Below, in pieces: positions 1 through 64,000 of a stretch of DNA of 64,000 nucleotides (positions are counted from its first letter, which is position 1; each line of letters starts with the position of its first letter). The translations under genes were made by a program, and so were the position numbers. The stretch spans positions 9,910-73,909 of the forward strand of contig JAFXJX010000090.1 in NCBI GenBank assembly GCA_017532025.1, in the 5' to 3' direction. The notes below the pieces were generated by a model. It was not told where the DNA came from. It was given only the letters and a program-made list of their open reading frames with translations, and searched no databases. The stretch comes from Clostridia bacterium (lineage in GTDB: Bacteria; Bacillota; Clostridia; Oscillospirales; CAG-272).

Positions 1-1
1 C

Positions 2-3000
2 CATGCCTTTGTTCCGCACCAAACCATCTCCCCGACAGGTCACACCGAAATCACTGACCCTCGCGTAGAGCCCACCTGCACCGAAACAGGGCTTACCGAG
101 GGCAAGCACTGCTCGGTTTGCCACACGATTCTCAAAGCACAAACCGTACTTGACGCGCTTGGACACAGCGTCACCGTAACACCCGGCTATGCGCCCACCT
201 GTACCAAAGAAGGTCTGCAGGAAGGCAGACATTGCTCAAGATGTGATCAGACTCTGCAAGAGCAGACCGTATTGCCCCCCACGGGTCATACCGTCGTTAC
301 CGTAACGGGCACGCCTGCCACCTGTACCGAAATCGGCAGAAGCGATGCCGAATACTGCTCGGTCTGCAACGAAACCCTCTCTCTGCAAACCGTCCTGCCT
401 GCACTCGGACACGATTATGTCGACCACGTCTGCACGCGTTGTCAGCATGAGATTCACGACAGCGAAGGATTGAGCTTCACCTCCAACGGTGACGGCACCT
501 GCTACGTCAGCGGCATGGGCTCCTGCCGAGATCGAGACCTGATCATCCCCGAAAAAGCGCCCAACGGTGATCTTGTAATCGGCATTGCCGCTTACGCTTT
601 TGACGGTACCGATATCACGTCGGTAACGATACCCAAAGGCGTTACCACCATCGGACACAGCGCCTTTGCGTATTGCTATTATCTCAAAAACGTCTTTCTG
701 CCCGACACCGTCACCGCCATCGACAGCTACGCCTTCTACTATAACGAAAGTCTTGCCTCTATCTCTCTGCCGAGTGGCGTGACCTCGATTGGCAGCTACA
801 CCTTCGCCTACTGCTTTAAGCTTGAAAGCGTCGTTCTGCCCGAGGGCATCACCGAAATCGGCGAGCGCACCTTCCAATCCTGCTCCTCCTTGCAATCAAT
901 TCAAATTCCCGCAAGTGTAAGCAGCATCGGATACTACGCCTTCGCATATTGCCACAAGCTGAAAGAAATCACCCTGCCCGAGGGTCTTACTCAATTGAGT
1001 GACGCCGTATTCAGCGAATGTACCGCACTGGAAAGCATCACCCTGCCCGAGGGTCTTACCGCAATCGGCGCAAACGCATTCTATTACTGCACGTCACTGA
1101 AATCCATCACTCTGCCCAAGAGTCTTACCTCCATCGGCGAACACGCATTCTATTACTGTGCGTCGCTGACATCCATCTCCCTGCCCGCAGGTCTTACCGA
1201 GATCGGTATTTATGCATTCTATGATTGCCTGTCACTGACTGAAATCACAATTCCCGCAAGCATAACCACCCTGCCGTCTTGCGTGTTCTACAATTGCTCG
1301 TCCTTGACGAAGGTCACCCTGCCCGAAGGTCTTGGCGAAATCGGCAACTACGCATTCTACAACTGCACACAGCTTGCCGAGGTTGTCCTCCCCGAAGGCT
1401 TGAAAACCATCAGCTCCCAGGCATTCTGCAACTGCTCAAAGCTTACCAAAATCATCATTCCCGACAGCGTAAACACCATCGGCTACAACGCGTTCAGCTA
1501 CTGCTACGCCCTCTCTTTCGTTCAGATCGGTTCAGGTGTCACCTCAGCCGGCAGCGATATTTTCTACTCCTGTTCGGGTCTTGAAAAAGCCATCGTCGGC
1601 AGTACCTGGAACTATATGTTTAACGGTTGCCGCGCGCTGAAGGAAGTAGAAATCACCGATACGGTTACGGTGATTCCTTACTCCGCATTCAACGGATGCT
1701 CCTCTTTGACGAAAGTGACCTTGCCGTCCACGCTGACCGAAATTCAAGCCTCGGCATTCAACAGCTGCTCCTCGCTGGAATCGATTCAGTTCCCCGAGAG
1801 CCTTACTACCCTGGGCAATTACGCTTTCGCATATTGCTCGTCTCTGACCGAACTCGTCATTCCCGATTCAGTCACCACCATTGATTACTGCGCATTCAGT
1901 TACTGCTACGCTTTGAAATCGGTTCAGGTTGGCACAGGCGTAAGCCGTGCGGGCAGTGAGATCTTCTACGGTTGCTCGTCGCTTTCCACCGCCGTTGTGG
2001 GCAGTGCTTGGGAATCGATGTTCCGCTACTGCACAGTCCTTTCCGACGTCACCATTCTGAACACCGTCACCGTGATTCCTCCATATATGTTCGGTGAATG
2101 CAGCTCTTTGAAGGAACTCACCCTGCCCGATAGCATCACCGAAATCGGCGCCTACGCATTCCATTACTGCGTGGCACTCACGTCTATCAACATTCCCGAA
2201 ACGGTCACTTCGATCGGCTCGTATGCCTTCAGATCCTGCTCCTCCCTGACCTCTGTCAGCATTCCCGACGGCGTTACCGTGCTGAGCCAGGGTCTCTTCT
2301 ACGAATGCACAGCTCTGACCGAAATCACGCTGCCCGAGGGTCTGATCGAAATCGGCTCTTACGCATTCTGCGGTTGTACTTCTCTTTCTGAGATCACTCT
2401 GCCAAACAGCCTCACCGCAATCGGAAACGGCGCGTTCAGCGCCTGCTCATCCCTGAAGAGCATCACGATCCCCGAAGGCATCACCGCCATTGGCGAATCC
2501 ACCTTCTCGGGCTGTTCCGGTCTTGAAAGCGTAAACCTTCCGAGTGGCATCACCGAAATCGGCTCTTACGCATTCAGCTCTTGCTATGCCCTGAAAGAAA
2601 TCACCCTGCCCGAAAACCTGCTGACACTGGGCAACCACGCCTTCTATGAGTGCATAGCGCTCAAAACGGTGGTCATCGGCGGCAAGCTGCGACAGATTGA
2701 CTCTTACGCATTCTATGGATGCTCATCGCTTGAAAGCATCAACCTGCCCGAGGGTCTCACCTTCATTGGCAACGATGCCTTCCACGGTTGCTCGTCGCTT
2801 GAGAGCATCAGCCTGCCCGAAGGTCTTACCACCATTGACAGTTACGCCTTCTATGGATGTAGCTCTCTTTCCGAGATCACCATTCCCGACAGCGTAACGC
2901 GCATTGGCAACTATGCCTTTGCCGACTGCTCTGCCCTGGCATCGGTCAACATCGGCACAGGCGTCACTTCTGCCGGTGACGGCATATTTGCATACTGCTC

Positions 3001-4480
3001 CAACATCAGAACCGCCGTCATCGGCAGCACTTGGTACAATATGTTCAACAGTTGCTCATCGTTGACCGACGCAACCATTCTGAATGGCGTTACCGACATT
3101 CCCTCGTACACCTTCCGGTATTGCTACGCGCTGAAAAACGTAACCATTCCGAGCAGCGTAACGAGCATTGGATACCACGCTTTTGAAAGCTGTACCTCGC
3201 TCACCGAAATCAGCATTCCCGACAGCGTAACGACGATTGGCAGCTACGCCTTCACAGGTTGTACCTCTCTTTCCGAAATCACCATTCCCAACAGCGTCAC
3301 CTCGATCGACTCGGGCGCCTTCGCGGGTTGCTCCTCTCTGGCATCGGTTTCGATCGGCACAGGCATCACCTCTGCCGGAAGCGACATCTTCTGGTATTGC
3401 ACAAGCCTGCAATCCGCCGTTGTGGGCAGCGCGTGGACCAATATGTTCTATCAGTGCAATGCCCTCACGGACGTCACCATTCTCAACAACGTCACCGTCA
3501 TTCCCTCGTATATGTTCTATGCTTGCTCCTCGCTCAAGAGCCTGGTCATCCCCGAGGGTGTCACCAAAATTGAGAATTACGCCTTCTGCGATTGCACCGC
3601 GTTGGAAGCTCTCTCTCTTCCCAACAGCTTAGAAACACTTGACTCCTCCGCCTTGCAGAACACAAACGCTTTGGTCTACAACGAGTATGACAACGCCTAC
3701 TATCTTGGCAACGAAACCAATCCTTGCGTCGTTCTGATCAAAGCAAAGAACACCGACATCACCTCGTGCGAGATCAACAACAGCACCAAACTCATTGCCA
3801 ACAATGCGTTTGCCTACTGCCGAAATCTCACCGAAATCACCGTCCCCGACAGCGTACTGACGATTGGTAGCTACGCCTTCTTTCAGTGTACCTCGCTCAG
3901 CACGGTTACGGTTGGCAACAGCCTGAAGCAGATCGAAAACCATGCGTTCTACCAGTGCTCGGCGCTCAAGAGCATCACGCTTCCCGAAACGCTCATCAGC
4001 ATCGGACAGTACGCCTTCCACGGTTGCTCGGCGCTTGAAAGCATCAATCTTCCCTCGGGTCTGACCAATTTGGGTACTTACGCTTTCTACGATTGCAACT
4101 CGCTCACTTCAATCGTCATTCCCGACAGCCTGACCTGTATCAACAGCTACACCTTCTACTGCTGCACCTCGCTGTCCGATGTGGTTCTGGGTAACGGCAT
4201 CACCGCCATCTACGGTTCTGCCTTCTATGGCTGCACCTCGCTTACCTCGATCGTTATCCCCGCAAACGTGCGTCAGATCTCCTCTTACGCTTTCTACGGC
4301 TGTTCGTCCCTGACCTCTGCCACATTTGCCCAAACAAGCGGTTGGTATTACGAAAAATGGTATCAGAACTGGTGGGGCAGCGGATATTACCAGCAGTATT
4401 CGATCAGCAAGCTCGGCAACGCCTCCACCGCCGCAGGCAACCTCACCTCGACCTACGCAAGCCAAACCTGGTATCGCTGA
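2..4480 (+). CDS. Giant surface protein, 5'-truncated by the window edge. It has N-terminal tandem Cys-rich modules followed by dozens of BspA-type leucine-rich repeats (LRR_5-like).
   Basis: Frame 2 has no stop from nt 2, so tracked ORF 272..4480 continues off the left edge. Nt 2-430 encode ~42-aa modules PTCTExG...CSxC...QTVLxALGH. The rest is the reiterated unit IPxxVTxIGxxAFxxCxxLxxIxLP. The stop at 4478-4480 is followed by a hairpin terminator. Confidence 0.85.
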   Translation, partial: HAFVPHQTISPTGHTEITDPRVEPTCTETGLTEGKHCSVCHTILKAQTVLDALGHSVTVTPGYAPTCTKEGLQEGRHCSRCDQTLQEQTVLPPTGHTVVTVTGTPATCTEIGRSDAEYCSVCNETLSLQTVLPALGHDYVDHVCTRCQHEIHDSEGLSFTSNGDGTCYVSGMGSCRDRDLIIPEKAPNGDLVIGIAAYAFDGTDITSVTIPKGVTTIGHSAFAYCYYLKNVFLPDTVTAIDSYAFYYNESLASISLPSGVTSIGSYTFAYCFKLESVVLPEGITEIGERTFQSCSSLQSIQIPASVSSIGYYAFAYCHKLKEITLPEGLTQLSDAVFSECTALESITLPEGLTAIGANAFYYCTSLKSITLPKSLTSIGEHAFYYCASLTSISLPAGLTEIGIYAFYDCLSLTEITIPASITTLPSCVFYNCSSLTKVTLPEGLGEIGNYAFYNCTQLAEVVLPEGLKTISSQAFCNCSKLTKIIIPDSVNTIGYNAFSYCYALSFVQIGSGVTSAGSDIFYSCSGLEKAIVGSTWNYMFNGCRALKEVEITDTVTVIPYSAFNGCSSLTKVTLPSTLTEIQASAFNSCSSLESIQFPESLTTLGNYAFAYCSSLTELVIPDSVTTIDYCAFSYCYALKSVQVGTGVSRAGSEIFYGCSSLSTAVVGSAWESMFRYCTVLSDVTILNTVTVIPPYMFGECSSLKELTLPDSITEIGAYAFHYCVALTSINIPETVTSIGSYAFRSCSSLTSVSIPDGVTVLSQGLFYECTALTEITLPEGLIEIGSYAFCGCTSLSEITLPNSLTAIGNGAFSACSSLKSITIPEGITAIGESTFSGCSGLESVNLPSGITEIGSYAFSSCYALKEITLPENLLTLGNHAFYECIALKTVVIGGKLRQIDSYAFYGCSSLESINLPEGLTFIGNDAFHGCSSLESISLPEGLTTIDSYAFYGCSSLSEITIPDSVTRIGNYAFADCSALASVNIGTGVTSAGDGIFAYCSNIRTAVIGSTWYNMFNSCSSLTDATILNGVTDIPSYTFRYCYALKNVTIPSSVTSIGYHAFESCTSLTEISIPDSVTTIGSYAFTGCTSLSEITIPNSVTSIDSGAFAGCSSLASVSIGTGITSAGSDIFWYCTSLQSAVVGSAWTNMFYQCNALTDVTILNNVTVIPSYMFYACSSLKSLVIPEGVTKIENYAFCDCTALEALSLPNSLETLDSSALQNTNALVYNEYDNAYYLGNETNPCVVLIKAKNTDITSCEINNSTKLIANNAFAYCRNLTEITVPDSVLTIGSYAFFQCTSLSTVTVGNSLKQIENHAFYQCSALKSITLPETLISIGQYAFHGCSALESINLPSGLTNLGTYAFYDCNSLTSIVIPDSLTCINSYTFYCCTSLSDVVLGNGITAIYGSAFYGCTSLTSIVIPANVRQISSYAFYGCSSLTSATFAQTSGWYYEKWYQNWWGSGYYQQYSISKLGNASTAAGNLTSTYASQTWYR

Positions 4481-4523
4481 TTCTCTTCCCCATCCTGTCT
4501 CGAAAGGATAACCAAAACAAAAA

Positions 4524-4556
4524 ACGGCTTACGGGAAATCCCGTAAGCCGTTTTGA
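4524..4556. terminator. Bidirectional rho-independent terminator
   Basis: CGGCTTACGGG-aaat-CCCGTAAGCCG stem-loop flanked by an A-run upstream and a T-run downstream. It lies between the convergent ends at 4480 (+) and 4568 (-). Confidence 0.7.
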
Positions 4557-4567
4557 TTTGATTCGGT

Positions 4568-4777
4568 TTATTTTACCGTTTTATAATCGGTTACAAGCTG
4601 AATATTGTCTACGTAAACAGGCTTGCCCACCATTTCGGAGGAGTTTGCGCTCATATAGAAGTAAATGCCCGAAATCGCAGAATTCGAATTGAGTTTGCTT
4701 GAGCCGCAGTACATATCCGAGATCGGAAAGGCGAAATAGCCCTTGTAGCCCGCAACCGAGCAGCTGTCGCCCGCGCC
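4568..4777 (-). pseudogene. Orphan 3' fragment (last 69 codons) of a paralog of the phosphoesterase lipoprotein gene 10173..12056
   Basis: It encodes GAGDSCSVAGYKGYFAFPISDMYCG...KPVYVDNIQLVTDYKTVK, colinear without gaps with the C-terminus of ORF 10173..12098. Upstream of GAGD the similarity stops and there is no catalytic domain or start context. Confidence 0.75.
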
Positions 4778-4795
4778 TATTTCGGTGATAGGTTT

Positions 4796-5137
4796 ACTCG
4801 GTATTACGAAACGGAGCGCAGAGAGATAACGCAAGAGCCAACGGCAAAGGAAATCTGCTTTGTTTGTATCCGTGAGGATGGCACGTATATCACGCCCCGA
4901 ACAATGCAACACACATCACGCATTATACATCTTGACTTGAACATAAGGGATTTTGATTATCATAGCCTACGGCACACCCACGCCACAGTTTTGCTTGAAA
5001 AGGGCGCACCGCTCAAATACATTCAGCAAAGGCTCGGACACAAAAAGATAGACATAACGATAAACGTGTATCAGCACTTGACCGATGACCTGCGGCAAAT
5101 GGGAACGGACATTCTCAACGGCATTTTTACCTCATAA
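4796..5137 (+). pseudogene. Tyrosine recombinase (phage-type integrase), C-terminal fragment only
   Basis: Translation reads ...ICFVCIREDGTYITPRTMQHTSRIIHLDLNIRDFDYHSLRHTHATVLLEKGAPLKYIQQRLGHKKIDITINVYQH. This is the HxLRHT...LGH...Y catalytic C-terminus. The N-terminal SAM-like domain and the box I Arg region are absent, and the frame runs straight into the 4568-4777 fragment. Confidence 0.8.
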
Positions 5138-5268
5138 CCGCTCTCTCAAAGTATGCCTTTTTATCCCTAACTACTCGGCAATTTTTATACAATCCCTCTC
5201 GGAGTAGTATAAACGGCTTATGAGCGCTTGAATGGTGCTTGTAAGCCGTACTATTTAGGGTAAACTAC

Positions 5269-5297
5269 TTGCAAAAAGCAGAAAACTGTGATATAAT
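5269..5297 (+). promoter_or_regulatory. Sigma-A-type promoter (TTGCAA-17-TATAAT)
   Basis: TTGCAA at 5269-5274, a 17-nt spacer, and TATAAT at 5292-5297. No ORF begins for about 240 nt downstream. Confidence 0.5.
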
Positions 5298-5487
5298 ATA
5301 TATGCCACATAATTCAATCAACAAATTTTACGGGATAACTCTCTAATTTTTTAGAGGGTTTTGTAACTATACCTTTTTTCATACGTCGATAATGGATTTG
5401 GCAAAAATGCGATTTCCGCTCGACGTGTGAAGGAGAGTATCCTGATTTGTTGAGAATTGTGTGGCAACAATGGAAACGCATTTTTCG

Positions 5488-5524
5488 GGTGCGTTCTCAT
5501 TGGAGCGCACCTTTTTTATTTTCA
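5488..5524 (+). terminator. Intrinsic terminator at the end of the 5300-5520 leader or small RNA
   Basis: GGTGCGTTC-tcattg-GAGCGCACC followed by TTTTTTATTTT. An upstream AACGCA...TGCGTT pairing shares the GCGTT segment and is a possible antiterminator. Confidence 0.55.
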
Positions 5525-5543
5525 GCGAAAGGAGGGAAAGACA

Positions 5544-5735
5544 ATGACTTTATACAATGAAGTTAAAATGCTTGATGAAAAAATCAATGCCATTGATATG
5601 CCTTTTGATAAGGGTCTACCGCTTCTTCAAAATCTGTTATGGGAAATCGCAGACCGTCACAATACAACAGGTCCAGAAGAATTAAGAATGTATTTTGATA
5701 TGAAATCAGCAGAATTAAAAAATAGCAAGGAGTGA
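5544..5735 (+). CDS. Small hypothetical protein (63 aa)
   Basis: ATG at 5544 is preceded by AAGGAGGGA. It was chosen over the tracked upstream start at 5457. No recognisable motif. Confidence 0.5.
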   Translation: MTLYNEVKMLDEKINAIDMPFDKGLPLLQNLLWEIADRHNTTGPEELRMYFDMKSAELKNSKE

Positions 5736-5808
5736 CAAAATGAAAAAAATAATTGCATTGTTTGAACTGCCCCAAATTTCACAGGATGTGTTTTTTCTTT
5801 CCTACCCG

Positions 5809-5837
5809 TTGACACCGTACCGCCGAGATGCTATACT
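5809..5837 (+). promoter_or_regulatory. Sigma-A-type promoter (TTGACA-17-TATACT)
   Basis: TTGACA at 5809-5814, a 17-nt spacer, and TATACT at 5832-5837, about 40 nt upstream of the RBS AGGAGGA and the ATG at 5877. Confidence 0.6.
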
Positions 5838-5876
5838 GTAACCACAAGCCACCGTTTTACCACAGGAGGAGAAAAT

Positions 5877-7166
5877 ATGATGAAAACGCTTCTGAAAATA
5901 GCTCTCTGTCTGATTATGATCAGTTTCGCCGTAATGGCAATCACATCCTGCGACAGCACGAAAGAAAGCAAAGGACTTGAATTTCACCTCAGCGATAACG
6001 ACACCTACGAGGTGATCGGCATCGGTGAGTGCAAGGATCTTGATATTATCATTCCAAAAAAGTACAAAGGCAAACCGGTAATCATGATCGATGACTCTGC
6101 TTTTAGCGGATGCGACGAGATCACAAGCGTGACCATCCCCGACGGCGTTGCGTTTATTGGCGAATTTGCATTTTCGAACTGTGAAGAATTGACTGAAATC
6201 AACCTTCCTGCCAGCATCCTGACCATCGGAAACAACGCATTTCAAGGTTGTGAAGATCTTGCCAAAGTCAACATTGCCGATCTTGCAGCTTGGTGCGATA
6301 TCACTTTCTATAACATTTTTTCCAATCCCTTGTATTTTGCCCAAAAACTATCTGTAAAAGGAGAAAGCGTCACCGATCTTGTCATTCCCAACGGTGTCAC
6401 AAGCATTGCAAACTACGCCTTTGCCGGCTGTAATCGCCTGACAAGCGTGACAATTCCCGACGGTGTGACAAAAATCGGTAACAGCGCCTTTTTGCTCTGC
6501 AGTCGATTGGAGCACGTCACACTCGGAAACGACCTGACCGATGTGGGGATCGGTGCTTTTGCTTCCTGTGACGATCTTGCCTATACCGAATATGAAAACG
6601 GAAACTATCTCGGCAACGAAAACAATCCCTACCAAGTATTGATCAGTATCCCAAGCACCGATATTTCGTCTTTCGTTATCCATCCCAACACCAAAGCCAT
6701 TGGCGGCGGCTCTTTTTCCTACTGCAGCAAACTGACCGCCATCACTCTCCCCGAGGGTCTTGTGTTTGTTGGAAGAAACGCGTTTTCCAATTGCCGCGCA
6801 CTCACACAGATCACAATTCCCGATAGCGTAACCACGATCGGATACAACGCCTTTGGTGATTGCTACGAACTAGCAAACGTCACGTTTGGCAAGAACTTAA
6901 AGACCATTGACACCGGCGCATTTGCATTCTGCGGCAATCTCAAAACCGTAACCTTCCCCGATGGTCTTGAATCAATCGGCTATCAAGCATTTTGTTGGAC
7001 CAACCTTAAAAGTGTCACAATCCCCCAAAGCGTAACAACGATTGCTAAGAGTGCTTTTGGCGGTAGTCCCACAATCTACTGCCAAGCATCGCGCCAACCC
7101 GAGGGCTGGGATAACGAATGGGCAGAGTCGGGTTGCACTGTCATTTGGAACGCCAAAGAGAACTGA
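5877..7166 (+). CDS. Lipoprotein with BspA-type leucine-rich repeats
   Basis: Signal peptide plus lipobox (MMKTLLKIALCLIMISFAVMAITSC), then repeated IPDGVxxIGxxAFxxCxxLxxVTxP units as in the giant LRR protein. Confidence 0.85.
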   Translation: MMKTLLKIALCLIMISFAVMAITSCDSTKESKGLEFHLSDNDTYEVIGIGECKDLDIIIPKKYKGKPVIMIDDSAFSGCDEITSVTIPDGVAFIGEFAFSNCEELTEINLPASILTIGNNAFQGCEDLAKVNIADLAAWCDITFYNIFSNPLYFAQKLSVKGESVTDLVIPNGVTSIANYAFAGCNRLTSVTIPDGVTKIGNSAFLLCSRLEHVTLGNDLTDVGIGAFASCDDLAYTEYENGNYLGNENNPYQVLISIPSTDISSFVIHPNTKAIGGGSFSYCSKLTAITLPEGLVFVGRNAFSNCRALTQITIPDSVTTIGYNAFGDCYELANVTFGKNLKTIDTGAFAFCGNLKTVTFPDGLESIGYQAFCWTNLKSVTIPQSVTTIAKSAFGGSPTIYCQASRQPEGWDNEWAESGCTVIWNAKEN

Positions 7167-7176
7167 CACGCCATTC

Positions 7177-7200
7177 GGGTCATTCGTGAATGACCCCTAC
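7177..7200 (-). repeat. REP-like unit (GTAG + hairpin), read on the minus strand as GTAGGGGTCATTCACGAATGACCC
   Basis: GGGTCATTC-gt-GAATGACCC hairpin immediately followed by CTAC on the plus strand, 11 nt after the stop at 7166. Confidence 0.5.
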
Positions 7201-7223
7201 AAAATCAAATCGAATAAAAAGTT

Positions 7224-7270
7224 GGACACATCATTTGGGACTCTTCCCTTTTGATGTGTCCAATATTTTT
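7224..7270. terminator. Bidirectional terminator hairpin, copy 1 of the GGACACATCA stem family
   Basis: GGACACATCA (7224-7233) pairs with TGATGTGTCC (7252-7261). It has an A-rich 5' flank and the 3' flank AATATTTTT, and lies between convergent genes. Confidence 0.6.
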
Positions 7271-7325
7271 GCGGTAGAAAGTATGAAACAAGAGCAAAAG
7301 CATAACCGCTCGTTCTGAGCCACTC

Positions 7326-7661
7326 TCACTCCACAACTGTTACGTTTCCGTTTTCGTCGATGATTTCAATCAGGATTTCATCAGCGTATTTTTTATCGTA
7401 ATAATACTTACTGTCTCTCAGTAAGGTAATCAACTTTTCAATGACATCGTCATATTTCTTTTGACGCAAAACCTCTAATCCAACGATTTGAATATGGATT
7501 GGATCACAGCCCACCATATCGGTCATGCAATCCCAAAAAGCATCCCAATTGCATCCGTAATAATCGGGAAAATCAAGCTCCTTTTGGATTACCTCATGCA
7601 TTTGACGGTAGTATTTAACGTTAGTAAAATCAAGTCGATAGATTTCTTTATATTCGTACAT
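7326..7661 (-). CDS. Barstar-family ribonuclease inhibitor (immunity protein)
   Basis: MHEVIQKELDFPDYYGCNWDAFWDCMTD matches the barstar core [28 protein letters not shown] (recalled). It starts 9 nt after the toxin stop, with RBS AAGGAGAG. Confidence 0.9.
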   Translation of the reverse strand: MYEYKEIYRLDFTNVKYYRQMHEVIQKELDFPDYYGCNWDAFWDCMTDMVGCDPIHIQIVGLEVLRQKKYDDVIEKLITLLRDSKYYYDKKYADEILIEIIDENGNVTVVE

Positions 7662-7670
7662 ATACTCTCC

Positions 7671-8210
7671 TTATCTTGTTATCTCGTAGTATGTTTGATA
7701 GTGATCATAGGTAACAAAGAGAAGACCGTCACTCGAAAACAAAATACGATCATGTCCCCTATACCCTCCATAATAGTTTATATCTGCTTCATACCATGTT
7801 CTATCCGACGCAGATGGCAATTTTCCATCATTGTTTTTGTAAATCTTTCCACCCATCATTTTTCCCGGAGCGACCTCGCCAAGATTCCCTTTTTTTGAAG
7901 ACCACCCCAAGTGTTTTGCCTCATTCTGAGAAATATAATACTCCGGCAACCGATTCTCGTACATCAAGCAATAATCCGCTCCGTTGATTCCCTCAAGCGT
8001 TGCCGTGCCAACTGCTTTGGTTCGCATCGGCACGATACGGCATTTTCCGTTGATATGTAACGGAATATATACACTCTCGTCCACATCATACGGAAAAATC
8101 GTTCCGTGTTTCGCGGCACATTCTTTGCAGGTTGTCAAACTCAAATTCGACATCCAGTTTTTCCAATTCTTGCTGTTCCCTTCAAGGTTTTTGTCAGGCG
8201 ATATTTGCAT
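7671..8210 (-). CDS. Barnase-family (RNase N1/T1 superfamily) toxin with a short N-terminal MuF/SPP1-gp7-like segment
   Basis: The C-terminal 110 aa read LPEYYISQNEAKHLGWSSKKGNLGEVAPGKMMGGKIYKNNDGKLP..RTWYEADINY..GYRGHDRILFSSDGLLFVTYDHYQTYYEITR. This aligns along its length with B. amyloliquefaciens barnase, including the catalytic Glu (EADIN) and His (DHYQT). The N-terminus TTCKECAAKHGTIF...PLHINGKCRIVPM resembles the end of the Phage_Mu_F domain. No signal peptide. Confidence 0.9.
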   Translation of the reverse strand: MQISPDKNLEGNSKNWKNWMSNLSLTTCKECAAKHGTIFPYDVDESVYIPLHINGKCRIVPMRTKAVGTATLEGINGADYCLMYENRLPEYYISQNEAKHLGWSSKKGNLGEVAPGKMMGGKIYKNNDGKLPSASDRTWYEADINYYGGYRGHDRILFSSDGLLFVTYDHYQTYYEITR

Positions 8211-8223
8211 ATTCTCACTCCTT

Positions 8224-8251
8224 ATTATACTGTTTTTTTCACCAATGTCAA
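8224..8251 (-). promoter_or_regulatory. Sigma-A-type promoter for the toxin-immunity pair (TTGACA-16-TATAAT)
   Basis: Minus strand reads TTGACAttggtgaaaaaaacagTATAATaaggagtgagaatATG. Confidence 0.55.
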
Positions 8252-8382
8252 CTCATCTCATTCGGTACACCTATTATCACATTCTCAAAACACAAATAGT
8301 ACTACCTTTTAAGCGGACTATGTAACAGCAAGTATAAAACAAATAGGGGCGATTCACGAAGTACCCACCCCATATAATCAAA

Positions 8383-8429
8383 CAAAAAAACGGACACATC
8401 ATTTTAGGGTTTTCCTATATGATGTGTCC
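8383..8429 (-). terminator. Terminator hairpin, copy 2 of the GGACACATCAT stem family
   Basis: GGACACATCAT (8392-8402) pairs with ATGATGTGTCC (8419-8429). On the minus strand it is followed by TTTTTTTG. It lies downstream of gene 8542..9294. Confidence 0.6.
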
Positions 8430-8541
8430 GATATTTTCATGTCAAAAAAGATATTTTACAATGAAAAAGCTGAAAAAGACGGTTCAATAAACAGTCTTTG
8501 AAAAAGACCGCAATATGTGTTTCATTTGCTTTTTGGATAAA

Positions 8542-9294
8542 TTATTTAATCTCAATTTCGTATTCTGCGTTTTTGATTTCTTTTACGTCGTAAGCTATCT
8601 TTTCCTGCTTGTAGGACATCTTTTCTTGTTCATAAGCCATCTTTTCCTGAGTTTGGCTCATTTTTTCCATAGCTTCTTTCTGCTGCTGTATACGCTGGTT
8701 AAGAGCGGCAAACTGTTCTTGCTGCATTTGAATTGCTTTTTCCATCGCACGCTTGTTTTCTTGATCTAACAGATATGCTTCGTAGAGATTAATTGCTTCT
8801 TTAAGAGTATCTGCACGACAATTTTCAACGGCTTCATACATAAAAGCAACTGCGTGGAGATCTCTATATTTCGACGGTATAAAACTTACTTGAGCGTCAA
8901 ATGCATCGGCATATTCGGAAAGAAAAGCATCAATTTGATTGATTGTTTCTTTCAATCGGGGAACTTCGGTATGGAGGGCGTATGTCATTTTCTCCAAATC
9001 AGATTCGATTTCTTTTTTCTGCTTCAAATAAGAACGCACAGTAAAAAAAATACATACACCGGTTATTACTAAACCAAAAGAACCGTAAACGTAAAGAGAG
9101 AGAGACCCCAGAACGATAGAAATTATAATACCTGTCATACAATTTGGTTTTTTATCGCGTAGCTTCTCCAATTCTGAAGTTATTTCATTAATTCTGCTTG
9201 CACATTTGCTTCTTTTTTTTAATTCGTCAGATCGACAATTCAACGCAACAAACGCGTCTCGCATATTCATCAATAATTCCTGTCTTGTGTTCAT
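8542..9294 (-). CDS. Hypothetical membrane protein with two TM helices and a long C-terminal coiled coil
   Basis: Hydrophobic hairpin CMTGIIISIVLGSLSLYVYGSFGLVITGVCIFFTV. The C-terminus is rich in E/K/Q heptads and ends in the triplicated QEKM(A/S)Y unit. No family recognised. Confidence 0.7.
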   Translation of the reverse strand: MNTRQELLMNMRDAFVALNCRSDELKKRSKCASRINEITSELEKLRDKKPNCMTGIIISIVLGSLSLYVYGSFGLVITGVCIFFTVRSYLKQKKEIESDLEKMTYALHTEVPRLKETINQIDAFLSEYADAFDAQVSFIPSKYRDLHAVAFMYEAVENCRADTLKEAINLYEAYLLDQENKRAMEKAIQMQQEQFAALNQRIQQQKEAMEKMSQTQEKMAYEQEKMSYKQEKIAYDVKEIKNAEYEIEIK

Positions 9295-9495
9295 ATTCTA
9301 CCTCCTAAAAATAAGAAAAACGAAAATACCCCAACCGAGGCTGATGCCTAAAACGAAAACCTCGGTCAGAAGTTAACTCTTTTGAGTTATTTTTATCATA
9401 GCAGATTTTCAAAACAATGTCAACCCTAAAGGGGTAATTTTATTCCCTGTAATCGGTTAAAATATCATTAACCCATTGGAGTTAGGAGAGGTACT

Positions 9496-9738
9496 ATGAG
9501 GGTTAATGAAGCCGTCAAAATGCGCATTTTGGAGTTATGCCAACAAAACAACATAACCTTGAATAAGCTATCCACAATCTGCGGTATCACGCAATCAACC
9601 TTGAACAACATCGTCAGCGGACGCAATGCCACCACTACTGTATCCACGATTCAAAAGATCTGCGACGGTTTGAATATTACGATTGTTGACTTTTTTTCCT
9701 CGCCGATTTTTGATCATTTAGAACAGGAAATCAAATAA
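9496..9738 (+). CDS. XRE-family helix-turn-helix transcriptional regulator (80 aa)
   Basis: ITLNKLSTICGITQSTLNNIVSGRN is a typical HTH_3 core. RBS is GGAGAGG. The gene is divergent from 8542..9294. Confidence 0.85.
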   Translation: MRVNEAVKMRILELCQQNNITLNKLSTICGITQSTLNNIVSGRNATTTVSTIQKICDGLNITIVDFFSSPIFDHLEQEIK

Positions 9739-9780
9739 CAGTCTTTTCCCAATCTTCCGCACATCATCATGAATGACCCC

Positions 9781-10055
9781 TACTACGATGTTTCAACTAA
9801 AACTTTACATTTGTCTATACCGCGAGATCCGACGCCAACCTGTAAGCAAGCGACTTGCTTGCAAGTCGAAGCGCCCTGCGCTACGCTTGGGTTTCGACTG
9901 CGTCCGCCCGTGTCATCCTGAGCATTGGAGCTGAAGCTCCCGTCGAACTGCGTAGCAGTGCCGAGCGTAAGCGATGGCAGGATCTCGGGCGGACTTCGCT
10001 CAAGATGACACGCGGCACGAAACTGTGTCAAGTTTTAGTTGAAACACGGTACTAC
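9781..10055. repeat. MITE-like nested-palindrome repeat, copy A
   Basis: Terminal inverted repeat TGTTTCAACTAAAACTT (9789-9805) / AAGTTTTAGTTGAAACA (10030-10046). Internal motifs are CCGCGAGATCC / GGATCTCGGGCGG and GTGTCATCCTGAGC / GCTCAAGATGACAC. Near-identical copies occur at 22412 and 44575. Confidence 0.7.
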
Positions 10056-10067
10056 AAAAGCAAAAAA

Positions 10068-10113
10068 CAGACACATCATTTCGGAAAAAACCGTCATGAT
10101 GTGTCTGTTTTTT
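10068..10113. terminator. Bidirectional terminator hairpin, copy 3 of the (G/A)GACACATCAT stem family
   Basis: CAGACACATCAT (10068-10079) pairs with ATGATGTGTCTG (10096-10107). It is flanked by an A-run and TTTTTT, and lies downstream of minus gene 10173. Confidence 0.6.
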
Positions 10114-10172
10114 ACGTCTTATTTTCTTTCAACCCTACCGCTATTGCAACGGACGGGATCATGGTTCAAAAA

Positions 10173-12056
10173 TCATTTCACCGTTTTATAGTCAGCAACA
10201 AGCTGAATGTTGTCAACATAAACAGGCTTGTTTGCCATATCGGAAGAGAGCGCACTCATATAGAAGTAAATGCCCGAAATGGCGGAGTTTGCATTGAGTT
10301 TGGTTGTGCCGCAGTACATATCGTCAATCGGGAAGGCAAAATAACCCTTGTAACCCGCAACCGAGCAGTTGTCGCCTGCACCAAAGCAGCCGTCAGCTCC
10401 CATTGTCTTTTCCACCCATGTATCACTGCCGTCAGCCTTGTAGAAGAACTTACAGCCTTCTCCCTTGTCGTCGGCTCTGAAAGGACTTTCGGTTTTGCCG
10501 TCGGTCAAAAGACCAAAGCAAGCTTTTCTGAAATCAAGGTTGTTGGTGTCAAGATCCATCCAAACAACAAGATATTTGTTGTTGCCAAGAAGACCGGCCT
10601 TGGGAAGATGCCACTTCACTTCCATGTTGTTGTCCTGCACAGGGTTTTCATACCACTGGGTACGGCAAGCAGCAAGTGCGCTTGAGCCGTTAACGCCCTT
10701 ACCGGTAGCAACGGTAGCGGAAACGGTTTCGATATTCTTCAAGCTGCCGTCGAGATGTCCGAGGACAAAATCATCCTTTTTCATGCTTTCAAAATCGGTA
10801 AGCATACCCGAAAGTGCCTCTGTCGGCTTTTCCGTCTGCTTGTTCAAGTAGCTGATGTAGGTTTCAAAATTCACAGGATCGCTTTCCTTGATCACAAACA
10901 CACGCGCGCCCATCATGTCTTCTTGATGATAGGTCAATTTGCTGAGATTGGAGCTAAAGCAAAGCTTGATACCGCCGTAGTTGACCATGTAGTCGTTAAT
11001 GTGGTCATGACCGAAGACACAGGCTTTGATATCGCCGCGGTAGCGCATAGCTTCATAGAAGCCGGCGTTATGGCAACCTGCCGAAACGTATTCGTTCTTC
11101 TGACCTGTCCATTCAAGCTTCGAGCGGTTTTCCCAAGCGGTATAGGTTTCCTGAAGCGGAATGTGCATTGCCATCAGACCGGGCACAAGACCGCCGTTTT
11201 CTTTTTCAAGCATACGGGATACCTTGAGATACCATTCGATCTGGTCATAGTGAACGAAGCTATACTGTACGTTGCCTTGGTTAATACCGGAATAGGAAGA
11301 TTTGCTATCGCCGAACAGCGCTGTCTTCTCATCATTTGTGAGATAGTTGCCGGAATCCACGCCCCAAATAGCAAACTTGAGTTCATCATCCTTGCCATAA
11401 AGCGGAATCACGTAGTTGCCAACGCCGGTGAGCGCCTTATCCCCTTCTTTGGAAAGACAGTGCGGATAGGATTCGTAGATCTTTTGTTGTTCTTCAAGTG
11501 TGAGTCTCTCTTTGGGCGAGCCTCGCAGCTCAGAGTCATGGTTGCCGAACACGTGCATCCAATAGATGTTGTTTTCTTCAAAATAGTCCACAACACCGCC
11601 GAGCGTGGTTTTGAACTCGGTAAAATTGAGAATGTTGGCATCGGTCACAACATCACCAAGCAAGATGATAAGGTCGGGTTTTTCTCTTTCAACAATCTTC
11701 TTAACGTTAGCAAGAACGCCTTCTGTTTGTCTTCTTGCCAAGTGAAGATCGGCAAGGCAGAGCACGCGGAATTCTCCGTCGTCGCCAAAGGACAGCTTGG
11801 TCTTGTTCGCCAAGATCTCATCCAGCTCGCTTGTCGTGACAACAGGTGTTTCTGTGGTTGTCGCAGCCGTGGTTATCACAGCCGTGGTTATCACAGCCGT
11901 TGTGGTTGCAGCTGTTGTTTCTGTTGCAGCAGTTGTTGTGGGTGCTGTGCTGTCGGTTGATGCCTTGGTTGTGGTCTTGGCGCCGCCACCACCACAGCTT
12001 GCAAAAACAAGAGCAAGCGCAACAAGAAGAAGACACACAGAGAGTAACTTTTTCAT
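10173..12056 (-). CDS. Lipoprotein with a calcineurin-like metallophosphoesterase domain and a C-terminal domain of unknown function
   Basis: Start moved to MKKLLSVCLLLVALALVFASC (GGAGG RBS, lipobox). A Thr-rich linker follows, then motifs DLH, GD, GNHD and GHDH. Confidence 0.85.
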   Translation of the reverse strand: MKKLLSVCLLLVALALVFASCGGGGAKTTTKASTDSTAPTTTAATETTAATTTAVITTAVITTAATTTETPVVTTSELDEILANKTKLSFGDDGEFRVLCLADLHLARRQTEGVLANVKKIVEREKPDLIILLGDVVTDANILNFTEFKTTLGGVVDYFEENNIYWMHVFGNHDSELRGSPKERLTLEEQQKIYESYPHCLSKEGDKALTGVGNYVIPLYGKDDELKFAIWGVDSGNYLTNDEKTALFGDSKSSYSGINQGNVQYSFVHYDQIEWYLKVSRMLEKENGGLVPGLMAMHIPLQETYTAWENRSKLEWTGQKNEYVSAGCHNAGFYEAMRYRGDIKACVFGHDHINDYMVNYGGIKLCFSSNLSKLTYHQEDMMGARVFVIKESDPVNFETYISYLNKQTEKPTEALSGMLTDFESMKKDDFVLGHLDGSLKNIETVSATVATGKGVNGSSALAACRTQWYENPVQDNNMEVKWHLPKAGLLGNNKYLVVWMDLDTNNLDFRKACFGLLTDGKTESPFRADDKGEGCKFFYKADGSDTWVEKTMGADGCFGAGDNCSVAGYKGYFAFPIDDMYCGTTKLNANSAISGIYFYMSALSSDMANKPVYVDNIQLVADYKTVK

Positions 12057-12179
12057 ATCCAAACCTCCAAAGCGTGATTTGTAAAATTTTTCGTACAATT
12101 AAGCAAAGACCGAAACAAATCACATTGTTGCTTTATTGTAGCACACTTTCCAAACAAATTCAAGTGTTTTTCAAAAAAT

Positions 12180-12213
12180 AAAAACAAAAACCGCTCTTTG
12201 AACGGAGCGGCTT
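12180..12213 (-). terminator. Rho-independent terminator of gene 12228..13511
   Basis: Minus strand reads AGCCGCTC-cgttcaaa-GAGCGGTT followed by TTTGTTTTTATTTTTT. Confidence 0.6.
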
Positions 12214-12227
12214 TGTTTATTATACCA

Positions 12228-13511
12228 TTATTTTTTCATAGATTCAATGATAGGCGCAAGAGCTTTGGCATAGATCTCGCCCATCATCATATAACCTTCT
12301 TTATTCGGGTGAAGCTGGTCGGTAAAATAATTGCCCATATCGCTTGTCGCGGTGTACATATCAAAAAACGTGGTGGGATAACCAGCCTCGTTCAGCGTAG
12401 GAACAAGCGCCTTTTGAAGCAGTCTTACCGTTGCACTTGCCCAACCACCGGTACCGAAATATTTCGGACAGTTGGCAATCACAAACTGAAGGTTTTTATT
12501 CTTGGTCCAAAGCGAGTTCACAATGTCAAGGCAGTCTGCGTTAAACTTCTCTGAGTCATCAGAAGTCCACGAGCCATCATAGAACGAGTCGTTTGTACCA
12601 AGCATAATGATAAACAGATCGGTCTCGGGCGCAATCTTCAGCGCGGTTTGATATACGTCTCTTTCGGTGTAAGCAGCGAGATCGTCACGCATGGTGGAAC
12701 CGCTGCTGCCGAGATTGGTCACCAACGCATCCTTCCAAAGGTATCTCGCAAGATGCGCAGGATAGGTCAAAACGGTGGGCGAAATGTTGTTGCCTTGTGT
12801 AATGCTGTCGCCAATACAACCAATGCGAACGAGATGGTAATTTCCCTTATAAGAAAAATCCGAGGCGAAGGCATAGTCTGTCTTATGTTCTGCAAGAAGT
12901 CCTGCAAAGAAGGTTTCCAGATAATCCAGCGCGTGCCAGGTCGTGCCGTATTCGCCGCCGCAGATCACAAGCTTTGTGCCTTCCACATCAATCACGTAAT
13001 CGTCGGAAGAAAGGTTATTCAGCATCAGCGGCTTTACAGCATCGGTGCGATTGGTGTTTCCGATCAAAATCTCATTGGCAGTGGCTACGCTTTTGGTATC
13101 CCCCACGGCTTTCAGTCTAACGCCTGTGAGAGAAAAGATCATGTCCGAAAGACGCTCTGCCGTTTCGCGGTTAAAATCGCAAACGGGAAAATACGGCTTC
13201 ATATTGGGAATTTTGGTGTAGCTCGAGAATTCAGTGCCGGCATAAACGATTATGTATTCCGAAATGGGAGTTTCCCCGATTTTGAGGGAAGAAAACACCT
13301 TTGCTTCGGTGGTCTCTGCCGTTGTTTCCGCCGCAGTGGTTGTCACGGCTGTGGTGGTTGCGGTTGTTGTCTGTGTGGCAGGCTGCGTAAGTGCTGCCGT
13401 TGTTTCGGTTGTGTTTGCGGTCGATGCCGGCTCACTTCCACAGGCAACTGCGGTCAGCGCAAGCGCGAATACCAAAGCGAGCATCACAAGCAGTTTGATG
13501 TTTTTCATCAT
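12228..13511 (-). CDS. Lipoprotein with a C-terminal SGNH/GDSL hydrolase domain
   Basis: MMKNIKLLVMLALVFALALTAVAC lipobox after a GGAGG RBS. A Thr-rich linker follows, then the GDSITQG, LGTNDS and DQLHPN blocks. Confidence 0.85.
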   Translation of the reverse strand: MMKNIKLLVMLALVFALALTAVACGSEPASTANTTETTAALTQPATQTTTATTTAVTTTAAETTAETTEAKVFSSLKIGETPISEYIIVYAGTEFSSYTKIPNMKPYFPVCDFNRETAERLSDMIFSLTGVRLKAVGDTKSVATANEILIGNTNRTDAVKPLMLNNLSSDDYVIDVEGTKLVICGGEYGTTWHALDYLETFFAGLLAEHKTDYAFASDFSYKGNYHLVRIGCIGDSITQGNNISPTVLTYPAHLARYLWKDALVTNLGSSGSTMRDDLAAYTERDVYQTALKIAPETDLFIIMLGTNDSFYDGSWTSDDSEKFNADCLDIVNSLWTKNKNLQFVIANCPKYFGTGGWASATVRLLQKALVPTLNEAGYPTTFFDMYTATSDMGNYFTDQLHPNKEGYMMMGEIYAKALAPIIESMKK

Positions 13512-13531
13512 TTCAATTCCTCCAATCAGCA

Positions 13532-14317
13532 TCAGTCGGTATACGTATAAACTTCACCGCATTCAATATAGCGTACATCAAGCGCGGGGAGCATTTCTTT
13601 GAGCAGGTCGGCAACGTACACCATACCGTCACGCTCCGAGCCGATGTGACCCATGATGATCAGCGCCTTTTTGTGGCCAAGCTGTGCCGCGTCACGCGCG
13701 TATTCGCCGAGCGACCACTCACAAGCCTCTCCTGTAAGAAGGATCTCGCACTTGTCGCCTTTCAGCTCCTCAAATACCTTGCCCGGCGTACCAAACATAC
13801 CCGAGACCACCGAACAAGGGGTGTTTGCCGCACCGCAGATGCGCAAATGACGGATGCCGCAATTCTTCTCAATTTGTTTTGCCAATTCCACAGGTGTCAT
13901 CGGCGTATCCAGATGCACACGCACAAGGTCAAACACATCGGTGTACTCAATCTCGCCTTTGAGGCCAAACGCCCTTAACTGCCCTGCCGCGATCTGATCG
14001 GGCGAGGTTGCGTGCGGATGGTCGTGGTAGCGGTAAATCGTGAGTCCCGATTCTTCGATCAGACGGCGCTTTTCGTTCTCAATCTTTTCGTCGGAGTGGC
14101 GGTCGTAGTGGTTGTAGTAGGTGGGCTCGTGAACGATCAAAAGCTCAGCGCCCCAAGCGGCAGCTTCCCGCACCACGTCAGGCGTTGCAAACATCGAAAC
14201 GGCAACCTTGCTCGTTTCGCGCTCCGGATCTCCTGCCTTCAAGGTATCGCAGGAATTTGAATAATCCCCCTCAGGTGCTGTTGCAAAAAGGGTTTGCATA
14301 ATTTCATGTGCTTTCAT
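13532..14317 (-). CDS. Nif3-like dinuclear metal centre protein (DUF34 / GTP cyclohydrolase 1 type 2 homolog)
   Basis: ELLIVHEPTYY, YRYHDHPH and IIMGHIGSER motifs are typical of NIF3. The ATG at 14317 has better RBS spacing than the tracked TTG. Confidence 0.8.
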   Translation of the reverse strand: MKAHEIMQTLFATAPEGDYSNSCDTLKAGDPERETSKVAVSMFATPDVVREAAAWGAELLIVHEPTYYNHYDRHSDEKIENEKRRLIEESGLTIYRYHDHPHATSPDQIAAGQLRAFGLKGEIEYTDVFDLVRVHLDTPMTPVELAKQIEKNCGIRHLRICGAANTPCSVVSGMFGTPGKVFEELKGDKCEILLTGEACEWSLGEYARDAAQLGHKKALIIMGHIGSERDGMVYVADLLKEMLPALDVRYIECGEVYTYTD

Positions 14318-14430
14318 ATGTATCAATCCTTTCGGTTTGTTAAAAACAGTATAGCATAGATGGAAGGATTTGTAAAGAGCGTAGTGTCAAAATCAACAAT
14401 CCTGCGTAGGAAATGACAAATTGCCAAAAA

Positions 14431-14462
14431 GCAACAAAAACGAGCCGTTTTTACGGCTCGTT
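14431..14462 (-). terminator. Rho-independent terminator of gene 14482..15060
   Basis: CGAGCCGT-tttt-ACGGCTCG. On the minus strand it is followed by TTTTTGTTGC. Confidence 0.7.
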
Positions 14463-14481
14463 CATGATTGTTTACTATGTA

Positions 14482-15060
14482 TCAATACTGCTTAGCACCG
14501 CAGCCCGTGCACTTGCCGTCTTCGTCAAGAGCATTGCCGCAGAACCTACAGAATCTCGCCTTAGGATTCTTGGTGGGTTCTGCAGGTGTTACGGGTGTTG
14601 CGGGTGTTACAGGTGTTGCAGGTGTTGCAGGTGTTGCGGGGGTTGCAGGTGTTGCAGGTGTTGCAGGGGCGTGCTTTTTATGTCCGTCAAGCTTTTTGTT
14701 GATCTCGATGGTATTCTTCACAAGAAGAACGAACATCATAATACCCTCATACAAAAGTCTGATCAAAACAGGCATAACAATCAGCCCCAAAAGACCGTAG
14801 TAACCGAGCCATTCGTCATATTCCACCCAAAAGAGCATGAAAAAGCCCATAACAACAGAGGTAACGGTTGAGAAAATGTAAAAGAATCTGAGAATTTTTT
14901 CAATCCATAAGCTCTTGAAATTAAAAAGATTGTGAAGAAACACCGCAAACGGATGTCTTAATGCAGCGCGCTTGGACTCCGGAACCAAAAGAACAAGTGC
15001 TGCAATGGTGCCCATAAGACCGAAAAGCAAAGAAAGAATGTAAATAGTGGAAAGTGGCAT
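14482..15060 (-). CDS. Membrane protein with a (TPA)n linker and a C-terminal zinc ribbon
   Basis: About four hydrophobic segments, then PATPATPATPATPATPVTPATPVTPA, then the CRFCGNALDEDGKCTGCG CxxC...CxxC motif. RBS is GGAGG. Confidence 0.75.
   Translation of the reverse strand: MPLSTIYILSLLFGLMGTIAALVLLVPESKRAALRHPFAVFLHNLFNFKSLWIEKILRFFYIFSTVTSVVMGFFMLFWVEYDEWLGYYGLLGLIVMPVLIRLLYEGIMMFVLLVKNTIEINKKLDGHKKHAPATPATPATPATPATPATPVTPATPVTPAEPTKNPKARFCRFCGNALDEDGKCTGCGAKQY
14585..14665. repeat. Nine tandem 9-bp units (GGTGTTGCA and variants) encoding the TPA/TPV repeat
   Basis: Counted unit by unit from 14585 to 14665, in frame within the CDS 14482..15060. Confidence 0.85.
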
Positions 15061-15145
15061 ATTAAATCCTCCTAACTAAATAATAGTCAAAAATAAATAT
15101 TTGACAGGGTTGTTATCGCATTGTACCGTTACGAACGTTCAGCTT

Positions 15146-17254
15146 TTATTTTCTCTTCTTAAATATGGCAACACCAAGCAAAGAAACCACAACCACACCG
15201 CAACATACAATGAGCAGTACCTCCGTATTGTCAAACAGCCAATCACGAATGCTATCGGGCTTAGCGGTGTTTTCCTTTTCAATTTCCTTGATTTCATATT
15301 CACCGCAGGTCTTGCAATCGCGGCGCTTCATCTCTGTGTCGTCAGAAGAACCGGATGTAAACCATTCTCCGAAATTGTGGTCTGTCTTGGGAATGTCTTC
15401 TGTCTCGGTATGACCGCAAACCGAACAGGTCTTTTTTCTCTTGCCGACCTCGGTGCAAGTGGCTTTTTTGGTCACAACACCTTCATCATACGAGTGCGTT
15501 TGGCACTCCTCTCTTTCAGGTGTGTGGAATTCTTTATAGTTATCGCCGCACACCGAACAGGTATAGAGTGTATAACCGTCATGTTCGGTTGCCGAATAAC
15601 TGTGAGGAGCTACCGTGCGTTCTCTCGAACAAACATTACAAGTTGCATCGCAAGCATTGTCATAGCTGTGTGCTGCTTTTTCAACCTCAGCGCCGCACTT
15701 GGTACACGCTTTCCAATGGTGCGTGCCGTTGGACTCTAATGTAGCCCCGTAGGTGTGTGTAACCGTGCGTTCTCTTCCGCAACCATTGCAGTACGCATCA
15801 CAGTCATTGTCGTAGCTGTGTGTTGCTTTTTGAATCTGATCACCGCACTCGGTGCATTCTTTCCAGTGGTGCGTACCGTCCGATTTCAACGTTGCGCCGT
15901 AGGTATGTGTAACCGTGCGTTTTCTTCCGCAACCGTTGCAGTACGCATCACAGTCATTGTCGTAGCTGTGTGTTGCTTTTTGAATCTGATCACCGCACTC
16001 GGTGCATTCTTTCCAGTGGTGCGTACCGTCCGATTTCAACGTTGCGCCATAGCTATGCGTAACCGTGCGTTCTCTCGAACAAACGTTACACTTTGTATCG
16101 CAGTCATTGTCGTAGATGTGTGCTTCTTTTTCAGTCTCATCACCGCACTTGGTGCACTCTTTCCAATGGTGCGTGCCGTTAGACACGAATGTAGTTCCGT
16201 AGGTATGCGAACATTCGGTCGCATCCTCCAGCACCCATATCTGATTGGCGGCTTTGGTAGTTGTCGTAACGTATAAGCGGTTTTCAGCGGTTCTTGTAAC
16301 AGACAGTTTCGGATTATCAGCAGGATGAATCAAATATCCACCATTGCACTCCTCGAAAATCCATCTTTGCGACTTGTCACCAGCTATCTTGTTATACAGA
16401 GCAACTTCGTCACCGTGATCGGTAGGAGCGCTAGAATCGGGTTGCTTGTAACAATTGCTTTCCCACCATGCATGAACAATATAGCCATTTTGGGTAGCGG
16501 TGGGAGTAATAATATAATAATCTCCCTCTTCTTCCACCATAAAAGTAAACCTCTCGTCCGCACTTCCATCAGAACAACCAAGAACATTTGTCACTTGCTT
16601 TTTGTCGCTCTTCATATACATACGGTAACCGTTGTTGTTGAAGTAGTAAATTCCCTCTGCAATATTGGCAGGTTGGATTTGAAGATCACCCTCATATCCT
16701 TGATAAAAATAAGATACCGGGCCACCATCCGCCGTAGAGTTATTGTTTATCGTGGTAGACGAATAGTTCCATTTTCCTCTAACTTCCAAATGCAAGTGTT
16801 TGCCATATGAGTATCCCGAAGATCCCATCGTTGCCAATGGCTGACCACCGATTACCATATCATTTTTACGAACGACGATCGTGTCTTTCAACAAATGACC
16901 ATATATAACGTCATAGGTGGTATTATCGGATCGCGTGCATCTGACAACAACTGCGTTTCCCCACGTATTGTTGTGTTCACATCCACCGTTCACTCCTTCA
17001 CTGCTATGCCAACAGTTGTTAAACACCTCTATAACTTTTCCTTCGACCGATGAATATATCGTATCATCTTGTTTAGCAACAATATCTATTCCAAGATGGG
17101 AACTAGAGTATTTCTGTCCCGGGGTAATTGTGCCGTTTTTTACAGGCCATAGAAAACTATATGTAGCCGCCGCCTCGCTTTCAATGGCAAACATCGGTAT
17201 GATTGAAATAACCATAATCAGCGCCATGACAATCAAAGATATTCGTTTTTTCAT
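15146..17254 (-). CDS. Secreted, membrane-anchored M23 (LytM-type) metallopeptidase with a ricin-B-like lectin region, four 50-aa Cys/His-rich repeats and a C-terminal TM anchor
   Basis: Signal peptide MKKRISLIVMALIMVISIIPMFAIESEA. M23 motifs are HLGIDI and GKHLHLEV. QRWIFEE and NQIWVLED are QxW-like. Repeats read HxYGATLKSDGTHHWKECTECG...YDNDCDAYCNGCG. The C-terminus is LLIVCCGVVVVSLLGVAIFKKRK. Confidence 0.85.
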   Translation of the reverse strand: MKKRISLIVMALIMVISIIPMFAIESEAAATYSFLWPVKNGTITPGQKYSSSHLGIDIVAKQDDTIYSSVEGKVIEVFNNCWHSSEGVNGGCEHNNTWGNAVVVRCTRSDNTTYDVIYGHLLKDTIVVRKNDMVIGGQPLATMGSSGYSYGKHLHLEVRGKWNYSSTTINNNSTADGGPVSYFYQGYEGDLQIQPANIAEGIYYFNNNGYRMYMKSDKKQVTNVLGCSDGSADERFTFMVEEEGDYYIITPTATQNGYIVHAWWESNCYKQPDSSAPTDHGDEVALYNKIAGDKSQRWIFEECNGGYLIHPADNPKLSVTRTAENRLYVTTTTKAANQIWVLEDATECSHTYGTTFVSNGTHHWKECTKCGDETEKEAHIYDNDCDTKCNVCSRERTVTHSYGATLKSDGTHHWKECTECGDQIQKATHSYDNDCDAYCNGCGRKRTVTHTYGATLKSDGTHHWKECTECGDQIQKATHSYDNDCDAYCNGCGRERTVTHTYGATLESNGTHHWKACTKCGAEVEKAAHSYDNACDATCNVCSRERTVAPHSYSATEHDGYTLYTCSVCGDNYKEFHTPEREECQTHSYDEGVVTKKATCTEVGKRKKTCSVCGHTETEDIPKTDHNFGEWFTSGSSDDTEMKRRDCKTCGEYEIKEIEKENTAKPDSIRDWLFDNTEVLLIVCCGVVVVSLLGVAIFKKRK
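15600..16205. repeat. Four tandem 150-bp coding repeats, the central two nearly identical
   Basis: Units start at about 15599, 15749, 15899 and 16049. Units 15749-15898 and 15899-16048 differ at only a few positions. The outer units resemble each other (A-B-B-A pattern). Confidence 0.85.
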
Positions 17255-17281
17255 TTTCTTCTCCCCTTAAAAAGTTTCATT

Positions 17282-18028
17282 TTAATTGGATTTCTTAGGC
17301 TTAACTTCATCGCTAAGATATATAGATTTGACTCCGGTCTTTAGGTTAATTTCCAAACTCAACGATATAGTATCATCACTGTTATCGCTTGAGAATGCAT
17401 GCGCCTCTACCCACCCTTCAGGCAATTTGATGTCAATATCTATATCTGCGTCTAGGTCGCTCGGTGAATAATCAAGTACACTATTTGTCACAGTTTCCGT
17501 TCCGGATTTTTCAATGTGCAGCTCTTCAAAAAGGGTAGTTACGATATCAAGGTCAGCGGATATATCGTAACACAGTTTTATTTCTTTGTCAGTAACACTC
17601 AATATTTCAACATAACCGGAAATTTCTTGATATTCACTTAATGTACTTACATCGTATTTGCCAACCAAGTTATCGTTATATGTATAAGTAGGTCTTGTCC
17701 ACGGTTCTGCATCGAGTAACGACCATAAATCAGTTGTCCTGTTATACTGAAAAACAGCTTCACATGTAGAGATGAAATATCCGTACTTGCCTTCCGATTT
17801 CGACACAATCGTTACGTAATCAAGATGTGATTCCGAATCGTATTTGTTGTGAGTAACGTAAGTAGTTTCGTTAGAATAAGCATATTGGCATTCACTTACT
17901 GATCTGATTGCAACACCATCGGGCACACCTTTACTTTCATTACCGCAAGCAGTGAAACAGATTATCAAAGCAAAAATAAGTACGATGATTAAAATAATAC
18001 TTGTTTTTTTCATATTTGTATGATTCAT
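17282..18028 (-). CDS. Hypothetical lipoprotein, first gene of the M23 operon
   Basis: GGGAGG RBS 8 nt before the ATG at 18028. Lipobox is IICFTAC. No recognisable domain. The stop is 27 nt before the M23 gene start. Confidence 0.75.
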   Translation of the reverse strand: MNHTNMKKTSIILIIVLIFALIICFTACGNESKGVPDGVAIRSVSECQYAYSNETTYVTHNKYDSESHLDYVTIVSKSEGKYGYFISTCEAVFQYNRTTDLWSLLDAEPWTRPTYTYNDNLVGKYDVSTLSEYQEISGYVEILSVTDKEIKLCYDISADLDIVTTLFEELHIEKSGTETVTNSVLDYSPSDLDADIDIDIKLPEGWVEAHAFSSDNSDDTISLSLEINLKTGVKSIYLSDEVKPKKSN

Positions 18029-18153
18029 TTAGTGTTCCTCCCATTATGTTTTAGATTGCTCGTTGTTAGTCATTTTTTAATAGTACCACCTGTTCATTTC
18101 ATCCACTACTTTTCATCCATTTTCTTCTCTCTCCTTATTGTAAAATTTACCCT

Positions 18154-18196
18154 ATTATAACACCGTATGGTGTTATTGTCAACACCATACGGTGTT
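18154..18196 (-). promoter_or_regulatory. Consensus promoter (TTGACA-17-TATAAT, minus strand) overlapped by a 16-nt inverted-repeat operator
   Basis: Minus-strand -35 is at 18177-18182 and -10 at 18154-18159. Arms AACACCGTATGGTGTT (18159-18174) and AACACCATACGGTGTT (18181-18196) are exact reverse complements. They cover the spacer and the -35 flank. Confidence 0.6.
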
Positions 18197-18239
18197 TTTT
18201 TGTATAATAGAGTTACATACTATAAGACGGAGGGATGTT

Positions 18240-18437
18240 ATGTTTGTTTACAGAAGAGTCCGTGATTCACGAGAAGATCACGACAAAACGCAAAAAGAAA
18301 TGGCAGAAGTTTTAAATGTTCAGCTCACCGTTTATCAGCGCTATGAGCGCGGCGAGCGCGAACTGCCGCTTTGGGCGGCCATTAAGCTTGCTGATTATTA
18401 CCACGTCACACTTGATTATTTGGTTGGAAGAACTTAA
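18240..18437 (+). CDS. XRE-family HTH regulator (65 aa)
   Basis: GGAGGGA RBS before the ATG at 18240. The sequence is KTQKEMAEVLNVQLTVYQRYERGERELPLWAAIKLADYYHVTLDYLVGRT. It is divergent from the M23 operon. Confidence 0.85.
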   Translation: MFVYRRVRDSREDHDKTQKEMAEVLNVQLTVYQRYERGERELPLWAAIKLADYYHVTLDYLVGRT

Positions 18438-18485
18438 CAGCAGAAAGAGCGCGAAAAACTCTCTTTCTGCTGTTTTGTTTTTAAA
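18438..18485 (+). terminator. Rho-independent terminator
   Basis: CAGCAGAAAGAG (18438-18449) pairs with CTCTTTCTGCTG (18461-18472), followed by TTTTGTTTTT. Confidence 0.75.
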
Positions 18486-18533
18486 ATATCGGTTTGCGAA
18501 ACGATAGTTGTTCGACGAAATAAATGCACGGAT

Positions 18534-18658
18534 GTAGGGGCGACCCTATGTGGTCGCCCGTCATAAACGATTTTAGCAAAACAAAATTTGATTGAAAAAA
18601 ATCAAATACCATAACGTGTGTTCTATCATTGCGGGCGACCACACAGGGTCGCCCCTAC
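18534..18658. repeat. REP doublet: two GTAG-hairpin units in inverted orientation
   Basis: GTAGGGGCGACCctatgtGGTCGCCCG (18534-18560) and its near reverse complement CGGGCGACCacacagGGTCGCCCCTAC (18632-18658). The spacer holds a TTTGATTgaaaaaaATCAAA palindrome. Confidence 0.65.
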
Positions 18659-18823
18659 TATGATGTAACGTCTAAAACTTGATATAAACCTCTCTCCGCC
18701 TCGCCAAGGCGAGCCACCTCTCCCAAAGGGCGAGGCTTAGCTTTGAAATACTCTCCCTACGGGAGAGTTACCGTGAAGCGCGTGAGAGGGCAAAATAAAG
18801 TTTTAGTTGTTACGGCGCACTAC
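18659..18823. repeat. MITE-like repeat, copy D (family termini, different interior)
   Basis: Termini are GATGTAACGTCTAAAACTT and AAAGTTTTAGTTGTTACGGCGCACTAC. The interior has hairpins CCTCGCCAAGGCGAGG and CTCTCCCTACGGGAGAG instead of the CATCCTGAGC motifs. Confidence 0.55.
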
Positions 18824-19011
18824 GGCAGATATGCCTGTTTTTGCGATCAAATTTGGTAAAGCGATAATCGATCACCCACACCCGGTAGGGGGCGACGCTT
18901 GCCCTTACAGGGCGGCGACCCAAAAATCACAATAAAATCACGAAACATTTCTTGACTACCACCCCGAAATATAGTACAATAGGGCAACGACTTTGGACTC
19001 AGGAGTTTATT

Positions 19012-21567
19012 ATGAAAAAAACCTTACATATCATCCCGCATTCCCATTGGGACAGAGAATGGTATCTTCCCTTTGAAAAACACCGTACCCGCCTGATTGA
19101 TCTGCTCGACAACCTCATCGAGGTTATGGAGGCGAATGACGACTATACATACTTTCACTTAGACGGACAGTTTGCCGTCATTGAGGACTATCTGGAAGTG
19201 CGCCCCTCGATGAAGGATCGCCTCTTTGCCCTCATCCGCGCAGGCAGAATCAAGGTTGGCCCTTGGTACGTTCTGCAGGACGAATACTTAACCTGCGGCG
19301 AATCCAACGTGCGTAATATGCTGTACGGCATTCGCCTTTGCAAGGAGATCGGCGCAGAGCCGGTGAAGTGCGGCTACTTCCCCGATGCTTTCGGCAACAT
19401 TTCGCAAGCACCGCAGATCGTGCGCGGCTTCGGCATCGACAACGCCGTCTTCGGTCGCGGTGTCAACGATGTGGGCGCCGATAACGAAATCCTCAAGCAA
19501 AACGGTATGTCGAACAGCGAAATGATCTGGCGCGGCCCCGACGGAAGCGAAGTGCTCGGCGTGATGTTCTGCAACTGGTATCACAACGCCATGCAGCTCC
19601 CCTCCGACCCCAAGCTGCTCAGAAAGCGCCTTGACCGCATCATCAAAAACACCTATCGCTTTGCCACCACCGATCATCTGCTCGGCATGAACGGCTGCGA
19701 CCATCAGCCCTTGCAAAAGGATCTTCATGAAGTCATCAAGCTTGCCAACAAGGTGCAAAGAAAAGCCTTCGTCAAGCAGTCGAACATCGAAGACTACGTA
19801 GACGAAATCCGCAAGAGCGCCAAAGACCTTAAGGTTTTTGAAGGCGAGATCAACTCGCAGTACACCTCCGGCTGGGGCAACCTCATCTGCACCGCCTCAG
19901 CGCACGTGGATATCAAGCAAGACAACCACGAAGCAGAACACTTGCTCACCGGCATCGCAGAGCCGCTGTCTGTGCTCTTAAAAGAAAACGGCGGCAAATA
20001 CAAGAGCGATCTTTTTCTGTACGCATGGCGCACGCTGATGCAAAACCATCCGCACGACTCGATCTGCACCTGCTCTTGCGACGAGGTTTATGACGAAATG
20101 AAGGTGCGTTTTATGAAATCGCGTACCTGCACCGAGGAGCTTCGCGACTACGCGCTTGAAAAGCTCACAAGCGCCATCACCACCGAAGGTGTTGACGGTG
20201 AAAAGGCAATCGTTGTCTTCTCGCTCTCTCCCAACAAATCCACCGCCATGGCAAAAGCAAACGTAGATTTTGACATGGAAGACAAGGTCAAATCGATTGC
20301 CATCTTTGATGAAAAGGGCAACGAAATTGCCGCCAAGATCACCTACCTGCCCAAGACCTTTACTTATACCCTGCCCGAAGACCGCTTCCGTCAGCCCAAA
20401 CGCGTTGACCGCTTTGCAGTGGAATTCCCCGTAACAAGCGAATCCATCGGCTACGTTACCTACAGCGTCAAGCTGCAAGAGGCAACCAAGTGCGAAACAC
20501 CCCTTTGTGAAAACAACACGCTTGAAAACGAATTTTTGCGCGTGACCTTCAACGAAAACGGCAGCTTTGACCTTCTCGACAAACGCACGGGTGAAGTATA
20601 TTCAGGCAACAACCTCTTTGAAGATTCTGCCGACAAGGGCGATCTTTACAACTACGAACAGCCCAAGGGAAACAAGGCAATTATCAGCAATCAGCACAAA
20701 GCGAAGATTTCTCTTTACGAAACCACCGCATACTCTGCCACCTACAAGGTATCTCTCACGCTGACAAAAGGCGTCACCCTCGCAAGCTATATCACCTTGA
20801 CCCGCGGTGTTGCGCGCGTGGACATCAAAACCACGGTGAACAACAAAAAGAAAAATCACCGTCTGCGCGCACTCTTCCCCACCGCATTCACTACCGAATC
20901 TGTGTATGCCGAAGGTCAGTTCGATATTGTAAAACGCGACATCAAGCCCTCCTTCACATGGGAAAACCCCTGCAACGCGCAGAGAATGCAGACCTTTGTC
21001 ACCCTCAAGGATGACTTTTCCGACAGAGCGCTTCTGCTCTCCACCCGCGGCGTTGTGGAATACGAGGTTTTGCGCGACGGCAAGAACACTCTCGCTCTCA
21101 CTCTGCTCCGCGCCGTTGGTGAAGTGGGCGACTGGGGCGATTTCCCCGCACCCAAGGGTCAGAAGATCGGCGAATATACACTTGAATACAGTCTCATTCC
21201 TTACAGGAAGGAAGAAGAAAGCAACGCTTTCTCGCTCGGCTACAGCTTCTCCTATCCGCAGGCAGTTGCCGTGGGTACCGAAAAGCACGAAGGCACCCTG
21301 CCTGCAGAAGCCGCCTATGTCAGCTTCAATAATGAATATATCCGCGCGTCTGCTTTCAAGAAGAAGGAAGACGGCAACTCCACCGTTTTGCGTCTGTTTA
21401 ACACGCACACCGACGCGGTTGATCTCACAATCTCCCTCGGCGAGCACTATACAAGAGCCAACCTGCTCTCGCTCGGCGAAGATACGCTCGAAGAGCTCAC
21501 CGTGGAGGGCGGCAAGCTTACAATGACAATCCCCAAAAAGAAGATCATCACCCTTGAACTGAAGTGA
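19012..21567 (+). CDS. GH38 alpha-mannosidase (mannosylglycerate hydrolase-like)
   Basis: The N-terminus HIIPHSHWDREWYLPFE and GPWYVLQDEYL are GH38 hallmarks. The ATG at 19012 with RBS AGGAG was preferred over the tracked TTG at 18952. Confidence 0.9.
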   Translation: MKKTLHIIPHSHWDREWYLPFEKHRTRLIDLLDNLIEVMEANDDYTYFHLDGQFAVIEDYLEVRPSMKDRLFALIRAGRIKVGPWYVLQDEYLTCGESNVRNMLYGIRLCKEIGAEPVKCGYFPDAFGNISQAPQIVRGFGIDNAVFGRGVNDVGADNEILKQNGMSNSEMIWRGPDGSEVLGVMFCNWYHNAMQLPSDPKLLRKRLDRIIKNTYRFATTDHLLGMNGCDHQPLQKDLHEVIKLANKVQRKAFVKQSNIEDYVDEIRKSAKDLKVFEGEINSQYTSGWGNLICTASAHVDIKQDNHEAEHLLTGIAEPLSVLLKENGGKYKSDLFLYAWRTLMQNHPHDSICTCSCDEVYDEMKVRFMKSRTCTEELRDYALEKLTSAITTEGVDGEKAIVVFSLSPNKSTAMAKANVDFDMEDKVKSIAIFDEKGNEIAAKITYLPKTFTYTLPEDRFRQPKRVDRFAVEFPVTSESIGYVTYSVKLQEATKCETPLCENNTLENEFLRVTFNENGSFDLLDKRTGEVYSGNNLFEDSADKGDLYNYEQPKGNKAIISNQHKAKISLYETTAYSATYKVSLTLTKGVTLASYITLTRGVARVDIKTTVNNKKKNHRLRALFPTAFTTESVYAEGQFDIVKRDIKPSFTWENPCNAQRMQTFVTLKDDFSDRALLLSTRGVVEYEVLRDGKNTLALTLLRAVGEVGDWGDFPAPKGQKIGEYTLEYSLIPYRKEEESNAFSLGYSFSYPQAVAVGTEKHEGTLPAEAAYVSFNNEYIRASAFKKKEDGNSTVLRLFNTHTDAVDLTISLGEHYTRANLLSLGEDTLEELTVEGGKLTMTIPKKKIITLELK

Positions 21568-21595
21568 AAATAAATGAAAAGGAGAGGTACACACC

Positions 21596-22378
21596 ATGTT
21601 CTGTCCTAACTGCAAAAAAGAAATTCCCGACAATTCCGCATTTTGTTCTGAATGCGGCGAACCCATCGTAGCACCCATTCCGGAATCCGCACCCACAGCT
21701 ACCCCTACCGTTCCGGTAAAAAAAATTCAGTACTTTACCAAAGTTGCACCCAAAAACAAGCGCATTCTTGCCGGCGTTGCGCTTGCTTTCGGTATCCTTT
21801 GCATCCTGTTCGTCTTCCTGTCTGCCAACAACACCGTAAACGGTTCGTTCTTTGATCTGCCCATCGTTTCGATTTTTGATCTTGACGACGACGAATTCAA
21901 TCAGTTGGAAAAAGATCTCGACGAAGCCGTAAAGGTTATTGAAGAGGCAGATAACGATGAAATCAAAGAAATTTTAAGTAATATCTTGAAGGTACCTGTC
22001 CGTGAAATCAAAGACCCGGAGAGCGAACGAGAAAAAATCCTTGACCTGCTCACCCCTTTTTCGCTCAACAGCACGCTTGTACTGAGTGAAGAATACAGCA
22101 TGGCACCGTCTGAAGATTCGGATTTGATCAGCACCGTGATCACAGGCATTTGGATCATTGCCGCCTTCTTGATACTCCTCACCGCACTTGGCGTTTTCTT
22201 CATGAAAACCTGGATCATGGTTCTTTCCTACATCCTCGGCGTGCTCTTTGTCATCCTCACAGGCGGCTTTGTATACTTTATCTTGACAACAGTTGCCTAC
22301 ATCACCACCGCAGTTCTCTTCTCCAAGATGAAGCGCCATTACGAGGCATACAAAGCAGCTTGCGTCACAAACATTTAA
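21596..22378 (+). CDS. Zinc-ribbon membrane protein
   Basis: MFCPNCKKEIPDNSAFCSECG zinc ribbon, then several TM segments. RBS is AAAGGAGAGG. Confidence 0.75.
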   Translation: MFCPNCKKEIPDNSAFCSECGEPIVAPIPESAPTATPTVPVKKIQYFTKVAPKNKRILAGVALAFGILCILFVFLSANNTVNGSFFDLPIVSIFDLDDDEFNQLEKDLDEAVKVIEEADNDEIKEILSNILKVPVREIKDPESEREKILDLLTPFSLNSTLVLSEEYSMAPSEDSDLISTVITGIWIIAAFLILLTALGVFFMKTWIMVLSYILGVLFVILTGGFVYFILTTVAYITTAVLFSKMKRHYEAYKAACVTNI

Positions 22379-22388
22379 ATTATTTTTC

Positions 22389-22647
22389 GGGTTGTCGAGG
22401 GCGCCAACCCCTACTACGCTGTAACAACTAAAACTTTATATAAATAATTTCCGCGAGATCCAAACGGCAAGCCGTTTGCCCTGCGGGTTTCGACTGCGTC
22501 CGCCCGTGTCATCCTGAGTGAAGCGAAGCGAAATCGAACTGCGTAGCAGTGCCAAGCGTAAGCGACGGCAGGATCTCGGGCGGACTCCGCTCAAGATGAC
22601 ACGCGGAGTGAAGTGTATGTAAAGTTTTAGTTGAAACAAGGTGCTAC
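22389..22647. repeat. REP-like hairpin (22389-22414) fused to MITE-like repeat copy B (22412-22647)
   Basis: GGGTTG...CAACCC followed by CTAC, then termini GTAACAACTAAAACTT / AAGTTTTAGTTGAAAC. The interior is nearly identical to copy A from GGGTTTCGACTGCGTCCGCCCGTGTCATCCTGAG onward. Confidence 0.7.
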
Positions 22648-22706
22648 CAATCCTCGCAATTTCATCAATCAAGCCACGGTACGGCATAATCCTTTATACC
22701 ACACCG

Positions 22707-22743
22707 CAAAAACCACCGAGCATCATTTGATGCTCGGTGGTTT
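22707..22743. terminator. Bidirectional terminator downstream of minus gene 22755
   Basis: CCACCGAGCATCA-tt-TGATGCTCGGTGG with AAAAA and TTT flanks. Confidence 0.75.
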
Positions 22744-22754
22744 CCCATATACCA

Positions 22755-23888
22755 TTATTCAGAAAGGATCTTGCAAACCTTTTCGAGGTTTTTGCGAATC
22801 TCAAGATGCTGCGGGCATTTGTCTTCGCACACGCCGCAATCAAGGCAGTCGGCAAAGGTCTTGCCGCCGCGACGGATATAATCGCGCATCATGTTCTTGG
22901 CGTGATCCTTCAGACCGTACACGTTGTAGTAGGTCCAGATTTCAAAGATGCGGGGAATGTTGATCTCCGCAGGGCAAGGCTGGCAGTATTTGCAGCCTGT
23001 GCAATAAAGCTCGGAGAACTTCTTGATCTCTTCCATCGCAAGACCGAGCTGTTCCCATTCAGCCGCCGAAAAAGCGGTATCGTCAGACGAAACCTTGACG
23101 TTCTTCTGTACCATATCAAGATTCTGCATATCCGAAAGCGCACAGTTCAGATTGGGATTGCCAAGGCAGAACTTGAACGCAAGCTCGTAGGTAGAAATCG
23201 AAGGCTTGCCTGTCAGCTTTGCATACAGATCGGTCGGCGCGGCAAGGCGACCGCCGCCAACAGGACCCATCGCAACCGTACCAAGACCTTTTTCGTTTAC
23301 GTACTTGATCATTTCTTCGTTCGAGCGGTCAAGCAGATTGTACTGGCAAAGAAGTGATTCCATCTTCACACCGCGCGCTTCTGCGGTATCAACAATATAT
23401 TTGATTGCGGAAGGATGGTCGTGGAAGGAGAAGGAGATGTGGCGAATTAATCCCTCTTCTTTTGCCTTGGCGGCAGCTTCCAAAAGATTTCCACCCAGCA
23501 CAACATCATCAAAAGAGCCTCGGTTCAGCGCCCAGAAGTGATAAAAATCAATATGGTCTGTGCCAAGACGGGTAAGGCTTCTCTCCAAATGCTCACGGTA
23601 GTCCTTTTGACTCATGCCCTTGTCGATCGGGCATTTGGTGGAAATGAGAATTTCATTTCTGAAATCCTTCACCGCATGACCAAGCGCCGCTTCGCTGTTG
23701 GAATTGCAATAGTAAGGGGCGGTATCAAAGTAGTTGACGCCGTTTTCGTAGGCGTAGCGGATCATTTCGTCAACCTTGTCCTGATCCACAAAATTCTTTT
23801 CATCCTGCTTGTATTCGGGAAAGCGCATACAGCCAAAGCCAAGGGCTGAGATTTTCTCACCGGTTTTACCAAAATCACGATAGTTCAT
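22755..23888 (-). CDS. Aldo/keto reductase with a C-terminal 4Fe-4S cluster domain
   Basis: GFGCMRFP, NYFDTAPYY and the AKR fold, followed by CTGCKYCQPCP and CLDCGVCEDKCP ferredoxin-type motifs. Confidence 0.85.
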   Translation of the reverse strand: MNYRDFGKTGEKISALGFGCMRFPEYKQDEKNFVDQDKVDEMIRYAYENGVNYFDTAPYYCNSNSEAALGHAVKDFRNEILISTKCPIDKGMSQKDYREHLERSLTRLGTDHIDFYHFWALNRGSFDDVVLGGNLLEAAAKAKEEGLIRHISFSFHDHPSAIKYIVDTAEARGVKMESLLCQYNLLDRSNEEMIKYVNEKGLGTVAMGPVGGGRLAAPTDLYAKLTGKPSISTYELAFKFCLGNPNLNCALSDMQNLDMVQKNVKVSSDDTAFSAAEWEQLGLAMEEIKKFSELYCTGCKYCQPCPAEINIPRIFEIWTYYNVYGLKDHAKNMMRDYIRRGGKTFADCLDCGVCEDKCPQHLEIRKNLEKVCKILSE

Positions 23889-23984
23889 ATACAAAACATC
23901 CTTTCAAATTGGGATTCTATGGAATCATTATAGCACATTCCAATTAAAAAATCAAGAACCGTTATACGATAAGTTTAAAAATTC

Positions 23985-24010
23985 AAAACCTCGGAAAACC
24001 CGAGGTTTTT
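23985..24010. terminator. Bidirectional terminator downstream of minus gene 24017
   Basis: AACCTCGG-aaaa-CCGAGGTT flanked by AAAA and TTTTT. Confidence 0.7.
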
Positions 24011-24016
24011 GTGTGT

Positions 24017-24802
24017 TTATTCAATGACAGTTGTACCGTAGTTGCTGAACGTCCAAGTCGTAATGCCTGACGTTTCGGTAACTATTCCCAACTCCATCTT
24101 CTGCGAATAGTCGCAGACAAGCTTCACAAGGCTTCCGTCGGCAGAAAGCTCTACCGTTGCTTCTCGCATTTCAATCACGGCAGGCACATCAAATATCTCT
24201 GTAATCGTTCCGTTCCCCGAGAGTGAAACTGCTTTCAGCACAATATCCATACTTACCGTGTTGGCAACCTTGTAAGTACCCGATGCGGCATCGTAAACAA
24301 AATTATCGTAATCGGAAAGCAATGCGAGAAAAATTTGCTCATATTGAATCTTGTGCGCCTTAGCAACATCGCCTTCGAACAAAAGCGTTACCTTGTCGGA
24401 AGCGGATGAATCTTCGTCTTCGGCATACATTTCCGCCAGCACCTTGTCTGCTGTTACCTTAACCGTTTCTTTCACGTTGTTTTCGACCGCCGATTCCCCG
24501 TTTTGCGTCACAGTCATCGCACCTTCCAGCGAAAGGGTGTAGTTTTCAAACTTAGCAGCAGAAAGCATCGCTTCCCATGCAGGACGGCTTATGCTTTCCG
24601 GCTGAGACGTGGTCACAGGTGCTTTTGTGGTCACGGGTGTTTCTGTTGTTGTATCAAGCACCTCCTTGATCGTTGTCGGTGCGGTGGTTTCGGCAGGGGT
24701 TGTTGCATCGGCTTCTTTTGTGGTAACAGCACTTTCATCCCCGCAGGAAACAAGAACAGACAATACAAGAACGGCAATCAAAACCATCAAAATACGTTTC
24801 AT
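24017..24802 (-). CDS. Hypothetical lipoprotein with a Thr-rich stalk
   Basis: MKRILMVLIAVLVLSVLVSC lipobox and a T/P/A-rich linker. It lies 30 nt downstream of gene 24833..26371 on the same strand. Confidence 0.75.
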   Translation of the reverse strand: MKRILMVLIAVLVLSVLVSCGDESAVTTKEADATTPAETTAPTTIKEVLDTTTETPVTTKAPVTTSQPESISRPAWEAMLSAAKFENYTLSLEGAMTVTQNGESAVENNVKETVKVTADKVLAEMYAEDEDSSASDKVTLLFEGDVAKAHKIQYEQIFLALLSDYDNFVYDAASGTYKVANTVSMDIVLKAVSLSGNGTITEIFDVPAVIEMREATVELSADGSLVKLVCDYSQKMELGIVTETSGITTWTFSNYGTTVIE

Positions 24803-24832
24803 AAAGAATCCTTTTCACTCGTGTTTTGTGAA

Positions 24833-26371
24833 TTACTTATTCTGCAGAAGAATCAGCTCGGAGAACTGGTAAAGACTTCCGCTGTTGAAGTTTTTGGTCA
24901 CGGTGAGTTTATAGTGCTGATAGGCAGCGGGATTTTCAATCACAAAAACGTCCGAAACGGTTCTGAGCTCTTTGGGAAGATTGCCCTTAGTCACCACCGA
25001 GATTGCCACCCATTCCTCGTCCTCGCTGTTTCTCGCATACAGCGTCCACGCATCGGGATTGCGGTCAAGCGCATCGTTGGCGGTTGAGATAGCATACGCT
25101 TCCACGCGCACAGCTTCAGTCATGCTCCAAGTCATGGTCACAGACTTATCCGATGCTGTGGGGCTGACGCACCACTTGGTGGTAATATCGTTATCAAGCG
25201 CGAGTTGTACGCGGTTGGATTCTTTCATTCCCTCATCACCGTCAACTGTCGCTTGGTCGATTTTATCGTACAGCGTGTTGTAATTGAGAAGCGGGTCGGG
25301 TCTTTCAGGCTCTTTGGGAAGCTCGGGGGCTGTGCCGTAATAAGTAACCTGCGCGCGGATCGTGCGTTCGGTTTCAAGTCTTGTGCCGTCAACCGTCGCT
25401 TTGCTCTTGGCAATGATGTATTGGCTGTACGCATCCGTATCGCTGATCACAAGCTCGCGGAAGCCCCAGAAAGATTCCTTGGCAGAATCCTTGAAGTACG
25501 CAAAATTGCCTGTCTGTGCAATCGTTTTGTTGCCCCATGCCGCGCCAAGCTCAATGATGGCAGTCTTGTGAGTGTGACCTGAGAAAAGACCCTTGATACG
25601 GTCATTTTCCTTCACAAGCTTTCTGAAAGCAGCGCTTTCCTTCGCGGTATCAAAGTGGTGTGCCACAAGGTACACGTCGCAGTCGGGGTAGGTTTCCAGC
25701 AAGCCTTTCACATAGTCCATATCAACGCCGGTATAAACGCCGTCGTGATGATAGTCAGGGTCAAGCTCGCCGCCAAAGGTATCAAGACAAATGAAGAGTC
25801 TGCCGCCCACAAACATATAGCCTTGGCGGTTGTTGCCTGTCAAAGCAAGCCAATCTTCATTCGAATATTGCTCGTGATTACCGGGAATGATGAAAACCGG
25901 AATCTCATCGGGAAGCTGAGAGAGATACTCGTTGATAAAAATCTGACTTGTGGCTCTGTCTTTGCCGTATTTCACGACCGAGCCGCCGCTGATCCAATAG
26001 TCAAGCGAAATATCGCCGTTAATAATGAGAAGGTCGATCGGATTTTCGGCGTGCTCCGCAAGAATTGTATCTACCCAATGCTGGATTCTGGTACGAAAGC
26101 GGACATTGTACCATTCCTGCAGATTGGTGCAGTGAATATCCGAAGAAATGATCACGCGAAGCTCCCCGTCGTCCGCATCGGTATCCGGCGTGGTTTCGGG
26201 GGTTGTCACAGGGGTTGTGATAACCGTTGTGACGGGTGTGGTGGCAACTGTTTTGGCAGGCGTAGTTTCAGCTTCAGTAGCCGCAGGTGTGGTGGTAACC
26301 GATTCTTTGCCGCAAGCGGAACACATACCGATCAGAAGCATTAAAATCAAAAGAAAACAAAATTTTTTCAT
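24833..26371 (-). CDS. Lipoprotein with a metallophosphoesterase domain and a C-terminal F5/8 type C (discoidin) domain
   Basis: Lipobox LIGMCSAC and a Thr/Pro linker. Motifs are SDIHC, GDIS, GNHEQ and GHTH. The C-terminus LDNDITTKWC...NPDAWTLYARNSEDEEWV...YQFSELILL is discoidin-like. Confidence 0.85.
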   Translation of the reverse strand: MKKFCFLLILMLLIGMCSACGKESVTTTPAATEAETTPAKTVATTPVTTVITTPVTTPETTPDTDADDGELRVIISSDIHCTNLQEWYNVRFRTRIQHWVDTILAEHAENPIDLLIINGDISLDYWISGGSVVKYGKDRATSQIFINEYLSQLPDEIPVFIIPGNHEQYSNEDWLALTGNNRQGYMFVGGRLFICLDTFGGELDPDYHHDGVYTGVDMDYVKGLLETYPDCDVYLVAHHFDTAKESAAFRKLVKENDRIKGLFSGHTHKTAIIELGAAWGNKTIAQTGNFAYFKDSAKESFWGFRELVISDTDAYSQYIIAKSKATVDGTRLETERTIRAQVTYYGTAPELPKEPERPDPLLNYNTLYDKIDQATVDGDEGMKESNRVQLALDNDITTKWCVSPTASDKSVTMTWSMTEAVRVEAYAISTANDALDRNPDAWTLYARNSEDEEWVAISVVTKGNLPKELRTVSDVFVIENPAAYQHYKLTVTKNFNSGSLYQFSELILLQNK

Positions 26372-26455
26372 ATCCGTTCCCCCAAATTATTTCGTTGGTT
26401 TTATTTTAGCACGAACACTTCCATAAAGCAAGAGAGATTTTCAAAAACACTTTTC

Positions 26456-28847
26456 TCACTCGGCAAAACGGTACTTGGTCTTGATGCGGTCGGTCTTTTC
26501 CAAAATCGGCAGAGCGGCAACAAACAAAACAAGAGCCGTTGCCGCCGCATGAATCAGGTCAGGCACAAGCCCCGTAATGTAATAACCAAGCAAAACCTCA
26601 AAAGACAAAATCTCGCTTGATGCCATCAAAGCGGCGGCAGGGTTCATAATACCGCCGTAAATCACAAGCGCCGAGAATATGCCGAAGATAGCAAGGAGCC
26701 ATCTTGACCGACCTTTGCGGAACAAAACACCTGCCAAAAAGCCAATCATGCCCATAGCAAACATCTGAAACGGCGTCCACGGGCCTTGCCCAAAGAGCAT
26801 ATTGGAAAGAAGCATGGTCAAAGCCCCCACCAAAAAGCCGCTTTCACCGCCAAGAGCAACCCCCGCAACAATCACGATTGCAAGCGTGGGCTTAGCGTGC
26901 GGAAGCCAAAGGAAAAGTCCTCTGCCTGTAATGCCGAGCGCACAGAATACCGCAATCACCACAAGCTCCCGAGCCGCAGGCTTTCTGCCCTCAAACATCA
27001 CAAAAAAAGGGAGCATACATTCAAACAAAACCGCAAGGGCGACCAGATTATAGTGGCGGTTTTCAAAGAAAAAACAGCCTGCCCAAAGCGTAAGCGGAAC
27101 AAGAAGCAATACAGCGAGCGACACCGCCCATGCTTTTTTGTTCAGCTTTCGTTTGGGCGCGGAAGGTGTTTTGGGGTCTGACATATCATCAAACGGCGGC
27201 AAATCTTTTTTGTTCTCACTTTCAAAGGATTCTCCGCCACAGCAAGCAATCAGATCCTCCACTGTAAGCGCTTTCGAAATCAAGTGGCGCGCCATGCGGT
27301 TGGCAGGCGTGGTATAAAAGCTGTTGCCTGCCAAAAAGTCTCTTGCCGTCCCTTCGGCAACCAAAGCACCGTCAAAAAAGAGACCGCAACGGTCGGCATA
27401 TTCGGCGCAAAAAGCCAAGTCGTGACTCACAAGCAAGAGAGAAACGCCCTCTTGGGCAAGGGTGTTGAGAATCTCGCCAAAGTCTTTTTTGAATGCCGCA
27501 TCAAAGCCCTTGGTCGGCTCGTCGAGCAGCAAAATCTTCGGGGCAACCAAAAACAGCTTGGCAAGAGCAGCACGCTGCTGCTCGCCGCCCGAAAGGTCGT
27601 ATGGATGGCGATCAAGAACAGACGAAAGCGAGCAAAGCGCTACTACTTTTTCCACGCGACGCGCTTTTTCATCCCGCGTCAGCGCTTTGCCAACAAACGC
27701 CTCGTACAAATCTTCTTTGACCGAGGATTTCACAAACAAGCTTTGCGGATTCTGCGGCAGTACCGCCACCGAGCGATCGACTGTTACTTTGCCGCGCTGA
27801 GGCTTTTTCAAGCCTGCGAGCAGTTTTAAGGCGGTGGATTTCCCCGCCCCATTGCCGCCGAGCATGGCGTAGATTTCTCCCTCATGAAGCGAAAAGGAAA
27901 AATCCTTGATTACGTCAGGCGTATTTTTGTCATAGCGAAACCAAAGATGCTCACAGCAAAGAACCGCTTTGCCTTTTTCTTTTGATTTTTCCTCGGCAAG
28001 CGGCAAGAGCGACTTTGTTTCGTGATACGCACTCAAAAAAGAAGAGCCTTCGCGCACACTCACAGGGCAAGGCAGTGCAGTTTCCACACTCGCCCACACG
28101 CGCATGGCAGTGGGCATTGCCAAAAACATGGGGCTTCGTTCTTGTTTCAATAAAAGTCCCACCTCTTTGGGCGTGCCGTCACAAACAACGGCGCCGTCTG
28201 CCATCACCACAGCGCGCGTGGCAAAGGGAAACGCTTCTTCCAAGCGATGCTCCGACAGAATCACGGTAACGCCAAGCTCTCGGTTGATCTTACCGAGAAG
28301 AGAAAGAAATTCCGATGCGGCAATCGGGTCAAGCTGAGCCGTCGGCTCGTCAAGCACCAAAATGTCAGGACCCATCGCCATCACAGATGCCAGGTTCAAA
28401 AGCTGTTTTTCGCCTCCCGAAAGCGTGCTGACATCACGGTAAAACCAATCGTCAATCCCAAAAAAAGACGCCGTTTCTGCCACACGGCGACGGATGGTAG
28501 GAGTATCATAGCCAAGGCTTTCAAGACCGAACGCAAGCTCATGCCACACCTTGTCTGTAACAATCTGATTGTCAGGAGACTGCATCACAAATCCAATGGT
28601 TTGCGCCTGTTCTCTTTCGCTTAGTGAAGCAAGCGGCTTGCCTTTGTATAAAATCTCGCCCGAAAGCACACCCTTAGGTGCCAAACAGCTTTTCAGGTGG
28701 CGAAGCAAGGTGGATTTCCCACAGCCCGAAATGCCGCAAAGGACGAGAAACTCTCCCCCGTTAACCGAAAAAGAAAGCTTCTTCAGGGCGGGCTTTGTTT
28801 CATTCGGGTAGAAAAAAACTCACATCCCGGAATACAAACAGTTCCAT
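26456..28847 (-). CDS. ECF transporter fusion of a duplicated ATPase (EcfA-EcfA') and a C-terminal S-component-like membrane domain. It is frameshifted near the 5' end.
   Basis: Two Walker A/B plus LSGG sets, then about 6 TM helices. The ATG at 28847 (RBS GGAAGGAGA) encodes MELFVFRDVSFF, then falls out of frame at the T7 run (plus-strand A7, 28812-28818). The long frame resumes with YPNETKPALKKLSFSVNGGEFLVLCGISGCGKST. Confidence 0.8.
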
Positions 28848-29716
28848 GTGATTGTCTCCTTCCAATTCAAAAAGAGGGTGGTGGCGCACAAGGCGAAATA
28901 CACAATGTAAAAAGGAAGCATCCAAAGATCAAACGAAGGATAGCCTATGCGCGGAAAAAACCGAAAATCAAAAACCGAAAGCAACACGCCCACGACAAGC
29001 AGCACAAAACAAAGCAAACACCAAAGCAGAAGCCACACGTCCGATGCTCTCATGTGGTAAAGCGAAAAAGCCGATCTCCCCTTTAATCCGTATCCGCGGC
29101 TTTTCATGCTGTCTGCCGTATCGATGGCATTTTCCAGCGACCAGGATACCATTACCGAAAGAATCGCACCAAGCGTTTTGAGACGGGCAAAAAGACTGCC
29201 CGCAGCAATATCTCTCCCCATGCTCTTTTGCGCTTCGACCACCTGCTTGAACTGATGGGTAAAGCGAGGCACAAAGCCAAGCGCCATACTCAAAACCAAG
29301 GAAAGTGATGGGGTCACGCGACCAAACAGATAGATAAATTTGTCGCTCGTCATCACTCTGCCAAACAGCAAAAACCAAATCAGAACCGTCACCGTCATCA
29401 CGCCTGCCGAGCATCCGTAAAGCAAACTTTCGAGTGTGATCGGCTTGCCCTCGCCGATATACAAAAGCACCGTAGCCCCCGCGGGATTGAACAAAGGATT
29501 CAGAAGTGCGCTCAAAAACAAAATCGGCAACGACAGCTTGAAAAGAAAGGCAATCTCCTTGCCTGTGCTTGTGAAAAGATAGGAAAACAGCGCGGAAAAG
29601 AGCGCAATTCCCTGCGCTGCAGGATGCGTCAAGACGAGCGAAAACCCAATCGTCAGCGAAAAAAACACAAAATTCACAAACGGATGGTAACGCATGAACA
29701 CGTCTTTTTCTTTCAT
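28820..29716 (-). CDS. ecfT: ECF transporter transmembrane (T) component, CbiQ/EcfT family
   Basis: Multi-TM protein with ...EAQKSMGRDIAAGSLFARLKTLGAILSVMVSWSLENAIDTADSMKSRGYG, typical of EcfT. Start is at MKEKDV after GGGAGGTGAGG. Confidence 0.8.
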   Translation of the reverse strand: MKEKDVFMRYHPFVNFVFFSLTIGFSLVLTHPAAQGIALFSALFSYLFTSTGKEIAFLFKLSLPILFLSALLNPLFNPAGATVLLYIGEGKPITLESLLYGCSAGVMTVTVLIWFLLFGRVMTSDKFIYLFGRVTPSLSLVLSMALGFVPRFTHQFKQVVEAQKSMGRDIAAGSLFARLKTLGAILSVMVSWSLENAIDTADSMKSRGYGLKGRSAFSLYHMRASDVWLLLWCLLCFVLLVVGVLLSVFDFRFFPRIGYPSFDLWMLPFYIVYFALCATTLFLNWKETITWNCLYSGM

Positions 29717-29779
29717 TTCCTCACCTCCCAAAACAAAAAGCGCTTTTTCACGGCAAAATGTAAAAAAGCGCAGCAATTC

Positions 29780-29970
29780 TGTTGGTCAAAACAAATCTTG
29801 ACCAACCAAAACGGCTGCACTTTTCATGTCCAAAAATGGCAAAACCCTCGCTTGTTTTGGGAGTATTCCGACTGATGAGACAATCTCAATCACGGTAATG
29901 ACGGTTGCGACGGATTTTCACCGAACTTCCCTCTCATCCGCGCCAAAAGCGGACCAAAACAGCGCCTTGA
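29780..29970 (-). promoter_or_regulatory. Candidate cobalamin (B12) riboswitch in the ECF operon leader
   Basis: Minus strand reads GATGAGAGGGAAGTTCGGTGAAAATCCGTCGCAACCGTCATTACCGTG...TCTCATCAGTCGGAATACTCCC. It has a GGGAA..GGTGAAAATCC core, a CGCAaCcGT segment, a B12-box-like AGTCGGAATACTCC and a closing GATGAGA/TCTCATC helix. Hairpins follow that end in T-runs. Confidence 0.55.
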
Positions 29971-30003
29971 TTCAATTTTATGTGGAAAACTCCACGCAAG
30001 GAC

Positions 30004-30032
30004 AGTGTATCACGTTTTGCTCCTTTTGTCAA
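30004..30032 (-). promoter_or_regulatory. Promoter of the riboswitch-ECF operon (TTGACA-17-TACACT)
   Basis: Minus strand reads TTGACAaaaggagcaaaacgtgaTACACT, about 40 nt upstream of the riboswitch core. Confidence 0.5.
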
Positions 30033-30067
30033 TCCTTCTTTTTTCTCTGCGCCAAGTGGCAACACTA

Positions 30068-30096
30068 TTGACTTTTTTCACAAAAAAAGGTAAAAT
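30068..30096 (+). promoter_or_regulatory. Promoter of gene 30138 (TTGACT-17-TAAAAT)
   Basis: TTGACT at 30068-30073, a 17-nt spacer, and TAAAAT at 30091-30096. Confidence 0.55.
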
Positions 30097-30137
30097 AACA
30101 GTACAATTGTGAAAAATCCTCCCAAGGAGTACTGTAT

Positions 30138-32174
30138 ATGAAAAGATTCTGCTTGTGTTTATCGGTTTTTCTGCTTGTTTTGTTTCTGTTTGCCTCCTGC
30201 TCCTGCGGCGGTGAAGAAACACCTCAAAACAGCGAAGAAACCACAGCGCCGATTTCTCCCTCTGTTACAGCAACCACCACCGACCCCAACAACCCAACAA
30301 CACCCGCATCCACCGCCCCAACCACACGCCCCCGTCCTGTAACCCAACCGACCGAAAGTTCAAACAAACCGTCCAACACAACCACGCCGCAAAGCTCACA
30401 AAAGCCGGCTCTGCCCACCTTGCCGAATGATGTTTGCCTGAACGATCTTGAAAAAATGGCAATCAAGGCGTTGGCGTTTGAAAAGCCCGAGGATTTTTCG
30501 GGAGATATCTGCATTACCTATGTCTTCAACGACAATGCTGCCAACCTTGACAAAACCGTGCTCGAGGGCATGGAAAACAAAACCGTTTCTGCCGCTCTCC
30601 GCGTGAATGGCACACTCTATCCCATCACCGATTATCAAAGATCAGGCGTGTATCTTCGCCTGAACGCCGAAAAAGCAGGCGTATTGCTTGTAAAAGGCGT
30701 TGCTTACTCGGTATCTCTTGAGTTTTACGATACGAACAATTCCCTTCTCTGCTATTCGCGCGCAGAACTGCTTGCCACACCCTTCAGCACCAAAAAAACA
30801 CCCGAGCGCAAGCCGTTGACAGTTACCCTGCCCACAGAGGGTCTTAACAAGGCGTCGGTCAACAAAAACTCACTTTCCACAGACGGGTTTGAAATATGGG
30901 CAGGCAGCGTTGTGAATCTCTTTGACGACAACACCCGAACAAAATTCGGCATCACGGCGAAAGAAACCGTCCCCACCTTGTACTTTAACTTAACAAAAGC
31001 CGAAACCTTAACGCACTACACGGTTTACACCGCAAATGACACCGCAACCTATCCCGAGCGCAATCCCGCAGGTTGGCGCCTTTATGGCAAGGTGGGCGAA
31101 ATGTGGATGCTGCTTTCCAAAATAGAAAGCAACGCCACCCATGAGCCCGGCATCAAAGCCACCAATTCGGAAGCCTTTTCTTACGCCATCACCATGCCGC
31201 GCGAATGCCAAGAGTACAAGCTCGAATTCATTTTCACAGACCTCTCGATGCAGCTTGGTGAAATCACGCTGTACACCACCGAAGGCTTCTCGGTTTCCAC
31301 ACCCGACACAAGCGCAGGCAGCTTGCTGAACGGTATGCAAGGCGTACAAGTTGCGCTTTCGGGCTTCCGTTTGATCTCCGAGCTGCAAAATCACGTGGGT
31401 GTCGTTTACCACTTCACCGCAACAGATTCCCTTGACGATACCGTCCGCCAAGGTCTCCTGTCAGGTGATATGTTCGCCACGATCACTCTTGATAACACAA
31501 TTTACCAAATCAGCAATCACGTTTGGAACGGAGATTCTCTCTATCTCGACCTGCAATCTGCCGGCGCACCTGTTTTCTCGAACGTCAGCTATTCTGTTTC
31601 GCTCAGCATTTACAACGCGTCCGGTGAACGGCTCTATTATACCGCCGCCACCACCATGTCCTCACCTTACCAAACACCGAATCTTCCCGATCGCGTCGGT
31701 TTGAATACCACTCTGCCAAACAATCTTACCGAAGTGAAGGTGAACACCAACTCTGTGAAAACCGAAAACATCACCCATTGGGGCGACGGTGACCCCAAAC
31801 AGCTGTTTGACGGCAATGCTGACACCTCCAAAATCGGCGGTAACGTCAACGAAAGCGGCGAATTCACCCTCACCTTCTCGTTAAGAAGCCAAGCCACCCT
31901 CACCTACTACACCTTCTTCACCGGCAACGACACCCAAGACAACCCCGATCGTAACCCCCTCGGCTGGGTGCTGTACGGCAAGGTGAACGGCGAGTACCTG
32001 CTCCTTTCGGATATTCGTGAAACAGGCGCCTCCTACAGCGGACTCCAAGGGGTAAATGCAACGCCTTTCTCCTACAAGATCGAAAACCCGCAAAGCTGTT
32101 CTGAATACATGATCGTATTCCACACCAACGAAATGTTCCAGCTTAACGAAATGGTGCTGTATAAAGGCGCATAA
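30138..32174 (+). CDS. Lipoprotein with an internal duplication; each half ends in a discoidin-like (F5/8 type C) module
   Basis: Lipobox LFLFASCSC and a long T/P-rich linker. There are two homologous halves, e.g. NLFDDNTRTKFG...YTANDTATYPERNPAGWRLYGKVGEMWMLLS versus QLFDGNADTSKIG...FTGNDTQDNPDRNPLGWVLYGKVNGEYLLLS. Confidence 0.8.
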   Translation: MKRFCLCLSVFLLVLFLFASCSCGGEETPQNSEETTAPISPSVTATTTDPNNPTTPASTAPTTRPRPVTQPTESSNKPSNTTTPQSSQKPALPTLPNDVCLNDLEKMAIKALAFEKPEDFSGDICITYVFNDNAANLDKTVLEGMENKTVSAALRVNGTLYPITDYQRSGVYLRLNAEKAGVLLVKGVAYSVSLEFYDTNNSLLCYSRAELLATPFSTKKTPERKPLTVTLPTEGLNKASVNKNSLSTDGFEIWAGSVVNLFDDNTRTKFGITAKETVPTLYFNLTKAETLTHYTVYTANDTATYPERNPAGWRLYGKVGEMWMLLSKIESNATHEPGIKATNSEAFSYAITMPRECQEYKLEFIFTDLSMQLGEITLYTTEGFSVSTPDTSAGSLLNGMQGVQVALSGFRLISELQNHVGVVYHFTATDSLDDTVRQGLLSGDMFATITLDNTIYQISNHVWNGDSLYLDLQSAGAPVFSNVSYSVSLSIYNASGERLYYTAATTMSSPYQTPNLPDRVGLNTTLPNNLTEVKVNTNSVKTENITHWGDGDPKQLFDGNADTSKIGGNVNESGEFTLTFSLRSQATLTYYTFFTGNDTQDNPDRNPLGWVLYGKVNGEYLLLSDIRETGASYSGLQGVNATPFSYKIENPQSCSEYMIVFHTNEMFQLNEMVLYKGA

Positions 32175-32186
32175 CACAATCCATAC

Positions 32187-32225
32187 ACAAAAAGGAATTT
32201 CGCATTTTACGGAATTCCTTTTTGT
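32187..32225 (+). terminator. Rho-independent terminator of gene 30138..32174
   Basis: AAAAAGGAATT...GAATTCCTTTTT stem followed by a T-run. Confidence 0.7.
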
Positions 32226-32249
32226 GGTATAAAACAACGTTTTCGGTAC

Positions 32250-32309
32250 GCCACCAAGGGGTGGCTACACCTCATCCGTATTTGCCTATGGCAAATACGG
32301 ATGAGGTGT
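32250..32309. repeat. Two adjacent hairpins: a 6-bp GCCACC/GGTGGC hairpin and a perfect 20-bp-stem, 3-nt-loop palindrome
   Basis: GCCACCaaggGGTGGC (32250-32265), CTAC, then ACACCTCATCCGTATTTGCC-tat-GGCAAATACGGATGAGGTGT (32267-32309). Confidence 0.6.
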
Positions 32310-32330
32310 CAATATTATCTTATACAACAC

Positions 32331-32364
32331 AAAAAGGAATCTCGCGTTTGGCGAGATTCCTTTT
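32331..32364. terminator. Bidirectional terminator (serves minus gene 32383), paralogous to the 32187 hairpin
   Basis: AAAAGGAATCTCGC-gtttg-GCGAGATTCCTTTT. It shares the ACACAAAAAGGAAT.TCGC arm with 32187-32225. Confidence 0.7.
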
Positions 32365-32382
32365 GTGTTTAGCGTGACTTTA

Positions 32383-33099
32383 TTACTCGTCTTTTTCTAT
32401 GATTCCGTCAGAGCAGTGAATGTCACAATCCCATTCTGTTGTCTCATCTTCTCCGGTAGCTGCCAACCAAGCACTTTTGGTTCCGCCAAAATCAATCTTT
32501 TCAAGGTTATCATACGGAAATGCGTATTTTCCGATCGAAACTACGTTTTGAGAAACACTAACGGTCTTTAATAAAGAACAATCAGTCCAAACCCACATTC
32601 CAATGCTTGTTACGCTGTTCGGAATGGTAATACTCTCAAGAGACTCACATTCACCAAAAGCGCTATCACCAATCATGGTAATCCCATCGGGCAGATCAAC
32701 TGATTTCAAAGAAGTGCATCCCAAGAAAGTTTGACTCTCAATTACCGTGACCTTGTTGGGAATGGTGACGGAAGTCAGAGATTTACAATCTCTGAAAACA
32801 TTTTTTCCAATCGAGGTTACACTTTCGGGAATTGTGATAGAAACAAGATCGGGAAAATAGTAAGCAAATGCGGAATCGGCAATCGCAGTGACCGGCTTTC
32901 CGTCAATTGTTTCGGGAATGGTATAAGACGTTTCGGCATATCCCTTTTCCAAATTAATCAGAGTATAGCTCTTTCCATCCTCGCTTAACTCCCAAACAGC
33001 GCCGTCAATGAGCTCACGACCGCCTGAACAGGCGTTCAGTACAACAATCGCGCCAATCAACAACACAACAGTAATCGCTATTGCCAAAAATCTTTTCAT
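32383..33099 (-). CDS. Lipoprotein with BspA-type leucine-rich repeats
   Basis: Lipobox VVLNAC, then IPESVTSIGKNVFRDCKSLTSVTIPNKVTVIESQTFLGCTSLKSVDLPDGITMIGDSAFGECESLESITIP. Confidence 0.85.
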   Translation of the reverse strand: MKRFLAIAITVVLLIGAIVVLNACSGGRELIDGAVWELSEDGKSYTLINLEKGYAETSYTIPETIDGKPVTAIADSAFAYYFPDLVSITIPESVTSIGKNVFRDCKSLTSVTIPNKVTVIESQTFLGCTSLKSVDLPDGITMIGDSAFGECESLESITIPNSVTSIGMWVWTDCSLLKTVSVSQNVVSIGKYAFPYDNLEKIDFGGTKSAWLAATGEDETTEWDCDIHCSDGIIEKDE

Positions 33100-33230
33100 G
33101 TTTTCTTTCTCTCCTTATTTACTATTTTATTGGTATGAAAAAAAATTATATATGATTATTCTTGGTTTGTCAAGCGTTTTGCACCAATTTTGTGGTAAAC
33201 TAAAGTACAAAACTTGGTAGGAGGGCGAGT

Positions 33231-33500
33231 ATGAACCGTATTAAAAGCTTGCGCGAAGACAGAGACCTGCGCCAAAGCGACCTTGCGCGTGAAACAGGCA
33301 TTGACCAGCGAACCATATCCAATTACGAAACCGGAAAAAACGCGCCCGATATGTACGCCCTGATCCGCCTTGCCGACTTTTTTGAAGTTTCGATCGATTA
33401 TCTTGTGGGCAGAACCTCTTCCTATGACCACAGTGAAGAAAGAAAAAAACAAATCGAAAAAATCCAAGAATCGTTAGAAGAATTAAAAAAGCTTTCCTGA
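33231..33500 (+). CDS. XRE-family HTH regulator (89 aa)
   Basis: LRQSDLARETGIDQRTISNYETGKNAPDMYALIRLADFFEVSIDYLVGRT. RBS is GGAGGG. The gene is divergent from the LRR lipoprotein gene. Confidence 0.85.
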   Translation: MNRIKSLREDRDLRQSDLARETGIDQRTISNYETGKNAPDMYALIRLADFFEVSIDYLVGRTSSYDHSEERKKQIEKIQESLEELKKLS

Positions 33501-33502
33501 AT

Positions 33503-33545
33503 AACCAAGCCACGTCATGCGACGTGGCTTGGTTTGTTATTTGTT
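33503..33545. terminator. Bidirectional terminator between convergent genes
   Basis: AACCAAGCCACGTC-atgc-GACGTGGCTTGGTT followed by a T-rich tract. Confidence 0.75.
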
Positions 33546-33554
33546 TGAGATGAT

Positions 33555-36500
33555 TCAGCCTCGCCATTCGGGAGAGGTGGCATTTACCGTAAAGCTGCCT
33601 GCCACTGCTGAAAGGGTGGCAACACCGTTTTCAAACGACACAAGCGCAATACCGTCTTCTTTCATGGTAAGCGCATTCAGCACCTTGCCGTTAATGGTTG
33701 CGTTTTTCACAGGCAGAGACACCGTTGCCGTTGTGTTGGCGGGGATGGTAAAGCTGTACGTCCAAGCGTCGCCCTCGTAAGAGGATTTTGCCTTGATCGT
33801 ACCGTATGCCGAATCGTAAGATGCTTCAAACGCAAGGCGGCTGTCAGGCTGCGGCGCGATGAGGACATTCTTAAAGCCGGGATTCTGCGGGTCGGCGGCA
33901 ATGCCTGCCATCGATTCGAACATCCAACCCGCTACCGAGCCGTAGGCGTAGTGATTGAAGGAATTCATGCCCACATCGCCAAAACCGCTTTCGATGGTGT
34001 AGGAATTCCATCTTTCCCAAATGGTAGTCGCCCCTTGGTCAACCGAGTAAAGCCAAGAGGGATTATCGTGTTGCAAAAGCAGCGTATAGGCAAGGTCGCT
34101 TCTGCCGATTTTGGTCAAGGTAGGCAGAAGGATCGCCGTGCCGAGGAATCCGGTCTGCAAGCGGTTGCCCTTGCTTGTGATATTTCTCACAAGCTGAGCG
34201 GTCACTTTTTCCACCGATTTTTCATCGGGCAAGAGATCAAGATACAAAGCATACAGGCATACTGTCTGCTCGCTTCTCTTGAGAGCGCCTGAGGATGCAA
34301 CATACTGTTCAATGAAGTATGCCTTTTCTTCTTCATACAGCGCTCTGTAACGGGCAGCTTCGGCAGTAAGACCAATCGCCTCTGCCATATCTGCCATCAT
34401 CAAAGCATCCCATGCGTAGAATGCCACGCCGAGCATGGCCTTGATCTCGTCGTCATTCGATTCATAAGCCAGCCAGTCGCCCCAGTTACCGCCGGGGCCT
34501 TTTTTGTTGGTTTTCGAAAGATACCCGTCAATATAGAACTGCATCGAGTCCCAGTTTTCAAGAATCACCGAGGGATCGCCGTACATCATGTAGAGCTGAT
34601 ACGGCACAATAATGCCGGCATCTGCCCAACCAAGACCGCCCCAGCCTGCGCCTGAATAAGCACCCGTTGGCGCAGTACCCGGATACGCGCCTTCGCTGTT
34701 TTGGCTATCGCGCATATCGATCATAAACTTTTCAAGAAAGCTCTTGGAGAATGCCATATAGCAGCCTGTCTCGGCAAATACCTGTGTATCGGCAGTCCAG
34801 CCTTGACGCTCGTCGCGCTGCGGACAGTCGGTGGGAACAGACAAGTAGTTTGAATACTGTCCCCAACGGATGTTCGAGATCAGTCGGTTGATGTCCTTGT
34901 CAGAGGTCGTCATAAAACCGGTTTCTTTTTCCACCGAGGTCACCACCTGAGCTGAAAGCGCATGAATCGTTACGGTTTGTGTGGCGGTGATCGAAAGATA
35001 ACGGAAACCGTAGAAGGTGAAGGAGGGGTGGTATTCCTCCACGCCTTTTCCGCTGAGCGTATAGACGGTGGTTGCCTTGGCTGTGCGGTAGTTGGCGTTG
35101 TAAATTGAGCCCTCGGGACCGTCGTTTCCGCGCGACTTTTCGCCGTTTTTGTCATTCAGAATCTCGCCGTGTTCCATTGTCAGGCGCGCACCGGCAGGGC
35201 CCTCCACCTTAATGGCTTCCCAACCCGCAAAGTTCTGACCGAAATCGATCACGGCGGTTTCACCGGGGTTCAGTGTGAATGTTTCATTGCCATAGGCAGC
35301 AATCGTGTTGATTGTGCCGTAAGCCGTTGCACTTGCTCCGTTTGCTCCCTTGTAAACGGTTACGCTTTCTACCTTGCGCTCTAAATCCTTGCGAACCGTG
35401 ATAAACGAGCCGCTCCAAGCCACAAGCTTGCCGCGGAATTCATTGTTGATCGAAGCGTTTGCCCAATCGGAATCGTCAAATCCCGTCTTCATAAAGTCTT
35501 GTGAAACGCGGGCATCATAGGTTTCGCCGGTGAAGATATCGGCATACACAACAGCAGAAGCACAGGCAGTTTTCCATGTGCTGTCGGTCACAACCGTTTC
35601 GGTAGAGCCGTCGGCGTATGTCAAGATCAGCTTGGCAAGAAAGGCATTGTTCTTACCGTAGCGGCGAGCCGCATCGTCACTCCACCATCCGCCCGAAACC
35701 ACGGCGGCAAGCGTGTTGGTATCACCCTTTTTTATCATCCAAGTAACATCGTAGCTATTATAGAATTTGCGGTCTTCCATTTCGGTAAAGCCGGGCTTTA
35801 ATTCGTGGTATTCCACCGAGCCGTCGACATGGCGTCTTCCCACGCGCTCGCCGTTGATATAGGCTTCATACACACCAAGTCCTGAGGGATAAAGCTTGGC
35901 AGAAACAAGATTTTCTTTCACCGAAACCTCCTTGCGGAAGGCAGGAAGGCTGTTTTTCACCATACGGGTGAAGATAAATTCGCCCGCCGCCATATCGGTA
36001 CCCACGCGGAGCATACCGTTTTCTATCGTAATCGGCGCCGCACCCGTAAAGTCGATCGTATCGGATGTAAATGTATTTTCATACAAAAGCTTGCCGTCAG
36101 CATCCTTCACCGCAATGTTATCGTAGCTTGCCACTTCGTGGTCGTTGCCGCTCTGCGTGCTGTGACGGAAGCCGATGTCATACAGCGGAATATTGGTCGA
36201 ATGCGTATATGTCGAGGCAAGCGTCAAAGCATCGGCAGATTTACCAAGATAGGTCTTGACCGTTCTGCCGTCAACTTCAATAGAGATATGCGCCGTTTTG
36301 CCAATCAGCTCGGAAGCCGAGTATCCCACAGCGGCGGTCACGTCAATTGCCTGCAGGTTTCCCGGGCCACCGGGATATGCCGTCCAGTTTCCGTTTGATT
36401 TGACGTGCGGACGGAGGTAAACCTTGCCATCGCCGTTTTTTCCGTTGTAGGTGTTGATCTGCCACATCACAAAGCTGCCTGCATCCTGCATACCGAAGCA

Positions 36501-36995
36501 GAAGCCGAGATTATCTCTGTGAATCACAAAGTCAAAATCAATGCTGTATTTGGTTCCTGTGTAAAGAGGCGCTTTTTCGTAGCTGATCCATTTGGCATTG
36601 CCAAACGGTCTTGCGCAAAAAAGACCGGTTTCAAAGGTGACGGTGTCGGAGGTCTTCTTTTCCCCCTTGTGGTTGAAGACCGTCACCTGCCAGGTGTATT
36701 CGGTGGAGGAAACAAGCGGCTCACCCGCGTAAACAATACCCACAGAGGCGTCACTTTCCACCTTGCCGCTGTCCCACACAACGGCATCACGCTTTTTCAC
36801 CACAAGCTGATACGCACTTTGCGCCCAGCCAAGGATGTTGGAATTTGTTTTCCAGCTGAAAACAGGGGTGGTATCGTCAATACCCACGGGAGAGCGCATA
36901 TCCTCCACGCGCATATCGTAAACCGTAGCAGTGTTATCAATCATATCAGGCATCACGGGATCATCTCCTTTTTTGGTTGTTGACGGTGTTGTCAC
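33555..36995 (-). CDS. GH78 alpha-L-rhamnosidase (main reading frame; see the detached signal peptide at 36998..37123)
   Basis: DCPQRDERQGWTADTQVF is the GH78 signature block, and the overall size and order fit Bac_rhamnosid domains. The tracked GTG start has no RBS. Confidence 0.85.
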   Translation of the reverse strand: MTTPSTTKKGDDPVMPDMIDNTATVYDMRVEDMRSPVGIDDTTPVFSWKTNSNILGWAQSAYQLVVKKRDAVVWDSGKVESDASVGIVYAGEPLVSSTEYTWQVTVFNHKGEKKTSDTVTFETGLFCARPFGNAKWISYEKAPLYTGTKYSIDFDFVIHRDNLGFCFGMQDAGSFVMWQINTYNGKNGDGKVYLRPHVKSNGNWTAYPGGPGNLQAIDVTAAVGYSASELIGKTAHISIEVDGRTVKTYLGKSADALTLASTYTHSTNIPLYDIGFRHSTQSGNDHEVASYDNIAVKDADGKLLYENTFTSDTIDFTGAAPITIENGMLRVGTDMAAGEFIFTRMVKNSLPAFRKEVSVKENLVSAKLYPSGLGVYEAYINGERVGRRHVDGSVEYHELKPGFTEMEDRKFYNSYDVTWMIKKGDTNTLAAVVSGGWWSDDAARRYGKNNAFLAKLILTYADGSTETVVTDSTWKTACASAVVYADIFTGETYDARVSQDFMKTGFDDSDWANASINNEFRGKLVAWSGSFITVRKDLERKVESVTVYKGANGASATAYGTINTIAAYGNETFTLNPGETAVIDFGQNFAGWEAIKVEGPAGARLTMEHGEILNDKNGEKSRGNDGPEGSIYNANYRTAKATTVYTLSGKGVEEYHPSFTFYGFRYLSITATQTVTIHALSAQVVTSVEKETGFMTTSDKDINRLISNIRWGQYSNYLSVPTDCPQRDERQGWTADTQVFAETGCYMAFSKSFLEKFMIDMRDSQNSEGAYPGTAPTGAYSGAGWGGLGWADAGIIVPYQLYMMYGDPSVILENWDSMQFYIDGYLSKTNKKGPGGNWGDWLAYESNDDEIKAMLGVAFYAWDALMMADMAEAIGLTAEAARYRALYEEEKAYFIEQYVASSGALKRSEQTVCLYALYLDLLPDEKSVEKVTAQLVRNITSKGNRLQTGFLGTAILLPTLTKIGRSDLAYTLLLQHDNPSWLYSVDQGATTIWERWNSYTIESGFGDVGMNSFNHYAYGSVAGWMFESMAGIAADPQNPGFKNVLIAPQPDSRLAFEASYDSAYGTIKAKSSYEGDAWTYSFTIPANTTATVSLPVKNATINGKVLNALTMKEDGIALVSFENGVATLSAVAGSFTVNATSPEWRG

Positions 36996-36997
36996 GG

Positions 36998-37123
36998 TTA
37001 GTTTGTTGCCAATGTGGTTTCGGCGCTCGTGTTTTTGGGCTTATCTGATGAGCCGCAGGCGGGCAACAGAAGCGCACTCCCCGGCAGCAAAAGCGCCATC
37101 GCGGCAGAAATCAAGCGTTTCAT
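36998..37123 (-). pseudogene. Detached lipoprotein signal peptide of the GH78 gene, out of frame with the main ORF
   Basis: A strong RBS (TGAGGTGA) precedes ATG 37123. It encodes MKRLISAAMALLLPGSALLLPACGSSDKPKNTSAETTLATN, then TAA at 36998-37000, two nt before the GTG of the main frame. Confidence 0.7.
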
Positions 37124-37297
37124 AACATCACCTCATACTAACATCGGTATCAAAATTATATCACATATTGCATGGGATGTCACTATAAAAAATCTCTTTT
37201 TGATTTGCTTTTTTTGTTTTTTCGAAATGTTTTTCAAAAAAATGCTCTTTTTCCCGAATATCTTGCAGCGCACCCCTTCTTTTCTTTACAAAAAGCC

Positions 37298-37326
37298 TTG
37301 CCAAACGCCATAAACCATGATAGAAT
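37298..37326 (+). promoter_or_regulatory. Promoter of the GH29 operon (TTGCCA-17-TAGAAT with a TG extension)
   Basis: TTGCCA at 37298-37303, a 17-nt spacer ending in TGA, and TAGAAT at 37321-37326. Confidence 0.55.
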
Positions 37327-37379
37327 ATTAGGGTAAAAAACCACCTCAACACACCCACCAAGTCAGATTGGAGAATACC

Positions 37380-40300
37380 ATGACAAAGCTTTTTTCTTTG
37401 CCCAAATCCCGCCGTATCCTCATCCACAGCATCGTGATTGCCCTTGCGCTTCTTTTGCTTTTGGTTCTTTCACCGAAAGCACACGCCGAAAACGCCAAAA
37501 ACAGCCATGCGTTTGACGGCGTTCATTTCAAAAGAGAAAGCATCACGCTGAAGGTAGGCGGAAGCTATCCGCTTTCCCTGCGCAAAATCAATGCCGGCAG
37601 TGAAAAAGAAATTTACACAAGCGAAAACGAAGAGATCGCCACCGTGAAAGACGGCGAAGTGTTTGCCCTCGCAGAAGGCGAAACAACAATCACCGTGAAA
37701 AAGGGCAAGTATTCTGACAGCGTGAAGGTCAGAGTAACCAAGAATGACCCGGCAATGGAAGAATACGAACACACCGCCGAGCTTCTGCGCGACTTTTTAG
37801 ACCTTCGTTTCGGTCTGTTTTTGCACTTTAACAGCGCTACCTATGAATTCGCAAACGGAGGCGACTGGGGTGGCAGCAACGGTGAAAACCACACCTCCGC
37901 CTTTGATCCTGCCGTTTGGGATCCTTCTCAGCTCGACTGCGAAGGCTGGGCAAAAGCCGCCAAAAGTGCCGGCATGACCTTTGCCGTTCTCACCACCAAG
38001 CACCACGACGGCTTTAATCTGTGGGACAGCGCTTACACCGATTACGACGTGGGAAGTGCCAAAAATACCACCGACGTGGTCAAAGCTTACACCGACGCTT
38101 GCCGCGCCGAGGGCATTCAACCTGGTTTGTATTTTTCCATGCTTGATATCAAGCACAAGATCACCTCACAAAGCTGTTCTGCCAACGATATTGAGTTCAT
38201 CAAAGCACAACTCACCGAGCTTTTGACAGGCTACGGCGAAATTCCTTTCATCATTTTTGACGCCTGGAATGCCTATTGGGGCGGCCCCAACTACACCTTG
38301 TTGCCCTATGAGGAAATCGTCAACCTCATCCACACCCTTCAGCCGAATTGCCTTGTGATCAACATCAGTTGTGAGGCAAACAACGTGCATTCGCAGGTTA
38401 CCATGTTTGAAAGCGGCGCAGGACAAGGCGTGCCCGAATGGTTCGACAACGTCAACATCTCCTGCAACACCCCCACGAGCGACTGGTTCTTCGATAAAGG
38501 CACGCTCAGCTCGATCAAATCGGTCGATTGGGTACTGAAAGAAAACATCAGCAAATTCCGCGATTCGGATACCGTCTTCATTCTGAACGCCTCGCCAAAC
38601 AAAAAGGGCAAGATCGACGCAGCGTTCACGAAACTTCTTTCCGAGGTCGGCAAAGGATATGCCAAGACGGCAGACGTTGAAAAAATGCCCGACCGCTATC
38701 TTGCCGATTACGACTATCACAACAACCTTCTCTTCCACAAAGATTTCGCATCGAGCGGATATGACGGCAAAGCCTCTCCGGGGCGCGTTGCCGATGGTTA
38801 CTGCGACGAGGATTTCGAGCATGAAACCGCCTATAAATCCACCAGCGGCATGACTTATCTGACAGGCGACATCGGCTACAAAACATCCCTCGGCAAGCTG
38901 TACGTGCATATCAGCTCAGACATGACAAAGACTGCCGCCGACAAAACCCACGTCTTCCTTTTGAACGAAAACCCCGGCAGAACATCATACAACAAGCTCT
39001 CAAACAGCGAATACGTCAAAACCCTGAAGCTGACCGATGGAAATTTGACCGATAACTGCTACACGCTTGATTTTGAAGGCGCAGAAGGTCGCTACGTTGT
39101 CTTTGTGCTGGAAGGATCCGGCTCGTTCTCTTTCAGCGAGATCATTCTGAATCCTTACTCTTTGAAAGATGACGCCGCCCACTCTTTGAGAGACAAGTTC
39201 GAAACGGTTACCACCACCGTCGGCAAGCTCCCCACCCTTCCCGAAAAAGCCTACTTCATCGCGGCAAACGGCGCGCTTGTGGAAAAAGCGATTACTTGGA
39301 ATACCGAGAACCTTGCGCTTTCCCAAGCAGGCAAGACCACTCTCTACGGTGCTACCGACGACGGCTGTGAAGTTACCATGCCGATCCGCGTCATGACAGA
39401 AGATCTTTACATCGAAGTACCCTCTGTCAGCGTGACGGCATCTTCGATGTGGAGCCAGGCAGAAGAACTCGGTTGGGCGCATTCGCGCAATCTGATCGAC
39501 AAATCAGGTCTTGACAAAAATGCCGCCAGCATCTTCTTCAGCACGCACGACAATCCCTATAACGGCACATCCATGTGGCACACGCGTGAAGGCAACAAAA
39601 CAGGCTGGCTGATCTTTGACCTTGGTAAAGTTTCCACCGTGAGTAATGCGCTTATCTGGAATCATAACCAAGAGAACGAGCCCGACCGCGGTGTGAAAAC
39701 CATGACGGTATATTACACCGATAAAGCAAGCCCCACTGATAGCGATTGGATCAAGATCGACACCTATACGCTCACAAAAGCGCAGTCTTCTGCCGATCAG
39801 ACAGCCACCGACTTCATTTCGTTTGGCAAGATCGAAGCGCGCAAGATCAAATTTGATATCACAGATAACTACGGCGACCCCTCGGTAACCGGACTTTCGG
39901 AGGTAATCTTCTTTGCCGCCCCCGCAAGCGGCACGCTTGATTACGCCGCCATCTATGCCGCTATGACAAAGCTTGATATGCTGAGCCGCTTTGATTACAG
40001 CGAAAGCAGCTACTCTGCCGCCAAAACCGCCTATACCGCCGCTGAAAAAGGTGTCAAAACAGCCAAGACCCAAGCCGAGCTCGACTCACTCGCCAAGGCA
40101 CTCAGCGATGCGATCACCGAAATGGAAAAGACCTACAGCAAAAAAAACATCCAGTCGCTTTCCTTCAATCTGACAATGGAAGCAGGCAAATCGCTTCCTG
40201 AAACCGTCACGGTCAAATTTACCGACAGAACCACACAAGAAGCAAGCGTGGTTTGGAATATGCTTCCCACCGACAAAGTAAACACCCCCGGCTCGTTTGA

Positions 40301-40805
40301 CCTTGCGGGCAGACTCGAAGGCACACCCTACACCGTCACCGCATACATCAAGGTGGAAGGCGTTTCGGATGCTTCCCTTCGCACCATTGTGGAAAGCTAC
40401 AAGACAATCGAACTCACCGCTTACAGCGAATCTACCCAAAGTGCTTTTGTGAGCGCTTTGCAAAAAGCAACAGCACTTCTTGAGAAAACAGACAAAACAC
40501 AAGAGGAAGTCAATGCCGCCAAAGCCGAGCTCACCGCGGCAAAATATGCGCTGAAAAAGACTTACACCAACACACCTGTGGTACCGCCTCCCACCACCAA
40601 CACGCCCACCACAAGCGACACGCCTGAAACAAGCACAACACCCGAAACGAGCCAAACGCCCGTGACTGAAGAAACGCCAAACGGCGCGATCCCCGACAAA
40701 GAGCCCACTTCTCTCGGCTTGATCGTAGCCATCGTTTGCGGCGCGCTTCTCTGCTTCGGTCTTGGCATCGGCGCCACCGTCTTTGTAATGAAGAAGAAAG
40801 GATAA
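37380..40805 (+). CDS. Cell-surface GH29 alpha-L-fucosidase. Multidomain: Big_2-like, GH29, discoidin-like and helical repeats, Thr/Pro linker and a C-terminal TM anchor.
   Basis: Signal peptide. RFGLFLHFNS and LTTKHHDGFNLWDS are GH29 motifs. The C-terminus is PPPTTNTPTTSDTPETSTTPETSQTP followed by LGLIVAIVCGALLCFGLGIGATVFVMKKKG. Confidence 0.85.
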   Translation: MTKLFSLPKSRRILIHSIVIALALLLLLVLSPKAHAENAKNSHAFDGVHFKRESITLKVGGSYPLSLRKINAGSEKEIYTSENEEIATVKDGEVFALAEGETTITVKKGKYSDSVKVRVTKNDPAMEEYEHTAELLRDFLDLRFGLFLHFNSATYEFANGGDWGGSNGENHTSAFDPAVWDPSQLDCEGWAKAAKSAGMTFAVLTTKHHDGFNLWDSAYTDYDVGSAKNTTDVVKAYTDACRAEGIQPGLYFSMLDIKHKITSQSCSANDIEFIKAQLTELLTGYGEIPFIIFDAWNAYWGGPNYTLLPYEEIVNLIHTLQPNCLVINISCEANNVHSQVTMFESGAGQGVPEWFDNVNISCNTPTSDWFFDKGTLSSIKSVDWVLKENISKFRDSDTVFILNASPNKKGKIDAAFTKLLSEVGKGYAKTADVEKMPDRYLADYDYHNNLLFHKDFASSGYDGKASPGRVADGYCDEDFEHETAYKSTSGMTYLTGDIGYKTSLGKLYVHISSDMTKTAADKTHVFLLNENPGRTSYNKLSNSEYVKTLKLTDGNLTDNCYTLDFEGAEGRYVVFVLEGSGSFSFSEIILNPYSLKDDAAHSLRDKFETVTTTVGKLPTLPEKAYFIAANGALVEKAITWNTENLALSQAGKTTLYGATDDGCEVTMPIRVMTEDLYIEVPSVSVTASSMWSQAEELGWAHSRNLIDKSGLDKNAASIFFSTHDNPYNGTSMWHTREGNKTGWLIFDLGKVSTVSNALIWNHNQENEPDRGVKTMTVYYTDKASPTDSDWIKIDTYTLTKAQSSADQTATDFISFGKIEARKIKFDITDNYGDPSVTGLSEVIFFAAPASGTLDYAAIYAAMTKLDMLSRFDYSESSYSAAKTAYTAAEKGVKTAKTQAELDSLAKALSDAITEMEKTYSKKNIQSLSFNLTMEAGKSLPETVTVKFTDRTTQEASVVWNMLPTDKVNTPGSFDLAGRLEGTPYTVTAYIKVEGVSDASLRTIVESYKTIELTAYSESTQSAFVSALQKATALLEKTDKTQEEVNAAKAELTAAKYALKKTYTNTPVVPPPTTNTPTTSDTPETSTTPETSQTPVTEETPNGAIPDKEPTSLGLIVAIVCGALLCFGLGIGATVFVMKKKG

Positions 40806-40815
40806 GGAGTGCGTT

Positions 40816-41805
40816 ATGACAAATCTTGAACAAAATCAAATGCACTTTATCAATCTGCGCTTTGGCACATTCATTCATTTTAACAGCGCAAGCGTGCAGT
40901 TTCATGCAACCTCCGACGTGGAGGACTGGGAATTTTTCTGCGAAAACGGCGGACATCCCCGTAAGTACCCTTTCAATGAAAAAGATTTTGCGCCTCAAGT
41001 GATCGATACTGACACTTGGGCAGCCATGGCAAAAGCGGCAGGTTGCCGTTTTGCGGCCCTCACCACCAAGCATCACGAGGGCTTCTGTCTATGGCACACC
41101 GATGCCACAGAGCATTCGGTGAAAAACGCCACGGTCACAACTGACGTGGTGGCAAAGTACCTTGAATCCTTCCGTAAAGTCGGCATTGAAGCGGGGCTTT
41201 ACTTCTCGATTCTCGACCTCACCGAAGGCATCAGCCTCAACAAGCCCTTTACCGAAGAAAACGCTCTTTTCATTGAACGGCAAGTCCGAGAGCTTCTCAC
41301 GCGCTACGGCGAGATTCCCTTTTTGATGGTGGACGGATGGAATTCGCCTTGGGGCGGCCCGTCCTTCAAGGATTTCCCTTTCTCGCGCCTTGATAAGCTT
41401 GTAAAAAGCTTACAGCCCAACTGTCTTCTTTTGAACATCGGTTGGCCGCACTCACTTGCCGGCACAGACGTTGCCTTCTATGAAAATGCGGCAGGGCAAG
41501 AGCTTACGGGCGATTTTTCAGGTCCCGGTGTTTCCTGCAACAAGCTGACCGACGCGTGGTTCCACCGCGACGAAGACCGCAAAAAGCCAACCAAAACCGC
41601 CGATTGGGCGGTGGAAAAAGCGCACGCCTATTTCCAAAAAAACGTCAACTTCATGCTGAACATCTCACCCGACGAAAACGGCTGTGTCGATCAGAATCTC
41701 ATCGATACCTTTGAAGAGATCGGCAAGAAGATTGAGTTTCCCGCACCTCTCGAAACCCTCCCCGACGGTTGGTTGAAGAGGGAGATGGGTGACCAAAATG
41801 GATGA
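40816..41805 (+). CDS. GH29 alpha-L-fucosidase, catalytic domain only, no signal peptide
   Basis: RFGTFIHFNS and LTTKHHEGFCLWHT. It starts 10 nt after the upstream stop. Confidence 0.85.
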   Translation: MTNLEQNQMHFINLRFGTFIHFNSASVQFHATSDVEDWEFFCENGGHPRKYPFNEKDFAPQVIDTDTWAAMAKAAGCRFAALTTKHHEGFCLWHTDATEHSVKNATVTTDVVAKYLESFRKVGIEAGLYFSILDLTEGISLNKPFTEENALFIERQVRELLTRYGEIPFLMVDGWNSPWGGPSFKDFPFSRLDKLVKSLQPNCLLLNIGWPHSLAGTDVAFYENAAGQELTGDFSGPGVSCNKLTDAWFHRDEDRKKPTKTADWAVEKAHAYFQKNVNFMLNISPDENGCVDQNLIDTFEEIGKKIEFPAPLETLPDGWLKREMGDQNG

Positions 41806-42307
41806 GAAGAAAGAACTTCCGACACGGAAGCCGACACGGTTGAAAAGTTTTGATTATAGCTCAAACGGTGTATATTTTATAACAATATGTACCCAAAACC
41901 GAAAGAACATTCTTTCTACAATCACCGATGTAGGGGAGGGGTCGCCCCTCCCGCGATTATCGCATTACGGCAAAATCGTAGATAAATGGATTCAAGAATT
42001 ACCAAATCAATATCCGGAAATATCTGTTGACCGTTATGTCATTATGCCAAATCATATACATCTTTTATTGTGCATAGCCAAGGATAGCGGGAGGGGCGAC
42101 CCCTCCCCTACGGTTGATGCGGCAATGGGATGGCTTAAATATCAAGCGACAAAAGAGATAAATAAACTGCGTACTACAACGGGAGAACGAGTTTTTCAGC
42201 GTTCTTTTTACGACCATATTGTCCGTAATTATGATGATTATTGCGAAATAAGCAAATACATCCACGAAAACCCGATGAAATGGTATGATAAACATTTGAA
42301 CACATAA
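41798..42307 (+). CDS. RAYT-type Y1 (HUH) transposase, IS200/IS605 TnpA superfamily (COG1943-like)
   Basis: YFITICTQNRKNIL, the HUH block VIMPNHIHLLL, and FQRSFYDHIVRN...YIHENPMKW. The ATG overlaps the last codons of the fucosidase gene. Confidence 0.8.
   Translation: MDEKKELPTRKPTRLKSFDYSSNGVYFITICTQNRKNILSTITDVGEGSPLPRLSHYGKIVDKWIQELPNQYPEISVDRYVIMPNHIHLLLCIAKDSGRGDPSPTVDAAMGWLKYQATKEINKLRTTTGERVFQRSFYDHIVRNYDDYCEISKYIHENPMKWYDKHLNT
41930..41954 (+). repeat. GTAG-hairpin (REP-like) inside the RAYT ORF, forward copy
   Basis: GTAGGGGAGGGGTCGCCCCTCCCGC has an 8-bp GGGAGGGG/CCCCTCCC stem with a 3-nt loop. It encodes VGEGSPLPR in frame. Confidence 0.85.
42087..42111 (-). repeat. GTAG-hairpin inside the RAYT ORF, inverted copy
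   Basis: GCGGGAGGGGCGACCCCTCCCCTAC is the exact 25-nt reverse complement of 41930-41954. It encodes SGRGDPSPT in frame. Confidence 0.85.
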
Positions 42308-42351
42308 GATTACGCGCCGATTCCCACCAAATAAAAAAGGAGCATAAAAAG

Positions 42352-42696
42352 TTGCACGTACCTGTTACGTTTTCAGATCACAATATTGTCGCCATCAATA
42401 CTAAGGATGCAACAATTGTCATAAGCCAAAACAAAAAGCTTCACACCATCGACCTCAAGAATTGCGCCGAAAATTTCACAAAAGAATACAACACATCAAA
42501 CGGACTCTGTGTTGGCGACAGAAATATTGAAAAAAACTATGTTCGTCTTTACACCAATGGCATTCCAACCGTTATATCATTTAAGAGATTCTATGTATTT
42601 GGTAAAAAAATCTTGTTTGGGAACAGAAAACAGCGATTTATGCAATTCCAAACAATCATGACACAACTGGGATACACCACATACGATTTGACATAA
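42352..42696 (+). CDS. Hypothetical protein (114 aa), AT-rich, adjacent to the RAYT gene
   Basis: TTG start after AAAAGGAG. No motif recognised. A strong terminator follows. Confidence 0.5.
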   Translation: MHVPVTFSDHNIVAINTKDATIVISQNKKLHTIDLKNCAENFTKEYNTSNGLCVGDRNIEKNYVRLYTNGIPTVISFKRFYVFGKKILFGNRKQRFMQFQTIMTQLGYTTYDLT

Positions 42697-42698
42697 TG

Positions 42699-42733
42699 AA
42701 AACCCCGACAGATTTTCTGTCGGGGTTGTTTTT
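42699..42733. terminator. Bidirectional terminator
   Basis: AACCCCGACAG-atttt-CTGTCGGGGTT with AAA and TTTTT flanks, between 42696 (+) and 42746 (-). Confidence 0.8.
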
Positions 42734-42745
42734 ATGTATTCCATC

Positions 42746-43693
42746 TTACAGACCAAGGGCAGCAGCGCCGATGATGCCGGCGTCGTTGCCGAGGGTTGCG
42801 CGGGTAATGACGGTTTGATTTGCCGAGTTGTGGGCGTAGTTTTCCTTTGCCACGATCTCACGAAGAGGAGCCATCAGGTATTCGCCTTCGTTGCAAACAC
42901 CGCCGCCGATGCAAAGCACTTCAGGCTGGAATATGTTCACAATGTTGGTCAGACCGCACGCAAGGTAGCTTATATACATATCCACCACTTCAGCGCCTGC
43001 CTTGTCGCCTTTTCTCTTTGCTTGGAACGCAGTCTTGCCGCTGACGGTATCAATGCCGCCGCAAAGCTCCCACATAAGAGACTCTTTGTTTTCTTCCATC
43101 TTTTCCTTGGTCATTTTGATCAGACCCGTTGCGGACGAATAAGTCTCCCAGCAGCCGCGTCTGCCGCAAGTGCAGGGTCTGCCGTCCTTTTCGATCACAA
43201 TGTGACCAAGCTCAGCGCCTGCGTGGTTAAAACCGGAATAAATTTTGCCGTCAATGACGATACCGCCGCCAACACCTGTGCCGAGGGTAATCATCACAGC
43301 GCAGGATGCGCCCTTTGCCGAGCCAACGAGTGCTTCGGCAAGTGCTGCGCTGTTGGCATCGTTATCAATATACACCTTTTCGATGCCGGTCTTTTCAGAA
43401 AGCACCTTGGCAATTGGATAGTTTACCATAACAAGATTGTTGGAAAATTCCACAACGCCTGTTGCGCTGTTGCAGGTGCCGGGGGAAGCAATACCTGCGT
43501 ATGCGATGTCGGCAACTGTCAGGTTGTTGTCGGCAAGGAGCTTTTGGCAAAGCGCCGCCATGTCTTCCATGACGATGTCAATGCCTCTCTGCGCGCCGGT
43601 GGGCACGGATGCCTTTGCCACAATATTGAGTTTTTCATCTACGATACCTGCGGCAATATTGGTACCGCCAAGGTCAATTCCGAGATAGTACAT
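42746..43693 (-). CDS. glcK: ROK-family glucokinase
   Basis: MYYLGIDLGGTNIAAGIVD at the N-terminus and the ROK Cys motif region HIVIEKDGRPCTCGRRGCWETY. Confidence 0.9.
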   Translation of the reverse strand: MYYLGIDLGGTNIAAGIVDEKLNIVAKASVPTGAQRGIDIVMEDMAALCQKLLADNNLTVADIAYAGIASPGTCNSATGVVEFSNNLVMVNYPIAKVLSEKTGIEKVYIDNDANSAALAEALVGSAKGASCAVMITLGTGVGGGIVIDGKIYSGFNHAGAELGHIVIEKDGRPCTCGRRGCWETYSSATGLIKMTKEKMEENKESLMWELCGGIDTVSGKTAFQAKRKGDKAGAEVVDMYISYLACGLTNIVNIFQPEVLCIGGGVCNEGEYLMAPLREIVAKENYAHNSANQTVITRATLGNDAGIIGAAALGL

Positions 43694-43717
43694 AGTATTC
43701 TCCTGTTTGTTAAAATT

Positions 43718-44110
43718 TTATAATGATGTTTTTTCGTTCAAGTTGGAATAGGCAAGAGCGAACAGTTCTCTTGCGCGGCTTTCATTGCCCGAAAGCCAAA
43801 GGTAGGCAAACAAAGCTTCAAAGCCTGTCGCGCGCCTGTACTCCACGGCACTTGCACTCTTGGGAATGGCAGACACGTGATTGTTGCGCCCGCGCTTAAA
43901 AGCGGCAAGCTCGTCCTCGGTTAAAAGCGGCAAAATGTTTTCAAGCGCCGCGCTCTGTGCCGTTGCTTTCACATACTTCATTGCTTCGCGATTGAGTTTG
44001 CCCATACCGCCAATGCCGAGCGAGAGTAGATGCTCGCGCGTGAGAAGCTCCACCACCGCATCACCAAAGTAGGCAAGCTCTTGGGCGGCGATCTGGTTCG
44101 GATTCATCAT
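43718..44110 (-). CDS. mrnC: Mini-ribonuclease 3
   Basis: LAYFGDAVVELLTREHL...RGRN...YRRATGFEALFAYLWL is the Mini-III pattern, and the length is 130 aa. Confidence 0.85.
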   Translation of the reverse strand: MMNPNQIAAQELAYFGDAVVELLTREHLLSLGIGGMGKLNREAMKYVKATAQSAALENILPLLTEDELAAFKRGRNNHVSAIPKSASAVEYRRATGFEALFAYLWLSGNESRARELFALAYSNLNEKTSL

Positions 44111-44122
44111 AACGCCTCCGAA

Positions 44123-44395
44123 TCAGCTGTTGGGATCGCGCTGCTTGATGAACAACACAAGCGCGATCAGAATCGTGCCGGTAGCAAGCACCACCGCAGA
44201 GAGAACTGCGGTTTGGTTCGGCTGGCGCACCACCTCTTCGGTGGTAACGGGTGCGGTATCACTTGTCACGACGCCTGTGGAAGATGTCACCTCTTCCGCA
44301 CCGTTGGCATAAAAATAATCCACAATGGGAGAAACGCCGATGGCGATGGAAATCACCATCAAAACGATCAGCAAAATAATAAGTTTCTTTTTCAT
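44123..44395 (-). CDS. Small membrane protein (90 aa, N- and C-terminal TM segments)
   Basis: Start taken at MKKKLIILLIVLMVISIAIG. The tracked N-terminal extension to 44698 runs through the MITE copy and was rejected. Confidence 0.6.
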   Translation of the reverse strand: MKKKLIILLIVLMVISIAIGVSPIVDYFYANGAEEVTSSTGVVTSDTAPVTTEEVVRQPNQTAVLSAVVLATGTILIALVLFIKQRDPNS

Positions 44396-44574
44396 AGCGA
44401 CCCTTTCAGGACAGTTATGGGGGATAAAACCCAATATACCGCATTCAGTATAGCATATCCCCCTCGAATTGTCAATATTGTGTTCGGTTTGTTTTTGGCA
44501 ATTTGTTCTGTTGACAAAACTTAGATGACTGCCACCGCGAAAACAAGCCTTGATTGTCCAGGGGCGCACCTGTT

Positions 44575-44787
44575 TTGTTTCATCTAAAACTTTACATTGG
44601 TCAATTCCGCGAGATCCGACCGTTAAAACGGTCGCCCTGCGCTTCGCTTGGGTTTCGGCTGCACACCGCCCCGTGTCATCCTGAGCGACGCGAAGCAAAG
44701 TCGAGGCGCAGCCGAAGTGGGATCTCGGGCGGTGTTCCGCTCAAGATGACACGCGGGGTGAGATTGCGCCAAGTTACACAGTACCAC
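44575..44787. repeat. MITE-like nested-palindrome repeat, copy C (right terminus degenerate)
   Basis: TGTTTCATCTAAAACTT left terminus, CCGCGAGATCC, GTGTCATCCTGAGCG, GGGATCTCGGGCGG and GCTCAAGATGACACGCGG. The right end AAGTTACACAGTACCAC is eroded. Confidence 0.6.
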
Positions 44788-44826
44788 CTTGATAACCTTA
44801 TGGAACACTGTTGCGGAAGCTTTCTC

Positions 44827-46590
44827 TTACTTCGCAAACTGGCTGTTATACAGCTCGGCGTAGAAACCGCCCTTGGCAAGAAGTTCGGTGTGGCTTCCCT
44901 GCTCCACGATGTTGCCCTCGCGCATCACAAGAATTTTGTCGCAGTTCATGATCGTGGAAAGACGGTGCGCCACGATAAAGGAGGTGCGTCCTTTCATCAT
45001 GTCGGCAAACGCCTTTTGAATGCGGATCTCGGTGCGGGTATCGATCGAAGATGTCGCTTCGTCAAGAATCAGCATGGGCGGCAGTGTGAGCATCACGCGT
45101 GCAATGCAAAGAAGCTGTTTTTGTCCTTGCGAAAGTCCGTCGCCGCCCTCTTTGATCACGGTATCGTAGCCTTTTGGCAGACGCTTGATAAAGCTGTGCG
45201 CGTGCGCGGCTTTGGCGGCAGCAATCACCTCATCACGGCTCGCCGAAGGTCTGCCGAACGCGATGTTGTCGTGCACCGTGCCGGCTTTCAGCCAAGTGTC
45301 CTGCAAGACCATGCCGACTTGTTTTCTGAACGAATGGCGGGTGACTTTGCGAAGATCATGCCCATCCACCGTGATCTTACCCTGATCCACATCGTAAAAG
45401 CGCATCAGCAGATTGATAACAGTCGTCTTGCCGCAACCTGTGGGACCCACAATGGCAATTCGCTGACCCGGCATCACCGAAACGCTGAAATCTTCGATCA
45501 GCTTTTTATCTTTGCTGTAAGAGAACGAAACATCATCAAACGAAACTTCGCCCTCGGCCTCTTCCATCACAAAAGCATCGGCGTCGTCGGGAATCTCGGA
45601 AGGCTCATCCAAGAGATCAAAGAGGCGCGATGCCGAAGCAAGCGCGTTTTGGAATTCGGTCAAAACACCCGAAATTTCATTGAACGGCTTGGTGTATTGG
45701 TTGGTGTAGGAAAGAAGACAGGTTAGTTCGCCCACCGTAAACGCCACCTCAGCATCCTGTGTGGCAATCACGGCAAGCGCGCCCACCATTGCCACGGCAG
45801 CATACACCACGCTGTTCACAAAACGTGTGGTAGGATTCACAAGCGAGGAATAAAAGATCGCGCTGAGAGAGCATTTCCCGAGTCTGCCATTCACTTCGTC
45901 AAACTTCTCAAGAAGTTCCTCTTCCTGCGAAAAAGCTTTCACAAGCTTCAAGTTGCCCACTGTTTCATCAATGATGGCAGTTTGCTCGCCCTTGGTTTTT
46001 GATTGCAGGCTGAACATTTTATAGGTGCGGTTGCCGATGAACTTTGCCACAAAAAGTGAAAGCGGCGTGAGAAGGAACACCACAAGCGCCACCTTCCAGT
46101 TGATCACGAGCATGAACACAAGTGTGCCGAGAATCGTCACAACACCTGTGAAAAGCTGTGAAAAGCCGAGCAGCAAACCGTCCGAAAAGGTGTCCACGTC
46201 GGCAATGATGCGGCTGACAATGTCACCCGATGGGTGGCTGTCGAGGTAAGAAAGCGGCAGCGTCTCAAGCTTTTCAAACGCATCGTTGCGAAGATCGCGC
46301 GCGATTTGGTAAGTCATGCGGTTGTTGAGGCTCGTCATGCCCCAGTTAACAAGTGCTGTGAGAAGCACAATGAAAAAGGCTTGCCACAGAATGTCAGTAA
46401 TCCCCGCCATATCCACCTGACCCTTGCCCACGATCAGGTCAATGGCGTCGCCAATGAGAATCGGGAAAAGCAGCGTCAAAAACACCGAAAGCGCGGCAAA
46501 AAAGAGTGTGATGCCAAGGAGGATTTTATATCGTCCGATATAGCGAAGCACGCGCTTCAGCGTGCCTTTTTTGGCTTTTTCCTTTGCCAT
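44827..46590 (-). CDS. ABC exporter, fused permease-ATPase (type 1 exporter half-transporter)
   Basis: Six-TM N-terminal domain, then GPTGCGKTT (Walker A), LSQGQKQLL (signature) and ILDEATS (Walker B). Its start overlaps the upstream stop (TAATG). Confidence 0.9.
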   Translation of the reverse strand: MAKEKAKKGTLKRVLRYIGRYKILLGITLFFAALSVFLTLLFPILIGDAIDLIVGKGQVDMAGITDILWQAFFIVLLTALVNWGMTSLNNRMTYQIARDLRNDAFEKLETLPLSYLDSHPSGDIVSRIIADVDTFSDGLLLGFSQLFTGVVTILGTLVFMLVINWKVALVVFLLTPLSLFVAKFIGNRTYKMFSLQSKTKGEQTAIIDETVGNLKLVKAFSQEEELLEKFDEVNGRLGKCSLSAIFYSSLVNPTTRFVNSVVYAAVAMVGALAVIATQDAEVAFTVGELTCLLSYTNQYTKPFNEISGVLTEFQNALASASRLFDLLDEPSEIPDDADAFVMEEAEGEVSFDDVSFSYSKDKKLIEDFSVSVMPGQRIAIVGPTGCGKTTVINLLMRFYDVDQGKITVDGHDLRKVTRHSFRKQVGMVLQDTWLKAGTVHDNIAFGRPSASRDEVIAAAKAAHAHSFIKRLPKGYDTVIKEGGDGLSQGQKQLLCIARVMLTLPPMLILDEATSSIDTRTEIRIQKAFADMMKGRTSFIVAHRLSTIMNCDKILVMREGNIVEQGSHTELLAKGGFYAELYNSQFAK

Positions 46591-48317
46591 TACGCTTCAC
46601 CTCCCGACTGAAACTGTGTTTCGTAAATCTCTTTATACAGCGGACAGGAAAGAAGAAGCTCGTCATGCGTACCCATGCCCACCGCCTCGCCGTCGTCCAG
46701 CACAATGATCTTGTCGGCGTATATGAGAGAGGACGCACGTTGAGACACAATGAACACCGTGGTGTCCTTCGTATCCTTGCGGATGGCAGCGCGCAGGGCG
46801 GCATCGGTAGCAAAGTCAAGGGCTGATGCCGAATCGTCAAGAATCAAAATGTCGGGCTGTTTCACAAGCGCGCGCGCAATGGTAAGACGCTGACGCTGAC
46901 CGCCCGAAAGGTTTCTGCCGCCGGCTTCGATCAGAGCATCAAGTCCGCCCTTTTCTTTTGCCACTTCAGTTGCCTGTGCCGTTTCAAGAGCAGACCAAAT
47001 GGCATCGTCACTTGCTTCTTTGTTGCCCCACTTCATGTTGTCGCGCAGAGTACCGGCAAACAAAACCGCCTTTTGCGGCACAACACCGATGGCATGGCGC
47101 AAAGACTCGGTATCATACTCGCGAATGTCGCGCCCCCACAGGCGAATCTCGCCCTCGGTGGCATCGTAAAAGCGCGGAATCAGCGAAACAAGACTGCTCT
47201 TGCCCGAACCTGTGCCGCCAATGATGCCTACCGTTTCGCCCTTGTTCACCGCAAAGGAAAGCGACGAAACCGAATCCGCACCCGCACCGGCATAGCGAAG
47301 CGAGGCGTTGTCAAAGGCAAGAATCTCGCCCGACTCTTTGGCAGTATAGGGAATGTTGCCGTTTGCCATCGAGCATTTCACATCTAAAACGTCGGCAATG
47401 CGCCCTGCCGAGGCAAGCGCCTTGGTGATGCTGATGATCAGCGAGGCAAGCTTGATCAGCTCCACCAAAATCTGCGCCATGTAGTTGTAAAGCGCAATCA
47501 CCTCGCCTTGCGAAAGGTCGCCCATTTCCACGCGCAAAGCGCCTGTGCGAATCAGAATGATCACCGCAAGGTTGATGATAATATAGGTCAACGGGTTCAT
47601 CAGCCCCGTGATTCTGCCCACAAACTTCTGCATTTTACTGAGCGAATCGGTCTTTTCGCGAAAAGACTTCACTTCCCCGTCTTCCTTGCCAAAGGCGCGG
47701 ATCACGCGCGCGCCGCCAATGTTTTCACGCGTTGCGCGCACCACGGCATCAAGATGCTTTTGTACCTTTTTGTAAAGCGGAATCGAAAGCAGCATGATGC
47801 CAAACACCACCACCGAAAGCGCAGGGATCGTCACGGCAAAGGTCATTGCCGACTTGGCATCCACCAAAAACGCCATCACCATCGCGCCAAACACCACAAA
47901 CGGCGAGCGCAGAAGGAGGCGCAGGGCAAGATTCATGCCCGATTGCACTTGGTTTACGTCTGCCGTCATGCGAGTCACAAGCGTGGATGTGCCAAGCGTG
48001 TCAATGTCGGTATAGGACAGCTTGCCCACATGAGCAAACAGCGCGTGACGGAGCCTTGTGGCAAAACCCACCGAGGCTTTGGCGGCAAAATACTGCGCCG
48101 TCACCGAAAAGACAAGCCCCACAGCGCCAAGCGCCACCAGAATCAAAGCCGCTTTGATCACATACGAGCTGCCAAGTCCGCCTGTGATGCCGTTATCGAT
48201 GATTGCCGCCACCACAAGCGGCACAAAGAGTTCAAGAGTCGCTTCAAACAGCTTGAACAGCGGCCCGAGTATCGATTCTTTTGTGTACCCTTTTAAATAC
48301 GGTAAGAGTCGTTTCAC
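46590..48317 (-). CDS. ABC exporter, fused permease-ATPase, partner of 44827..46590 (heterodimer-type pair)
   Basis: GGTGSGKSS, LSGGQRQRL and ILDDSAS. GTG start at 48317 is preceded by AGGAAGGA. The tracked extension to 48560 has no support. Confidence 0.85.
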   Translation of the reverse strand: MKRLLPYLKGYTKESILGPLFKLFEATLELFVPLVVAAIIDNGITGGLGSSYVIKAALILVALGAVGLVFSVTAQYFAAKASVGFATRLRHALFAHVGKLSYTDIDTLGTSTLVTRMTADVNQVQSGMNLALRLLLRSPFVVFGAMVMAFLVDAKSAMTFAVTIPALSVVVFGIMLLSIPLYKKVQKHLDAVVRATRENIGGARVIRAFGKEDGEVKSFREKTDSLSKMQKFVGRITGLMNPLTYIIINLAVIILIRTGALRVEMGDLSQGEVIALYNYMAQILVELIKLASLIISITKALASAGRIADVLDVKCSMANGNIPYTAKESGEILAFDNASLRYAGAGADSVSSLSFAVNKGETVGIIGGTGSGKSSLVSLIPRFYDATEGEIRLWGRDIREYDTESLRHAIGVVPQKAVLFAGTLRDNMKWGNKEASDDAIWSALETAQATEVAKEKGGLDALIEAGGRNLSGGQRQRLTIARALVKQPDILILDDSASALDFATDAALRAAIRKDTKDTTVFIVSQRASSLIYADKIIVLDDGEAVGMGTHDELLLSCPLYKEIYETQFQSGGEA

Positions 48318-48444
48318 AAAAAGTCCTTCCTTTTTTGAAAATTCCATTCTTTTTATTATAGCATGTTTTTGTGATTCTGAAAAGGGCTTTTGGAAAAATT
48401 GTGTATGATAACCGATATTTGATTTGATACAAAAACACATATGC

Positions 48445-48545
48445 GTAGGGCGGTGGCTGCTGCCGCCGTAATAACAAACAAATATAAATATCAGAAATTG
48501 GTTGACTGGCAGCGAGCGCAGAGTATACAGCCCTACAAAACAAAC
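48445..48545. repeat. Possible degenerate REP doublet
   Basis: GTAGGGCGGtggctgctgCCGCC (48445-48467) on the plus strand and CCCTAC (reverse GTAGGG) at about 48534-48539. The second unit has no clear hairpin. Confidence 0.3.
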
Positions 48546-48724
48546 TCCCAACAGTACCAAAACGCCTATGCGTTTGGGGGATCTGTGTTATTGTACCGAA
48601 GATTAACAAAAACAGATACAGTTTCCTTACTTTTCAATTCTAACTTTTACTCGTTCTGCGTGTATTGAATCAGAGGAAAGATTAAAAAAGCCATCCCGAA
48701 TTTAAGAATATTTTTCATAAACGA

Positions 48725-48753
48725 TTGACTTATACACAGGAATCATATAAAAT
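48725..48753 (+). promoter_or_regulatory. Promoter of gene 48789 (TTGACT-17-TAAAAT)
   Basis: TTGACT at 48725-48730, a 17-nt spacer, and TAAAAT at 48748-48753. Confidence 0.5.
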
Positions 48754-48788
48754 GGTACGTATCATTTTATCAAAAAAAGGAGCCTCTT

Positions 48789-49985
48789 ATGAGAAAAATC
48801 ATAGTCGCAATTCTTACGCTTGCCCTTTTGGTTGCGCTCTGTGCCTGCGGTAATAGCAATGCCGACAGCACGGAAAATGCCTCGACCAATGCCCAAACGA
48901 CAGAAGCCACGGAAAGCACCTCCTCAACCACAATCGAAACTTCACCTTCAGAAGAAACAACCGCCGAAACCGAATCCGAAGAAGAAAAAGCACAGAAGGA
49001 AGCCCAAGCACGCTATGAAAAGGCAACCGAATATTTGGTGGAATATCTTAAAAACGGCTCCTTCAGAGATGCGGATTGGAATACCTATTCCAAAAACGAC
49101 GCCCTCGAATATCTCTACAAAGAGTTTGAAGCCCTTGGTGATTACGAGGACAGCGCGGAAATCCTCTCCCGTTTCACTGTATTTCCCAATATGCTCACAA
49201 GCATTACCAATGCACAAACCGACCATTTGGGAAACAGAAAAGAGTCTGAATACGCATCGTATCAATACGATGAAAAAGGCACTTCCAATGATGCTCCCAT
49301 TTTGAAAGTTCTCGGAATCGATGCTTGGTCTCATAATTTTCAATATGAATATGATCCTGCCGACCGTATCATCTCCATCAAGCTTTTGTCCGGCGGTGTG
49401 TATGCAATCGTAACACCCGAATATAATGCAAACGGCAATATCGTAAAAGCAACCATTCAGACCAACACGGATACCTACACAAGTACATATACCTATGATG
49501 AACAAAATCGCCTGATTGCAGCAGAAAAATACACCTATAACGGTGGTGAAGCATATGACGGTGAATACTGGAAGCTCTACTCTCGCACCTACACCTATGA
49601 TGTAAACAGCAATCTTGCAGAAGAAAAATATTCCGTTACGCTATATGGTAGCAAACGGGATATGACGATCAAATATTCCTATTACGAAAACGGTGATTTA
49701 CAGAAAAAAGAAACAAATGAGTATGACTATAATTGGAAAACAGAATTTGCAACCGAATCCACCTACGCGTATGAATACGATGTAAACGGACATCTTCTTA
49801 TGGAGAAAAAAAACCATATATCTGCTCTCGGGACATCCGATAAATCACTCATCTACACCAACGACGAAAATGGTAGACCGATCACCGCCGAGCTCATCGA
49901 AACCAAAGACGGCAAGAATGATTATGCTTCTCAGATTCTGACCTATCATTACGAAACGCTTTATTTCTATGCTACCGAATCATGA
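48789..49985 (+). CDS. Lipoprotein with degenerate YD/RHS-like repeats
   Basis: Lipobox LLVALCAC. Recurrent YxYDxxxxL-type units occur (YTYDEQNRLIAAEKYTY, YTYDVNSNLAEEKYS, YEYDVNGHLLMEK). The gene is AT-rich. Confidence 0.7.
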   Translation: MRKIIVAILTLALLVALCACGNSNADSTENASTNAQTTEATESTSSTTIETSPSEETTAETESEEEKAQKEAQARYEKATEYLVEYLKNGSFRDADWNTYSKNDALEYLYKEFEALGDYEDSAEILSRFTVFPNMLTSITNAQTDHLGNRKESEYASYQYDEKGTSNDAPILKVLGIDAWSHNFQYEYDPADRIISIKLLSGGVYAIVTPEYNANGNIVKATIQTNTDTYTSTYTYDEQNRLIAAEKYTYNGGEAYDGEYWKLYSRTYTYDVNSNLAEEKYSVTLYGSKRDMTIKYSYYENGDLQKKETNEYDYNWKTEFATESTYAYEYDVNGHLLMEKKNHISALGTSDKSLIYTNDENGRPITAELIETKDGKNDYASQILTYHYETLYFYATES

Positions 49986-50024
49986 ATAAATACCCCCGTA
50001 TGTACGGGGGTTCCAGAATATAAA

Positions 50025-50052
50025 TCAAAAACGGAAGGCAAAACGCCTCCCG
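50025..50052 (-). terminator. Rho-independent terminator of clpC
   Basis: Minus strand reads CGGGAGGC-gtttt-GCCTTCCG followed by TTTTTGATTT. Confidence 0.7.
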
Positions 50053-52479
50053 TTAGCTGTTTTTTACCTCATACCGCAAAACATCATTCTCCACAAAAAA
50101 GCGCACCGCGCTTCCCTCTTTGAAAATGCCGTCAAGGAGATATTCCGAAATCACGTCCTCCACGCGGTGCTCTAAAATCCGCCGCAAGGGTCTTGCGCCA
50201 AACTGCTCGGTATCGGCGGCAGCTGCCACAAGGTCGGTCACGCTTTCATCAAACTCTGCAAAAATGCCAAGCGCCCAAAGCCTCCCCTCAAGGGATTCCA
50301 ACATCATTTCGGCAATCTTTTTCACATCGGCAAGGGATAGTTTTTTAAACAGGATAATTTCGTCGATGCGGTTCAAAAACTCGGGGCGAAAGAATTCCGA
50401 AAGCTTTTTTTGCGCGTCACCTGCCGTCACTTCCTCACCCACCGTGGCAAAGCCGAGTTTTCGTGCGCGCCCGGCAAGCTCCGCGCCCGCGTTTGAGGTC
50501 ATAATGACAACTGTACTGGCAAAATTCACGGTATGCCCGTGCGAATCGGTCAGCCTGCCGTCCTCTAAAATTTGCAAAAGCAAATTTAAGACATCGGGAT
50601 GCGCCTTTTCGATCTCATCAAACAGCACCACAGAATAAGGCTTGCGGCGCACCTGTTCGGTCAGCTGCCCCGCATCGTCATAACCCACATAGCCGGGCGG
50701 CGAGCCGATGAGGCGTGAAACGCTCTGCTTTTCCATGTATTCCGACATATCCATGCGGATCATCGCATCCTCCGTGCCGTAAAGAAGCTCGGCAAGCGCT
50801 TTCGAAAGCTCAGTCTTGCCCACCCCCGTAGGTCCTAAAAAGACAAAGCTACCCACCGGGCGGTGCGGGTCTTTGAGTCCGGTTCTTGCTCTTCGAATGG
50901 CACGAGAGATGGCACAAACCGCCTCCTCCTGCCCCACCACGCGCTTGTGCAAAGCCTCTTCAAGACCTTTGAGTCTTTCGCTTTCTTTGTCACACAAACG
51001 CTTCAAGGGAATGCCTGTTTTGCGCGAAACCATGTCGCGAATGGCATCGGCAGTCAGCACAAGCGATTTTTCTTCCGACTGTATCAGCCATTGATGCTTT
51101 CTCTCCTCGTGGGCTTCAGCAAGCGCACTTTCTTCGTCGCGCAGGGCGGCGGCAAGCTCAAAGCGCTGATGCTTGATGGCATCTTCTTTTTCTTCGGCAA
51201 GCTGTTTGATCCTGTCCTCGCTTTCAAGAAGCGAAGGCGGCATGGTGAAGACTGAAATGCGTAAGTGTGCTGCAGCTTCATCCACAAGGTCAATCGCCTT
51301 GTCGGGCAAAAACTGCTCTGAAAGGTAGCGGTGCGAAAGCGTCACCGCCGCTTGCAAGGCTTCATCGGTGATTGTCAGCTTGTGATGCGCTTCGTATTTC
51401 GGCGCAACACCGCGCAGAATGGCAAGCGCCTCGTCAGGTGTCGGCTCTCCCACCTCCACTGCCTGAAAACGGCGTGACATGGCAGCATCCTTTTCAATAT
51501 AGCGGCGGTATTCGGCATAGGTCGTGGCGCCGATCAGCTTGATCTCCCCACGCGCCAAAGCAGGCTTCAAAATGCCGGCGGCATCAATTGCGCCCTCTGC
51601 AGCACCCGCGCCCATGATGGTGTGGATCTCGTCGATGAACAAAATCACATCCGGCTTTTTTCTTGCTTCCTCGATGAGGTTTTTCATGCGCTCCTCAAAA
51701 TCACCGCGATACTTTGCCCCTGCCAGCATGGCGGGTATGTCAAGGGTAATGATGCGTTTGCCCACAAGCGCTTCAGGCACGCGCCCACGGGCGATCCGCT
51801 CGGCAAGCCCTTCCACCACCGCCGTTTTGCCAACACCCGGCTCGCCCACAAGGCAAGGATTGTTTTTGGCACGGCGCGAAAGAATCTGCATCAAGCGCCA
51901 AAGCTCCTCTTCCCGTCCGATCAAAGGGTCAAAGCGCCCCTCCTCGGCAAGATGGGTGAGGTTTCTGCCGTAGGTTTTCAAAGCGCCCGATTCGCGCTCG
52001 GCTTTTTTGTCAGGCTTCTTTTTTTCAAAAGCAATCGGTGAAAAATGACCGCTGACAAGCGCACGCCCCTCCGAGGAAAGCTCGCCGAGCGATGCACCCT
52101 CCGCCACAATCAGCTTGGCGGCAAGCGATTCTTCATCACTCACAAGGGCTAAGAGAAGATGCTCGGTGCCGATGATGCCGCGCCCTTCTTCTTTGCAAAA
52201 GGCAAACGCGTTTTCAATCACACCTTTGGCGCGCGGCGTCAGATCCTTTGCCGAAACAAAGCTCTTTTCGCCCTTGCCGGCAAGCTCAGTCACGCGCAAA
52301 AGGATAGCTTCTCTGTGTACGCCGCGCGAGGTCAAAAGGCGAAAAGCGGCAGAGTCTGGCTCGGCAAGAAGACCAAGCAGCAAATGCTCGCTTCCGATAT
52401 AGGTATGCCCCAATTCCTGTGCCGCCGCGAGCGCACTTTGCAGAGCGTTTTTGGCACTTTGTGAAAATTTTCCGTTCAT
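50053..52479 (-). CDS. clpC: ATP-dependent Clp protease ATP-binding subunit ClpC (class I AAA+)
   Basis: Clp_N repeats (FSQSAKNALQSA...GHTYIGSEHLLLGLL), two AAA+ modules (GEPGVGKTA and GPTGVGKTE) and a UVR-like linker. Start is at MNGKFSQ after AAGGGGAA. Confidence 0.9.
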   Translation of the reverse strand: MNGKFSQSAKNALQSALAAAQELGHTYIGSEHLLLGLLAEPDSAAFRLLTSRGVHREAILLRVTELAGKGEKSFVSAKDLTPRAKGVIENAFAFCKEEGRGIIGTEHLLLALVSDEESLAAKLIVAEGASLGELSSEGRALVSGHFSPIAFEKKKPDKKAERESGALKTYGRNLTHLAEEGRFDPLIGREEELWRLMQILSRRAKNNPCLVGEPGVGKTAVVEGLAERIARGRVPEALVGKRIITLDIPAMLAGAKYRGDFEERMKNLIEEARKKPDVILFIDEIHTIMGAGAAEGAIDAAGILKPALARGEIKLIGATTYAEYRRYIEKDAAMSRRFQAVEVGEPTPDEALAILRGVAPKYEAHHKLTITDEALQAAVTLSHRYLSEQFLPDKAIDLVDEAAAHLRISVFTMPPSLLESEDRIKQLAEEKEDAIKHQRFELAAALRDEESALAEAHEERKHQWLIQSEEKSLVLTADAIRDMVSRKTGIPLKRLCDKESERLKGLEEALHKRVVGQEEAVCAISRAIRRARTGLKDPHRPVGSFVFLGPTGVGKTELSKALAELLYGTEDAMIRMDMSEYMEKQSVSRLIGSPPGYVGYDDAGQLTEQVRRKPYSVVLFDEIEKAHPDVLNLLLQILEDGRLTDSHGHTVNFASTVVIMTSNAGAELAGRARKLGFATVGEEVTAGDAQKKLSEFFRPEFLNRIDEIILFKKLSLADVKKIAEMMLESLEGRLWALGIFAEFDESVTDLVAAAADTEQFGARPLRRILEHRVEDVISEYLLDGIFKEGSAVRFFVENDVLRYEVKNS

Positions 52480-52494
52480 ATCGTTCCCCTTTGC

Positions 52495-52523
52495 TTGACA
52501 AGGATTTGACCGAGTGTTACAAT
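52495..52523 (+). promoter_or_regulatory. Promoter of the GNAT gene (TTGACA-17-TACAAT)
   Basis: TTGACA at 52495-52500, a 17-nt spacer, and TACAAT at 52518-52523. The RBS GAAGGGAGA precedes ATG 52555. Confidence 0.6.
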
Positions 52524-52554
52524 AAACTATCGATTTTTTTGAAGGGAGATTCCC

Positions 52555-53022
52555 ATGTCCTTTACGATTCGTTTTGCCAAAGCGGGTGACGAAACCGTCA
52601 TTGCCGCTTTGCTTGAAAAAATTTACGAACAGCACGCCACCGGCAGAGCCGACCTGTTTGGCGGCGGAAAAGCCAAATATTCTTCCGAAGACGTGCTGAA
52701 ATTGTTTGATCAGCAAGATGCGCCGATTTTTGTGGCAACCGATGACAATGATACCGTTATCGGCTATGCTTTTTGCGTCATCAAGGAATTCACATCCCCC
52801 GCGCATTACAAAACGCTGTATCTCGACGACTTGAACGTGGATGCCGCCGCGCGCCGTCAAGGCGTTGCCACAGCACTCCTAAACGCCTGCCGCAAGTACG
52901 GCAAGGAAAACGGTTGCTATAATTTAACCCTCAATGTCTGGGCATTCAACGAGGGTGCTATGCGTTTCTATGAGAAAAACGGCTTTACGCCACAGCGCTT
53001 TATTTTGGAAGACATCCTGTAA
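52555..53022 (+). CDS. GNAT-family N-acetyltransferase
   Basis: LDDLNVDAAARRQGVATALLNACRKYGKENGCYNLTLNVWAFNEGAMRFYEKNGF is the acetyl-CoA-binding core. Confidence 0.85.
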   Translation: MSFTIRFAKAGDETVIAALLEKIYEQHATGRADLFGGGKAKYSSEDVLKLFDQQDAPIFVATDDNDTVIGYAFCVIKEFTSPAHYKTLYLDDLNVDAAARRQGVATALLNACRKYGKENGCYNLTLNVWAFNEGAMRFYEKNGFTPQRFILEDIL

Positions 53023-54655
53023 GCGTCTTCTCCTCACAAAGGGAAAGAATGTGTGCTTTGAGCGGTAAGATCATAGAGGGCGCGACCGAAAGCTCGTCGA
53101 TCTGCATGTCAAGAAAGCGCGCCGTCAGCGCATGATCAGAGGCAAGCTCGCCGCAAATGCCAATCCAATTGCCATATCGGTGCGCGCTCTCAGACGCCAT
53201 AGCAATCAAGCGCAAAACCGCCTCGTGATGCGGATTGAAAAAGGATTCAAGGCTGTCATTCTCTCTGTCGAGCGCCAAGGTGTACTGCGTTAGGTCGTTC
53301 GTTCCTACGCTGAAAAAATCCACCTCTTTGGCAAGGGCATCACTGAGAAGCGCCGCCGCAGGCGTTTCAATCATAATACCGAGCTCAAACGATTCGGCAA
53401 TCGGTACACCCTTTTCCTTTAACGCTTCGGACTCTTCAAACAGCATGGCTTTCACGCGGCGTACTTCGTCCACCGACGTGATCATCGGAAGCAAAATGGC
53501 AAGCTTTCCGAACACGGAGGCTCGTAAGAGAGCGCGAAGCTGTGTGCGAAAAAGAAGCGGTCTTTGCAAACAAAGCCGAATGCCACGAAGACCAAGCGCG
53601 GGATTTTCTTCTTCCATCAGTCCAAAATAAGGCACTTTTTTGTCTGCTCCAATGTCAAGCGTGCGAATCACCACGCGCTTGCCTTTGCCTTTTTCAAGCG
53701 CTGTGCGGTAAGCGGCAAACTGCTCCTCCTCGCTCGGTGCGGTGAGTCTTCCGAGATAGAGAAACTCCGAGCGGAAAAGCCCAACGCCGTCACCGTCGTT
53801 TGCCACAACGCCAGAAACCTCCTCTGCCGCACCGATGTTGCCGTACACCTCGATCCGATGACCGTCTTTTGTGATAAGCTCTTTGCCTCTGGCTTTTTCC
53901 CAGAGGCTTTTTTCTTTTTCACTTTCCTCTTTCTTTTGGCGGAACTGTCGGCACACACCTTCGCTTGGGCAAGAGATGAGCTCCCCGCGATCGGCATCAA
54001 GCAGCACCCGTTCCCCCTCTGCGAGCGAAAAAAGCACCTCTCCTACCCCCACCAAAGCAGGAATGCCCATACTGCGCGCCAAAATGGCGGTGTGCGATTG
54101 CATTGACCCACGCGAGAGCACAAAGCCCGAAATCTTGCTCTTGTCAAGATGCAAGGTCTCGCCCGGCGCAAGATCCTCGGCACACAAGATCACTTCTGTC
54201 GCATCGGTTGCCACAAAATGCTTTTCCTTTCCGATCAAGGCATACACAAGCCGCTCACCGACTTCCAAAAGATCCGATGCACGCTCTTTCATGTAAGCGT
54301 CGCCTGTGGCAATCAATACCTCTGCAAGCGCTTTGGCGGCAGAATCCGCAGCATACGCCGCCGAATATCCTTCTGCCACCCGTTCCTGCATGGCAGACAA
54401 AAAATCCGCATCATCCAGCATCATGCGGTGAATCATAAACACATCCGCTTCCTCTTTGCCGATTTCTTTTTCGGCAATCTCCCGCTCGCCCTCAAGTACG
54501 CTCCTGACCTTTTCAAGGGCATCTGCCAGCTTTTTTTCTTCCTCGGATGCCACATGGTTTGTTTGCTCGTCAAGCACCTCTTTTTCTTTGCGGTAAAAAC
54601 AGACCGCACCCTCCGCCATACCAAGGCTTGCGCCTTTTCCTGTCAGTTTGATCAT
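53000..54655 (-). CDS. ptsI: Phosphoenolpyruvate-protein phosphotransferase (PTS enzyme I)
   Basis: GSMQSHTAILARSMGIPALVG phosphohistidine region and the C-terminal PEP-utilising TIM barrel (FFSVGTNDLTQY). Start is at MIKLTGKG after GGAGGGA. Confidence 0.9.
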   Translation of the reverse strand: MIKLTGKGASLGMAEGAVCFYRKEKEVLDEQTNHVASEEEKKLADALEKVRSVLEGEREIAEKEIGKEEADVFMIHRMMLDDADFLSAMQERVAEGYSAAYAADSAAKALAEVLIATGDAYMKERASDLLEVGERLVYALIGKEKHFVATDATEVILCAEDLAPGETLHLDKSKISGFVLSRGSMQSHTAILARSMGIPALVGVGEVLFSLAEGERVLLDADRGELISCPSEGVCRQFRQKKEESEKEKSLWEKARGKELITKDGHRIEVYGNIGAAEEVSGVVANDGDGVGLFRSEFLYLGRLTAPSEEEQFAAYRTALEKGKGKRVVIRTLDIGADKKVPYFGLMEEENPALGLRGIRLCLQRPLLFRTQLRALLRASVFGKLAILLPMITSVDEVRRVKAMLFEESEALKEKGVPIAESFELGIMIETPAAALLSDALAKEVDFFSVGTNDLTQYTLALDRENDSLESFFNPHHEAVLRLIAMASESAHRYGNWIGICGELASDHALTARFLDMQIDELSVAPSMILPLKAHILSLCEEKTLTGCLPK

Positions 54656-54876
54656 TTTCCCTCCGATTTTCTGTTCTCGCTTTTTCATAGTATAGCCGAA
54701 AAGATCGGCAAATAAAGACGAAACGGGCGGAGAAGTTAATTTTTGTTCGTTTTCTTACACCGGCACGCTAAAACTTCATAAAATCCCTTGCCTTGCCGAA
54801 AAAAAAGTGGTATAATGTAAAGAAGAATTGGGGAGTGTACCCTTTCCCCCATGATGTATGAAAGAGAGCGTATCAC

Positions 54877-56160
54877 ATGAAAACGAACGAACTCATCTTG
54901 CGCCTTCAGTCCGGCGCGCTTGACGCAACACTCATCGAGCTTTACGGCAAAGAACAGCTTGCTGTTGCCAAAGAACGTTACCTCGCCGCCGCGAGTGAAT
55001 TTGTGGCTCTGTACGGCGAAAGAGAGAACACACATATTTTTTCGGTGCCCGGCAGAAGTGAAATTTCGGGCAACCATACCGACCACAACAACGGCGCAGT
55101 GCTTGCCGCTTCGATCGACCTTGATATGATTGCCGTTGCCGCACCCACAAGTGACGGCGTGATTCGCTTAAAGAGCGCAGGCTTTGACGCTGATGAGGTT
55201 GTGATCGATTCGCGTGAAGAAACCAAAAAAGACCGCTATTCGAGCAAAAGCCTGATTGCAGGCGTGTGCGACGGCATGATCAAAGAGGGTTACACCGTCG
55301 GCGGCTTTGTTTCCTATACCACCAACAATGTCTTCAAAGGCTCGGGACTTTCTTCATCTGCCGCATTTGAGGTCATGATCGGTAACATTCTGCGCACCCT
55401 TTACCAAAATGACATTTCGGATATTGAAATTGCCAAAATCGCGCAGTATGCCGAAAATGAATTTTTCGGCAAGCCCTGCGGTCTTATGGACCAGACCGCG
55501 TGTGCCGTGGGCGGCTTCATTGCCATTGATTTTGAAGACCCCAAAAACCCCATCGTCACAAAGCCCGCGTTTGACTTAACCGCCGTCGGCTATTCGCTCT
55601 GTATTGTGAACACAGGCGGTAACCATGCCGACTTAAACGAAGACTACGCCTCCGTGCCCGCCGAAATGAAGGCAGTTGCCGCCACGCTTGGCGCACCTGT
55701 TCTCCGCTTTAGCAGCAAAGAGGCACTCATCGATGCTATCCCCGCCCTGCGTGAGCAGCACGGCGACCGCGCTATCCTGCGCGCTTTCCATTATTTCAAC
55801 GAAAACGCGCGCGTGGCAAAGCAGGCAAAAGCACTTTCCGAGGGTGACACCGCCGCATTCCTTGCGCTTGTGAACGAATCGGGCGCTTCGTCCTTCCGCT
55901 TTTTGCAGAATGTTTACACCACGAAAAACGTGGCAGAACAAGGTCTCTCGCTTGCCCTTGCCATCTCGGAAGATTTTCTCAAAGCGATTGACAAGCCCTC
56001 TGCCTGCCGTGTGCACGGCGGCGGCTTTGCCGGCACGATTCAGGCTTTTGTGCCGATTGAAAACGCCGAAAGCTACCGAGATACCATGGATGCCTTATTC
56101 GGAAAAGGCGCTTGCCATATTCTCAAGATCCGCTTAAAAGGCGCCATCTGTGTTCTCTGA
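54877..56160 (+). CDS. galK: GHMP-family sugar kinase, galactokinase-like
   Basis: PGRSEISGNHTDHNNG (galactokinase signature variant), GSGLSSSAAFEV (GHMP motif) and a C-terminal GGGFAG. Confidence 0.75.
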   Translation: MKTNELILRLQSGALDATLIELYGKEQLAVAKERYLAAASEFVALYGERENTHIFSVPGRSEISGNHTDHNNGAVLAASIDLDMIAVAAPTSDGVIRLKSAGFDADEVVIDSREETKKDRYSSKSLIAGVCDGMIKEGYTVGGFVSYTTNNVFKGSGLSSSAAFEVMIGNILRTLYQNDISDIEIAKIAQYAENEFFGKPCGLMDQTACAVGGFIAIDFEDPKNPIVTKPAFDLTAVGYSLCIVNTGGNHADLNEDYASVPAEMKAVAATLGAPVLRFSSKEALIDAIPALREQHGDRAILRAFHYFNENARVAKQAKALSEGDTAAFLALVNESGASSFRFLQNVYTTKNVAEQGLSLALAISEDFLKAIDKPSACRVHGGGFAGTIQAFVPIENAESYRDTMDALFGKGACHILKIRLKGAICVL

Positions 56161-56161
56161 T

Positions 56162-56944
56162 ATGAACGAAGTACAAATCTTTACGCTCTGCTCGGGCTCG
56201 TCCGGCAACTGCACCTTTTGCCGTTTCGGAAGCACCTCGTTTCTCATCGACGCAGGCGCTTCGCGCCGCGCCATCGGCAAGGCGCTTCAATCGATCGGGG
56301 CTTCACTTTCCGAGCTTTCCGCCATCTTTGTCACGCACGAGCACAGCGACCATATCAAAGGACTTGCCATGCTGGCAAAGTACGATAAGATACCGATTTA
56401 CATCGCCCCCATTTCGGGCAAATCCCTTTCGGGCATTGATGAAGACTTATTGATTCCCATGAAGCACCCCGCAACAGTCACGCTTGGGGATGTAACGATT
56501 TCGTCTTTTGACACTTTGCACGACAGCCTTTCAAGCTGCGGCTTTGTCATCAGCTACCAAGGTCAGCGCTTCGGCTACGCCACCGACATCGGCAGACCCA
56601 CGCAAAACGTCACAGACGCACTTTGCGGATGCCGTGCCGTGATTTTAGAAGCTAATTACGACAAAGATATGCTGCGAGAAGGCCCTTACCCCTATCCCTT
56701 AAAACAACGCATTGCGGGCAAATACGGACATCTTGACAACGAGACTGCTGCCGCCTTTTGTGTTTTTCTTGGCAAAACAGGCACTGAGAGAATCCTTCTC
56801 GCGCATCTTTCGGGCGAAAACAACACCCCCGCCATTGCGTATGAAACCGTAAACCAAAAACTCAAAGAGGAGAATCTCACCCTCTCGCTCGGTGTGGCAG
56901 ACCGCTACGCGCCGACAGAGCTGATCACCGCTTGCCTATGCTGA
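56162..56944 (+). CDS. MBL-fold metallo-hydrolase (YycJ-like)
   Basis: The THEHSDH motif and overall beta-lactamase-fold pattern. Confidence 0.8.
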   Translation: MNEVQIFTLCSGSSGNCTFCRFGSTSFLIDAGASRRAIGKALQSIGASLSELSAIFVTHEHSDHIKGLAMLAKYDKIPIYIAPISGKSLSGIDEDLLIPMKHPATVTLGDVTISSFDTLHDSLSSCGFVISYQGQRFGYATDIGRPTQNVTDALCGCRAVILEANYDKDMLREGPYPYPLKQRIAGKYGHLDNETAAAFCVFLGKTGTERILLAHLSGENNTPAIAYETVNQKLKEENLTLSLGVADRYAPTELITACLC

Positions 56945-57363
56945 GTGTTACCGTCATTTGTGTTGGCAACCTGAAAGAAGCCTATCTTCGGGATGCCGTG
57001 AAAGAATATGAAAAACGTCTGGCGGCTTACTGCCGCTTCAAAACGCTGGAGCTGAAAGACGGCGCACCCATTTTGCCGCATCTGCCCGAAAGAGCCTACC
57101 GCATTGCCCTTTGTGTGGAGGGCAAGCAGCTTTCCTCCGAGGAGCTTGCCGCGCTGGTAGACAGCAAAGCCACCGAGGGCTTTTCCGAGCTTGTTTTTGT
57201 GATCGGCGCGTTCGACGGCTTGCCTGAGGACGTGAAAAAAGCCTGCCACTTGCGGCTTTCTTTTTCCAAAATGACCTTTCCTCACCAACTTATGCGCGTC
57301 ATCTTAAACGAACAGATCTACCGCGCTTTTACCATCATTGCCGGCAGTAAATACCATAAATAA
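56938..57363 (+). CDS. rlmH: 23S rRNA (pseudouridine1915-N3)-methyltransferase RlmH
   Basis: SPOUT pattern: VICVGNLKEAYL..., VIGAFDG and LSFSKMTFPHQLMRVILNEQIYRAF...YHK. Confidence 0.85.
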   Translation: MLSVTVICVGNLKEAYLRDAVKEYEKRLAAYCRFKTLELKDGAPILPHLPERAYRIALCVEGKQLSSEELAALVDSKATEGFSELVFVIGAFDGLPEDVKKACHLRLSFSKMTFPHQLMRVILNEQIYRAFTIIAGSKYHK

Positions 57364-57385
57364 ACCCTTTCCATGGAGGTTTTTC

Positions 57386-57883
57386 ATGAATCTGCTCTAT
57401 CAGAACAACATTGCCTCGGCAAAAAGACTTTTGTCTCTCTGCCGTGAAAAAGGCGTTACGCTTGCCACCGCGGAATCTTGCACCGGAGGCATGATCGGCA
57501 CAACGCTCACAAGCATTCCCGGCGCATCCGACGTCTTTCTCGGCGGTATCATTTCGTATGCCAATTCCGCCAAAGAAACGCTCCTTGGTGTTCCCAAGGA
57601 AACGCTCGCCTCGCATGGCGCGGTTTCCAAGGAAAGTGCCGAGGCTATGGCACAAGGCGCGCAAAAAGCGCTCGGCGCCACCCTTGCCGTTTCGGTGACG
57701 GGAATTGCAGGACCGGGCGGTCAAACGCGCGAAAAACCGGTAGGACTTGTGCATTTCGGTGTTGCCACCAAAGACAGTGTCATCTCCGGAAAACGCCATT
57801 TTTCGGGCAACCGCGAAATCGTTCGCTTAAAAACCGTTGCCGCGGCACTTGCCCTTTTGGAAGAAACTGTCAAATCGCTTTGA
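57386..57883 (+). CDS. pncC: CinA C-terminal domain protein / nicotinamide-nucleotide amidohydrolase PncC
   Basis: LATAESCTGGMIGTTLTSIPGASDVFLGGIISYAN...HGAVS...MAQGA. RBS is GGAGG. Confidence 0.85.
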   Translation: MNLLYQNNIASAKRLLSLCREKGVTLATAESCTGGMIGTTLTSIPGASDVFLGGIISYANSAKETLLGVPKETLASHGAVSKESAEAMAQGAQKALGATLAVSVTGIAGPGGQTREKPVGLVHFGVATKDSVISGKRHFSGNREIVRLKTVAAALALLEETVKSL

Positions 57884-57910
57884 CTCAACAAAAGAAAGGT
57901 AGGAAAAACT

Positions 57911-58867
57911 ATGAACATATCAGTTATCGGATGCGGAAGATGGGGCGCGTTTATCGCCTGGTATCTTGACTCGATCGGCCACAATCTCACCGTGTTTGGC
58001 CCTGAAGAGGCACCGCAGATCCATGAATTTATCAAAACCCGTACCAACGGCACCATCACCTTCCGCGAGGAAGTCAAACTCACCACCTCGCTTGCCGACG
58101 CGATGGCAAACGACGTGATCGTGATTTCGATCCCCTCGCAGAATCTGCGCTCGTTAATGCAGGATATGGCACCCTTCTCTCCCAAAGGCAAAATCTTCAT
58201 CCTTTGCATGAAGGGCATTGAGATCACCACAGGCAAACGCTTATCGGAGGTTGTTTCGGAATATTACGGCAAGGAAAACCGCACCGCCGTCTGGATCGGC
58301 CCCGGTCATCCGCAGGAATTTGTGCGCGGTGTACCGAACTGCATGGTGATTGACTCTTACCACGATGATGTTAAGAAATATCTTGTGGAATCCTTCTCAG
58401 GTCCCTTGATCCGTTTCTATTACGGCAACGACATCATCGGCAACGAGCTTGGTGCCGCCACCAAAAACGTCATCGGCATTGCCGCCGGTATGCTTGACGG
58501 CGCAGGTATTTCCTCGCTCAAGGGCGCTCTCATGAGCCGCGCCACCACCGAAATTGCCCGTTTCATCGGCTCGCTCGGCGGCGATTCGCGCTCGGCTTAC
58601 GGTCTTTGCCACCTCGGCGACTACGAAGCCACCGTCTTTTCCAAGTTCTCACACAACCGCGCTTTTGGCGAGGCCTTCATCAAGGGCGAAAAGTTTTCGG
58701 CTCTTGCCGAGGGTTACTATACCGCCGAGGCAGTTCACCGCATTGCCAAGAAAAATGGCATTGATATGCCGATCTGCGAGGCAGTTTACAGCGTACTCTA
58801 CGAAAACAAAGACGCGCACGAGGCGATGAACTCTCTCTTTGCGCGCCCTCTCAAAAAAGAATTCTAA
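57911..58867 (+). CDS. gpsA: NAD(P)H-dependent glycerol-3-phosphate dehydrogenase
   Basis: N-terminal Rossmann fold ISVIGCGRWGAFIA and ATKNVIGIAAGMLDG in the C-terminal domain. Confidence 0.85.
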   Translation: MNISVIGCGRWGAFIAWYLDSIGHNLTVFGPEEAPQIHEFIKTRTNGTITFREEVKLTTSLADAMANDVIVISIPSQNLRSLMQDMAPFSPKGKIFILCMKGIEITTGKRLSEVVSEYYGKENRTAVWIGPGHPQEFVRGVPNCMVIDSYHDDVKKYLVESFSGPLIRFYYGNDIIGNELGAATKNVIGIAAGMLDGAGISSLKGALMSRATTEIARFIGSLGGDSRSAYGLCHLGDYEATVFSKFSHNRAFGEAFIKGEKFSALAEGYYTAEAVHRIAKKNGIDMPICEAVYSVLYENKDAHEAMNSLFARPLKKEF

Positions 58868-58871
58868 TAGT

Positions 58872-58898
58872 CAATTGTAAAACTGCGTTTTACAATTG
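58872..58898 (+). terminator. Hairpin after gpsA (no clear U-tract)
   Basis: CAATTGTAAAAC-tgc-GTTTTACAATTG, 5 nt after the stop. Confidence 0.4.
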
Positions 58899-59097
58899 CA
58901 AACCGCGCGGCGGGGCAGCACGCGCTTATCGCCGAGCTCAAAAATCAATGATTTTTGGCTCTCCCCTCGGCGCGTGGACTCGCTATGCTCGTCTAAAAGG
59001 TGTTTTTTCGTCGGCAAAGCCACCGAAAAAACGGATTTTATTGCATTTTGCAAACTTTTAAAATCGGCTAAAAATTTTTAAGTTCAAGGAGCCTGTC

Positions 59098-60519
59098 ATG
59101 TCAGACGAAAAAAAGTATAAACGCCTGCTTTCAAATACCGCAACCGTCGGCATTGGCACACTTGGCTCAAAGCTTTTGGTTTACCTGCTGGTTCGCCTTT
59201 ACACCTCGGTGCTCTCAAATGAGGAATTCAGCATTGCCTCTAACATCACCGAGATGGCAACCTTACTCATTCCGTTTGTATCGCTCGGCATCGGGGAAGC
59301 AGTCTTCCGTTTTGCCATGGATAAACAGTACAAGCAAAGCGAAGTCTTCACGCAAGGCTTTGTGGCGGTGGGTATCGGCGCGATTTTTCTGCCGATGATC
59401 GCGGTTGTCTTTCTCAATATCGATTATTTCGACAGCTATGTACCGCTGCTCATTCTGTATATCCTCTCGTCTGCGATCCACACCAATTGCTCACAGTATA
59501 TCCGCGCCAAAGCCCTCTTTCGGCTGTACGCCATCCAGGGGCTTCTCAATACCCTACTCACCATCGGGCTGAATGTTCTGTTCCTGATTCCTTTGGATAT
59601 GGGCATTACCGGCTATGTGCTTTCGGTCGCAGTGGCGGATTTCCTCTCTTCGGTTTTCCTGTTTGCCGTTGCCAAGCTGTGGCGTGATATTTCTTTTAAG
59701 GGTCTCCAAAAAAGCACCCTCAAAGCCATGCTGATTTACAGCCTGCCCTTAATTCCCACCACAATCTCCTGGTGGATCACCAATGTATCTGACCGCTACA
59801 TGATCACCTTTATGCAAGGCGACTCGGTCAACGGTCTGTATGCCGCGGCGTACAAGATTCCCACGCTTTTAATGGTGCTGATCGGCATTTTCAACAGCGC
59901 GTGGAAATATTCGGCGGTGGAAGAAAGAAGCCAAAGCAACAGCGCTCTTTTCTTTTCCAATGTCTATCACACCTTTTCCACCTGCCTGATTCTTGTCAGC
60001 GGCGGTATCATCGCCTTTTCCAAGGTCTTTTCGGTCATGATGTTTGGCGAAGCTTTCCGTGCCGCATGGGTGTATATCCCGATTTTGACCCTTGCCATGG
60101 CATTCTCTGCCCTTTCTTCCTTCACGGGAACGATCTTTATCGTGGAGAAAAAAAGCCGCTATTCGCTTTATACAGCGCTTGTTGCCGCCATCATCAACGT
60201 AGTCCTCAACCTTTTGCTCATTCCGCTCTTCAGCGGTAACACAATCGGTGCGATGGGTGCTGCCATTGCCACGCTTTTCGCTTATCTTGTGATGTTTGCC
60301 CTGCGCCTTTTCTTTTCCACCAAGCTTGTGCCTTACCGCACGTATCTTGTGGAAACGGTTTTGAATTTTTTTGTTCTGATTGCCATGGCAATCACGATGA
60401 CACTCGAAGTTCCCTATTGGATGCTTTGGCAGGTGGTCTTTGGCGTTTTGCTTTTGGTCTTGAACCGCAAAGTGATCCTCACCCTGTTGAGGCAAGGCAT
60501 TGCTTTAATCAAACGTTAA
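59098..60519 (+). CDS. Polysaccharide/oligosaccharide flippase family protein (MOP superfamily, Wzx/SpoVB-like)
   Basis: About 12-14 TM helices. The N-terminus KRLLSNTATVGIGTLGSKLLVYLLVRLYT is typical of Polysacc_synt proteins. Confidence 0.8.
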   Translation: MSDEKKYKRLLSNTATVGIGTLGSKLLVYLLVRLYTSVLSNEEFSIASNITEMATLLIPFVSLGIGEAVFRFAMDKQYKQSEVFTQGFVAVGIGAIFLPMIAVVFLNIDYFDSYVPLLILYILSSAIHTNCSQYIRAKALFRLYAIQGLLNTLLTIGLNVLFLIPLDMGITGYVLSVAVADFLSSVFLFAVAKLWRDISFKGLQKSTLKAMLIYSLPLIPTTISWWITNVSDRYMITFMQGDSVNGLYAAAYKIPTLLMVLIGIFNSAWKYSAVEERSQSNSALFFSNVYHTFSTCLILVSGGIIAFSKVFSVMMFGEAFRAAWVYIPILTLAMAFSALSSFTGTIFIVEKKSRYSLYTALVAAIINVVLNLLLIPLFSGNTIGAMGAAIATLFAYLVMFALRLFFSTKLVPYRTYLVETVLNFFVLIAMAITMTLEVPYWMLWQVVFGVLLLVLNRKVILTLLRQGIALIKR

Positions 60520-60974
60520 GAGCCGAGTAGCATCAAGGCAAGCGCAAACACGGGAAACACTTCTCCTTTTTCTTCTTTGGTTGCCAAAACGAGTGCCGTT
60601 CCGATGAGGAGAAGCTCTTCAAGCGAAAACTTCTGCTCCAAAAAGGAAGAAAGACTTTCATACAAATCCTTTTTGTCAACAGAAGCTGCGGCAGGCACTT
60701 GCATTTCTTTCGCGCCCGCAGCGCTTTCCTTGACAGTTCCCGAAAAATCCCGCGGCTTTGTCTTTATCTCGTTGCGCCGATCGGTGCTTGCCCCCGAAAA
60801 AGGCGGTCGCGAGAGCATCCTTTTCATGTTCTGCATTTTTTGCTTATTTTCCCCTGCCCCATTTTCCACAGGGGTGGGGGAGTTTTCTCTCTTGTCTTCC
60901 TGCTTTTCGGAAAAAGCAACCCCGCTGTAACCGGGCGGTGTTTGTCTGTCATAACGACCTCGGTACACTCCCAT
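60516..60974 (-). CDS. Hypothetical low-complexity protein with a C-terminal TM segment (152 aa)
   Basis: ORF with the C-terminus LLLIGTALVLATKEEKGEVFPVFALALMLLGS. No family recognised. Confidence 0.5.
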   Translation of the reverse strand: MGVYRGRYDRQTPPGYSGVAFSEKQEDKRENSPTPVENGAGENKQKMQNMKRMLSRPPFSGASTDRRNEIKTKPRDFSGTVKESAAGAKEMQVPAAASVDKKDLYESLSSFLEQKFSLEELLLIGTALVLATKEEKGEVFPVFALALMLLGS

Positions 60975-60981
60975 CCCTCCT

Positions 60982-61347
60982 TTAGTGTTTGATATGGTTT
61001 GTCAGTTCCACAATGTCAAACAGCTTTATGATCAGATCAAACAGATCGCGCTTGTCATCGCTGACATACAAAGAGAGCGCTTCAATCGGCTTGCGGTGCC
61101 GCCACATATCGTTCTGTACTTTCTTTTCGCTCTTGGCGGGAGCGATAGCCAACGTCTGTTCAGCTTCTTTTTCTTCAGGTGCTTCTTGCTGTTCCGCGGG
61201 TGTATCTGATCCGCCGAGCGACAAAAGCGAAGAAAGACCGCCACCCTCCGAAAGCTTGCCGGCAAGCTCCATGGCGCTTTTCAGCATTTCGGGATTTTGC
61301 ATCACGCTTTGCAAAATCCCGTCAAGATTCAATGACTGCCCATCCAT
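60982..61347 (-). CDS. Hypothetical protein (121 aa)
   Basis: ORF tightly spaced with its neighbours (7-9 nt gaps). No family recognised. Confidence 0.5.
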   Translation of the reverse strand: MDGQSLNLDGILQSVMQNPEMLKSAMELAGKLSEGGGLSSLLSLGGSDTPAEQQEAPEEKEAEQTLAIAPAKSEKKVQNDMWRHRKPIEALSLYVSDDKRDLFDLIIKLFDIVELTNHIKH

Positions 61348-61356
61348 GAAAACCCC

Positions 61357-61602
61357 TCACTGTTTCTCTTTTTTGTTGACCTTCGATAAGATCTCGGCAG
61401 CTTTGTCTTCCCCCACAGCAGAGACAATGCGTTTTAGCTCCTTATCCGAAGCTTTGGCAAGCATCACACGGAGTGCAGGCGCGTTTTGCGCCATGCGCCG
61501 CGCTTTTTCTTCACTCATCCCCATCGAGCGCGTAACCTCGTAAATCAATTCGCCAAGAGCGCGATCATCAAGAGAGGCAAGTTTTTTTGCATCAAATTCC
61601 AT
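61357..61602 (-). CDS. Hypothetical small helical protein (81 aa)
   Basis: ORF at the head of a three-gene minus-strand cluster. No family recognised. Confidence 0.55.
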   Translation of the reverse strand: MEFDAKKLASLDDRALGELIYEVTRSMGMSEEKARRMAQNAPALRVMLAKASDKELKRIVSAVGEDKAAEILSKVNKKEKQ

Positions 61603-61659
61603 AGCAAATCCCCTTTCTGTCTTTGTTTTCAGTATATGTTATTGTTTGGGAGACGTCAC

Positions 61660-62160
61660 ATGAAACTCATTGTTTTTTCAGATTCACACGGCAAAACCGA
61701 CACCATGCGCCGTATCATGCGGATGCACTCGGATGCCTACGCCTTTTTGCACCTCGGTGACGGCGCACCGTCTTTTCTCGCACTTTGCCGTGAGATGTCG
61801 CTTGCCGGCTTTGCCGTGAAGGGCAACTGCGACTTTTTCACGGGTGATTTTCCGCTTGAAAAAAGCATGACCCTCACTTTTGACGGTGTGAAGCTCTTTC
61901 TCACCCACGGTGACAGCTACGGCGTGAATTTTTCCACCACCCGTCTTGCCCTTGCCGCCAAAGAGGAGGGCTGCCAAATTGCTCTCTACGGTCACACCCA
62001 TGTCGGAGAGGAAACCTATCTGCCACCGCTTGACGAAACCGACACCCCTCTTTATATCATGAATCCCGGCAGCACCGACAAACCGCGCGATAACAGAGCA
62101 TCCTATGGGATCATCGAGATCAAAAACGGACAGATTCTGATGAACATCGCGAAGATTTGA
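61660..62160 (+). CDS. YfcE/MJ0936-family metallophosphoesterase
   Basis: MKLIVFSDSHG, HLGDG, GNCD and YGHTH motifs. RBS is GGGAGA. Confidence 0.85.
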   Translation: MKLIVFSDSHGKTDTMRRIMRMHSDAYAFLHLGDGAPSFLALCREMSLAGFAVKGNCDFFTGDFPLEKSMTLTFDGVKLFLTHGDSYGVNFSTTRLALAAKEEGCQIALYGHTHVGEETYLPPLDETDTPLYIMNPGSTDKPRDNRASYGIIEIKNGQILMNIAKI

Positions 62161-62169
62161 CAAATATCG

Positions 62170-62410
62170 CCTATGTGTCATCCTGAGCGAAGAAAATATC
62201 CCAGTGGGATATTTTCGTAGTCGAACTTTTCAAAATCTGCAACAAATTGCAGATTTTGAAAAGGCAAAACGCAAAGCGTTTTGAGGATCTCCCGCATTAA
62301 GTTTGCTATGCCGCCCGAGATCCCGCTTTCGCCATTTGCGTTGCAAATGAGGCTCAGCGCTGCTACGCAGTTCGACTCTGCTTCGCGCCGCTCAGGATGA
62401 CACGGGCGCC
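62170..62410. repeat. Nested-palindrome repeat, copy E. It shares the CATCCTGAGCG and GAGATCC motifs, lacks the family termini and carries extra hairpins.
   Basis: Outer perfect 15-bp inverted repeat GTGTCATCCTGAGCG (62175-62189) / CGCTCAGGATGACAC (62389-62403). At least four internal hairpins are present, e.g. CTTTTCAAAATCTGCAacaaaTTGCAGATTTTGAAAAG. Confidence 0.6.
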
Positions 62411-62428
62411 CCCACGAAAGGAGACTTT

Positions 62429-62938
62429 ATGGAATACAAGCCGCCAAAAAAGGTAGCCGCCGCGCTTTTACTCGTTGCGGTGCTATCAAGTGCTGCCGCT
62501 TCTCTTCTGGCGTTTGCCGCCCTCGGCGTGGGCAGGCGTTATCTCCTCATTGCCGCATCCCTTTTGTTTTTTGCCGTCTCCTTTCTCATCATCAGCCGCT
62601 TTGTGGTGTTCGACTGCCTCTATAAGCTCTCTGATGACTACAGCGATTCCTACTTTTCCTCTTACGTCTTTCGCAAAAAACGCTTTTATTTAGAACATAA
62701 AATCGAATTTAACGGCAAGGAAGAACTGATTTTGCTCGATAAAAAAGGCAGAAAAAGAGTAAAAAAGCTCCCCTTGCGAAAAGATATGACCTCAAACCTC
62801 ATCCCCAAGAAACGCTATGCGCTCCTCTTTTGCGAGGAAAACACCCCCGTCTATATCACCGTGGAGCTTGACGAACACTTTGCCGCGCTCGTCAAAGCCA
62901 AGATCGATCACGCCAAAAAACTTTACTCGGACAGATGA
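62429..62938 (+). CDS. Hypothetical membrane protein (two N-terminal TM helices)
   Basis: RBS AAAGGAGA. Hydrophobic segments are AAALLLVAVLSSAAASLLAFAAL and LLIAASLLFFAVSFLIISRFVVF. Confidence 0.65.
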   Translation: MEYKPPKKVAAALLLVAVLSSAAASLLAFAALGVGRRYLLIAASLLFFAVSFLIISRFVVFDCLYKLSDDYSDSYFSSYVFRKKRFYLEHKIEFNGKEELILLDKKGRKRVKKLPLRKDMTSNLIPKKRYALLFCEENTPVYITVELDEHFAALVKAKIDHAKKLYSDR

Positions 62939-62950
62939 AAGGATTCTACC

Positions 62951-64000
62951 ATGACATCACTCTTGATCCGTCTTTTTATCAAAGACCATGAAAACACCAA
63001 AAGTGCAACCGTGCGCGCCAAGTACGGAACACTCGCCGGCGCTGTCGGCATTGTTTCCAACCTCATTGTGGCGGCGGTCAAGTTCGTTGTCGGTATCCTT
63101 GCCGGCAGTGTGTCAGTCATGGCAGATGCCGTGAACAACTTTTCCGACGCGGGCAGCTCACTTGTCACCATGGTGGGCTTTAAGCTTTCGGGCAAGCCGG
63201 CTGATAGAAAGCACCCTTTCGGTCACGCGCGCATTGAATACTTAACAGGACTCATCGTATCCTTCATCATCGTGATGCTTGGTTTTACCTTCCTCACCGA
63301 ATCGATCGGCAAAATCATCAACAAAAGCGAGAGCAACTTCTCAACACTTGCCCTCATCATCCTCGGCATTTCCATCATCGCCAAACTTTGGCAGGGTCTT
63401 TTCTACCGCAGTATGGCAAAGCGCATTGCGTCCGATTCGCTGAAAGCCTCAGCACAGGATAGCCTCAACGACGTGATCTCAAGTGCCGTGGTGCTGATCG
63501 GCGCGCTTGTGGGCAAATTCACCTCGCTTGAGATCGACGGCTACGTCGGCGTGGCGGTGGCGCTCTTTATCCTCATCAGCGGTGTCAAGCTTGTCATCGA
63601 AACTGCCAATCCCCTGCTCGGCGTGCCGCCCGAAAAAGAAACCGTGCAGGCGCTGTCCGACAAGATCCTCTCTTATGAGGGTGTTGTGGGCGTACATGAT
63701 CTTATCATCCACTCTTACGGCGCTAACCGTATGTTTTGCTCGGTGCACGCCGAAGTGCCAGCCGATTGCGACGTAATGCTCAGCCACGATATCATCGATA
63801 ATATCGAAGAGGATGTCTATCAGGAAATGGGCATCTCGCTCGTCATTCACCTCGACCCCGTCACGGTGGGAGACTCGCGCATTGACGGCATGAAGGACTA
63901 TCTGAAAAAAATCCTTGCCGAGACGGCACCCAACTTGCATTTTCACGATTTTCGCGCCGTGTTTGGCGTTACGCACGATAATGTTCTCTTTGACCTTGTG
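62951..64000 (+). CDS. Cation diffusion facilitator (CDF) family efflux transporter, 3'-truncated by the window edge
   Basis: The frame is open from ATG 62951 to the window end and is not in the ORF track because no stop is reached. Motifs include VMADAVNNFSDAGSS and RKHPFGHARIEY, with a C-terminal cytoplasmic domain HDLIIHSYG. Confidence 0.85.
   Translation, partial: MTSLLIRLFIKDHENTKSATVRAKYGTLAGAVGIVSNLIVAAVKFVVGILAGSVSVMADAVNNFSDAGSSLVTMVGFKLSGKPADRKHPFGHARIEYLTGLIVSFIIVMLGFTFLTESIGKIINKSESNFSTLALIILGISIIAKLWQGLFYRSMAKRIASDSLKASAQDSLNDVISSAVVLIGALVGKFTSLEIDGYVGVAVALFILISGVKLVIETANPLLGVPPEKETVQALSDKILSYEGVVGVHDLIIHSYGANRMFCSVHAEVPADCDVMLSHDIIDNIEEDVYQEMGISLVIHLDPVTVGDSRIDGMKDYLKKILAETAPNLHFHDFRAVFGVTHDNVLFDLV

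What the first reader, a model, noticed from the sequence alone, without database searches (positions are those of the whole stretch)
7326..8251. Stand-alone MuF-fragment::barnase toxin with cognate barstar, without any secretion signal
The 179-aa product joins about 70 aa resembling the C-terminal end of the phage Mu F / SPP1 gp7 head-morphogenesis domain (TTCKECAAKHGTIF...PLHINGKCRIVPM) to a complete barnase domain. Both catalytic residues of barnase are conserved. A barstar homolog follows 9 nt downstream. MuF-fused polymorphic toxins are known from temperate phages as large proteins. Here only the junction and the toxin survive, yet the pair keeps its own near-consensus promoter and strong RBSs inside a dead island. 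Three readings are possible. It may be an orphan toxin cassette kept for recombination onto a full-length MuF protein elsewhere. It may be a domesticated addiction or abortive-infection-like module. Or it may be a relic retained only because losing the immunity gene first is lethal.
Basis: partly seen in the sequence, partly recalled or inferred. Interest (0 to 1): 0.65.

Follow-up and report, generated by a model that had tools for sequence, protein, structure and literature searches.

The report
Phage-less mini-MuF barnase/barstar cassette
A gut Clostridia chromosome carries a small RNA-cutting toxin gene with its antidote gene; the toxin starts with a zinc-binding piece inherited from a phage head protein, and the pair is an ordinary member of a large, mobile and apparently undescribed family rather than a one-off wreck.

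Summary
Window 7671-8210 (-) encodes a 179-aa protein. Residues 11-63 are homologous to the last ~50 residues of the phage MuF domain (hhalign 98.2%). Residues 74-179 are a true barnase (~55% identical to solved barnase, rmsd 1.7 A). A barstar gene follows 9 nt downstream. A 12/12 sigma-70 promoter precedes the pair.

The "lone surviving junction" reading does not hold. The short architecture is a conserved family: 577 clusters, and at least 561 loci in species-representative genomes. Nearly all are gut Clostridia, and almost none are in phages. The zinc ligands, the catalytic residues, the adjacent barstar and the promoter are all kept across the family. The cassette is often bracketed by direct repeats that include terminator hairpins, as it is here.

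This genome bin has no full-length MuF and no portal gene. Most carrier genomes also lack MuF.

Best reading: a complete, self-contained, mobile toxin-immunity cassette sitting in a decayed 5.6-kb integrative island. I cannot settle whether it acts inside the cell (addiction or phage abortion) or is a weapon loaded into phage heads. It is a new variant of known kinds, of moderate interest, and this scan has already met it in many genomes.

The parts
8224..8251 (-). Sigma-70 promoter TTGACA-16-TATAAT (12 of 12). The -10 hexamer directly abuts the ribosome-binding site.
   Evidence: A promoter matching at least 11 of 12 positions lies upstream of 54% of homologous cassettes, against 2% of random positions. 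The distance from -10 to the start codon is 11-15 nt in 31 of 40 such cassettes.
7671..8210 (-). Toxin gene, 179 aa: mini-MuF zinc knuckle followed by barnase.
8022..8180 (-). Mini-MuF domain (residues 11-63). It is homologous to the last ~50 residues of the MuF/SPP1 gp7 domain. Putative zinc ligands are C28, C31, H52 and C57.
   Evidence: hhalign 98.2%, E 3.4e-14. PF04233 positions 68-111. C28, C31 and G36 are invariant and H52 and C57 are at least 90% conserved. BFVD Foldseek top hits are MuF-like minor capsid proteins over ~50 columns, but with E at least 0.1.
7674..7991 (-). Barnase domain (residues 74-179). E141, R151, R155 and H170 correspond to barnase E73, R83, R87 and H102. Q95 stands at the K27 position and K122 at the D54 position.
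7326..7661 (-). Barstar immunity gene, 111 aa, with its own AAGGAG site overlapping the toxin stop codon.
   Evidence: PF01337 E 8.8e-19. Barstar lies within 120 nt downstream in 72 of 74 homologous loci.
7208..7269 (.). Hairpin repeat copy 1 (GGACACATCAT..ATGATGTGTCC with flanking T/A runs). It is a bidirectional terminator just downstream of barstar.
   Evidence: family D3 and I5. There are only 3 copies in the genome, all in this island.
8376..8437 (.). Hairpin repeat copy 2, just upstream of the toxin promoter. Together with copy 1 it brackets the ~1.1-kb cassette.
   Evidence: The same hairpin flanks cassettes in L032 and L055. In metagenomes X1 and X2 the DNA beyond position 8405 is replaced by other sequence.
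4570..4777 (+). Left copy of the 208-nt direct repeat. It is a displaced 3' end of the phosphoesterase gene and marks the island border.
   Evidence: family D1 (83% identity, spacing 5605).
10175..10382 (+). Right copy of the direct repeat. It is the present 3' end of the 641-aa metallophosphoesterase gene (10173-12098, -).
4904..5137 (+). Tyrosine-recombinase fragment (77 aa; only positions 117-170 of the 172-position Pfam model).

Best explanation
The pair is a complete, self-contained and horizontally mobile toxin-immunity cassette of about 1.1 kb: promoter, toxin, immunity gene, terminator. It belongs to a large family of gut-Clostridia cassettes.

The toxin is a barnase-type guanyl RNase made in the cytoplasm without any export signal. 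Co-transcribed barstar blocks its active site one-to-one.

The N-terminal ~60 residues are a small Cys/His domain, presumably zinc-binding. They descend from the C-terminal end of the phage head protein MuF. This is the point where MuF polymorphic toxins carry their toxin domains. The domain is kept under selection, so it is a working part and not debris.

The consensus promoter sits directly against the toxin's ribosome-binding site. The mRNA therefore probably starts inside or just after that site. This would throttle toxin translation relative to barstar, which has a full internal site (inferred).

In this genome the cassette sits between two copies of a terminator hairpin inside a 5.6-kb integrative island whose integrase is truncated.

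Shown here: the homologies, the family, its conservation, its phage-less contexts and the repeats that bracket it.

Inferred: RNase activity, inhibition by barstar, zinc binding and the biological role.

I put about 0.85 on 'complete mobile family cassette, not a relic'. For the role, I think action from inside the producing cell is slightly more likely (about 0.4). That would be post-segregational addiction and/or abortive infection, with the MuF knuckle binding nucleic acid or a phage head or portal component. Export as a weapon comes next (about 0.33). The confidence value given for this explanation (0.6) is a compromise between the well-supported core and the open role.
For: Identity of the parts.

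Family size and uniform length: 577 clusters of 146-206 aa. In the all-length search, only proteins of about 175-220 aa match across the whole query. Longer proteins match the barnase part only, and they are PT-TG, RHS, LysM or unassigned proteins.

Conservation: S13, C28, C31, G36, H52 and C57 in the N-domain. E73 and R83 equivalents in 44 of 44 members, R87 and H102 equivalents in 43 of 44.

Barstar lies within 120 nt downstream in 72 of 74 loci.

Autonomous expression: a promoter matching at least 11 of 12 positions in 54% of loci against 2% of controls. The -10 hexamer abuts the ribosome-binding site in 31 of 40. An identical 213-nt contig from an RNA library spans the toxin/barstar junction.

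Mobility: presence is patchy, in 1 of 9 congeneric species and about 5% of 401 family genomes. Flanking direct repeats occur in 28 of 69 loci against 8 of 313 shifted controls.

Phage-less setting: 10 Pfam-annotated neighbourhoods contain no phage gene. There are 0 hits in 50,697 phage records and 4 in 2.9 million IMG/VR contigs. The own genome has no MuF and no portal. 18 of 21 carriers have no full-length MuF.
Against: No activity, expression level or zinc content was measured.

Barstar-type inhibitors are stable and bind extremely tightly (established knowledge of barnase-barstar). The gene order is toxin first. Neither is typical of type II toxin-antitoxin addiction. No PADLOC defence model matches.

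12 of 74 loci carry two to four diverged barstar genes. That is the hallmark of toxins exchanged between cells.

This particular copy has Q at the barnase K27 position, so it may be attenuated.

The genomes compared are mostly metagenome bins, which often lose prophages. Absence of MuF or portal genes is therefore weak evidence. The RNA contig could be DNA carry-over.
Confidence: 0.6

Rival explanations
1. Inter-strain weapon. The mini-MuF knuckle is a minimal head- or portal-targeting tag. The constitutively made toxin would be loaded in trans into heads of whatever suitable phage or phage-like particle assembles in the cell, then injected into neighbours. Those neighbours survive only if they hold a matching barstar.
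For: The N-domain is exactly the conserved C-terminal piece of MuF, a head protein that binds the portal in SPP1 (PMC5576092). Zhang et al. 2012 list MuF as a trafficking mode for Tox-Barnase (PMC3482391). The gene order is toxin then immunity. Diverged barstar genes form arrays. Other barnase relatives are nearly all exported toxins. The consensus promoter is very strong. Two of the four viral-contig copies examined lie in prophage DNA. Carriers are mildly and non-significantly enriched for MuF phages (3 of 21 against 21 of 380).
Against: 18 of 21 carriers, and this genome, lack a full-length MuF. This genome also lacks both portal families. None of 10 annotated neighbourhoods has phage genes. 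The one well-resolved prophage that carries the cassette (L104) is HK97-like, with no room for a MuF gene between the portal and protease-capsid genes. Which part of MuF binds the portal is not known to me.
Confidence: 0.33
2. This copy is a decaying relic. It would be a leftover of a MuF-toxin prophage gene, kept only because losing barstar before the toxin would kill the cell, with no present function.
For: It sits in an island with a truncated integrase. Q replaces the barnase K27 equivalent. N-terminally truncated MuF-toxin ORFs next to scaffold-like genes exist in relatives (L119 and L120). Some family copies look split or truncated in ORF calls, or show stop codons in read-through alignments, although some of those stops may lie upstream of the true start codon.
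Against: The reading frame, both ribosome-binding sites, the 12/12 promoter, the Cys/His ligands and the catalytic Glu, His and Arg residues are all intact. Near-identical copies occur in about 20 metagenome runs from 10 studies (laid on four of them). The same architecture is conserved down to 36% identity across hundreds of species. The K27-to-Q change comes with a Lys at the neighbouring D54 position, so it could be a compensated swap (inference).
Confidence: 0.08
3. Orphan toxin/immunity cassette stored for recombination onto a full-length MuF (or other polymorphic toxin) gene elsewhere in the genome.
For: Polymorphic toxin loci commonly keep such cassettes (PMC3482391). The N-terminal segment could serve as the homology arm.
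Against: This genome (80% complete) has no full-length MuF, no second barnase and no sequence sharing the segment. The cassette has its own start codon, ribosome-binding site and consensus promoter, conserved family-wide. The conserved N-terminus starts upstream of the MuF-like part (S13, W19).
Confidence: 0.03

Closest known systems
Barnase-barstar of Bacillus amyloliquefaciens (and binase of B. pumilus); Pfam PF00545 / PF01337; PDB 1a2p, 1brs
   Same: The RNase domain is ~55% identical, with the same fold (rmsd 1.7 A) and the same catalytic Glu, His and two Arg. The inhibitor is a barstar homologue with the DxxxD helix.
   Different: Barnase is secreted with a Sec signal peptide and has no N-terminal domain. 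Here there is no signal and a MuF-derived Cys/His domain precedes the RNase. The two genes form one tight operon on a mobile cassette. This copy has Q at the K27 position.
MuF polymorphic toxins of temperate phages (Zhang et al. 2012, PMC3482391; Jamet et al. 2017, PMC5576092)
   Same: A MuF-derived N-terminus is joined to a C-terminal toxin domain, followed by a small immunity gene. Barnase is listed among toxin domains trafficked by MuF.
   Different: Those proteins carry the whole MuF domain. 96% of muf genes lie in prophages or prophage remnants, next to portal and terminase genes. Here only the last ~50 residues of MuF remain, the protein is ~180 aa, and the cassette sits among housekeeping genes with no phage genes nearby.
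Type II toxin-antitoxin modules with RNase toxins of the BECR fold (RelE-type)
   Same: A two-gene operon on mobile DNA with a cytoplasmic RNase held by a protein inhibitor, often next to other toxin-antitoxin pairs (Fic/Phd, MazE).
   Different: The toxin gene comes first. Only the Barstar family matched the inhibitor in Pfam, so it shows no recognisable DNA-binding domain; barstar is a stable, very tight-binding globular protein (established knowledge). Extra immunity genes occur in arrays. No PADLOC defence model matches.
Colicin-type nuclease bacteriocin operons (toxin-immunity, cytoplasmic synthesis, release as a complex)
   Same: The toxin is made without a signal peptide together with a very tight immunity protein. 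The order is toxin then immunity, under a strong promoter.
   Different: No lysis gene, no receptor-binding or translocation domains, and no SOS box were looked for or seen. The host is Gram-positive.

Membership tests
Barnase / microbial guanyl-specific RNase (PF00545) | Sequence and fold of the barnase domain | tested here: met
   PF00545 E 3.2e-13. Profile against PDB barnase E 8e-44. Foldseek TM 0.9, rmsd 1.7 A, ~55% identity.
Barnase / microbial guanyl-specific RNase (PF00545) | Catalytic Glu73 and His102 with Arg83 and Arg87 | tested here: met
   E141, H170, R151 and R155 are present. They are conserved in 43-44 of 44 family members.
Barnase / microbial guanyl-specific RNase (PF00545) | Lys27 (transition-state binding) paired with Asp54 | tested here: not met
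   This protein has Q95 and K122 at those positions. 38 of 44 relatives keep K27. The effect on activity is unknown.
Barnase / microbial guanyl-specific RNase (PF00545) | RNase activity | not testable with these tools
   Needs an enzyme assay.
Barstar (PF01337) | Barstar fold/sequence with the acidic DxxxD helix, encoded next to a barnase | tested here: met
   PF01337 E 8.8e-19. The YYGCNWDAFWDC motif has D40 and D44. The gene starts 9 nt downstream of the toxin. Binding itself was not tested.
MuF polymorphic toxins (MuF1-4 families of Jamet et al. 2017) | A complete MuF domain at the N-terminus | tested here: not met
   Only PF04233 positions 68-111 of 112 are matched. hhalign aligns residues 11-63 to the last 50 of 209 MuF columns.
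MuF polymorphic toxins (MuF1-4 families of Jamet et al. 2017) | Encoded in a prophage or remnant next to portal and terminase genes | tested here: not met
   There is no SPP1-type or HK97-type portal and no other MuF in this genome bin. None of 10 annotated homologous neighbourhoods has phage genes. Caveat: the bin is 80% complete.
MuF polymorphic toxins (MuF1-4 families of Jamet et al. 2017) | C-terminal toxin domain of at least 100 aa followed by a small immunity ORF | tested here: met
   The barnase domain is ~106 aa. The barstar gene encodes 111 aa and starts 9 nt downstream.
Type II toxin-antitoxin systems | Two-gene operon of toxin and protein inhibitor | tested here: met
   An RNA-library contig spans the junction.
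Type II toxin-antitoxin systems | Labile antitoxin with a DNA-binding domain that autoregulates the operon | tested here: inconclusive
   At E below 0.01 only the Barstar family matches the inhibitor; one weak hit lies below Pfam's cut-off (RsgI_M, E 0.042). So no recognisable DNA-binding domain was found. Lability and regulation cannot be tested here.
Known anti-phage defence systems (PADLOC-DB 2.0) | Match to a defence-system protein model | tested here: not met
   No hit for the toxin or barstar at E up to 1.

The most novel reading that the evidence does not exclude
The ~60-residue MuF knuckle is a minimal handle for phage head or portal components, and the cassette exploits phages it does not encode.

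One version: the constitutively made barnase is loaded in trans into heads of any compatible phage assembling in the cell and is injected into the next host. That would make it a hitch-hiking weapon.

The other version: the knuckle senses or binds incoming phage head proteins, so that the RNase is unleashed or the progeny are poisoned. That would make it a decoy-type defence.

The conserved overlap of promoter and ribosome-binding site would then set the toxin-to-barstar ratio so that the producer stays safe.
Probability: 0.2. Interest if true: 0.8.

Novelty: new variant of a known kind. Interest (0 to 1): 0.45.

Why it matters
MuF-fused toxins are thought to be delivered inside phage heads, but nobody knows which part of MuF does the targeting. 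A natural family that keeps only the last ~50 residues of MuF in front of a toxin marks a candidate minimal functional unit. That makes the question directly testable: does this knuckle bind portal, procapsid or nucleic acid?

The family is also very common in gut and rumen Clostridia, present in about 5% of species in this bacterial family. It may therefore shape strain competition or phage resistance in these communities.

The conserved fusion of a consensus promoter to the ribosome-binding site is a simple candidate device for setting a safe toxin-to-antidote ratio when the toxin gene comes first.

This single copy is an ordinary member of the family.

Tried and rejected
1. A search for a full-length MuF, a second barnase or a second barstar in the own genome found only the locus itself, plus one insignificant barstar hit at E 0.185.

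2. tblastn against 50,697 phage records found nothing. Plasmid hits were mostly SLH-domain barnase proteins of Bacillus matching the RNase part only.

3. The long proteins in the all-length search are not MuF-barnase. Those scanned are PT-TG, RHS or LysM proteins, or have no other Pfam match.

4. A search with residues 1-76 alone for other C-terminal partners returned only 22 candidates. All that carry a Pfam annotation are barnase-fused; three have none. The method is too insensitive to be informative.

5. For the N-domain alone, the sequence profile against PDB gave only chance-level hits to zinc ribbons (E about 1). Foldseek of its own model (pLDDT 88) against PDB found nothing. No solved relative exists.

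6. Foldseek of the whole model against BFVD put MuF-like minor capsid proteins at the top, over ~50 columns with probabilities up to 0.99. All E values were at least 0.1, so this is supportive only.

7. Empty-site hunt in metagenome contigs: joints skipping 7249-8375 or 7271-8453 have only 22-25 matching letters on one side. The hairpin itself is about ten times over-represented in depth. These joints most likely come from other hairpin copies, so I do not count them.

8. The hairpin is not a genome-wide REP element. There are only 3 copies, all in the island.

9. PADLOC gave no hit for the pair.

10. The literature search found no paper describing this short phage-less form. One 2026 bioRxiv preprint on BECR RNases could not be opened. 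The library covers open-access papers only.
Full report
**What is there**

On the minus strand, a perfect sigma-70 promoter (TTGACA-16-TATAAT, 8251-8224) is followed directly by AAGGAG and an ATG at 8210. The 179-aa ORF ends at 7671. Nine nucleotides later, in the same frame and behind a second AAGGAG, a 111-aa ORF runs from 7661 to 7326.

Pfam places residues 79-177 of the first protein in the Ribonuclease (barnase) family (E 3.2e-13). It places the second protein in Barstar (E 8.8e-19).

A profile of 44 relatives matches solved barnase over almost its whole length (E 8e-44). The AlphaFold model (pLDDT 91.5, pTM 0.86) superposes on barnase with rmsd about 1.7 A at ~55% identity.

The equivalents of barnase E73, R83, R87 and H102 are E141, R151, R155 and H170. 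This copy has Q95 at the K27 position and K122 at the D54 position, a combination seen in only 2 of 44 relatives. Barstar keeps the acidic DxxxD helix (D40, D44; read).

**The N-terminal piece**

Taken alone, the window's protein matches MuF models only weakly: PF04233 E 0.083, TIGR01641 E 3.3e-4, phrog_115 E 2.8e-6. The match is always to the last ~45 positions of the model.

At family level the assignment is firm. 28 of 44 members hit PF04233 (best 4.6e-7). I also built a profile of 49 N-terminal domains and compared it with four full-length MuF proteins taken from prophages of the same bacterial family. That gives 98.2% probability and E 3.4e-14, with residues 11-63 aligned to the last 50 MuF residues.

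The motif is S-x5-W ... T-C-x2-C-x3-H-G-K-I ... H-x2-C-x-C. S13, C28, C31 and G36 are invariant. H52 and C57 are at least 90% conserved. That pattern fits a small zinc-binding knuckle (inference).

No solved structure resembles it. Predicted viral structures that resemble it are MuF-like minor capsid proteins, but only with weak scores. The first 27 residues are hydrophilic, so there is no signal peptide (read from the sequence).

**It is a family, not an accident**

The word-indexed search found 577 clusters. The 120 best listed are 146-206 aa long, and almost all are 170-200 aa.

In the exhaustive representative search, every protein matching the query from about residue 11 to the end is about 175-220 aa long. 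Longer proteins match only from about residue 80. Those I scanned are PT-TG, RHS or LysM proteins, or have no other Pfam match. None is a MuF protein.

A scan of one genome per species gave at least 561 confirmed loci. Nearly all are gut or rumen Clostridia bins: Oscillospiraceae, Acutalibacteraceae and 'Eubacteriales'. One cultured isolate appears, Hydrogeniiclostridium mannosilyticum.

In the 80 best loci, barstar follows within 120 nt in 72 of the 74 that have room. 12 loci have two to four barstar genes, and a few have tandem toxin-barstar pairs.

Mean pairwise identity is 0.39 for the knuckle, 0.49 for the linker and 0.56 for barnase.

**Not a phage gene**

- There is no hit in 50,697 phage records.
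- There are four hits in 2.9 million IMG/VR contigs.
- Ten Pfam-annotated neighbourhoods on long contigs show only housekeeping and accessory genes: SpoIVB, NrdD, RecA, Ffh/S16, tRNA synthetases, microcompartment genes, glycosidases and other toxin-antitoxin pairs. None has a phage structural gene within 7-8 kb.

Jamet et al. found that 96% of muf genes lie in prophages or prophage remnants (PMC5576092), so this family behaves very differently.

Where the cassette is in a phage (L104), it lies on the opposite strand between the tape-measure and major-tail genes of an HK97-like prophage. That phage has no room for a MuF gene. In L106 it lies beside the tail-endopeptidase and lysin region.

**Co-occurrence with MuF phages**

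I sampled 401 genomes of the window's bacterial family. By my count from the tables, about 21 carry the full mini-MuF-barnase and about 24 carry a full-length MuF. Only 3 carry both. That is 14% of carriers against 5.5% of non-carriers, a difference too small to rely on with these numbers.

The window's own genome bin (1.99 Mb, 80% complete) has no other MuF, no other barnase, no SPP1-type portal and no HK97-type portal. Bins often lose prophages, so this is weak negative evidence.

**A mobile expression unit**

Presence is patchy: 1 of 9 other species of the same genus carries it.

A promoter matching the consensus in at least 11 of 12 positions lies upstream of the toxin in 54% of loci (28 are perfect), against 2% of random positions.

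In 31 of 40 such loci, only 11-15 nt separate TATAAT from the start codon, and the ribosome-binding site fills that gap. The transcript therefore probably begins inside or just after that site. This would weaken toxin translation, while barstar keeps a full internal site. It would be a simple way to keep the antidote in excess although its gene comes second (inference; needs 5'-end mapping).

Direct repeats flank the cassette in 28 of 69 loci, against 8 of 313 shifted control positions. They usually include a terminator-like hairpin, and each genome has its own sequence. L032 and L055 share the window's hairpin.

**Local setting**

The cassette lies between two copies (77% alike) of a 62-nt hairpin, at 7208-7269 and 8376-8437. 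A third copy at 10053-10114 ends the phosphoesterase gene. These are the only three copies in the genome.

All of this sits in a 5.6-kb stretch of lower G+C DNA. The stretch is bracketed by 208-nt direct repeats, 83% alike, which are two versions of the 3' end of the 641-aa metallophosphoesterase gene. That is the signature of an element integrated into a gene's 3' end.

Its integrase is reduced to a 77-aa C-terminal fragment. The island also holds a BspA-type LRR lipoprotein, a 250-aa coiled-coil membrane protein and an XRE regulator.

**Evidence from public sequencing runs**

The cassette stretch (7300-8300) is held by about 20 gut metagenome runs from 10 studies. Laying four of them on 4300-10600 showed the island itself, near-identical, in all four.

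In runs X1 and X2, a strain keeps the toxin cassette (7 differences in 876 nt) but has 859 other letters in place of 8406-9371. The break falls inside hairpin copy 2. The hairpins therefore seem to mark exchange points.

One RNA library holds an identical 213-nt contig across the toxin/barstar junction, at 7546-7758. This is weak evidence for co-transcription, because DNA carry-over cannot be excluded.

**Origin**

In the same bacterial family I found other ORFs that begin with only the C-terminal MuF knuckle and continue into other C-terminal regions:
- Two are stand-alone with no phage-like gene alongside (L118, L121). L121 is followed by a 66-aa Cys-rich ORF.
- Two sit next to scaffold-like genes, as expected of prophage remnants (L119 with DUF6883, and L120).
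- One MuF-deaminase fusion is cut by a contig end (L124).

An origin of the barnase family from an N-terminally truncated MuF toxin is therefore plausible.

**What it does**

The core is well supported: a cytoplasmic barnase held by barstar, on an autonomous mobile cassette. The role is open.

For an intracellular role (addiction, abortive infection): there is no export signal, no export or phage machinery nearby or in most carrier genomes, and the cassette sits among other toxin-antitoxin pairs.

For a weapon: the gene order is toxin first. The inhibitor type is stable and binds very tightly. Diverged barstar genes form arrays. Other barnase relatives are exported toxins. The retained piece comes from a head protein that binds the portal in SPP1 (PMC5576092). 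Zhang et al. 2012 already list MuF among the trafficking modes of Tox-Barnase and mention 'simple barnase-barstar gene pairs' (PMC3482391).

I give 0.4 to the intracellular role, about 0.33 to the weapon, and small odds to relic (0.08) and recombination cassette (0.03).

**Novelty**

Barnase-barstar pairs and MuF-toxin fusions are both known. In the open-access papers I could search, I found no description of the short, phage-less form. Nor did I find its conserved knuckle, its promoter/ribosome-binding-site overlap or its repeat-bracketed cassettes described.

Earlier notes of this scan report the same family in at least 23 other genomes with similar conclusions. Those are unchecked AI notes, not independent support, but they show that this instance is one of many. 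I rate it a new variant of a known kind, of moderate interest.

Noticed in passing
window 4570-4777 and 10175-10382 (island 4570-10382): A 208-nt direct repeat (83% identity) duplicates the 3' end of the 641-aa metallophosphoesterase gene. It brackets a 5.6-kb island of lower G+C DNA with a truncated integrase (4904-5137). This is an integrative element inserted into a gene's 3' end and now immobilised.
   Followed up: partly
window 7208-7269, 8376-8437, 10053-10114: Three copies of a 62-nt terminator-like hairpin (stem GGACACATCAT/ATGATGTGTCC) end three successive minus-strand transcription units. They are the only copies in this genome. In metagenomes the hairpin is about ten times over-represented in depth, and the same hairpin flanks homologous cassettes in L032 and L055.
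   Followed up: partly
window 8406-9371: In metagenome runs X1 and X2, a strain with a near-identical toxin cassette has 859 other letters in place of this segment, which holds the 250-aa coiled-coil membrane protein gene. The break lies inside hairpin copy 2, which suggests cassette exchange at the hairpins.
   Followed up: partly
window 8210-8229 and homologous loci L023-L102: The -10 hexamer is followed directly by the ribosome-binding site, with 11-15 nt from TATAAT to the start codon in 31 of 40 cassettes. The toxin mRNA therefore probably lacks a full ribosome-binding site. This may be a device that keeps toxin translation below that of barstar.
   Followed up: partly
L118 1505-2104; L121 1432-2334; L119; L120; L124: Other ORFs in the same bacterial family start with only the C-terminal MuF knuckle and continue into other C-terminal regions (unknown domains, DUF6883, a BURPS668_1122-type deaminase). 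Two are stand-alone and two sit beside scaffold-like genes. The knuckle may be a recurrent N-terminal module of small toxins.
   Followed up: partly
L104 8542-9464: In an IMG/VR contig the cassette sits as an opposite-strand insert between the tape-measure and major-tail genes of an HK97-like prophage that has no MuF gene.
   Followed up: partly
It lies divergent to an 80-aa XRE regulator. Function unknown.
   Followed up: no
window 9781-10054: An inverted repeat (29 nt, 86%) at 9781-9809 / 10026-10054 encloses ~270 nt. The depth of this stretch in metagenomes is 5-10 times that of its flanks, as expected of a multi-copy MITE-like element. Internal-deletion variants are seen in several runs.
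   Followed up: no
window 2-4480 (+) and 5877-7166 (+): Two BspA-type leucine-rich-repeat proteins: one of more than 1,492 aa that runs off the window, and one 429-aa lipoprotein inside the island.
   Followed up: no
window 7528-7577: A 50-nt stretch inside barstar, encoding the conserved YYG.NWDAFWDC helix, has about four times the flanking depth in metagenomes. It is shared with other barstar genes of the community.
   Followed up: no

Follow-up and report, generated by a model that had tools for sequence, protein, structure and literature searches.

The repeats of this window are very probably gene-less MITEs of the IS630 family, with IS630-type ends, TA-centred targets that are often the feet of REP hairpins, and a nested hairpin cargo of non-IS origin. 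The window, meaning the whole 64,000-nucleotide stretch of DNA that was analysed, covers positions 9910-73909 of contig C65 in a MAG of 1.99 Mb (108 contigs, 80% complete, 47% GC). We assigned the repeats to an IS630-family element because their arms match the TIRs of autonomous elements with a DDE_3 transposase. Four copies had been proposed by the sequence-only reading, and sequences were present at all four sites. Three copies are complete and the fourth is decayed:

9784-10051, no strand: MITE copy A (TAC...GTA, 268 bp), with arms at 9784-9809 and 10026-10051
9780-9783, plus strand: left CTAC flank of copy A, a duplicated target, with CCC before it but no hairpin
10052-10055, plus strand: right CTAC flank of copy A, a direct repeat of 9780-9783
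22415-22643, no strand: MITE copy B (229 bp), with CTAC flanks at 22411-22414 and 22644-22647; the orthologous site of the sister species is without copy B
18659-18819, no strand: MITE with the same arms and a different cargo (GCCACCTCTCCC...GGGAGAG-type module), with CTAC flanks at 18655-18658 and 18820-18823
44575-44787, no strand: decayed MITE copy, with its left arm core at 44577-44592 and its right arm reduced to AAGTT (44771-44775)

The elements are small (149-287 bp), non-coding and multi-copy. The 16-nt terminus AAGTTTTAGTTGAAAC matched the window six times at up to three mismatches, compared with 1.03 expected matches, and none of 100 shuffles reached six. Genome-wide, an nhmmer search with a profile built from full copies recovered the shared interior in 13 complete copies and 4 truncated ones. 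The copy at 18659-18819, which had been described as carrying the same termini around different cargo, is indeed one further complete element of the genome. A profile search also revealed more than 25 free-standing copies of the interior module. The decayed copy has lost its left TAC and flank, together with 11 nt of its right arm; as it is also present at the orthologous site of the sister species, it is old. With these counts, the IS630-type TIRs and the presence or absence of copy B (see below), the original description of a MITE-like family was right.

All four window copies are intergenic, as had been claimed. The accompanying claim that they lie just past stop codons applied to those at 9781, 22412 and 44575, each located between convergent genes, and failed for the copy at 18659, where the left-hand gene, on the minus strand, is 631 nt away and the copy precedes a start codon by 189 nt. 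Near copy A, just after an XRE-like gene (window position 9742), one contig departed from the window sequence in two of the four metagenomes compared, which indicates a strain variant of this intergenic region.

The termini had been delineated as 17 conserved nucleotides. They are conserved, with a real extent of about 30 nt: each element begins (4-mer)-TAC-NNT-GT(T/A)(T/A)CAACTAAAACTTTACA and ends with the inverse, such that TAC-NNT falls outside the 16-mer. These ~30-nt inverted repeats are not self-complementary. The genome-wide search for copies that had been recommended gave ends of this type, TAC...GTA, often with duplicated 4-mers.

An arm 20-mer was used to scan public genomes, one genome per species. 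This yielded ~45 true arms in many gut Clostridia MAGs (ruminant gut), labelled Ruminococcus sp., Oscillospiraceae, Acutalibacteraceae and Eubacteriales, and also in termite-gut Treponema, Synergistaceae and the archaeon Candidatus Bathycorpusculum. In one Oscillospiraceae MAG (L075), the arm GTAGTACTTTGTATCAACTAAAACTTTACAAAA shared 29 of 33 nt with the arms of the window and adjoined, on the other strand, the C-terminus of a DDE_3 transposase (PF13358, 56 bits). The end of this gene encodes ...VMDNLNTH...YTPKHGSWLDIAEIELS...ARVKLKHLYP, within the DDE_3 domain. We confirmed 595 metagenome relatives of the transposase, and an end scan of these relatives delivered 20 complete autonomous elements of 1.21-1.25 kb with the same type of TIR. 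A 21st (L206) came from a MITE-bearing Ruminococcus MAG. The orfB of the autonomous ISs scored 115.9 bits on NF033545, 'IS630 family transposase' (cut-off 100), and orfA is HTH_32/HTH_29.

No DDE_3/IS630 transposase was detected in this assembly (80% complete) or in that of the sister species (73% complete). One was present in 4 of 10 other arm-bearing genomes, including both archaeal MAGs. The window copies would be mobilised in trans, presumably by an IS630 transposase missing from the incomplete assembly. The HTH domain of such an enzyme would bind the ~30-nt ends, and its DDE_3 domain would cut both strands to release the element and join it to an NTAN target centred on TA. The NTAN target would be duplicated in the process, with one copy on each side of the element.

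Among 41 relatives, the MITE family itself turned up in just two genomes, this one and that of a sister species within the genus. In other genomes, the arms enclosed at least six unrelated cargos of 68 to ~500 bp. One subfamily, with the cargo AAAAGCAAATGGCAGAGGACTTAAATGAAAC..., was nearly identical in MAGs labelled Ruminococcus, Acutalibacteraceae, Clostridia, Candidatus Fimenecus and Bacteroidales (loci L062, L068, L078, L080, L081, L087, L100, L112, L116 and L120). Near-identity across such differently labelled MAGs points to recent horizontal spread. Termite-gut archaeal MAGs (L089, L096 and L109, Candidatus Bathycorpusculum; G048 and G049) carried 91-bp MITEs with the same arms, as well as pseudogenised relatives of the IS630 transposase. 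These archaeal occurrences suggest either cross-domain spread of the element or mis-binning.

A duplicated target is a hallmark of DDE transposition, and CTAG is the classical target of IS630 elements. We compared the 4-mers just outside TAC...GTA in 31 MITEs and in 21 autonomous ISs. Of the 31 MITEs, 19 had exact direct repeats as flanks, where random re-pairing of ends predicted 7.6 and none of 20,000 re-pairings reached 19. Among autonomous ISs, exact direct repeats flanked 16 of 21 (11.6 expected, P = 0.002). MITE flank pairs included CTAC/CTAC and GTAG/GTAG, as well as the informative pairs TTAG/TTAG, CTAA/CTAA, CTAT/CTAT and GTAC/GTAC. Flanks of the autonomous ISs were mostly CTAG...CTAG, and the central TA of flanks was near-invariant. 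In three window copies, the left flank and the right end had been noted to share a same-strand CTAC, and this was read as the geometry of Y1 transposition. The observation stands, but the interpretation does not: same-strand CTAC...CTAC is a direct duplication of an NTAN target, the geometry of DDE cut-and-paste.

The length of this duplication may depart from precedent. IS630-family elements insert at TA, which is duplicated (PMC2170065). Like ISY100 and other IS630 elements of the Tc1/mariner/IS630 superfamily (PMC2170065), the autonomous relatives encode an HTH + DDE_3 transposase and have an invariant central TA and CTAG...CTAG flanks. They differ in having two ORFs (orfA HTH, orfB DDE) and in their 4-nt direct repeats at non-palindromic targets, which classical TA-only duplication does not predict. 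Such repeats (TTAG, CTAA, CTAT and GTAG) were observed at L078, L116, L094, L096, L109, L128, L129 and L164, with outer bases that differ from the TA-only prediction. This IS630 clade may make a 4-nt staggered cut. Inverse-complement flanks were found in six MITE copies, namely C11, C22 and C64 of this genome, L045 of the sister species, and L113 and L061 of other MAGs. They read CTAC...GTAG in L061 and GTAG...CTAC in the other five. C11, C22, C64 and L045 are largely one young subfamily, and the left arm of C22 is mixed. The GTAG...CTAC cases can be read as a 2-nt TA duplication within GTAC by counting the terminal G/C as part of the element, an arrangement that the 4-nt direct-repeat cases do not fit.

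The genome carries typical GTAG-hairpin REPs, often as inverted doublets ~83 bp apart. Two window copies adjoin such hairpins:

22389-22414, plus strand: REP hairpin GGGTTGTCGAGGGCGCCAACCC with CTAC foot (22411-22414), into which copy B inserted; the repeat of this CTAC is at 22644-22647
18534-18658, no strand: REP doublet (REPIN-like), GTAG-GGGCGACC..GGTCGCCC ... GGGCGACC..GGTCGCCC-CTAC, whose right foot is the target of the copy at 18659

The window flanks owe their CTAC to the REP-hairpin foot, itself CTAC, into which the element inserted. Hairpin feet represent 111 of the 7,349 CTAC sites in the genome, and 5 of 14 complete copies stand on such feet (8 of 14 when degenerate feet are included). 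The CTAC/GTAG foot of REP hairpins would be the preferred target in this lineage. A preference of this kind would account for copies that read hairpin-CTAC/TAC...GTA/CTAC, slashes marking the junctions. The hairpin-CTAC/TAC junction was also seen in several other MAGs. The junction between REP and MITE always fell exactly at the boundary between foot and TAC, in at least five different hairpin families. REP-foot junctions in C5, C48, C65, C68, C69, C76 and C85 of this genome, and in L039 and L040 of the sister species, all read hairpin-CTAC/MITE on the plus strand of the contig. MITE/GTAG-hairpin was never seen at those junctions, and REPs overall occur on both strands (22 vs 24). This one-strandedness may be chance or bias, the contigs being unoriented.

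Comparison with the sister species established the order of events at one site. At the copy B locus, the sister species has REP-CTAC/aaatcatcgcaatttc once, and this genome has REP-CTAC/MITE/CTAC/caatcctcgcaatttc. Since the sister species has the REP without the MITE, the REP preceded the MITE there. Empty sites in relatives had been predicted for the family in general. When the flanks of 16 copies were searched against 10 genomes of the genus, copy B gave the only clean REP-foot empty site. Two copies are common to the sister species and this genome. For the C68 and C81 sites, the right side alone matched in genomes of the genus; most intergenic flanks in these genomes were rearranged, or contigs ended at the element. 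No empty allele of copy A was found among contigs of four gut metagenomes: the element was present, contigs broke inside it, and no joint skipped it.

The enzyme originally proposed to move the repeats is encoded within the window, and the genome contains further paralogs:

41789-42307, plus strand: RAYT-like Y1 gene, 172 aa, TnpA-REP subclass 2.4, with an in-frame GTAG-hairpin at ~41931-41955 and hairpin-CTAC at ~42090-42112
Other RAYT paralogs of this assembly (G000): C43:53508-54059, C73:17627-18181, C72:4261-4848 and C90:27315-27755

The gene at 41789 scored 68 bits on NF047646, below the cut-off of 80, and 25.9 on Pfam Y1_Tnp, above the cut-off of 23. Its protein contains the motifs PNHIHLL, FQRSFYDH and YIHENP. 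Enzymes of TnpA-REP subclass 2.4 (RAYT group 4) have NH[IFV]H and YIxNNP-like motifs and carry REPs in frame within the gene; they are associated with double-foot REPs (PMC6006769). Gene 41789 has both the motifs and the in-frame hairpins around the HUH motif that define this subclass. It is a RAYT and not an IS200/IS605-type TnpA, and its hairpins are unlike the arms of the element; its proposed role as an IS200/IS605-type mobiliser is not supported. In each of the five RAYT paralogs in the genome, the HUH motif is bracketed in frame by GTAG-hairpin ... hairpin-CTAC as an inverted pair, and none of these hairpins (GTAG-GGGAGGGG.., GTAG-GGGCGACC.. and similar) resembles the arms. The hairpin pair of the C72 paralog is the main REP family of the genome, and free doublets of this family look like deletion derivatives of the C72 gene segment. 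RAYT homologues occurred in 16 of the 41 relatives and the MITE in only 2. A RAYT was thus rejected as the mobiliser, with no sequence link to the five paralogs and their hairpins and a poor match in distribution across the 41 relatives.

These data bear on whether the repeats could be non-autonomous elements of IS200/IS605 or REPIN type. Such elements would move as ssDNA with the help of a Y1 (HUH) enzyme, for instance the RAYT at 41789; they would integrate 3' of CTAC and have CTAC as their last four bases. The same-strand CTAC of three window copies would follow from such a mechanism. Copies also adjoin GTAG/CTAC-footed REPs in a genome that encodes five RAYT paralogs, and at the C64 site the MITE here and a REPIN in the sister species fill the same GTAG...CTAC frame. 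We nevertheless regard Y1 transposition as very improbable. In addition to the unlike gene hairpins and the mismatched distribution (16 relatives vs 2), the ends are 30-nt inverted repeats common to IS630-family elements and not subterminal hairpins. The flanking 4-mers vary between copies (TTAG, CTAA, CTAT, GTAC, CTAG) and are directly repeated, with no fixed tetranucleotide, and the interior is found in both orientations relative to the REP side.

The C64 site is not explained by simple insertion. Here, a MITE (G000 C64:20921-21128) corresponds to a REPIN doublet of another hairpin type in the sister species (G001 C25:1-165, L030), while the flanks and the outer GTAG and CTAC are identical in both. 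In two further copies (C9 and L047), a hairpin lies between the arm and CTAC. The C64 coincidence and these hairpins inside CTAC leave room for a secondary action of RAYT on the GTAG-stem-like ends. Under such a model, the GTAG-TAC.../...GTA-CTAC ends of an IS630 MITE would mimic a 'double-foot' REP, and putative cutting and rejoining by RAYT would install REP hairpins or swap cassettes, with no homing of the MITE to pre-existing REP feet. This is consistent with the invariant position of the REP-MITE junction across hairpin families and with the linkage of subclass 2.4 to double-foot REPs (PMC6006769). As an account that dispenses with homing it is nonetheless unlikely. At the copy B locus, the REP predates the MITE, the sister species having the one without the other. 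Likewise, a CTAT foot with a CTAT repeat (L094), and GTAG/GTAG around autonomous ISs beside REPs (L128 and L129), are more simply read as duplication of a foot. Insertion of IS630-family MITEs into TA-centred targets remains our preferred reading of the shell. The cargo and its module U are located as follows:

9820-10015, minus strand: cargo of copy A, an inverted-U-like shell from CCGCG.AGATCC to GCTCAAGATGACA.CGCGG; minus is the G.T-wobble strand
9902-9994, minus strand: inner module U within the shell of copy A, with closing stem GTCCGCCCG/CGGGCGGAC
62309-62406, plus strand: stand-alone module U with no MITE arms, from the profile search

The cargo is not IS-derived. Read on the G.T-wobble strand, the interior consists of four segments: CCGCG.TGTCATCTTGAGC; CCGCCCG.AGATCC; GCTCAGGATGACA.CGGGCGG; and GGATCT.CGCGG. 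The middle two bound a hairpin module, U, and the outer two terminate an oppositely oriented U-like unit. Insertion of the GC-rich module U (CCGCCCG.AGATCC ... GCTCAGGATGACA.CGGGCGG) into an inverted U-like unit, at its apical GCGAAG region, would have produced this arrangement. An un-nested counterpart exists: apart from one 85-95-nt insertion equal to U, the window copies align over their whole length with 130-bp elements of MAG RGIG4012.

The interior had been described as crossed internal palindromes in pseudoknot topology. Crossing order was confirmed for the complementary boxes CCGCGAGATCC/GGATCTCGGGCGG and CCGCCCGTGTCATCCTGAGC/GCTCAAGATGACACGCGG, while the pseudoknot itself did not hold up. 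An asymmetric element nested in its own reverse complement orders the boxes q' p q p', and they therefore cross without any selected pseudoknot. Covariation was examined in a haplotype table of 30 copies. The stems closing U and the shell each showed four to five fully compensated haplotype classes (e.g. CTGCCCG/CGGGCAG, GTCCCGCCCG/CGGGCGGGAC, CCCTGCG/CGCAGGG and TTTACG/CGTAAA). The crossing boxes showed no compensated change in the 30 copies; in one variant their pairing is broken and the local ATTC/GAAT pair is preserved. Folding as a single strand, which had been put forward as a check, returned the nested form as the MFE structure and not a pseudoknot.

A selected pseudoknotted RNA or ssDNA in which both crossing helices are used (a ribozyme, sRNA or recombination site) might still be imagined, given that the 13-nt and 7-nt boxes are nearly invariant in the 30 copies and that in 24 of them the 13-nt pair retains a G.T wobble when read on one strand (C.A on the other). 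We consider it highly unlikely. The crossing order is automatic from nested insertion, the un-nested form exists, and the crossing helices lack compensatory change and are broken in variants. Rfam gave no match for the whole window at gathering thresholds or for copy A at E <= 1. The full U signature was found in 2 of 301 genomes of the class and is confined to this lineage; a minimal version occurs as cargo in one other MAG (L110). A full-text literature search for the box sequences returned unrelated primer matches only. We also considered GTCATCCTGAGC...GGATCTC as a cross-phylum motif, which is unsupported for the full U signature at 2 of 301 class genomes.

Outside the MITEs, stand-alone U (CCGCCCGAGATCC...GCTCAGGATGACACGGGCGG) was observed at window 62309-62406, at G000 C3:6977, C78:9259 and C104:15884, and at more than 20 other sites. 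A hairpin-GGATCTAC(G/A)A unit, which reads as a GTAG-footed REP on the opposite strand, usually precedes it by ~15 nt, and U itself holds variable small hairpins in a BIME-like mosaic grammar. Within U, a 22-nt palindrome, CTTTTGGGG-NNNN-CCCCAAAAG, is present in some copies and missing at the same position from near-identical others (seen around copies C48, C85 and C76 of G000, and L040 and L036 of G001). It looks like a further level of hairpin-into-loop insertion. A second repeat family, with boxes GCCACCTC(C/T)C...GGGAG(A/G)GGC, was observed at window 18680-18795, at G000 C81:43330-43560 and at ~10 other sites. This family supplies the cargo of the 18659 copy, and its members are scattered through this genome and genus.

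Of known systems, RUP with IS630-Spn1 is the closest (Oggioni & Claverys 1999, reviewed in PMC2229807); there, the TIRs of RUP match those of an IS630-family IS. Like RUP as portrayed there, the present elements are small and non-coding, have IS630-matching TIRs, TA-containing targets and many intergenic copies, and are thought to be moved in trans (PMC2229807). Unlike RUP, they have arms of 30 nt, compared with the 9 contiguous bp reported in that review (PMC2229807). They also differ in their GC-rich REP-like cargo, nested two deep, in a preference for REP feet rather than IS elements, in flanking repeats that are mostly 4-nt and not 2-nt, and in having no cognate IS in this assembly. REPINs and BIMEs with RAYT (PMC3116915, PMC3333891, PMC8266576, PMC6006769) are likewise intergenic and palindromic with GTAG/CTAC boundaries. 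The elements here have sites in common with genuine REP doublets, and the host has subclass 2.4 RAYTs with in-frame REPs. However, their arms are those of a DDE element and not GTAG-hairpins, and their flank tags are variable and duplicated. Correia/NEMIS elements of Neisseria (PMC2229807) are similar as ~100-150 bp MITEs with 24-26-nt TIRs, terminal TA and size variants arising through internal inserts. Their sequences and hosts are unrelated, and for the present elements the type of the parent IS can be named.

In kind, then, the element is ordinary. What is unusual is its homing to REP feet, its capture of REP-like cargo and its apparent 4-nt duplication. The single-strand Y1 and knot explanations give way to target duplication at a REP foot and a module nested in its own inverse. 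A parent IS type can now be named for a MITE shell spread over many ruminant and termite gut microbes with differing cargos. For annotation, the MITEs and module U break assemblies and cause spurious ORFs in gut MAGs. More tentatively, we propose that in gut Clostridia and termite-gut archaea one clade of IS630-family elements, along with its MITEs, might home specifically to GTAG/CTAC REP feet and duplicate NTAN instead of TA. The hairpin-forming MITE shells could serve as landing pads for REP-like modules, and RAYT may exchange cassettes at the shared feet, for instance at C64. If this is true, two kinds of selfish DNA would build each other's nests.

Follow-up and report, generated by a model that had tools for sequence, protein, structure and literature searches.

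In the classical REPtron, exemplified by E. coli TnpAREP/RAYT (Nunvar 2010; Ton-Hoang 2012; Messing 2012; PDB 4ER8), inverted cognate REPs flank a transposase gene that carries no REP within its ORF. TnpAREP binds folded single-stranded REP DNA strand-specifically, with the loop bases acting as recognition determinants (PMC8266576), and 4ER8 shows TnpAREP bound to a REP hairpin (Messing 2012). REPs inside reading frames have also been described. In-frame REP insertions were briefly reported in subclass 2.4 tnpAREP genes (Quentin et al. 2018, BMC Genomics 19:475, PMC6006769), in a description that contains no covariation, synonymous-site or strand-asymmetry analysis, and in-frame GTAG REPs, single or dimeric, form short loop inserts in uvrA, recB and dnaE2 (Di Nocera et al. 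2013, PMC3733652). The long-term matching of REP families to domesticated transposases is an open question in REP/RAYT biology. Here we describe a RAYT-type gene with two REPs inside its own ORF. The first-pass annotation of this locus had implied that internal REPs were a novelty, unlike the flanking REPs of classical systems; this was overstated, since in-frame REPs are known (PMC6006769) and relatives of the gene have both internal and flanking copies. What is new is a fixed REP pair bracketing the HUH motif, together with evidence that the pair is maintained at the DNA level.

The gene lies in a 64-kb window, which is the whole stretch of DNA that was analysed. Four features define the locus:

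41798-42307, + strand: RAYT/TnpAREP-type gene for a Y1/HUH tyrosine transposase of 169 aa
41930-41954, + strand: left intragenic REP, with GTAG at 41930-41933, stem 41934-41941/41945-41952 and loop TCG at 41942-41944
41955-42086, + strand: spacer between the arms, 132 nt, coding for helix A, beta2 and the HUH strand LSHYGKIVDKWIQELPNQYPEISVDRYVIMPNHIHLLLCIAKD
42087-42111, - strand: right intragenic REP, reverse-complementary to the left arm without mismatch, with its GTAG hairpin on the template strand

The transposase scored 26 bits against the Pfam Y1_Tnp profile (cutoff 23) and 68.3 bits against the NCBIfam REP_Tyr_transpos equivalog, under the cutoff of 80 for that model. Its HUH motif is H86-I-H88 (42053-42061), and the catalytic tyrosine Y154 (42257-42259) lies within Y-I-H-E-N-P. 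The HUH motif and the Y---NP pattern of Y154-I-H-E-N158-P159, with Asn four residues after Tyr, were invariant in the homologue alignment. A PDB sequence search with the transposase returned 4ER8 as the sole match. In an AF2 model (pLDDT 82.6), the protein is predicted to have the TnpAREP fold, and the best PDB structural match of the model was 4ER8_A (E = 2.6e-5, TM 0.59/0.60). Upstream lies an alpha-L-fucosidase gene, the 3' end of which shares 8 nt with the transposase start.

The 64-kb window contains the 25-mer GTAGGGGAGGGGTCGCCCCTCCCGC just twice: at 41930-41954 (+) and, as its exact reverse complement, at 42087-42111 (-), with 0 mismatches each. The complementarity of the arms reaches 28 nt at 96%. 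Both copies are read in frame: the left arm encodes VGEGSPLP(R), the right arm encodes (S)GRGDPSPT on the + strand, and the peptide encoded by the spacer includes VIMPNHIHLLL. These results confirmed the inverted, in-frame pair around the HUH block that had been described in the first-pass annotation. An assembly artefact or a chance match was rejected, as 0 matches were expected by chance and about 70 independent assemblies share the architecture. In the model, the left arm corresponds to residues 44-50, at the tip of the beta-hairpin that connects beta1 to helix A, and the right arm falls in the loop joining the HUH strand to the next long helix (residues 95-103). Both inserts are predicted to be surface loops with lower pLDDT, the point that structure modelling had been proposed to check.

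Each arm consists of GTAG, an 8-bp stem and a 3-nt loop, with a folding energy of -9.1 to -9.6 kcal/mol as DNA. Intergenic GTAG hairpins of like layout and with other stems are present at 7200(-), 18534(+), 18658(-) and 22414(-); the 18534-18658 pair is a true extragenic REPIN/head-to-head BIME within the window. The folding of the arms and these hairpins bear out the earlier reading of the arms as hairpins with the grammar of intergenic REPs. The stem pattern GGGAGGGGNNNCCCCTCCC was not found elsewhere in the 64-kb window, and no flanking or other extragenic copy of the arm REP was detected there outside the ORF, so that an active enzyme/REP system in this genome is putative.

We then compared the gene with its homologues, whose hosts are mostly gut Clostridia. 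The wider family comprises roughly 9,600 clusters at E <= 1e-10, and Geosporobacter subterraneus DSM 17957 (L071) is one host of such a gene. An inverted GTAG...CTAC pair was present at the identical two positions in 71 of the 81 genes, and near-perfect inverted repeats of 21-31 nt, with outer ends GTAGGG...CCCTAC, bracket the HUH-coding stretch in about 70 of the 80 homologous 10-kb loci, which come from different species. The pair at the same positions strongly supports the proposal that Gly/Pro/Ala/Arg-rich inserts in these two places are a conserved peculiarity of the subfamily. The left GTAG was always in codon phase 0 in the 71 paired genes and lay 48-57 nt past beta1 in most; its position and phase hold in different clades, even where identity falls to about 41%. 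Two reading frames are used for the right arm (60 vs 11 genes). Among 141 evaluable representatives of 50%-identity clusters, both marks were found in 68, only the right in 27, only the left in 10 and neither in 36. L013, a member of the window's own clade, is also without both arms. These REP-less genes indicate that the protein can do without the REPs and that loss of the REPs is possible. The insert peptides are highly variable among relatives and radically different between clades; with the inserts masked, the REP type follows the protein clade.

No shared gene neighbourhood was found: no fucosidase, orf114 or ROK neighbour accompanies the homologues. One exception was observed, a ROK-like stretch in L004 that is 39% identical. 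An association with phages was rejected, as viral contigs contained neither the native nor the inverted pattern.

Conservation of the arms was then examined at the DNA and protein levels. The first-pass annotation had suggested looking for synonymous-site conservation and hairpin-preserving covariation in homologues, and both were found. In the window's clade, synonymous codon diversity was 0.15 in the inserts vs 0.68 elsewhere (Mann-Whitney p = 5e-7). Among 17 relatives, the codons of the left arm were frozen (GTA 17/17, GGG 17/17, GAG 14/14, CTC 13/13, CCG 16/16), and so were those of the right arm (GGG 17/17, AGG 11/11, GAC 11/11, TCC 17/17, CCT 17/17). Protein-level conservation as the cause of the kept peptides was rejected, since even the choice among synonymous codons is frozen.

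Stems are diverse across the family, with at least 26 distinct sequences, yet within a gene the two arms agree. GTAG hairpins with 6 bp or more were found in 60/71 left arms and 61/71 right arms, and the stem was identical in both arms of 47/71 genes. The usual arm layout is GTAG-GGG...CCC, with GTAG-GGC...GCC in a few clades; at the bottom of the stem (columns 5-7 with 21-23), the pair was G-C in 113 of 117 cells and G-T in 4. Compensatory double changes were detected at five of the eight stem pairs (59 cells), with a covariation score of 0.59 vs 0.14 for shuffled data, a count made on arms that had been preselected for pairing. Read on the GTAG strand, the two arms together contained 29 G·T pairs vs 0 A·C pairs; wobble pairs confined to the GTAG strand point to single-stranded DNA rather than mRNA or protein. 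In seven genes (L009, L014, L054, L066, L075, L079 and L070) the arms differ from each other and each is self-compensated, indicating that the hairpin unit is kept, not only the pairing of arm with arm. The unpaired loop bases agree between the arms in 10/16 genes, with 5.0 expected (p = 0.003). Hairpin energy by strand (129/142 arms were more stable on the GTAG strand) was set aside as evidence because the loop parameters are strand-asymmetric.

Matching REPs were also found outside the genes. At least 21 of 80 loci have cognate copies immediately beyond the gene, and the flanking density was 0.42 per locus for cognate REPs vs 0.021 for non-cognate cores. Cognate REPs flank the gene on both sides in L029 and L034. 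Two paralogs from one MAG, L068 and L079, have distinct flanking REPs, in each case of the paralog's own type, and the sole foreign-type copy near them is inside a truncated paralog. Extragenic REPs with the arm sequences occur in either orientation. Two candidates for an extragenic REPIN with a HUH-derived spacer were rejected: the one in L046 is a second paralogous gene, and the copies in L062 are a tandem partial gene duplication.

We consider it probable that the arms are cognate REP copies of their own transposase, maintained as a DNA element. Among the options raised in the first-pass annotation, cis-acting sites embedded in the gene would, as judged from the sequences, be the best reading of the DNA-level conservation. 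The two REPs would stand head-to-head with GTAG outward, in a BIME/REPIN-like arrangement, and would be translated as Gly/Pro-rich surface loops flanking the HUH strand; the conserved entity would be the DNA element, neither the peptide nor an mRNA fold. What would be kept of each arm is a strand-specific hairpin of single-stranded DNA that forms on the strand reading GTAG, namely the coding strand in the left arm and the template strand in the right; TnpAREP enzymes recognise REPs in this form. We infer that the encoded enzyme binds the arms, and perhaps cuts and rejoins them, like any other REP, an action by which the arms would stay in step with the REP family of the genome. With one REP pair permanently tied to the gene, enzyme and substrate would be inherited and would evolve together, and expression of the gene itself might be affected as a side effect. 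The preservation of the arms could stem from repeated homogenisation, not from selection for function.

A more far-reaching proposal, which we put forward tentatively, is that the intragenic pair is a working BIME/REPIN, a protected master copy that seeds and homogenises the genomic REPs. This arrangement would allow self-limitation, for example if the HUH segment were now and then inverted or rearranged, something at which L081 and L062 hint (see below). If the proposal is true, a substrate written within the coding sequence of its enzyme would be a heritable record of specificity.

A rather doubtful alternative is that the REPs are passengers without a role, tolerated in two permissive loops and owing their good state to recurring replacement or gene conversion from the genomic REP pool. 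That REPs may be tolerated in surface loops had been suggested before, and it fits the structure model and the REP-less L013. The wide variation of the insert peptides and the intact appearance of the relatives without REPs (L013 and the 36/141 representatives) are also consistent with passengers, as are the loop expansions and tandem duplications tolerated within the inserts (L004, L036, L007 and L044). Quentin et al. (2018, PMC6006769) proposed that such inserts probably have little effect on activity, and unrelated genes also contain in-frame REPs (PMC3733652). However, random re-insertion would not be expected to leave the left arm at a fixed position and in a fixed codon phase across clades as little as about 41% identical, and a neutral resident should decay at the synonymous rate of 0.68 instead of showing 0.15. 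Replacement without flanking homology would moreover need an enzyme acting on the arms, at which point the passenger explanation merges with maintenance of the arms as cognate REPs.

It is unlikely that the conserved entity is an mRNA structure, in which a long-range duplex of about 25 bp or local hairpins would lower translation or trigger RNase III cleavage and keep the transposase low. The minimum free energy structure of the 241-nt RNA does pair the arms (-94.6 vs -62.5 kcal/mol for shuffled sequences, z = -6.6), and exact arm-to-arm complementarity, loop bases included, is common. However, the G·T pairs on the GTAG strand (29 vs 0) mean that the right arm has A·C mismatches in the mRNA, the arms do not match each other in the seven self-compensated genes, about a quarter of the representatives have one arm only, and extragenic REPs with these sequences are found in either orientation. 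An intrinsic terminator within the gene was rejected, as no T-run follows either arm; the terminator scan returned only 42701-42727, past the downstream ORF. No Rfam family matched at gathering score anywhere in the window, and a known RNA family for the arms was rejected on that ground.

We regard it as very unlikely that the arms form an invertible or excisable switch that turns the gene off by flipping or removing the HUH segment, as the first-pass annotation had also suggested. What speaks for inversion is one metagenome contig, L081 (JAEIGA010559737.1), in which the 5' part of a homologue and an arm are followed by the reverse-complemented HUH spacer. This contig, however, is 1.8 kb long, ends in the spacer near the expected place of the other arm, and resembles an assembly misjoin at a 25-28-nt inverted repeat. 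A 358-nt tandem array in L062 that starts exactly at the left-REP GTAG suggests a REP-associated rearrangement. Against a switch, 0/71 paired genes in genome loci were inverted, the inverted state yields a truncated product, and no dedicated invertase is linked. Least credible is a role of the inserts as peptides, with the loop before the DNA-binding helix aiding REP recognition and coupling the REP to a recognition peptide: the second insert is directly N-terminal to the aligned counterpart of the E. coli TnpAREP DNA-binding helix (PMC8266576), but codon choice is frozen beyond the amino acid, the peptides differ radically between clades with the right arm in two frames (60 vs 11 genes), REP-less relatives exist, and the subclass 2.4 homology model of Quentin et al. 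puts the insert away from the DNA surface (PMC6006769).

A gene containing two DNA-level-conserved copies of its substrate, which co-vary mutually as well as with protein clade and flanking REPs, offers a direct handle on the co-evolution of enzyme and REP, and thousands of natural variants, REP-less ones included, are available for comparison. The Gly/Pro-rich 'inserts' in these transposases are translated REPs and should not be taken as functional protein motifs. Assemblers can be misled by such short inverted repeats.

Among described systems, the locus resembles subclass 2.4 TnpAREP (RAYT group 4; PMC6006769), a likeness judged from motifs and the published description. Shared features are a Y1/HUH gene with the NH[IFV]H signature (NHIH in the window gene), GTAG REPs with stems starting with three G-C pairs, inserts in peripheral loops, and in-frame internal REPs besides flanking copies, the latter being found in relatives and not in the window. 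One subclass 2.4 insertion site, the beta3/alphaC loop between HuH and Tyr, is that of the right arm. The fixed head-to-head pair and the left REP before HUH, in the beta1/alphaA hairpin, are undescribed in PMC6006769. The Y motif is YIHENP in the window gene and YIDTNP, YIENNP or YIDNNP in relatives, compared with YIxNNP in subclass 2.4; the WQ motif of that subclass is FQ in the window gene and WQ in many relatives. Subclass 2.4 hosts are Cyanobacteria and Bacteroidetes, whereas the hosts here are mostly gut Clostridia.

The classical REPtron has the same fold, HUH, Y---N and GTAG hairpin REPs, and inverted cognate REPs likewise flank the gene in many relatives of the window gene. Unlike the classical REPtron, the window gene has no flanking cognate REPs, and the two loops corresponding to the inserts are shorter in the E. 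coli gene. As in a REPIN or head-to-head BIME (Bertels & Rainey 2011; the 'HH dimers' of Di Nocera 2013), the REPs are identical and inverted with GTAG outward, and one long hairpin is possible. However, the spacer is 132 nt vs the typical 20-100 nt and encodes the catalytic core of the enzyme; furthermore, REPINs are extragenic and multi-copy, whereas the inverted-pair unit is coding and occurs once in the window. The REPs in uvrA, recB and dnaE2 are sporadic, at sites that vary by species (PMC3733652); in the present case, a very large family shares fixed sites, and the REPs reside in the gene for their own enzyme.

The Y1/HUH transposase gene at 41798-42307 (+) encodes a protein of 169 aa, counted from the ATG, which scored above the cutoff of Pfam Y1_Tnp and below that of NCBIfam REP_Tyr_transpos. 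Its sole sequence relative in the PDB was 4ER8 (E. coli TnpAREP). 4ER8 was also the best structural match to its AlphaFold model (pLDDT 82.6), with the IS608 and ISDra2 transposases next. H86 and H88 of the HUH motif and Y154...N158-P were intact, and invariant across relatives. The gene start overlaps the end of an upstream alpha-L-fucosidase gene. Downstream lies a 114-aa ORF (42352-42696) with no Pfam match and no homologue near the transposase relatives; the other neighbour, a ROK kinase gene, is convergent with both, and the terminator at 42701-42727 is bidirectional. GC content was 36-43% in the transposase gene and small ORF versus ~52% in the flanks, and this low-GC stretch (41800-42700) may be a horizontally acquired insert. 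Two alpha-L-fucosidase paralogs (37794-38702 and 40816-41802; 38% identity) suggest a glycan-utilisation neighbourhood around the gene.

The first-pass annotation had described an exact inverted 25-mer pair, in frame on both sides of the HUH block. Coordinates and translation confirmed it in full:

41930-41954, + strand: left arm, 25-mer GTAGGGGAGGGGTCGCCCCTCCCGC, in frame in ORF 41798-42307, peptide VGEGSPLPR
42087-42111: right arm, exact reverse complement of GTAGGGGAGGGGTCGCCCCTCCCGC, in frame in ORF 41798-42307, peptide SGRGDPSPT

The 132-nt spacer between them codes for ...YVIMPNHIHLLL..., and a repeat search of the window extended the arm-to-arm complementarity to 28 nt. No further match to GTAGGGGAGGGGTCGCCCCTCCCGC was found in the 64 kb at ≤3 mismatches, and none was expected by chance. 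Folded as DNA, each arm formed a GTAG hairpin whose 8-bp stem closes on a 3-nt loop, with an energy of about -9 to -10 kcal/mol. The likeness drawn earlier to the intergenic REPs held for this layout in the DNA folds, with different stems (GGGCGACC, GGGTCATTC and GGGTTG) in the extragenic copies:

7174-7200, - strand: extragenic GTAG REP
18534-18560, + strand: extragenic GTAG REP, head-to-head with the next, REPIN-like, 71-nt spacer
18632-18658, - strand: extragenic GTAG REP, second member of this pair
22388-22414, - strand: extragenic GTAG REP

The GGGCGACC stem type is also the internal REP of the RAYT genes in two homologous loci (L028 and L037), which suggests further RAYT paralogs elsewhere in the genome.

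Other repeats were seen in the window. A conserved module of ~50 nt (TCGGATCTCGCGG...AATGTAAAGTTTTAGTTGAAACA..GTA), read on the - strand, occurs at 9740-9850, 18615-18725, 22370-22480 and 44530-44640. It lies directly 5' of three GTAG REPs with different stems and is REP-less once (alignment A2); it had no Rfam match, and could represent either a composite repeat or an element akin to a promoter that these sites share. A dispersed repeat (CCCGTGTCATCCTGAGCGA/TGAAGCGAAGC...; 35-57 nt, 84-94% match, both orientations) at 22501-22557, 44670-44704 and 62352-62408 has no relation to the GTAG REPs. At ~370-7050, large ORFs contain long arrays that repeat every 69 nt (23 aa); we would guess that they probably encode leucine-rich-repeat surface proteins. 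Tandem 150-nt repeats occupy 15612-16207, and a 9-nt repeat (GGTGTTGCA)n lies at 14558-14674.

Relatives of the window protein numbered 5,091 at 90% clustering (E ≤ 1e-5); at 50% clustering there were 21,915 clusters at E ≤ 1e-3 and 9,649 at E ≤ 1e-10. The peptides VGEGSPLP and GRGDPSPT were almost invariant in close relatives. For DNA comparison we used 80 homologous loci (41-78% identity), nearly all from gut Clostridia/Oscillospiraceae MAGs, with exceptions including Geosporobacter and one Burkholderiales MAG. A search for inverted repeats flanking the HUH codons returned near-perfect 21-31-nt pairs in ~70 of the 80 loci, with GTAGGG...CCCTAC as outer ends; with the window gene included, the pair was present in 71/81 genes. 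The left GTAG was always in codon phase 0 (Val-Gly), in most genes 48-57 nt past the beta1 anchor. For the right CTAC, the end fell 56-62 nt past the first His in the majority of genes, and the phase was 2 (..PT) in 60 and 1 (..PLQ/PLR) in 11. A motif census of the best 150 of the 50%-cluster representatives (141 evaluable) found both marks in 68, the right only in 27, the left only in 10 and neither in 36, the beta3/alphaC insertion site being the commoner of the two. The internal REP pair is real and ordinary for its family. Among the explanations offered in the first-pass annotation, a conserved subfamily peculiarity with inserts at the same two positions was the right one.

Arm sequences varied widely among genes, with at least 26 distinct stems (for example GGGAGGGG, GGGACGGG, GGGCGACC, GGGCGATTC, GGGCGCTTC and GGCAGGGGC, and further GGCGGGGGC, GGGAGGAT, GGGAGCAC, GGGCGCGC and GGGCGGCA). 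Within a gene, left and right stems were identical in 47/71 cases and loops in 40/71, and the encoded peptides co-varied.

Co-varying peptides of the two inserts (left; right)
VGEGSPLP; GRGDPSPT
VGATIGRP; GRPMVAPT
VGQGLAPA; AGASPCPT
VGRGLAPA; AGASPRPT
VGEDIILP; GRMISSPT
VGAIHESP; AIRESPLQ

In alignment A3 (39 distinct arms of 8-bp/3-nt geometry, preselected for ≥7/8 pairs), compensatory double changes occurred in 5 of 8 stem pairs (59 cells), and the covariation score of these preselected arms was 0.59 versus 0.14 for shuffled and ≤0.20 for slid structures. REP type tracked protein clade once the inserts were masked.

Codon usage was analysed at conserved four-/six-fold degenerate residues in 17 genes of the window's clade. 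Mean codon diversity was 0.15 in the inserts (13 codons) versus 0.68 outside (23 codons; Mann-Whitney p = 5e-7). Left-insert codons were GTA 17/17, GGG 17/17, GAG 14/14, CTC 13/13 and CCG 16/16; those of the right insert were GGG 17/17, AGG 11/11, GAC 11/11, TCC 17/17 and CCT 17/17. Residual insert variation in these genes was confined to the hairpin loop, where the arms agreed in 10/16 genes versus 5.0 expected (p = 0.003). Comparing DNA with protein conservation across homologs, as proposed earlier, returned both frozen synonymous codons and compensatory stem changes. These sequence patterns indicate that the constraint acts on DNA, not on peptide.

An effect of arm structure in the mRNA may also be considered, as the optimum fold of a 241-nt RNA paired the arms (-94.6 vs -62.5 kcal/mol, z = -6.6). 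However, the substitutions do not follow mRNA structure. On the strand that carries GTAG, the non-Watson-Crick stem pairs were G·T in 29 cases and A·C in 0, in both arms alike. In the right arm this strand is the template, and mRNA would therefore have A·C mismatches there. In seven loci (L009, L014, L054, L066, L075, L079 and L070) the arms mismatched each other and each hairpin was self-compensated, so the conserved unit is the individual REP hairpin, not merely arm-to-arm pairing. The substitution pattern points to single-stranded DNA rather than mRNA.

At least 21 of 80 loci had copies of the internal arms close to the gene but outside it. In two of them (L029 and L034) such copies flanked the gene left and right, their GTAG pointing outward, and formed nested pairs; L079 had five tandem copies upstream. 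Extragenic matches per locus averaged 0.42 for cognate versus 0.021 for non-cognate REPs (21-nt core, ≤2 mismatches). L079 and L068 are paralogs within one MAG, each with its own REP type beside it; the lone foreign-type REP in L079 lay inside a truncated paralog ~1.2 kb upstream. No extragenic copy of the window gene's REP was found within the 64-kb window. On sequence grounds, the REPs inside the gene are its cognate ones. The mechanistic reading that we moderately favour takes the hairpins for live copies of the putative ssDNA substrate of the enzyme, sitting in two permissive loops. For the gene, they might link enzyme and REP and let the two co-evolve, might act in self-regulation, or might do nothing.

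The AlphaFold model placed insert 1 at a beta-hairpin tip (beta1/helix A, residues 44-50) and insert 2 in the loop joining the HUH strand to the next long helix (residues 95-103). Mean pLDDT was 68 (block 41-50) and 71 (block 91-100), below most of the fold. The model agrees with the surface loops supposed earlier. Two loci (L004 and L036) carried in-frame loop insertions of 42-57 nt with both stem halves kept; L007 had a half-hairpin in four tandem copies, in frame, and L044 an in-frame duplication of the left REP. Neither REP was present in L013, a member of the window's own clade. Since expansions are tolerated, L013 is REP-less and the census is mixed, the REPs are dispensable for the fold and have been gained or lost over time.

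The proposal that the hairpins drive an inversion or deletion switch fared poorly: the HUH segment was inverted in 0/71 paired genes of the genome loci, and a metagenome scan gave, among the matches listed, one contig in that configuration (L081, JAEIGA010559737.1, 1800 nt). Its positions 1-215 comprise the 5' gene part, an arm and the reverse-complemented HUH spacer. The junction coincides exactly with the REP arm, and the spacer is cut off by the contig end. Either the inversion is genuine or the contig was misjoined at the inverted repeat. In L062, a single MAG contig (JBAXZA010000015.1), positions 4408-5480 hold a tandem array of 2.5 units of 358 nt (96-97% identical). In each unit the complete GTAG...CTAC stretch of the gene (200 nt) is followed by 20 nt and then by the 5' gene part. 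The start of the array coincides exactly with the GTAG of the left REP; the array could be a trace of REP-associated recombination or could have arisen in assembly.

In previous studies, as checked by term searches of each paper, REPs flank the gene and are not internal (Nunvar 2010; Bertels & Rainey 2011; Ton-Hoang 2012; Messing 2012; Bertels 2017; Corneloup 2021). Di Nocera 2013 describes REPs in frame within unrelated genes. Quentin et al. (2018, PMC6006769) reported in-frame REPs inside subclass 2.4 tnpAREP genes, so that what is most surprising in the finding has already been published, if briefly. We did not find in that report a head-to-head pair at fixed places in two different loops on either side of HUH, or how widespread such a pair is in a very large clade rich in Clostridia. 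Nor did we find there the frozen codons, compensatory changes and strand asymmetry, or arms that co-vary between themselves and with flanking REPs and protein clade. Compared with subclass 2.4, YIHENP, and FQ for WQ, fit loosely in the window gene, whereas NHIH and the REP type fit.
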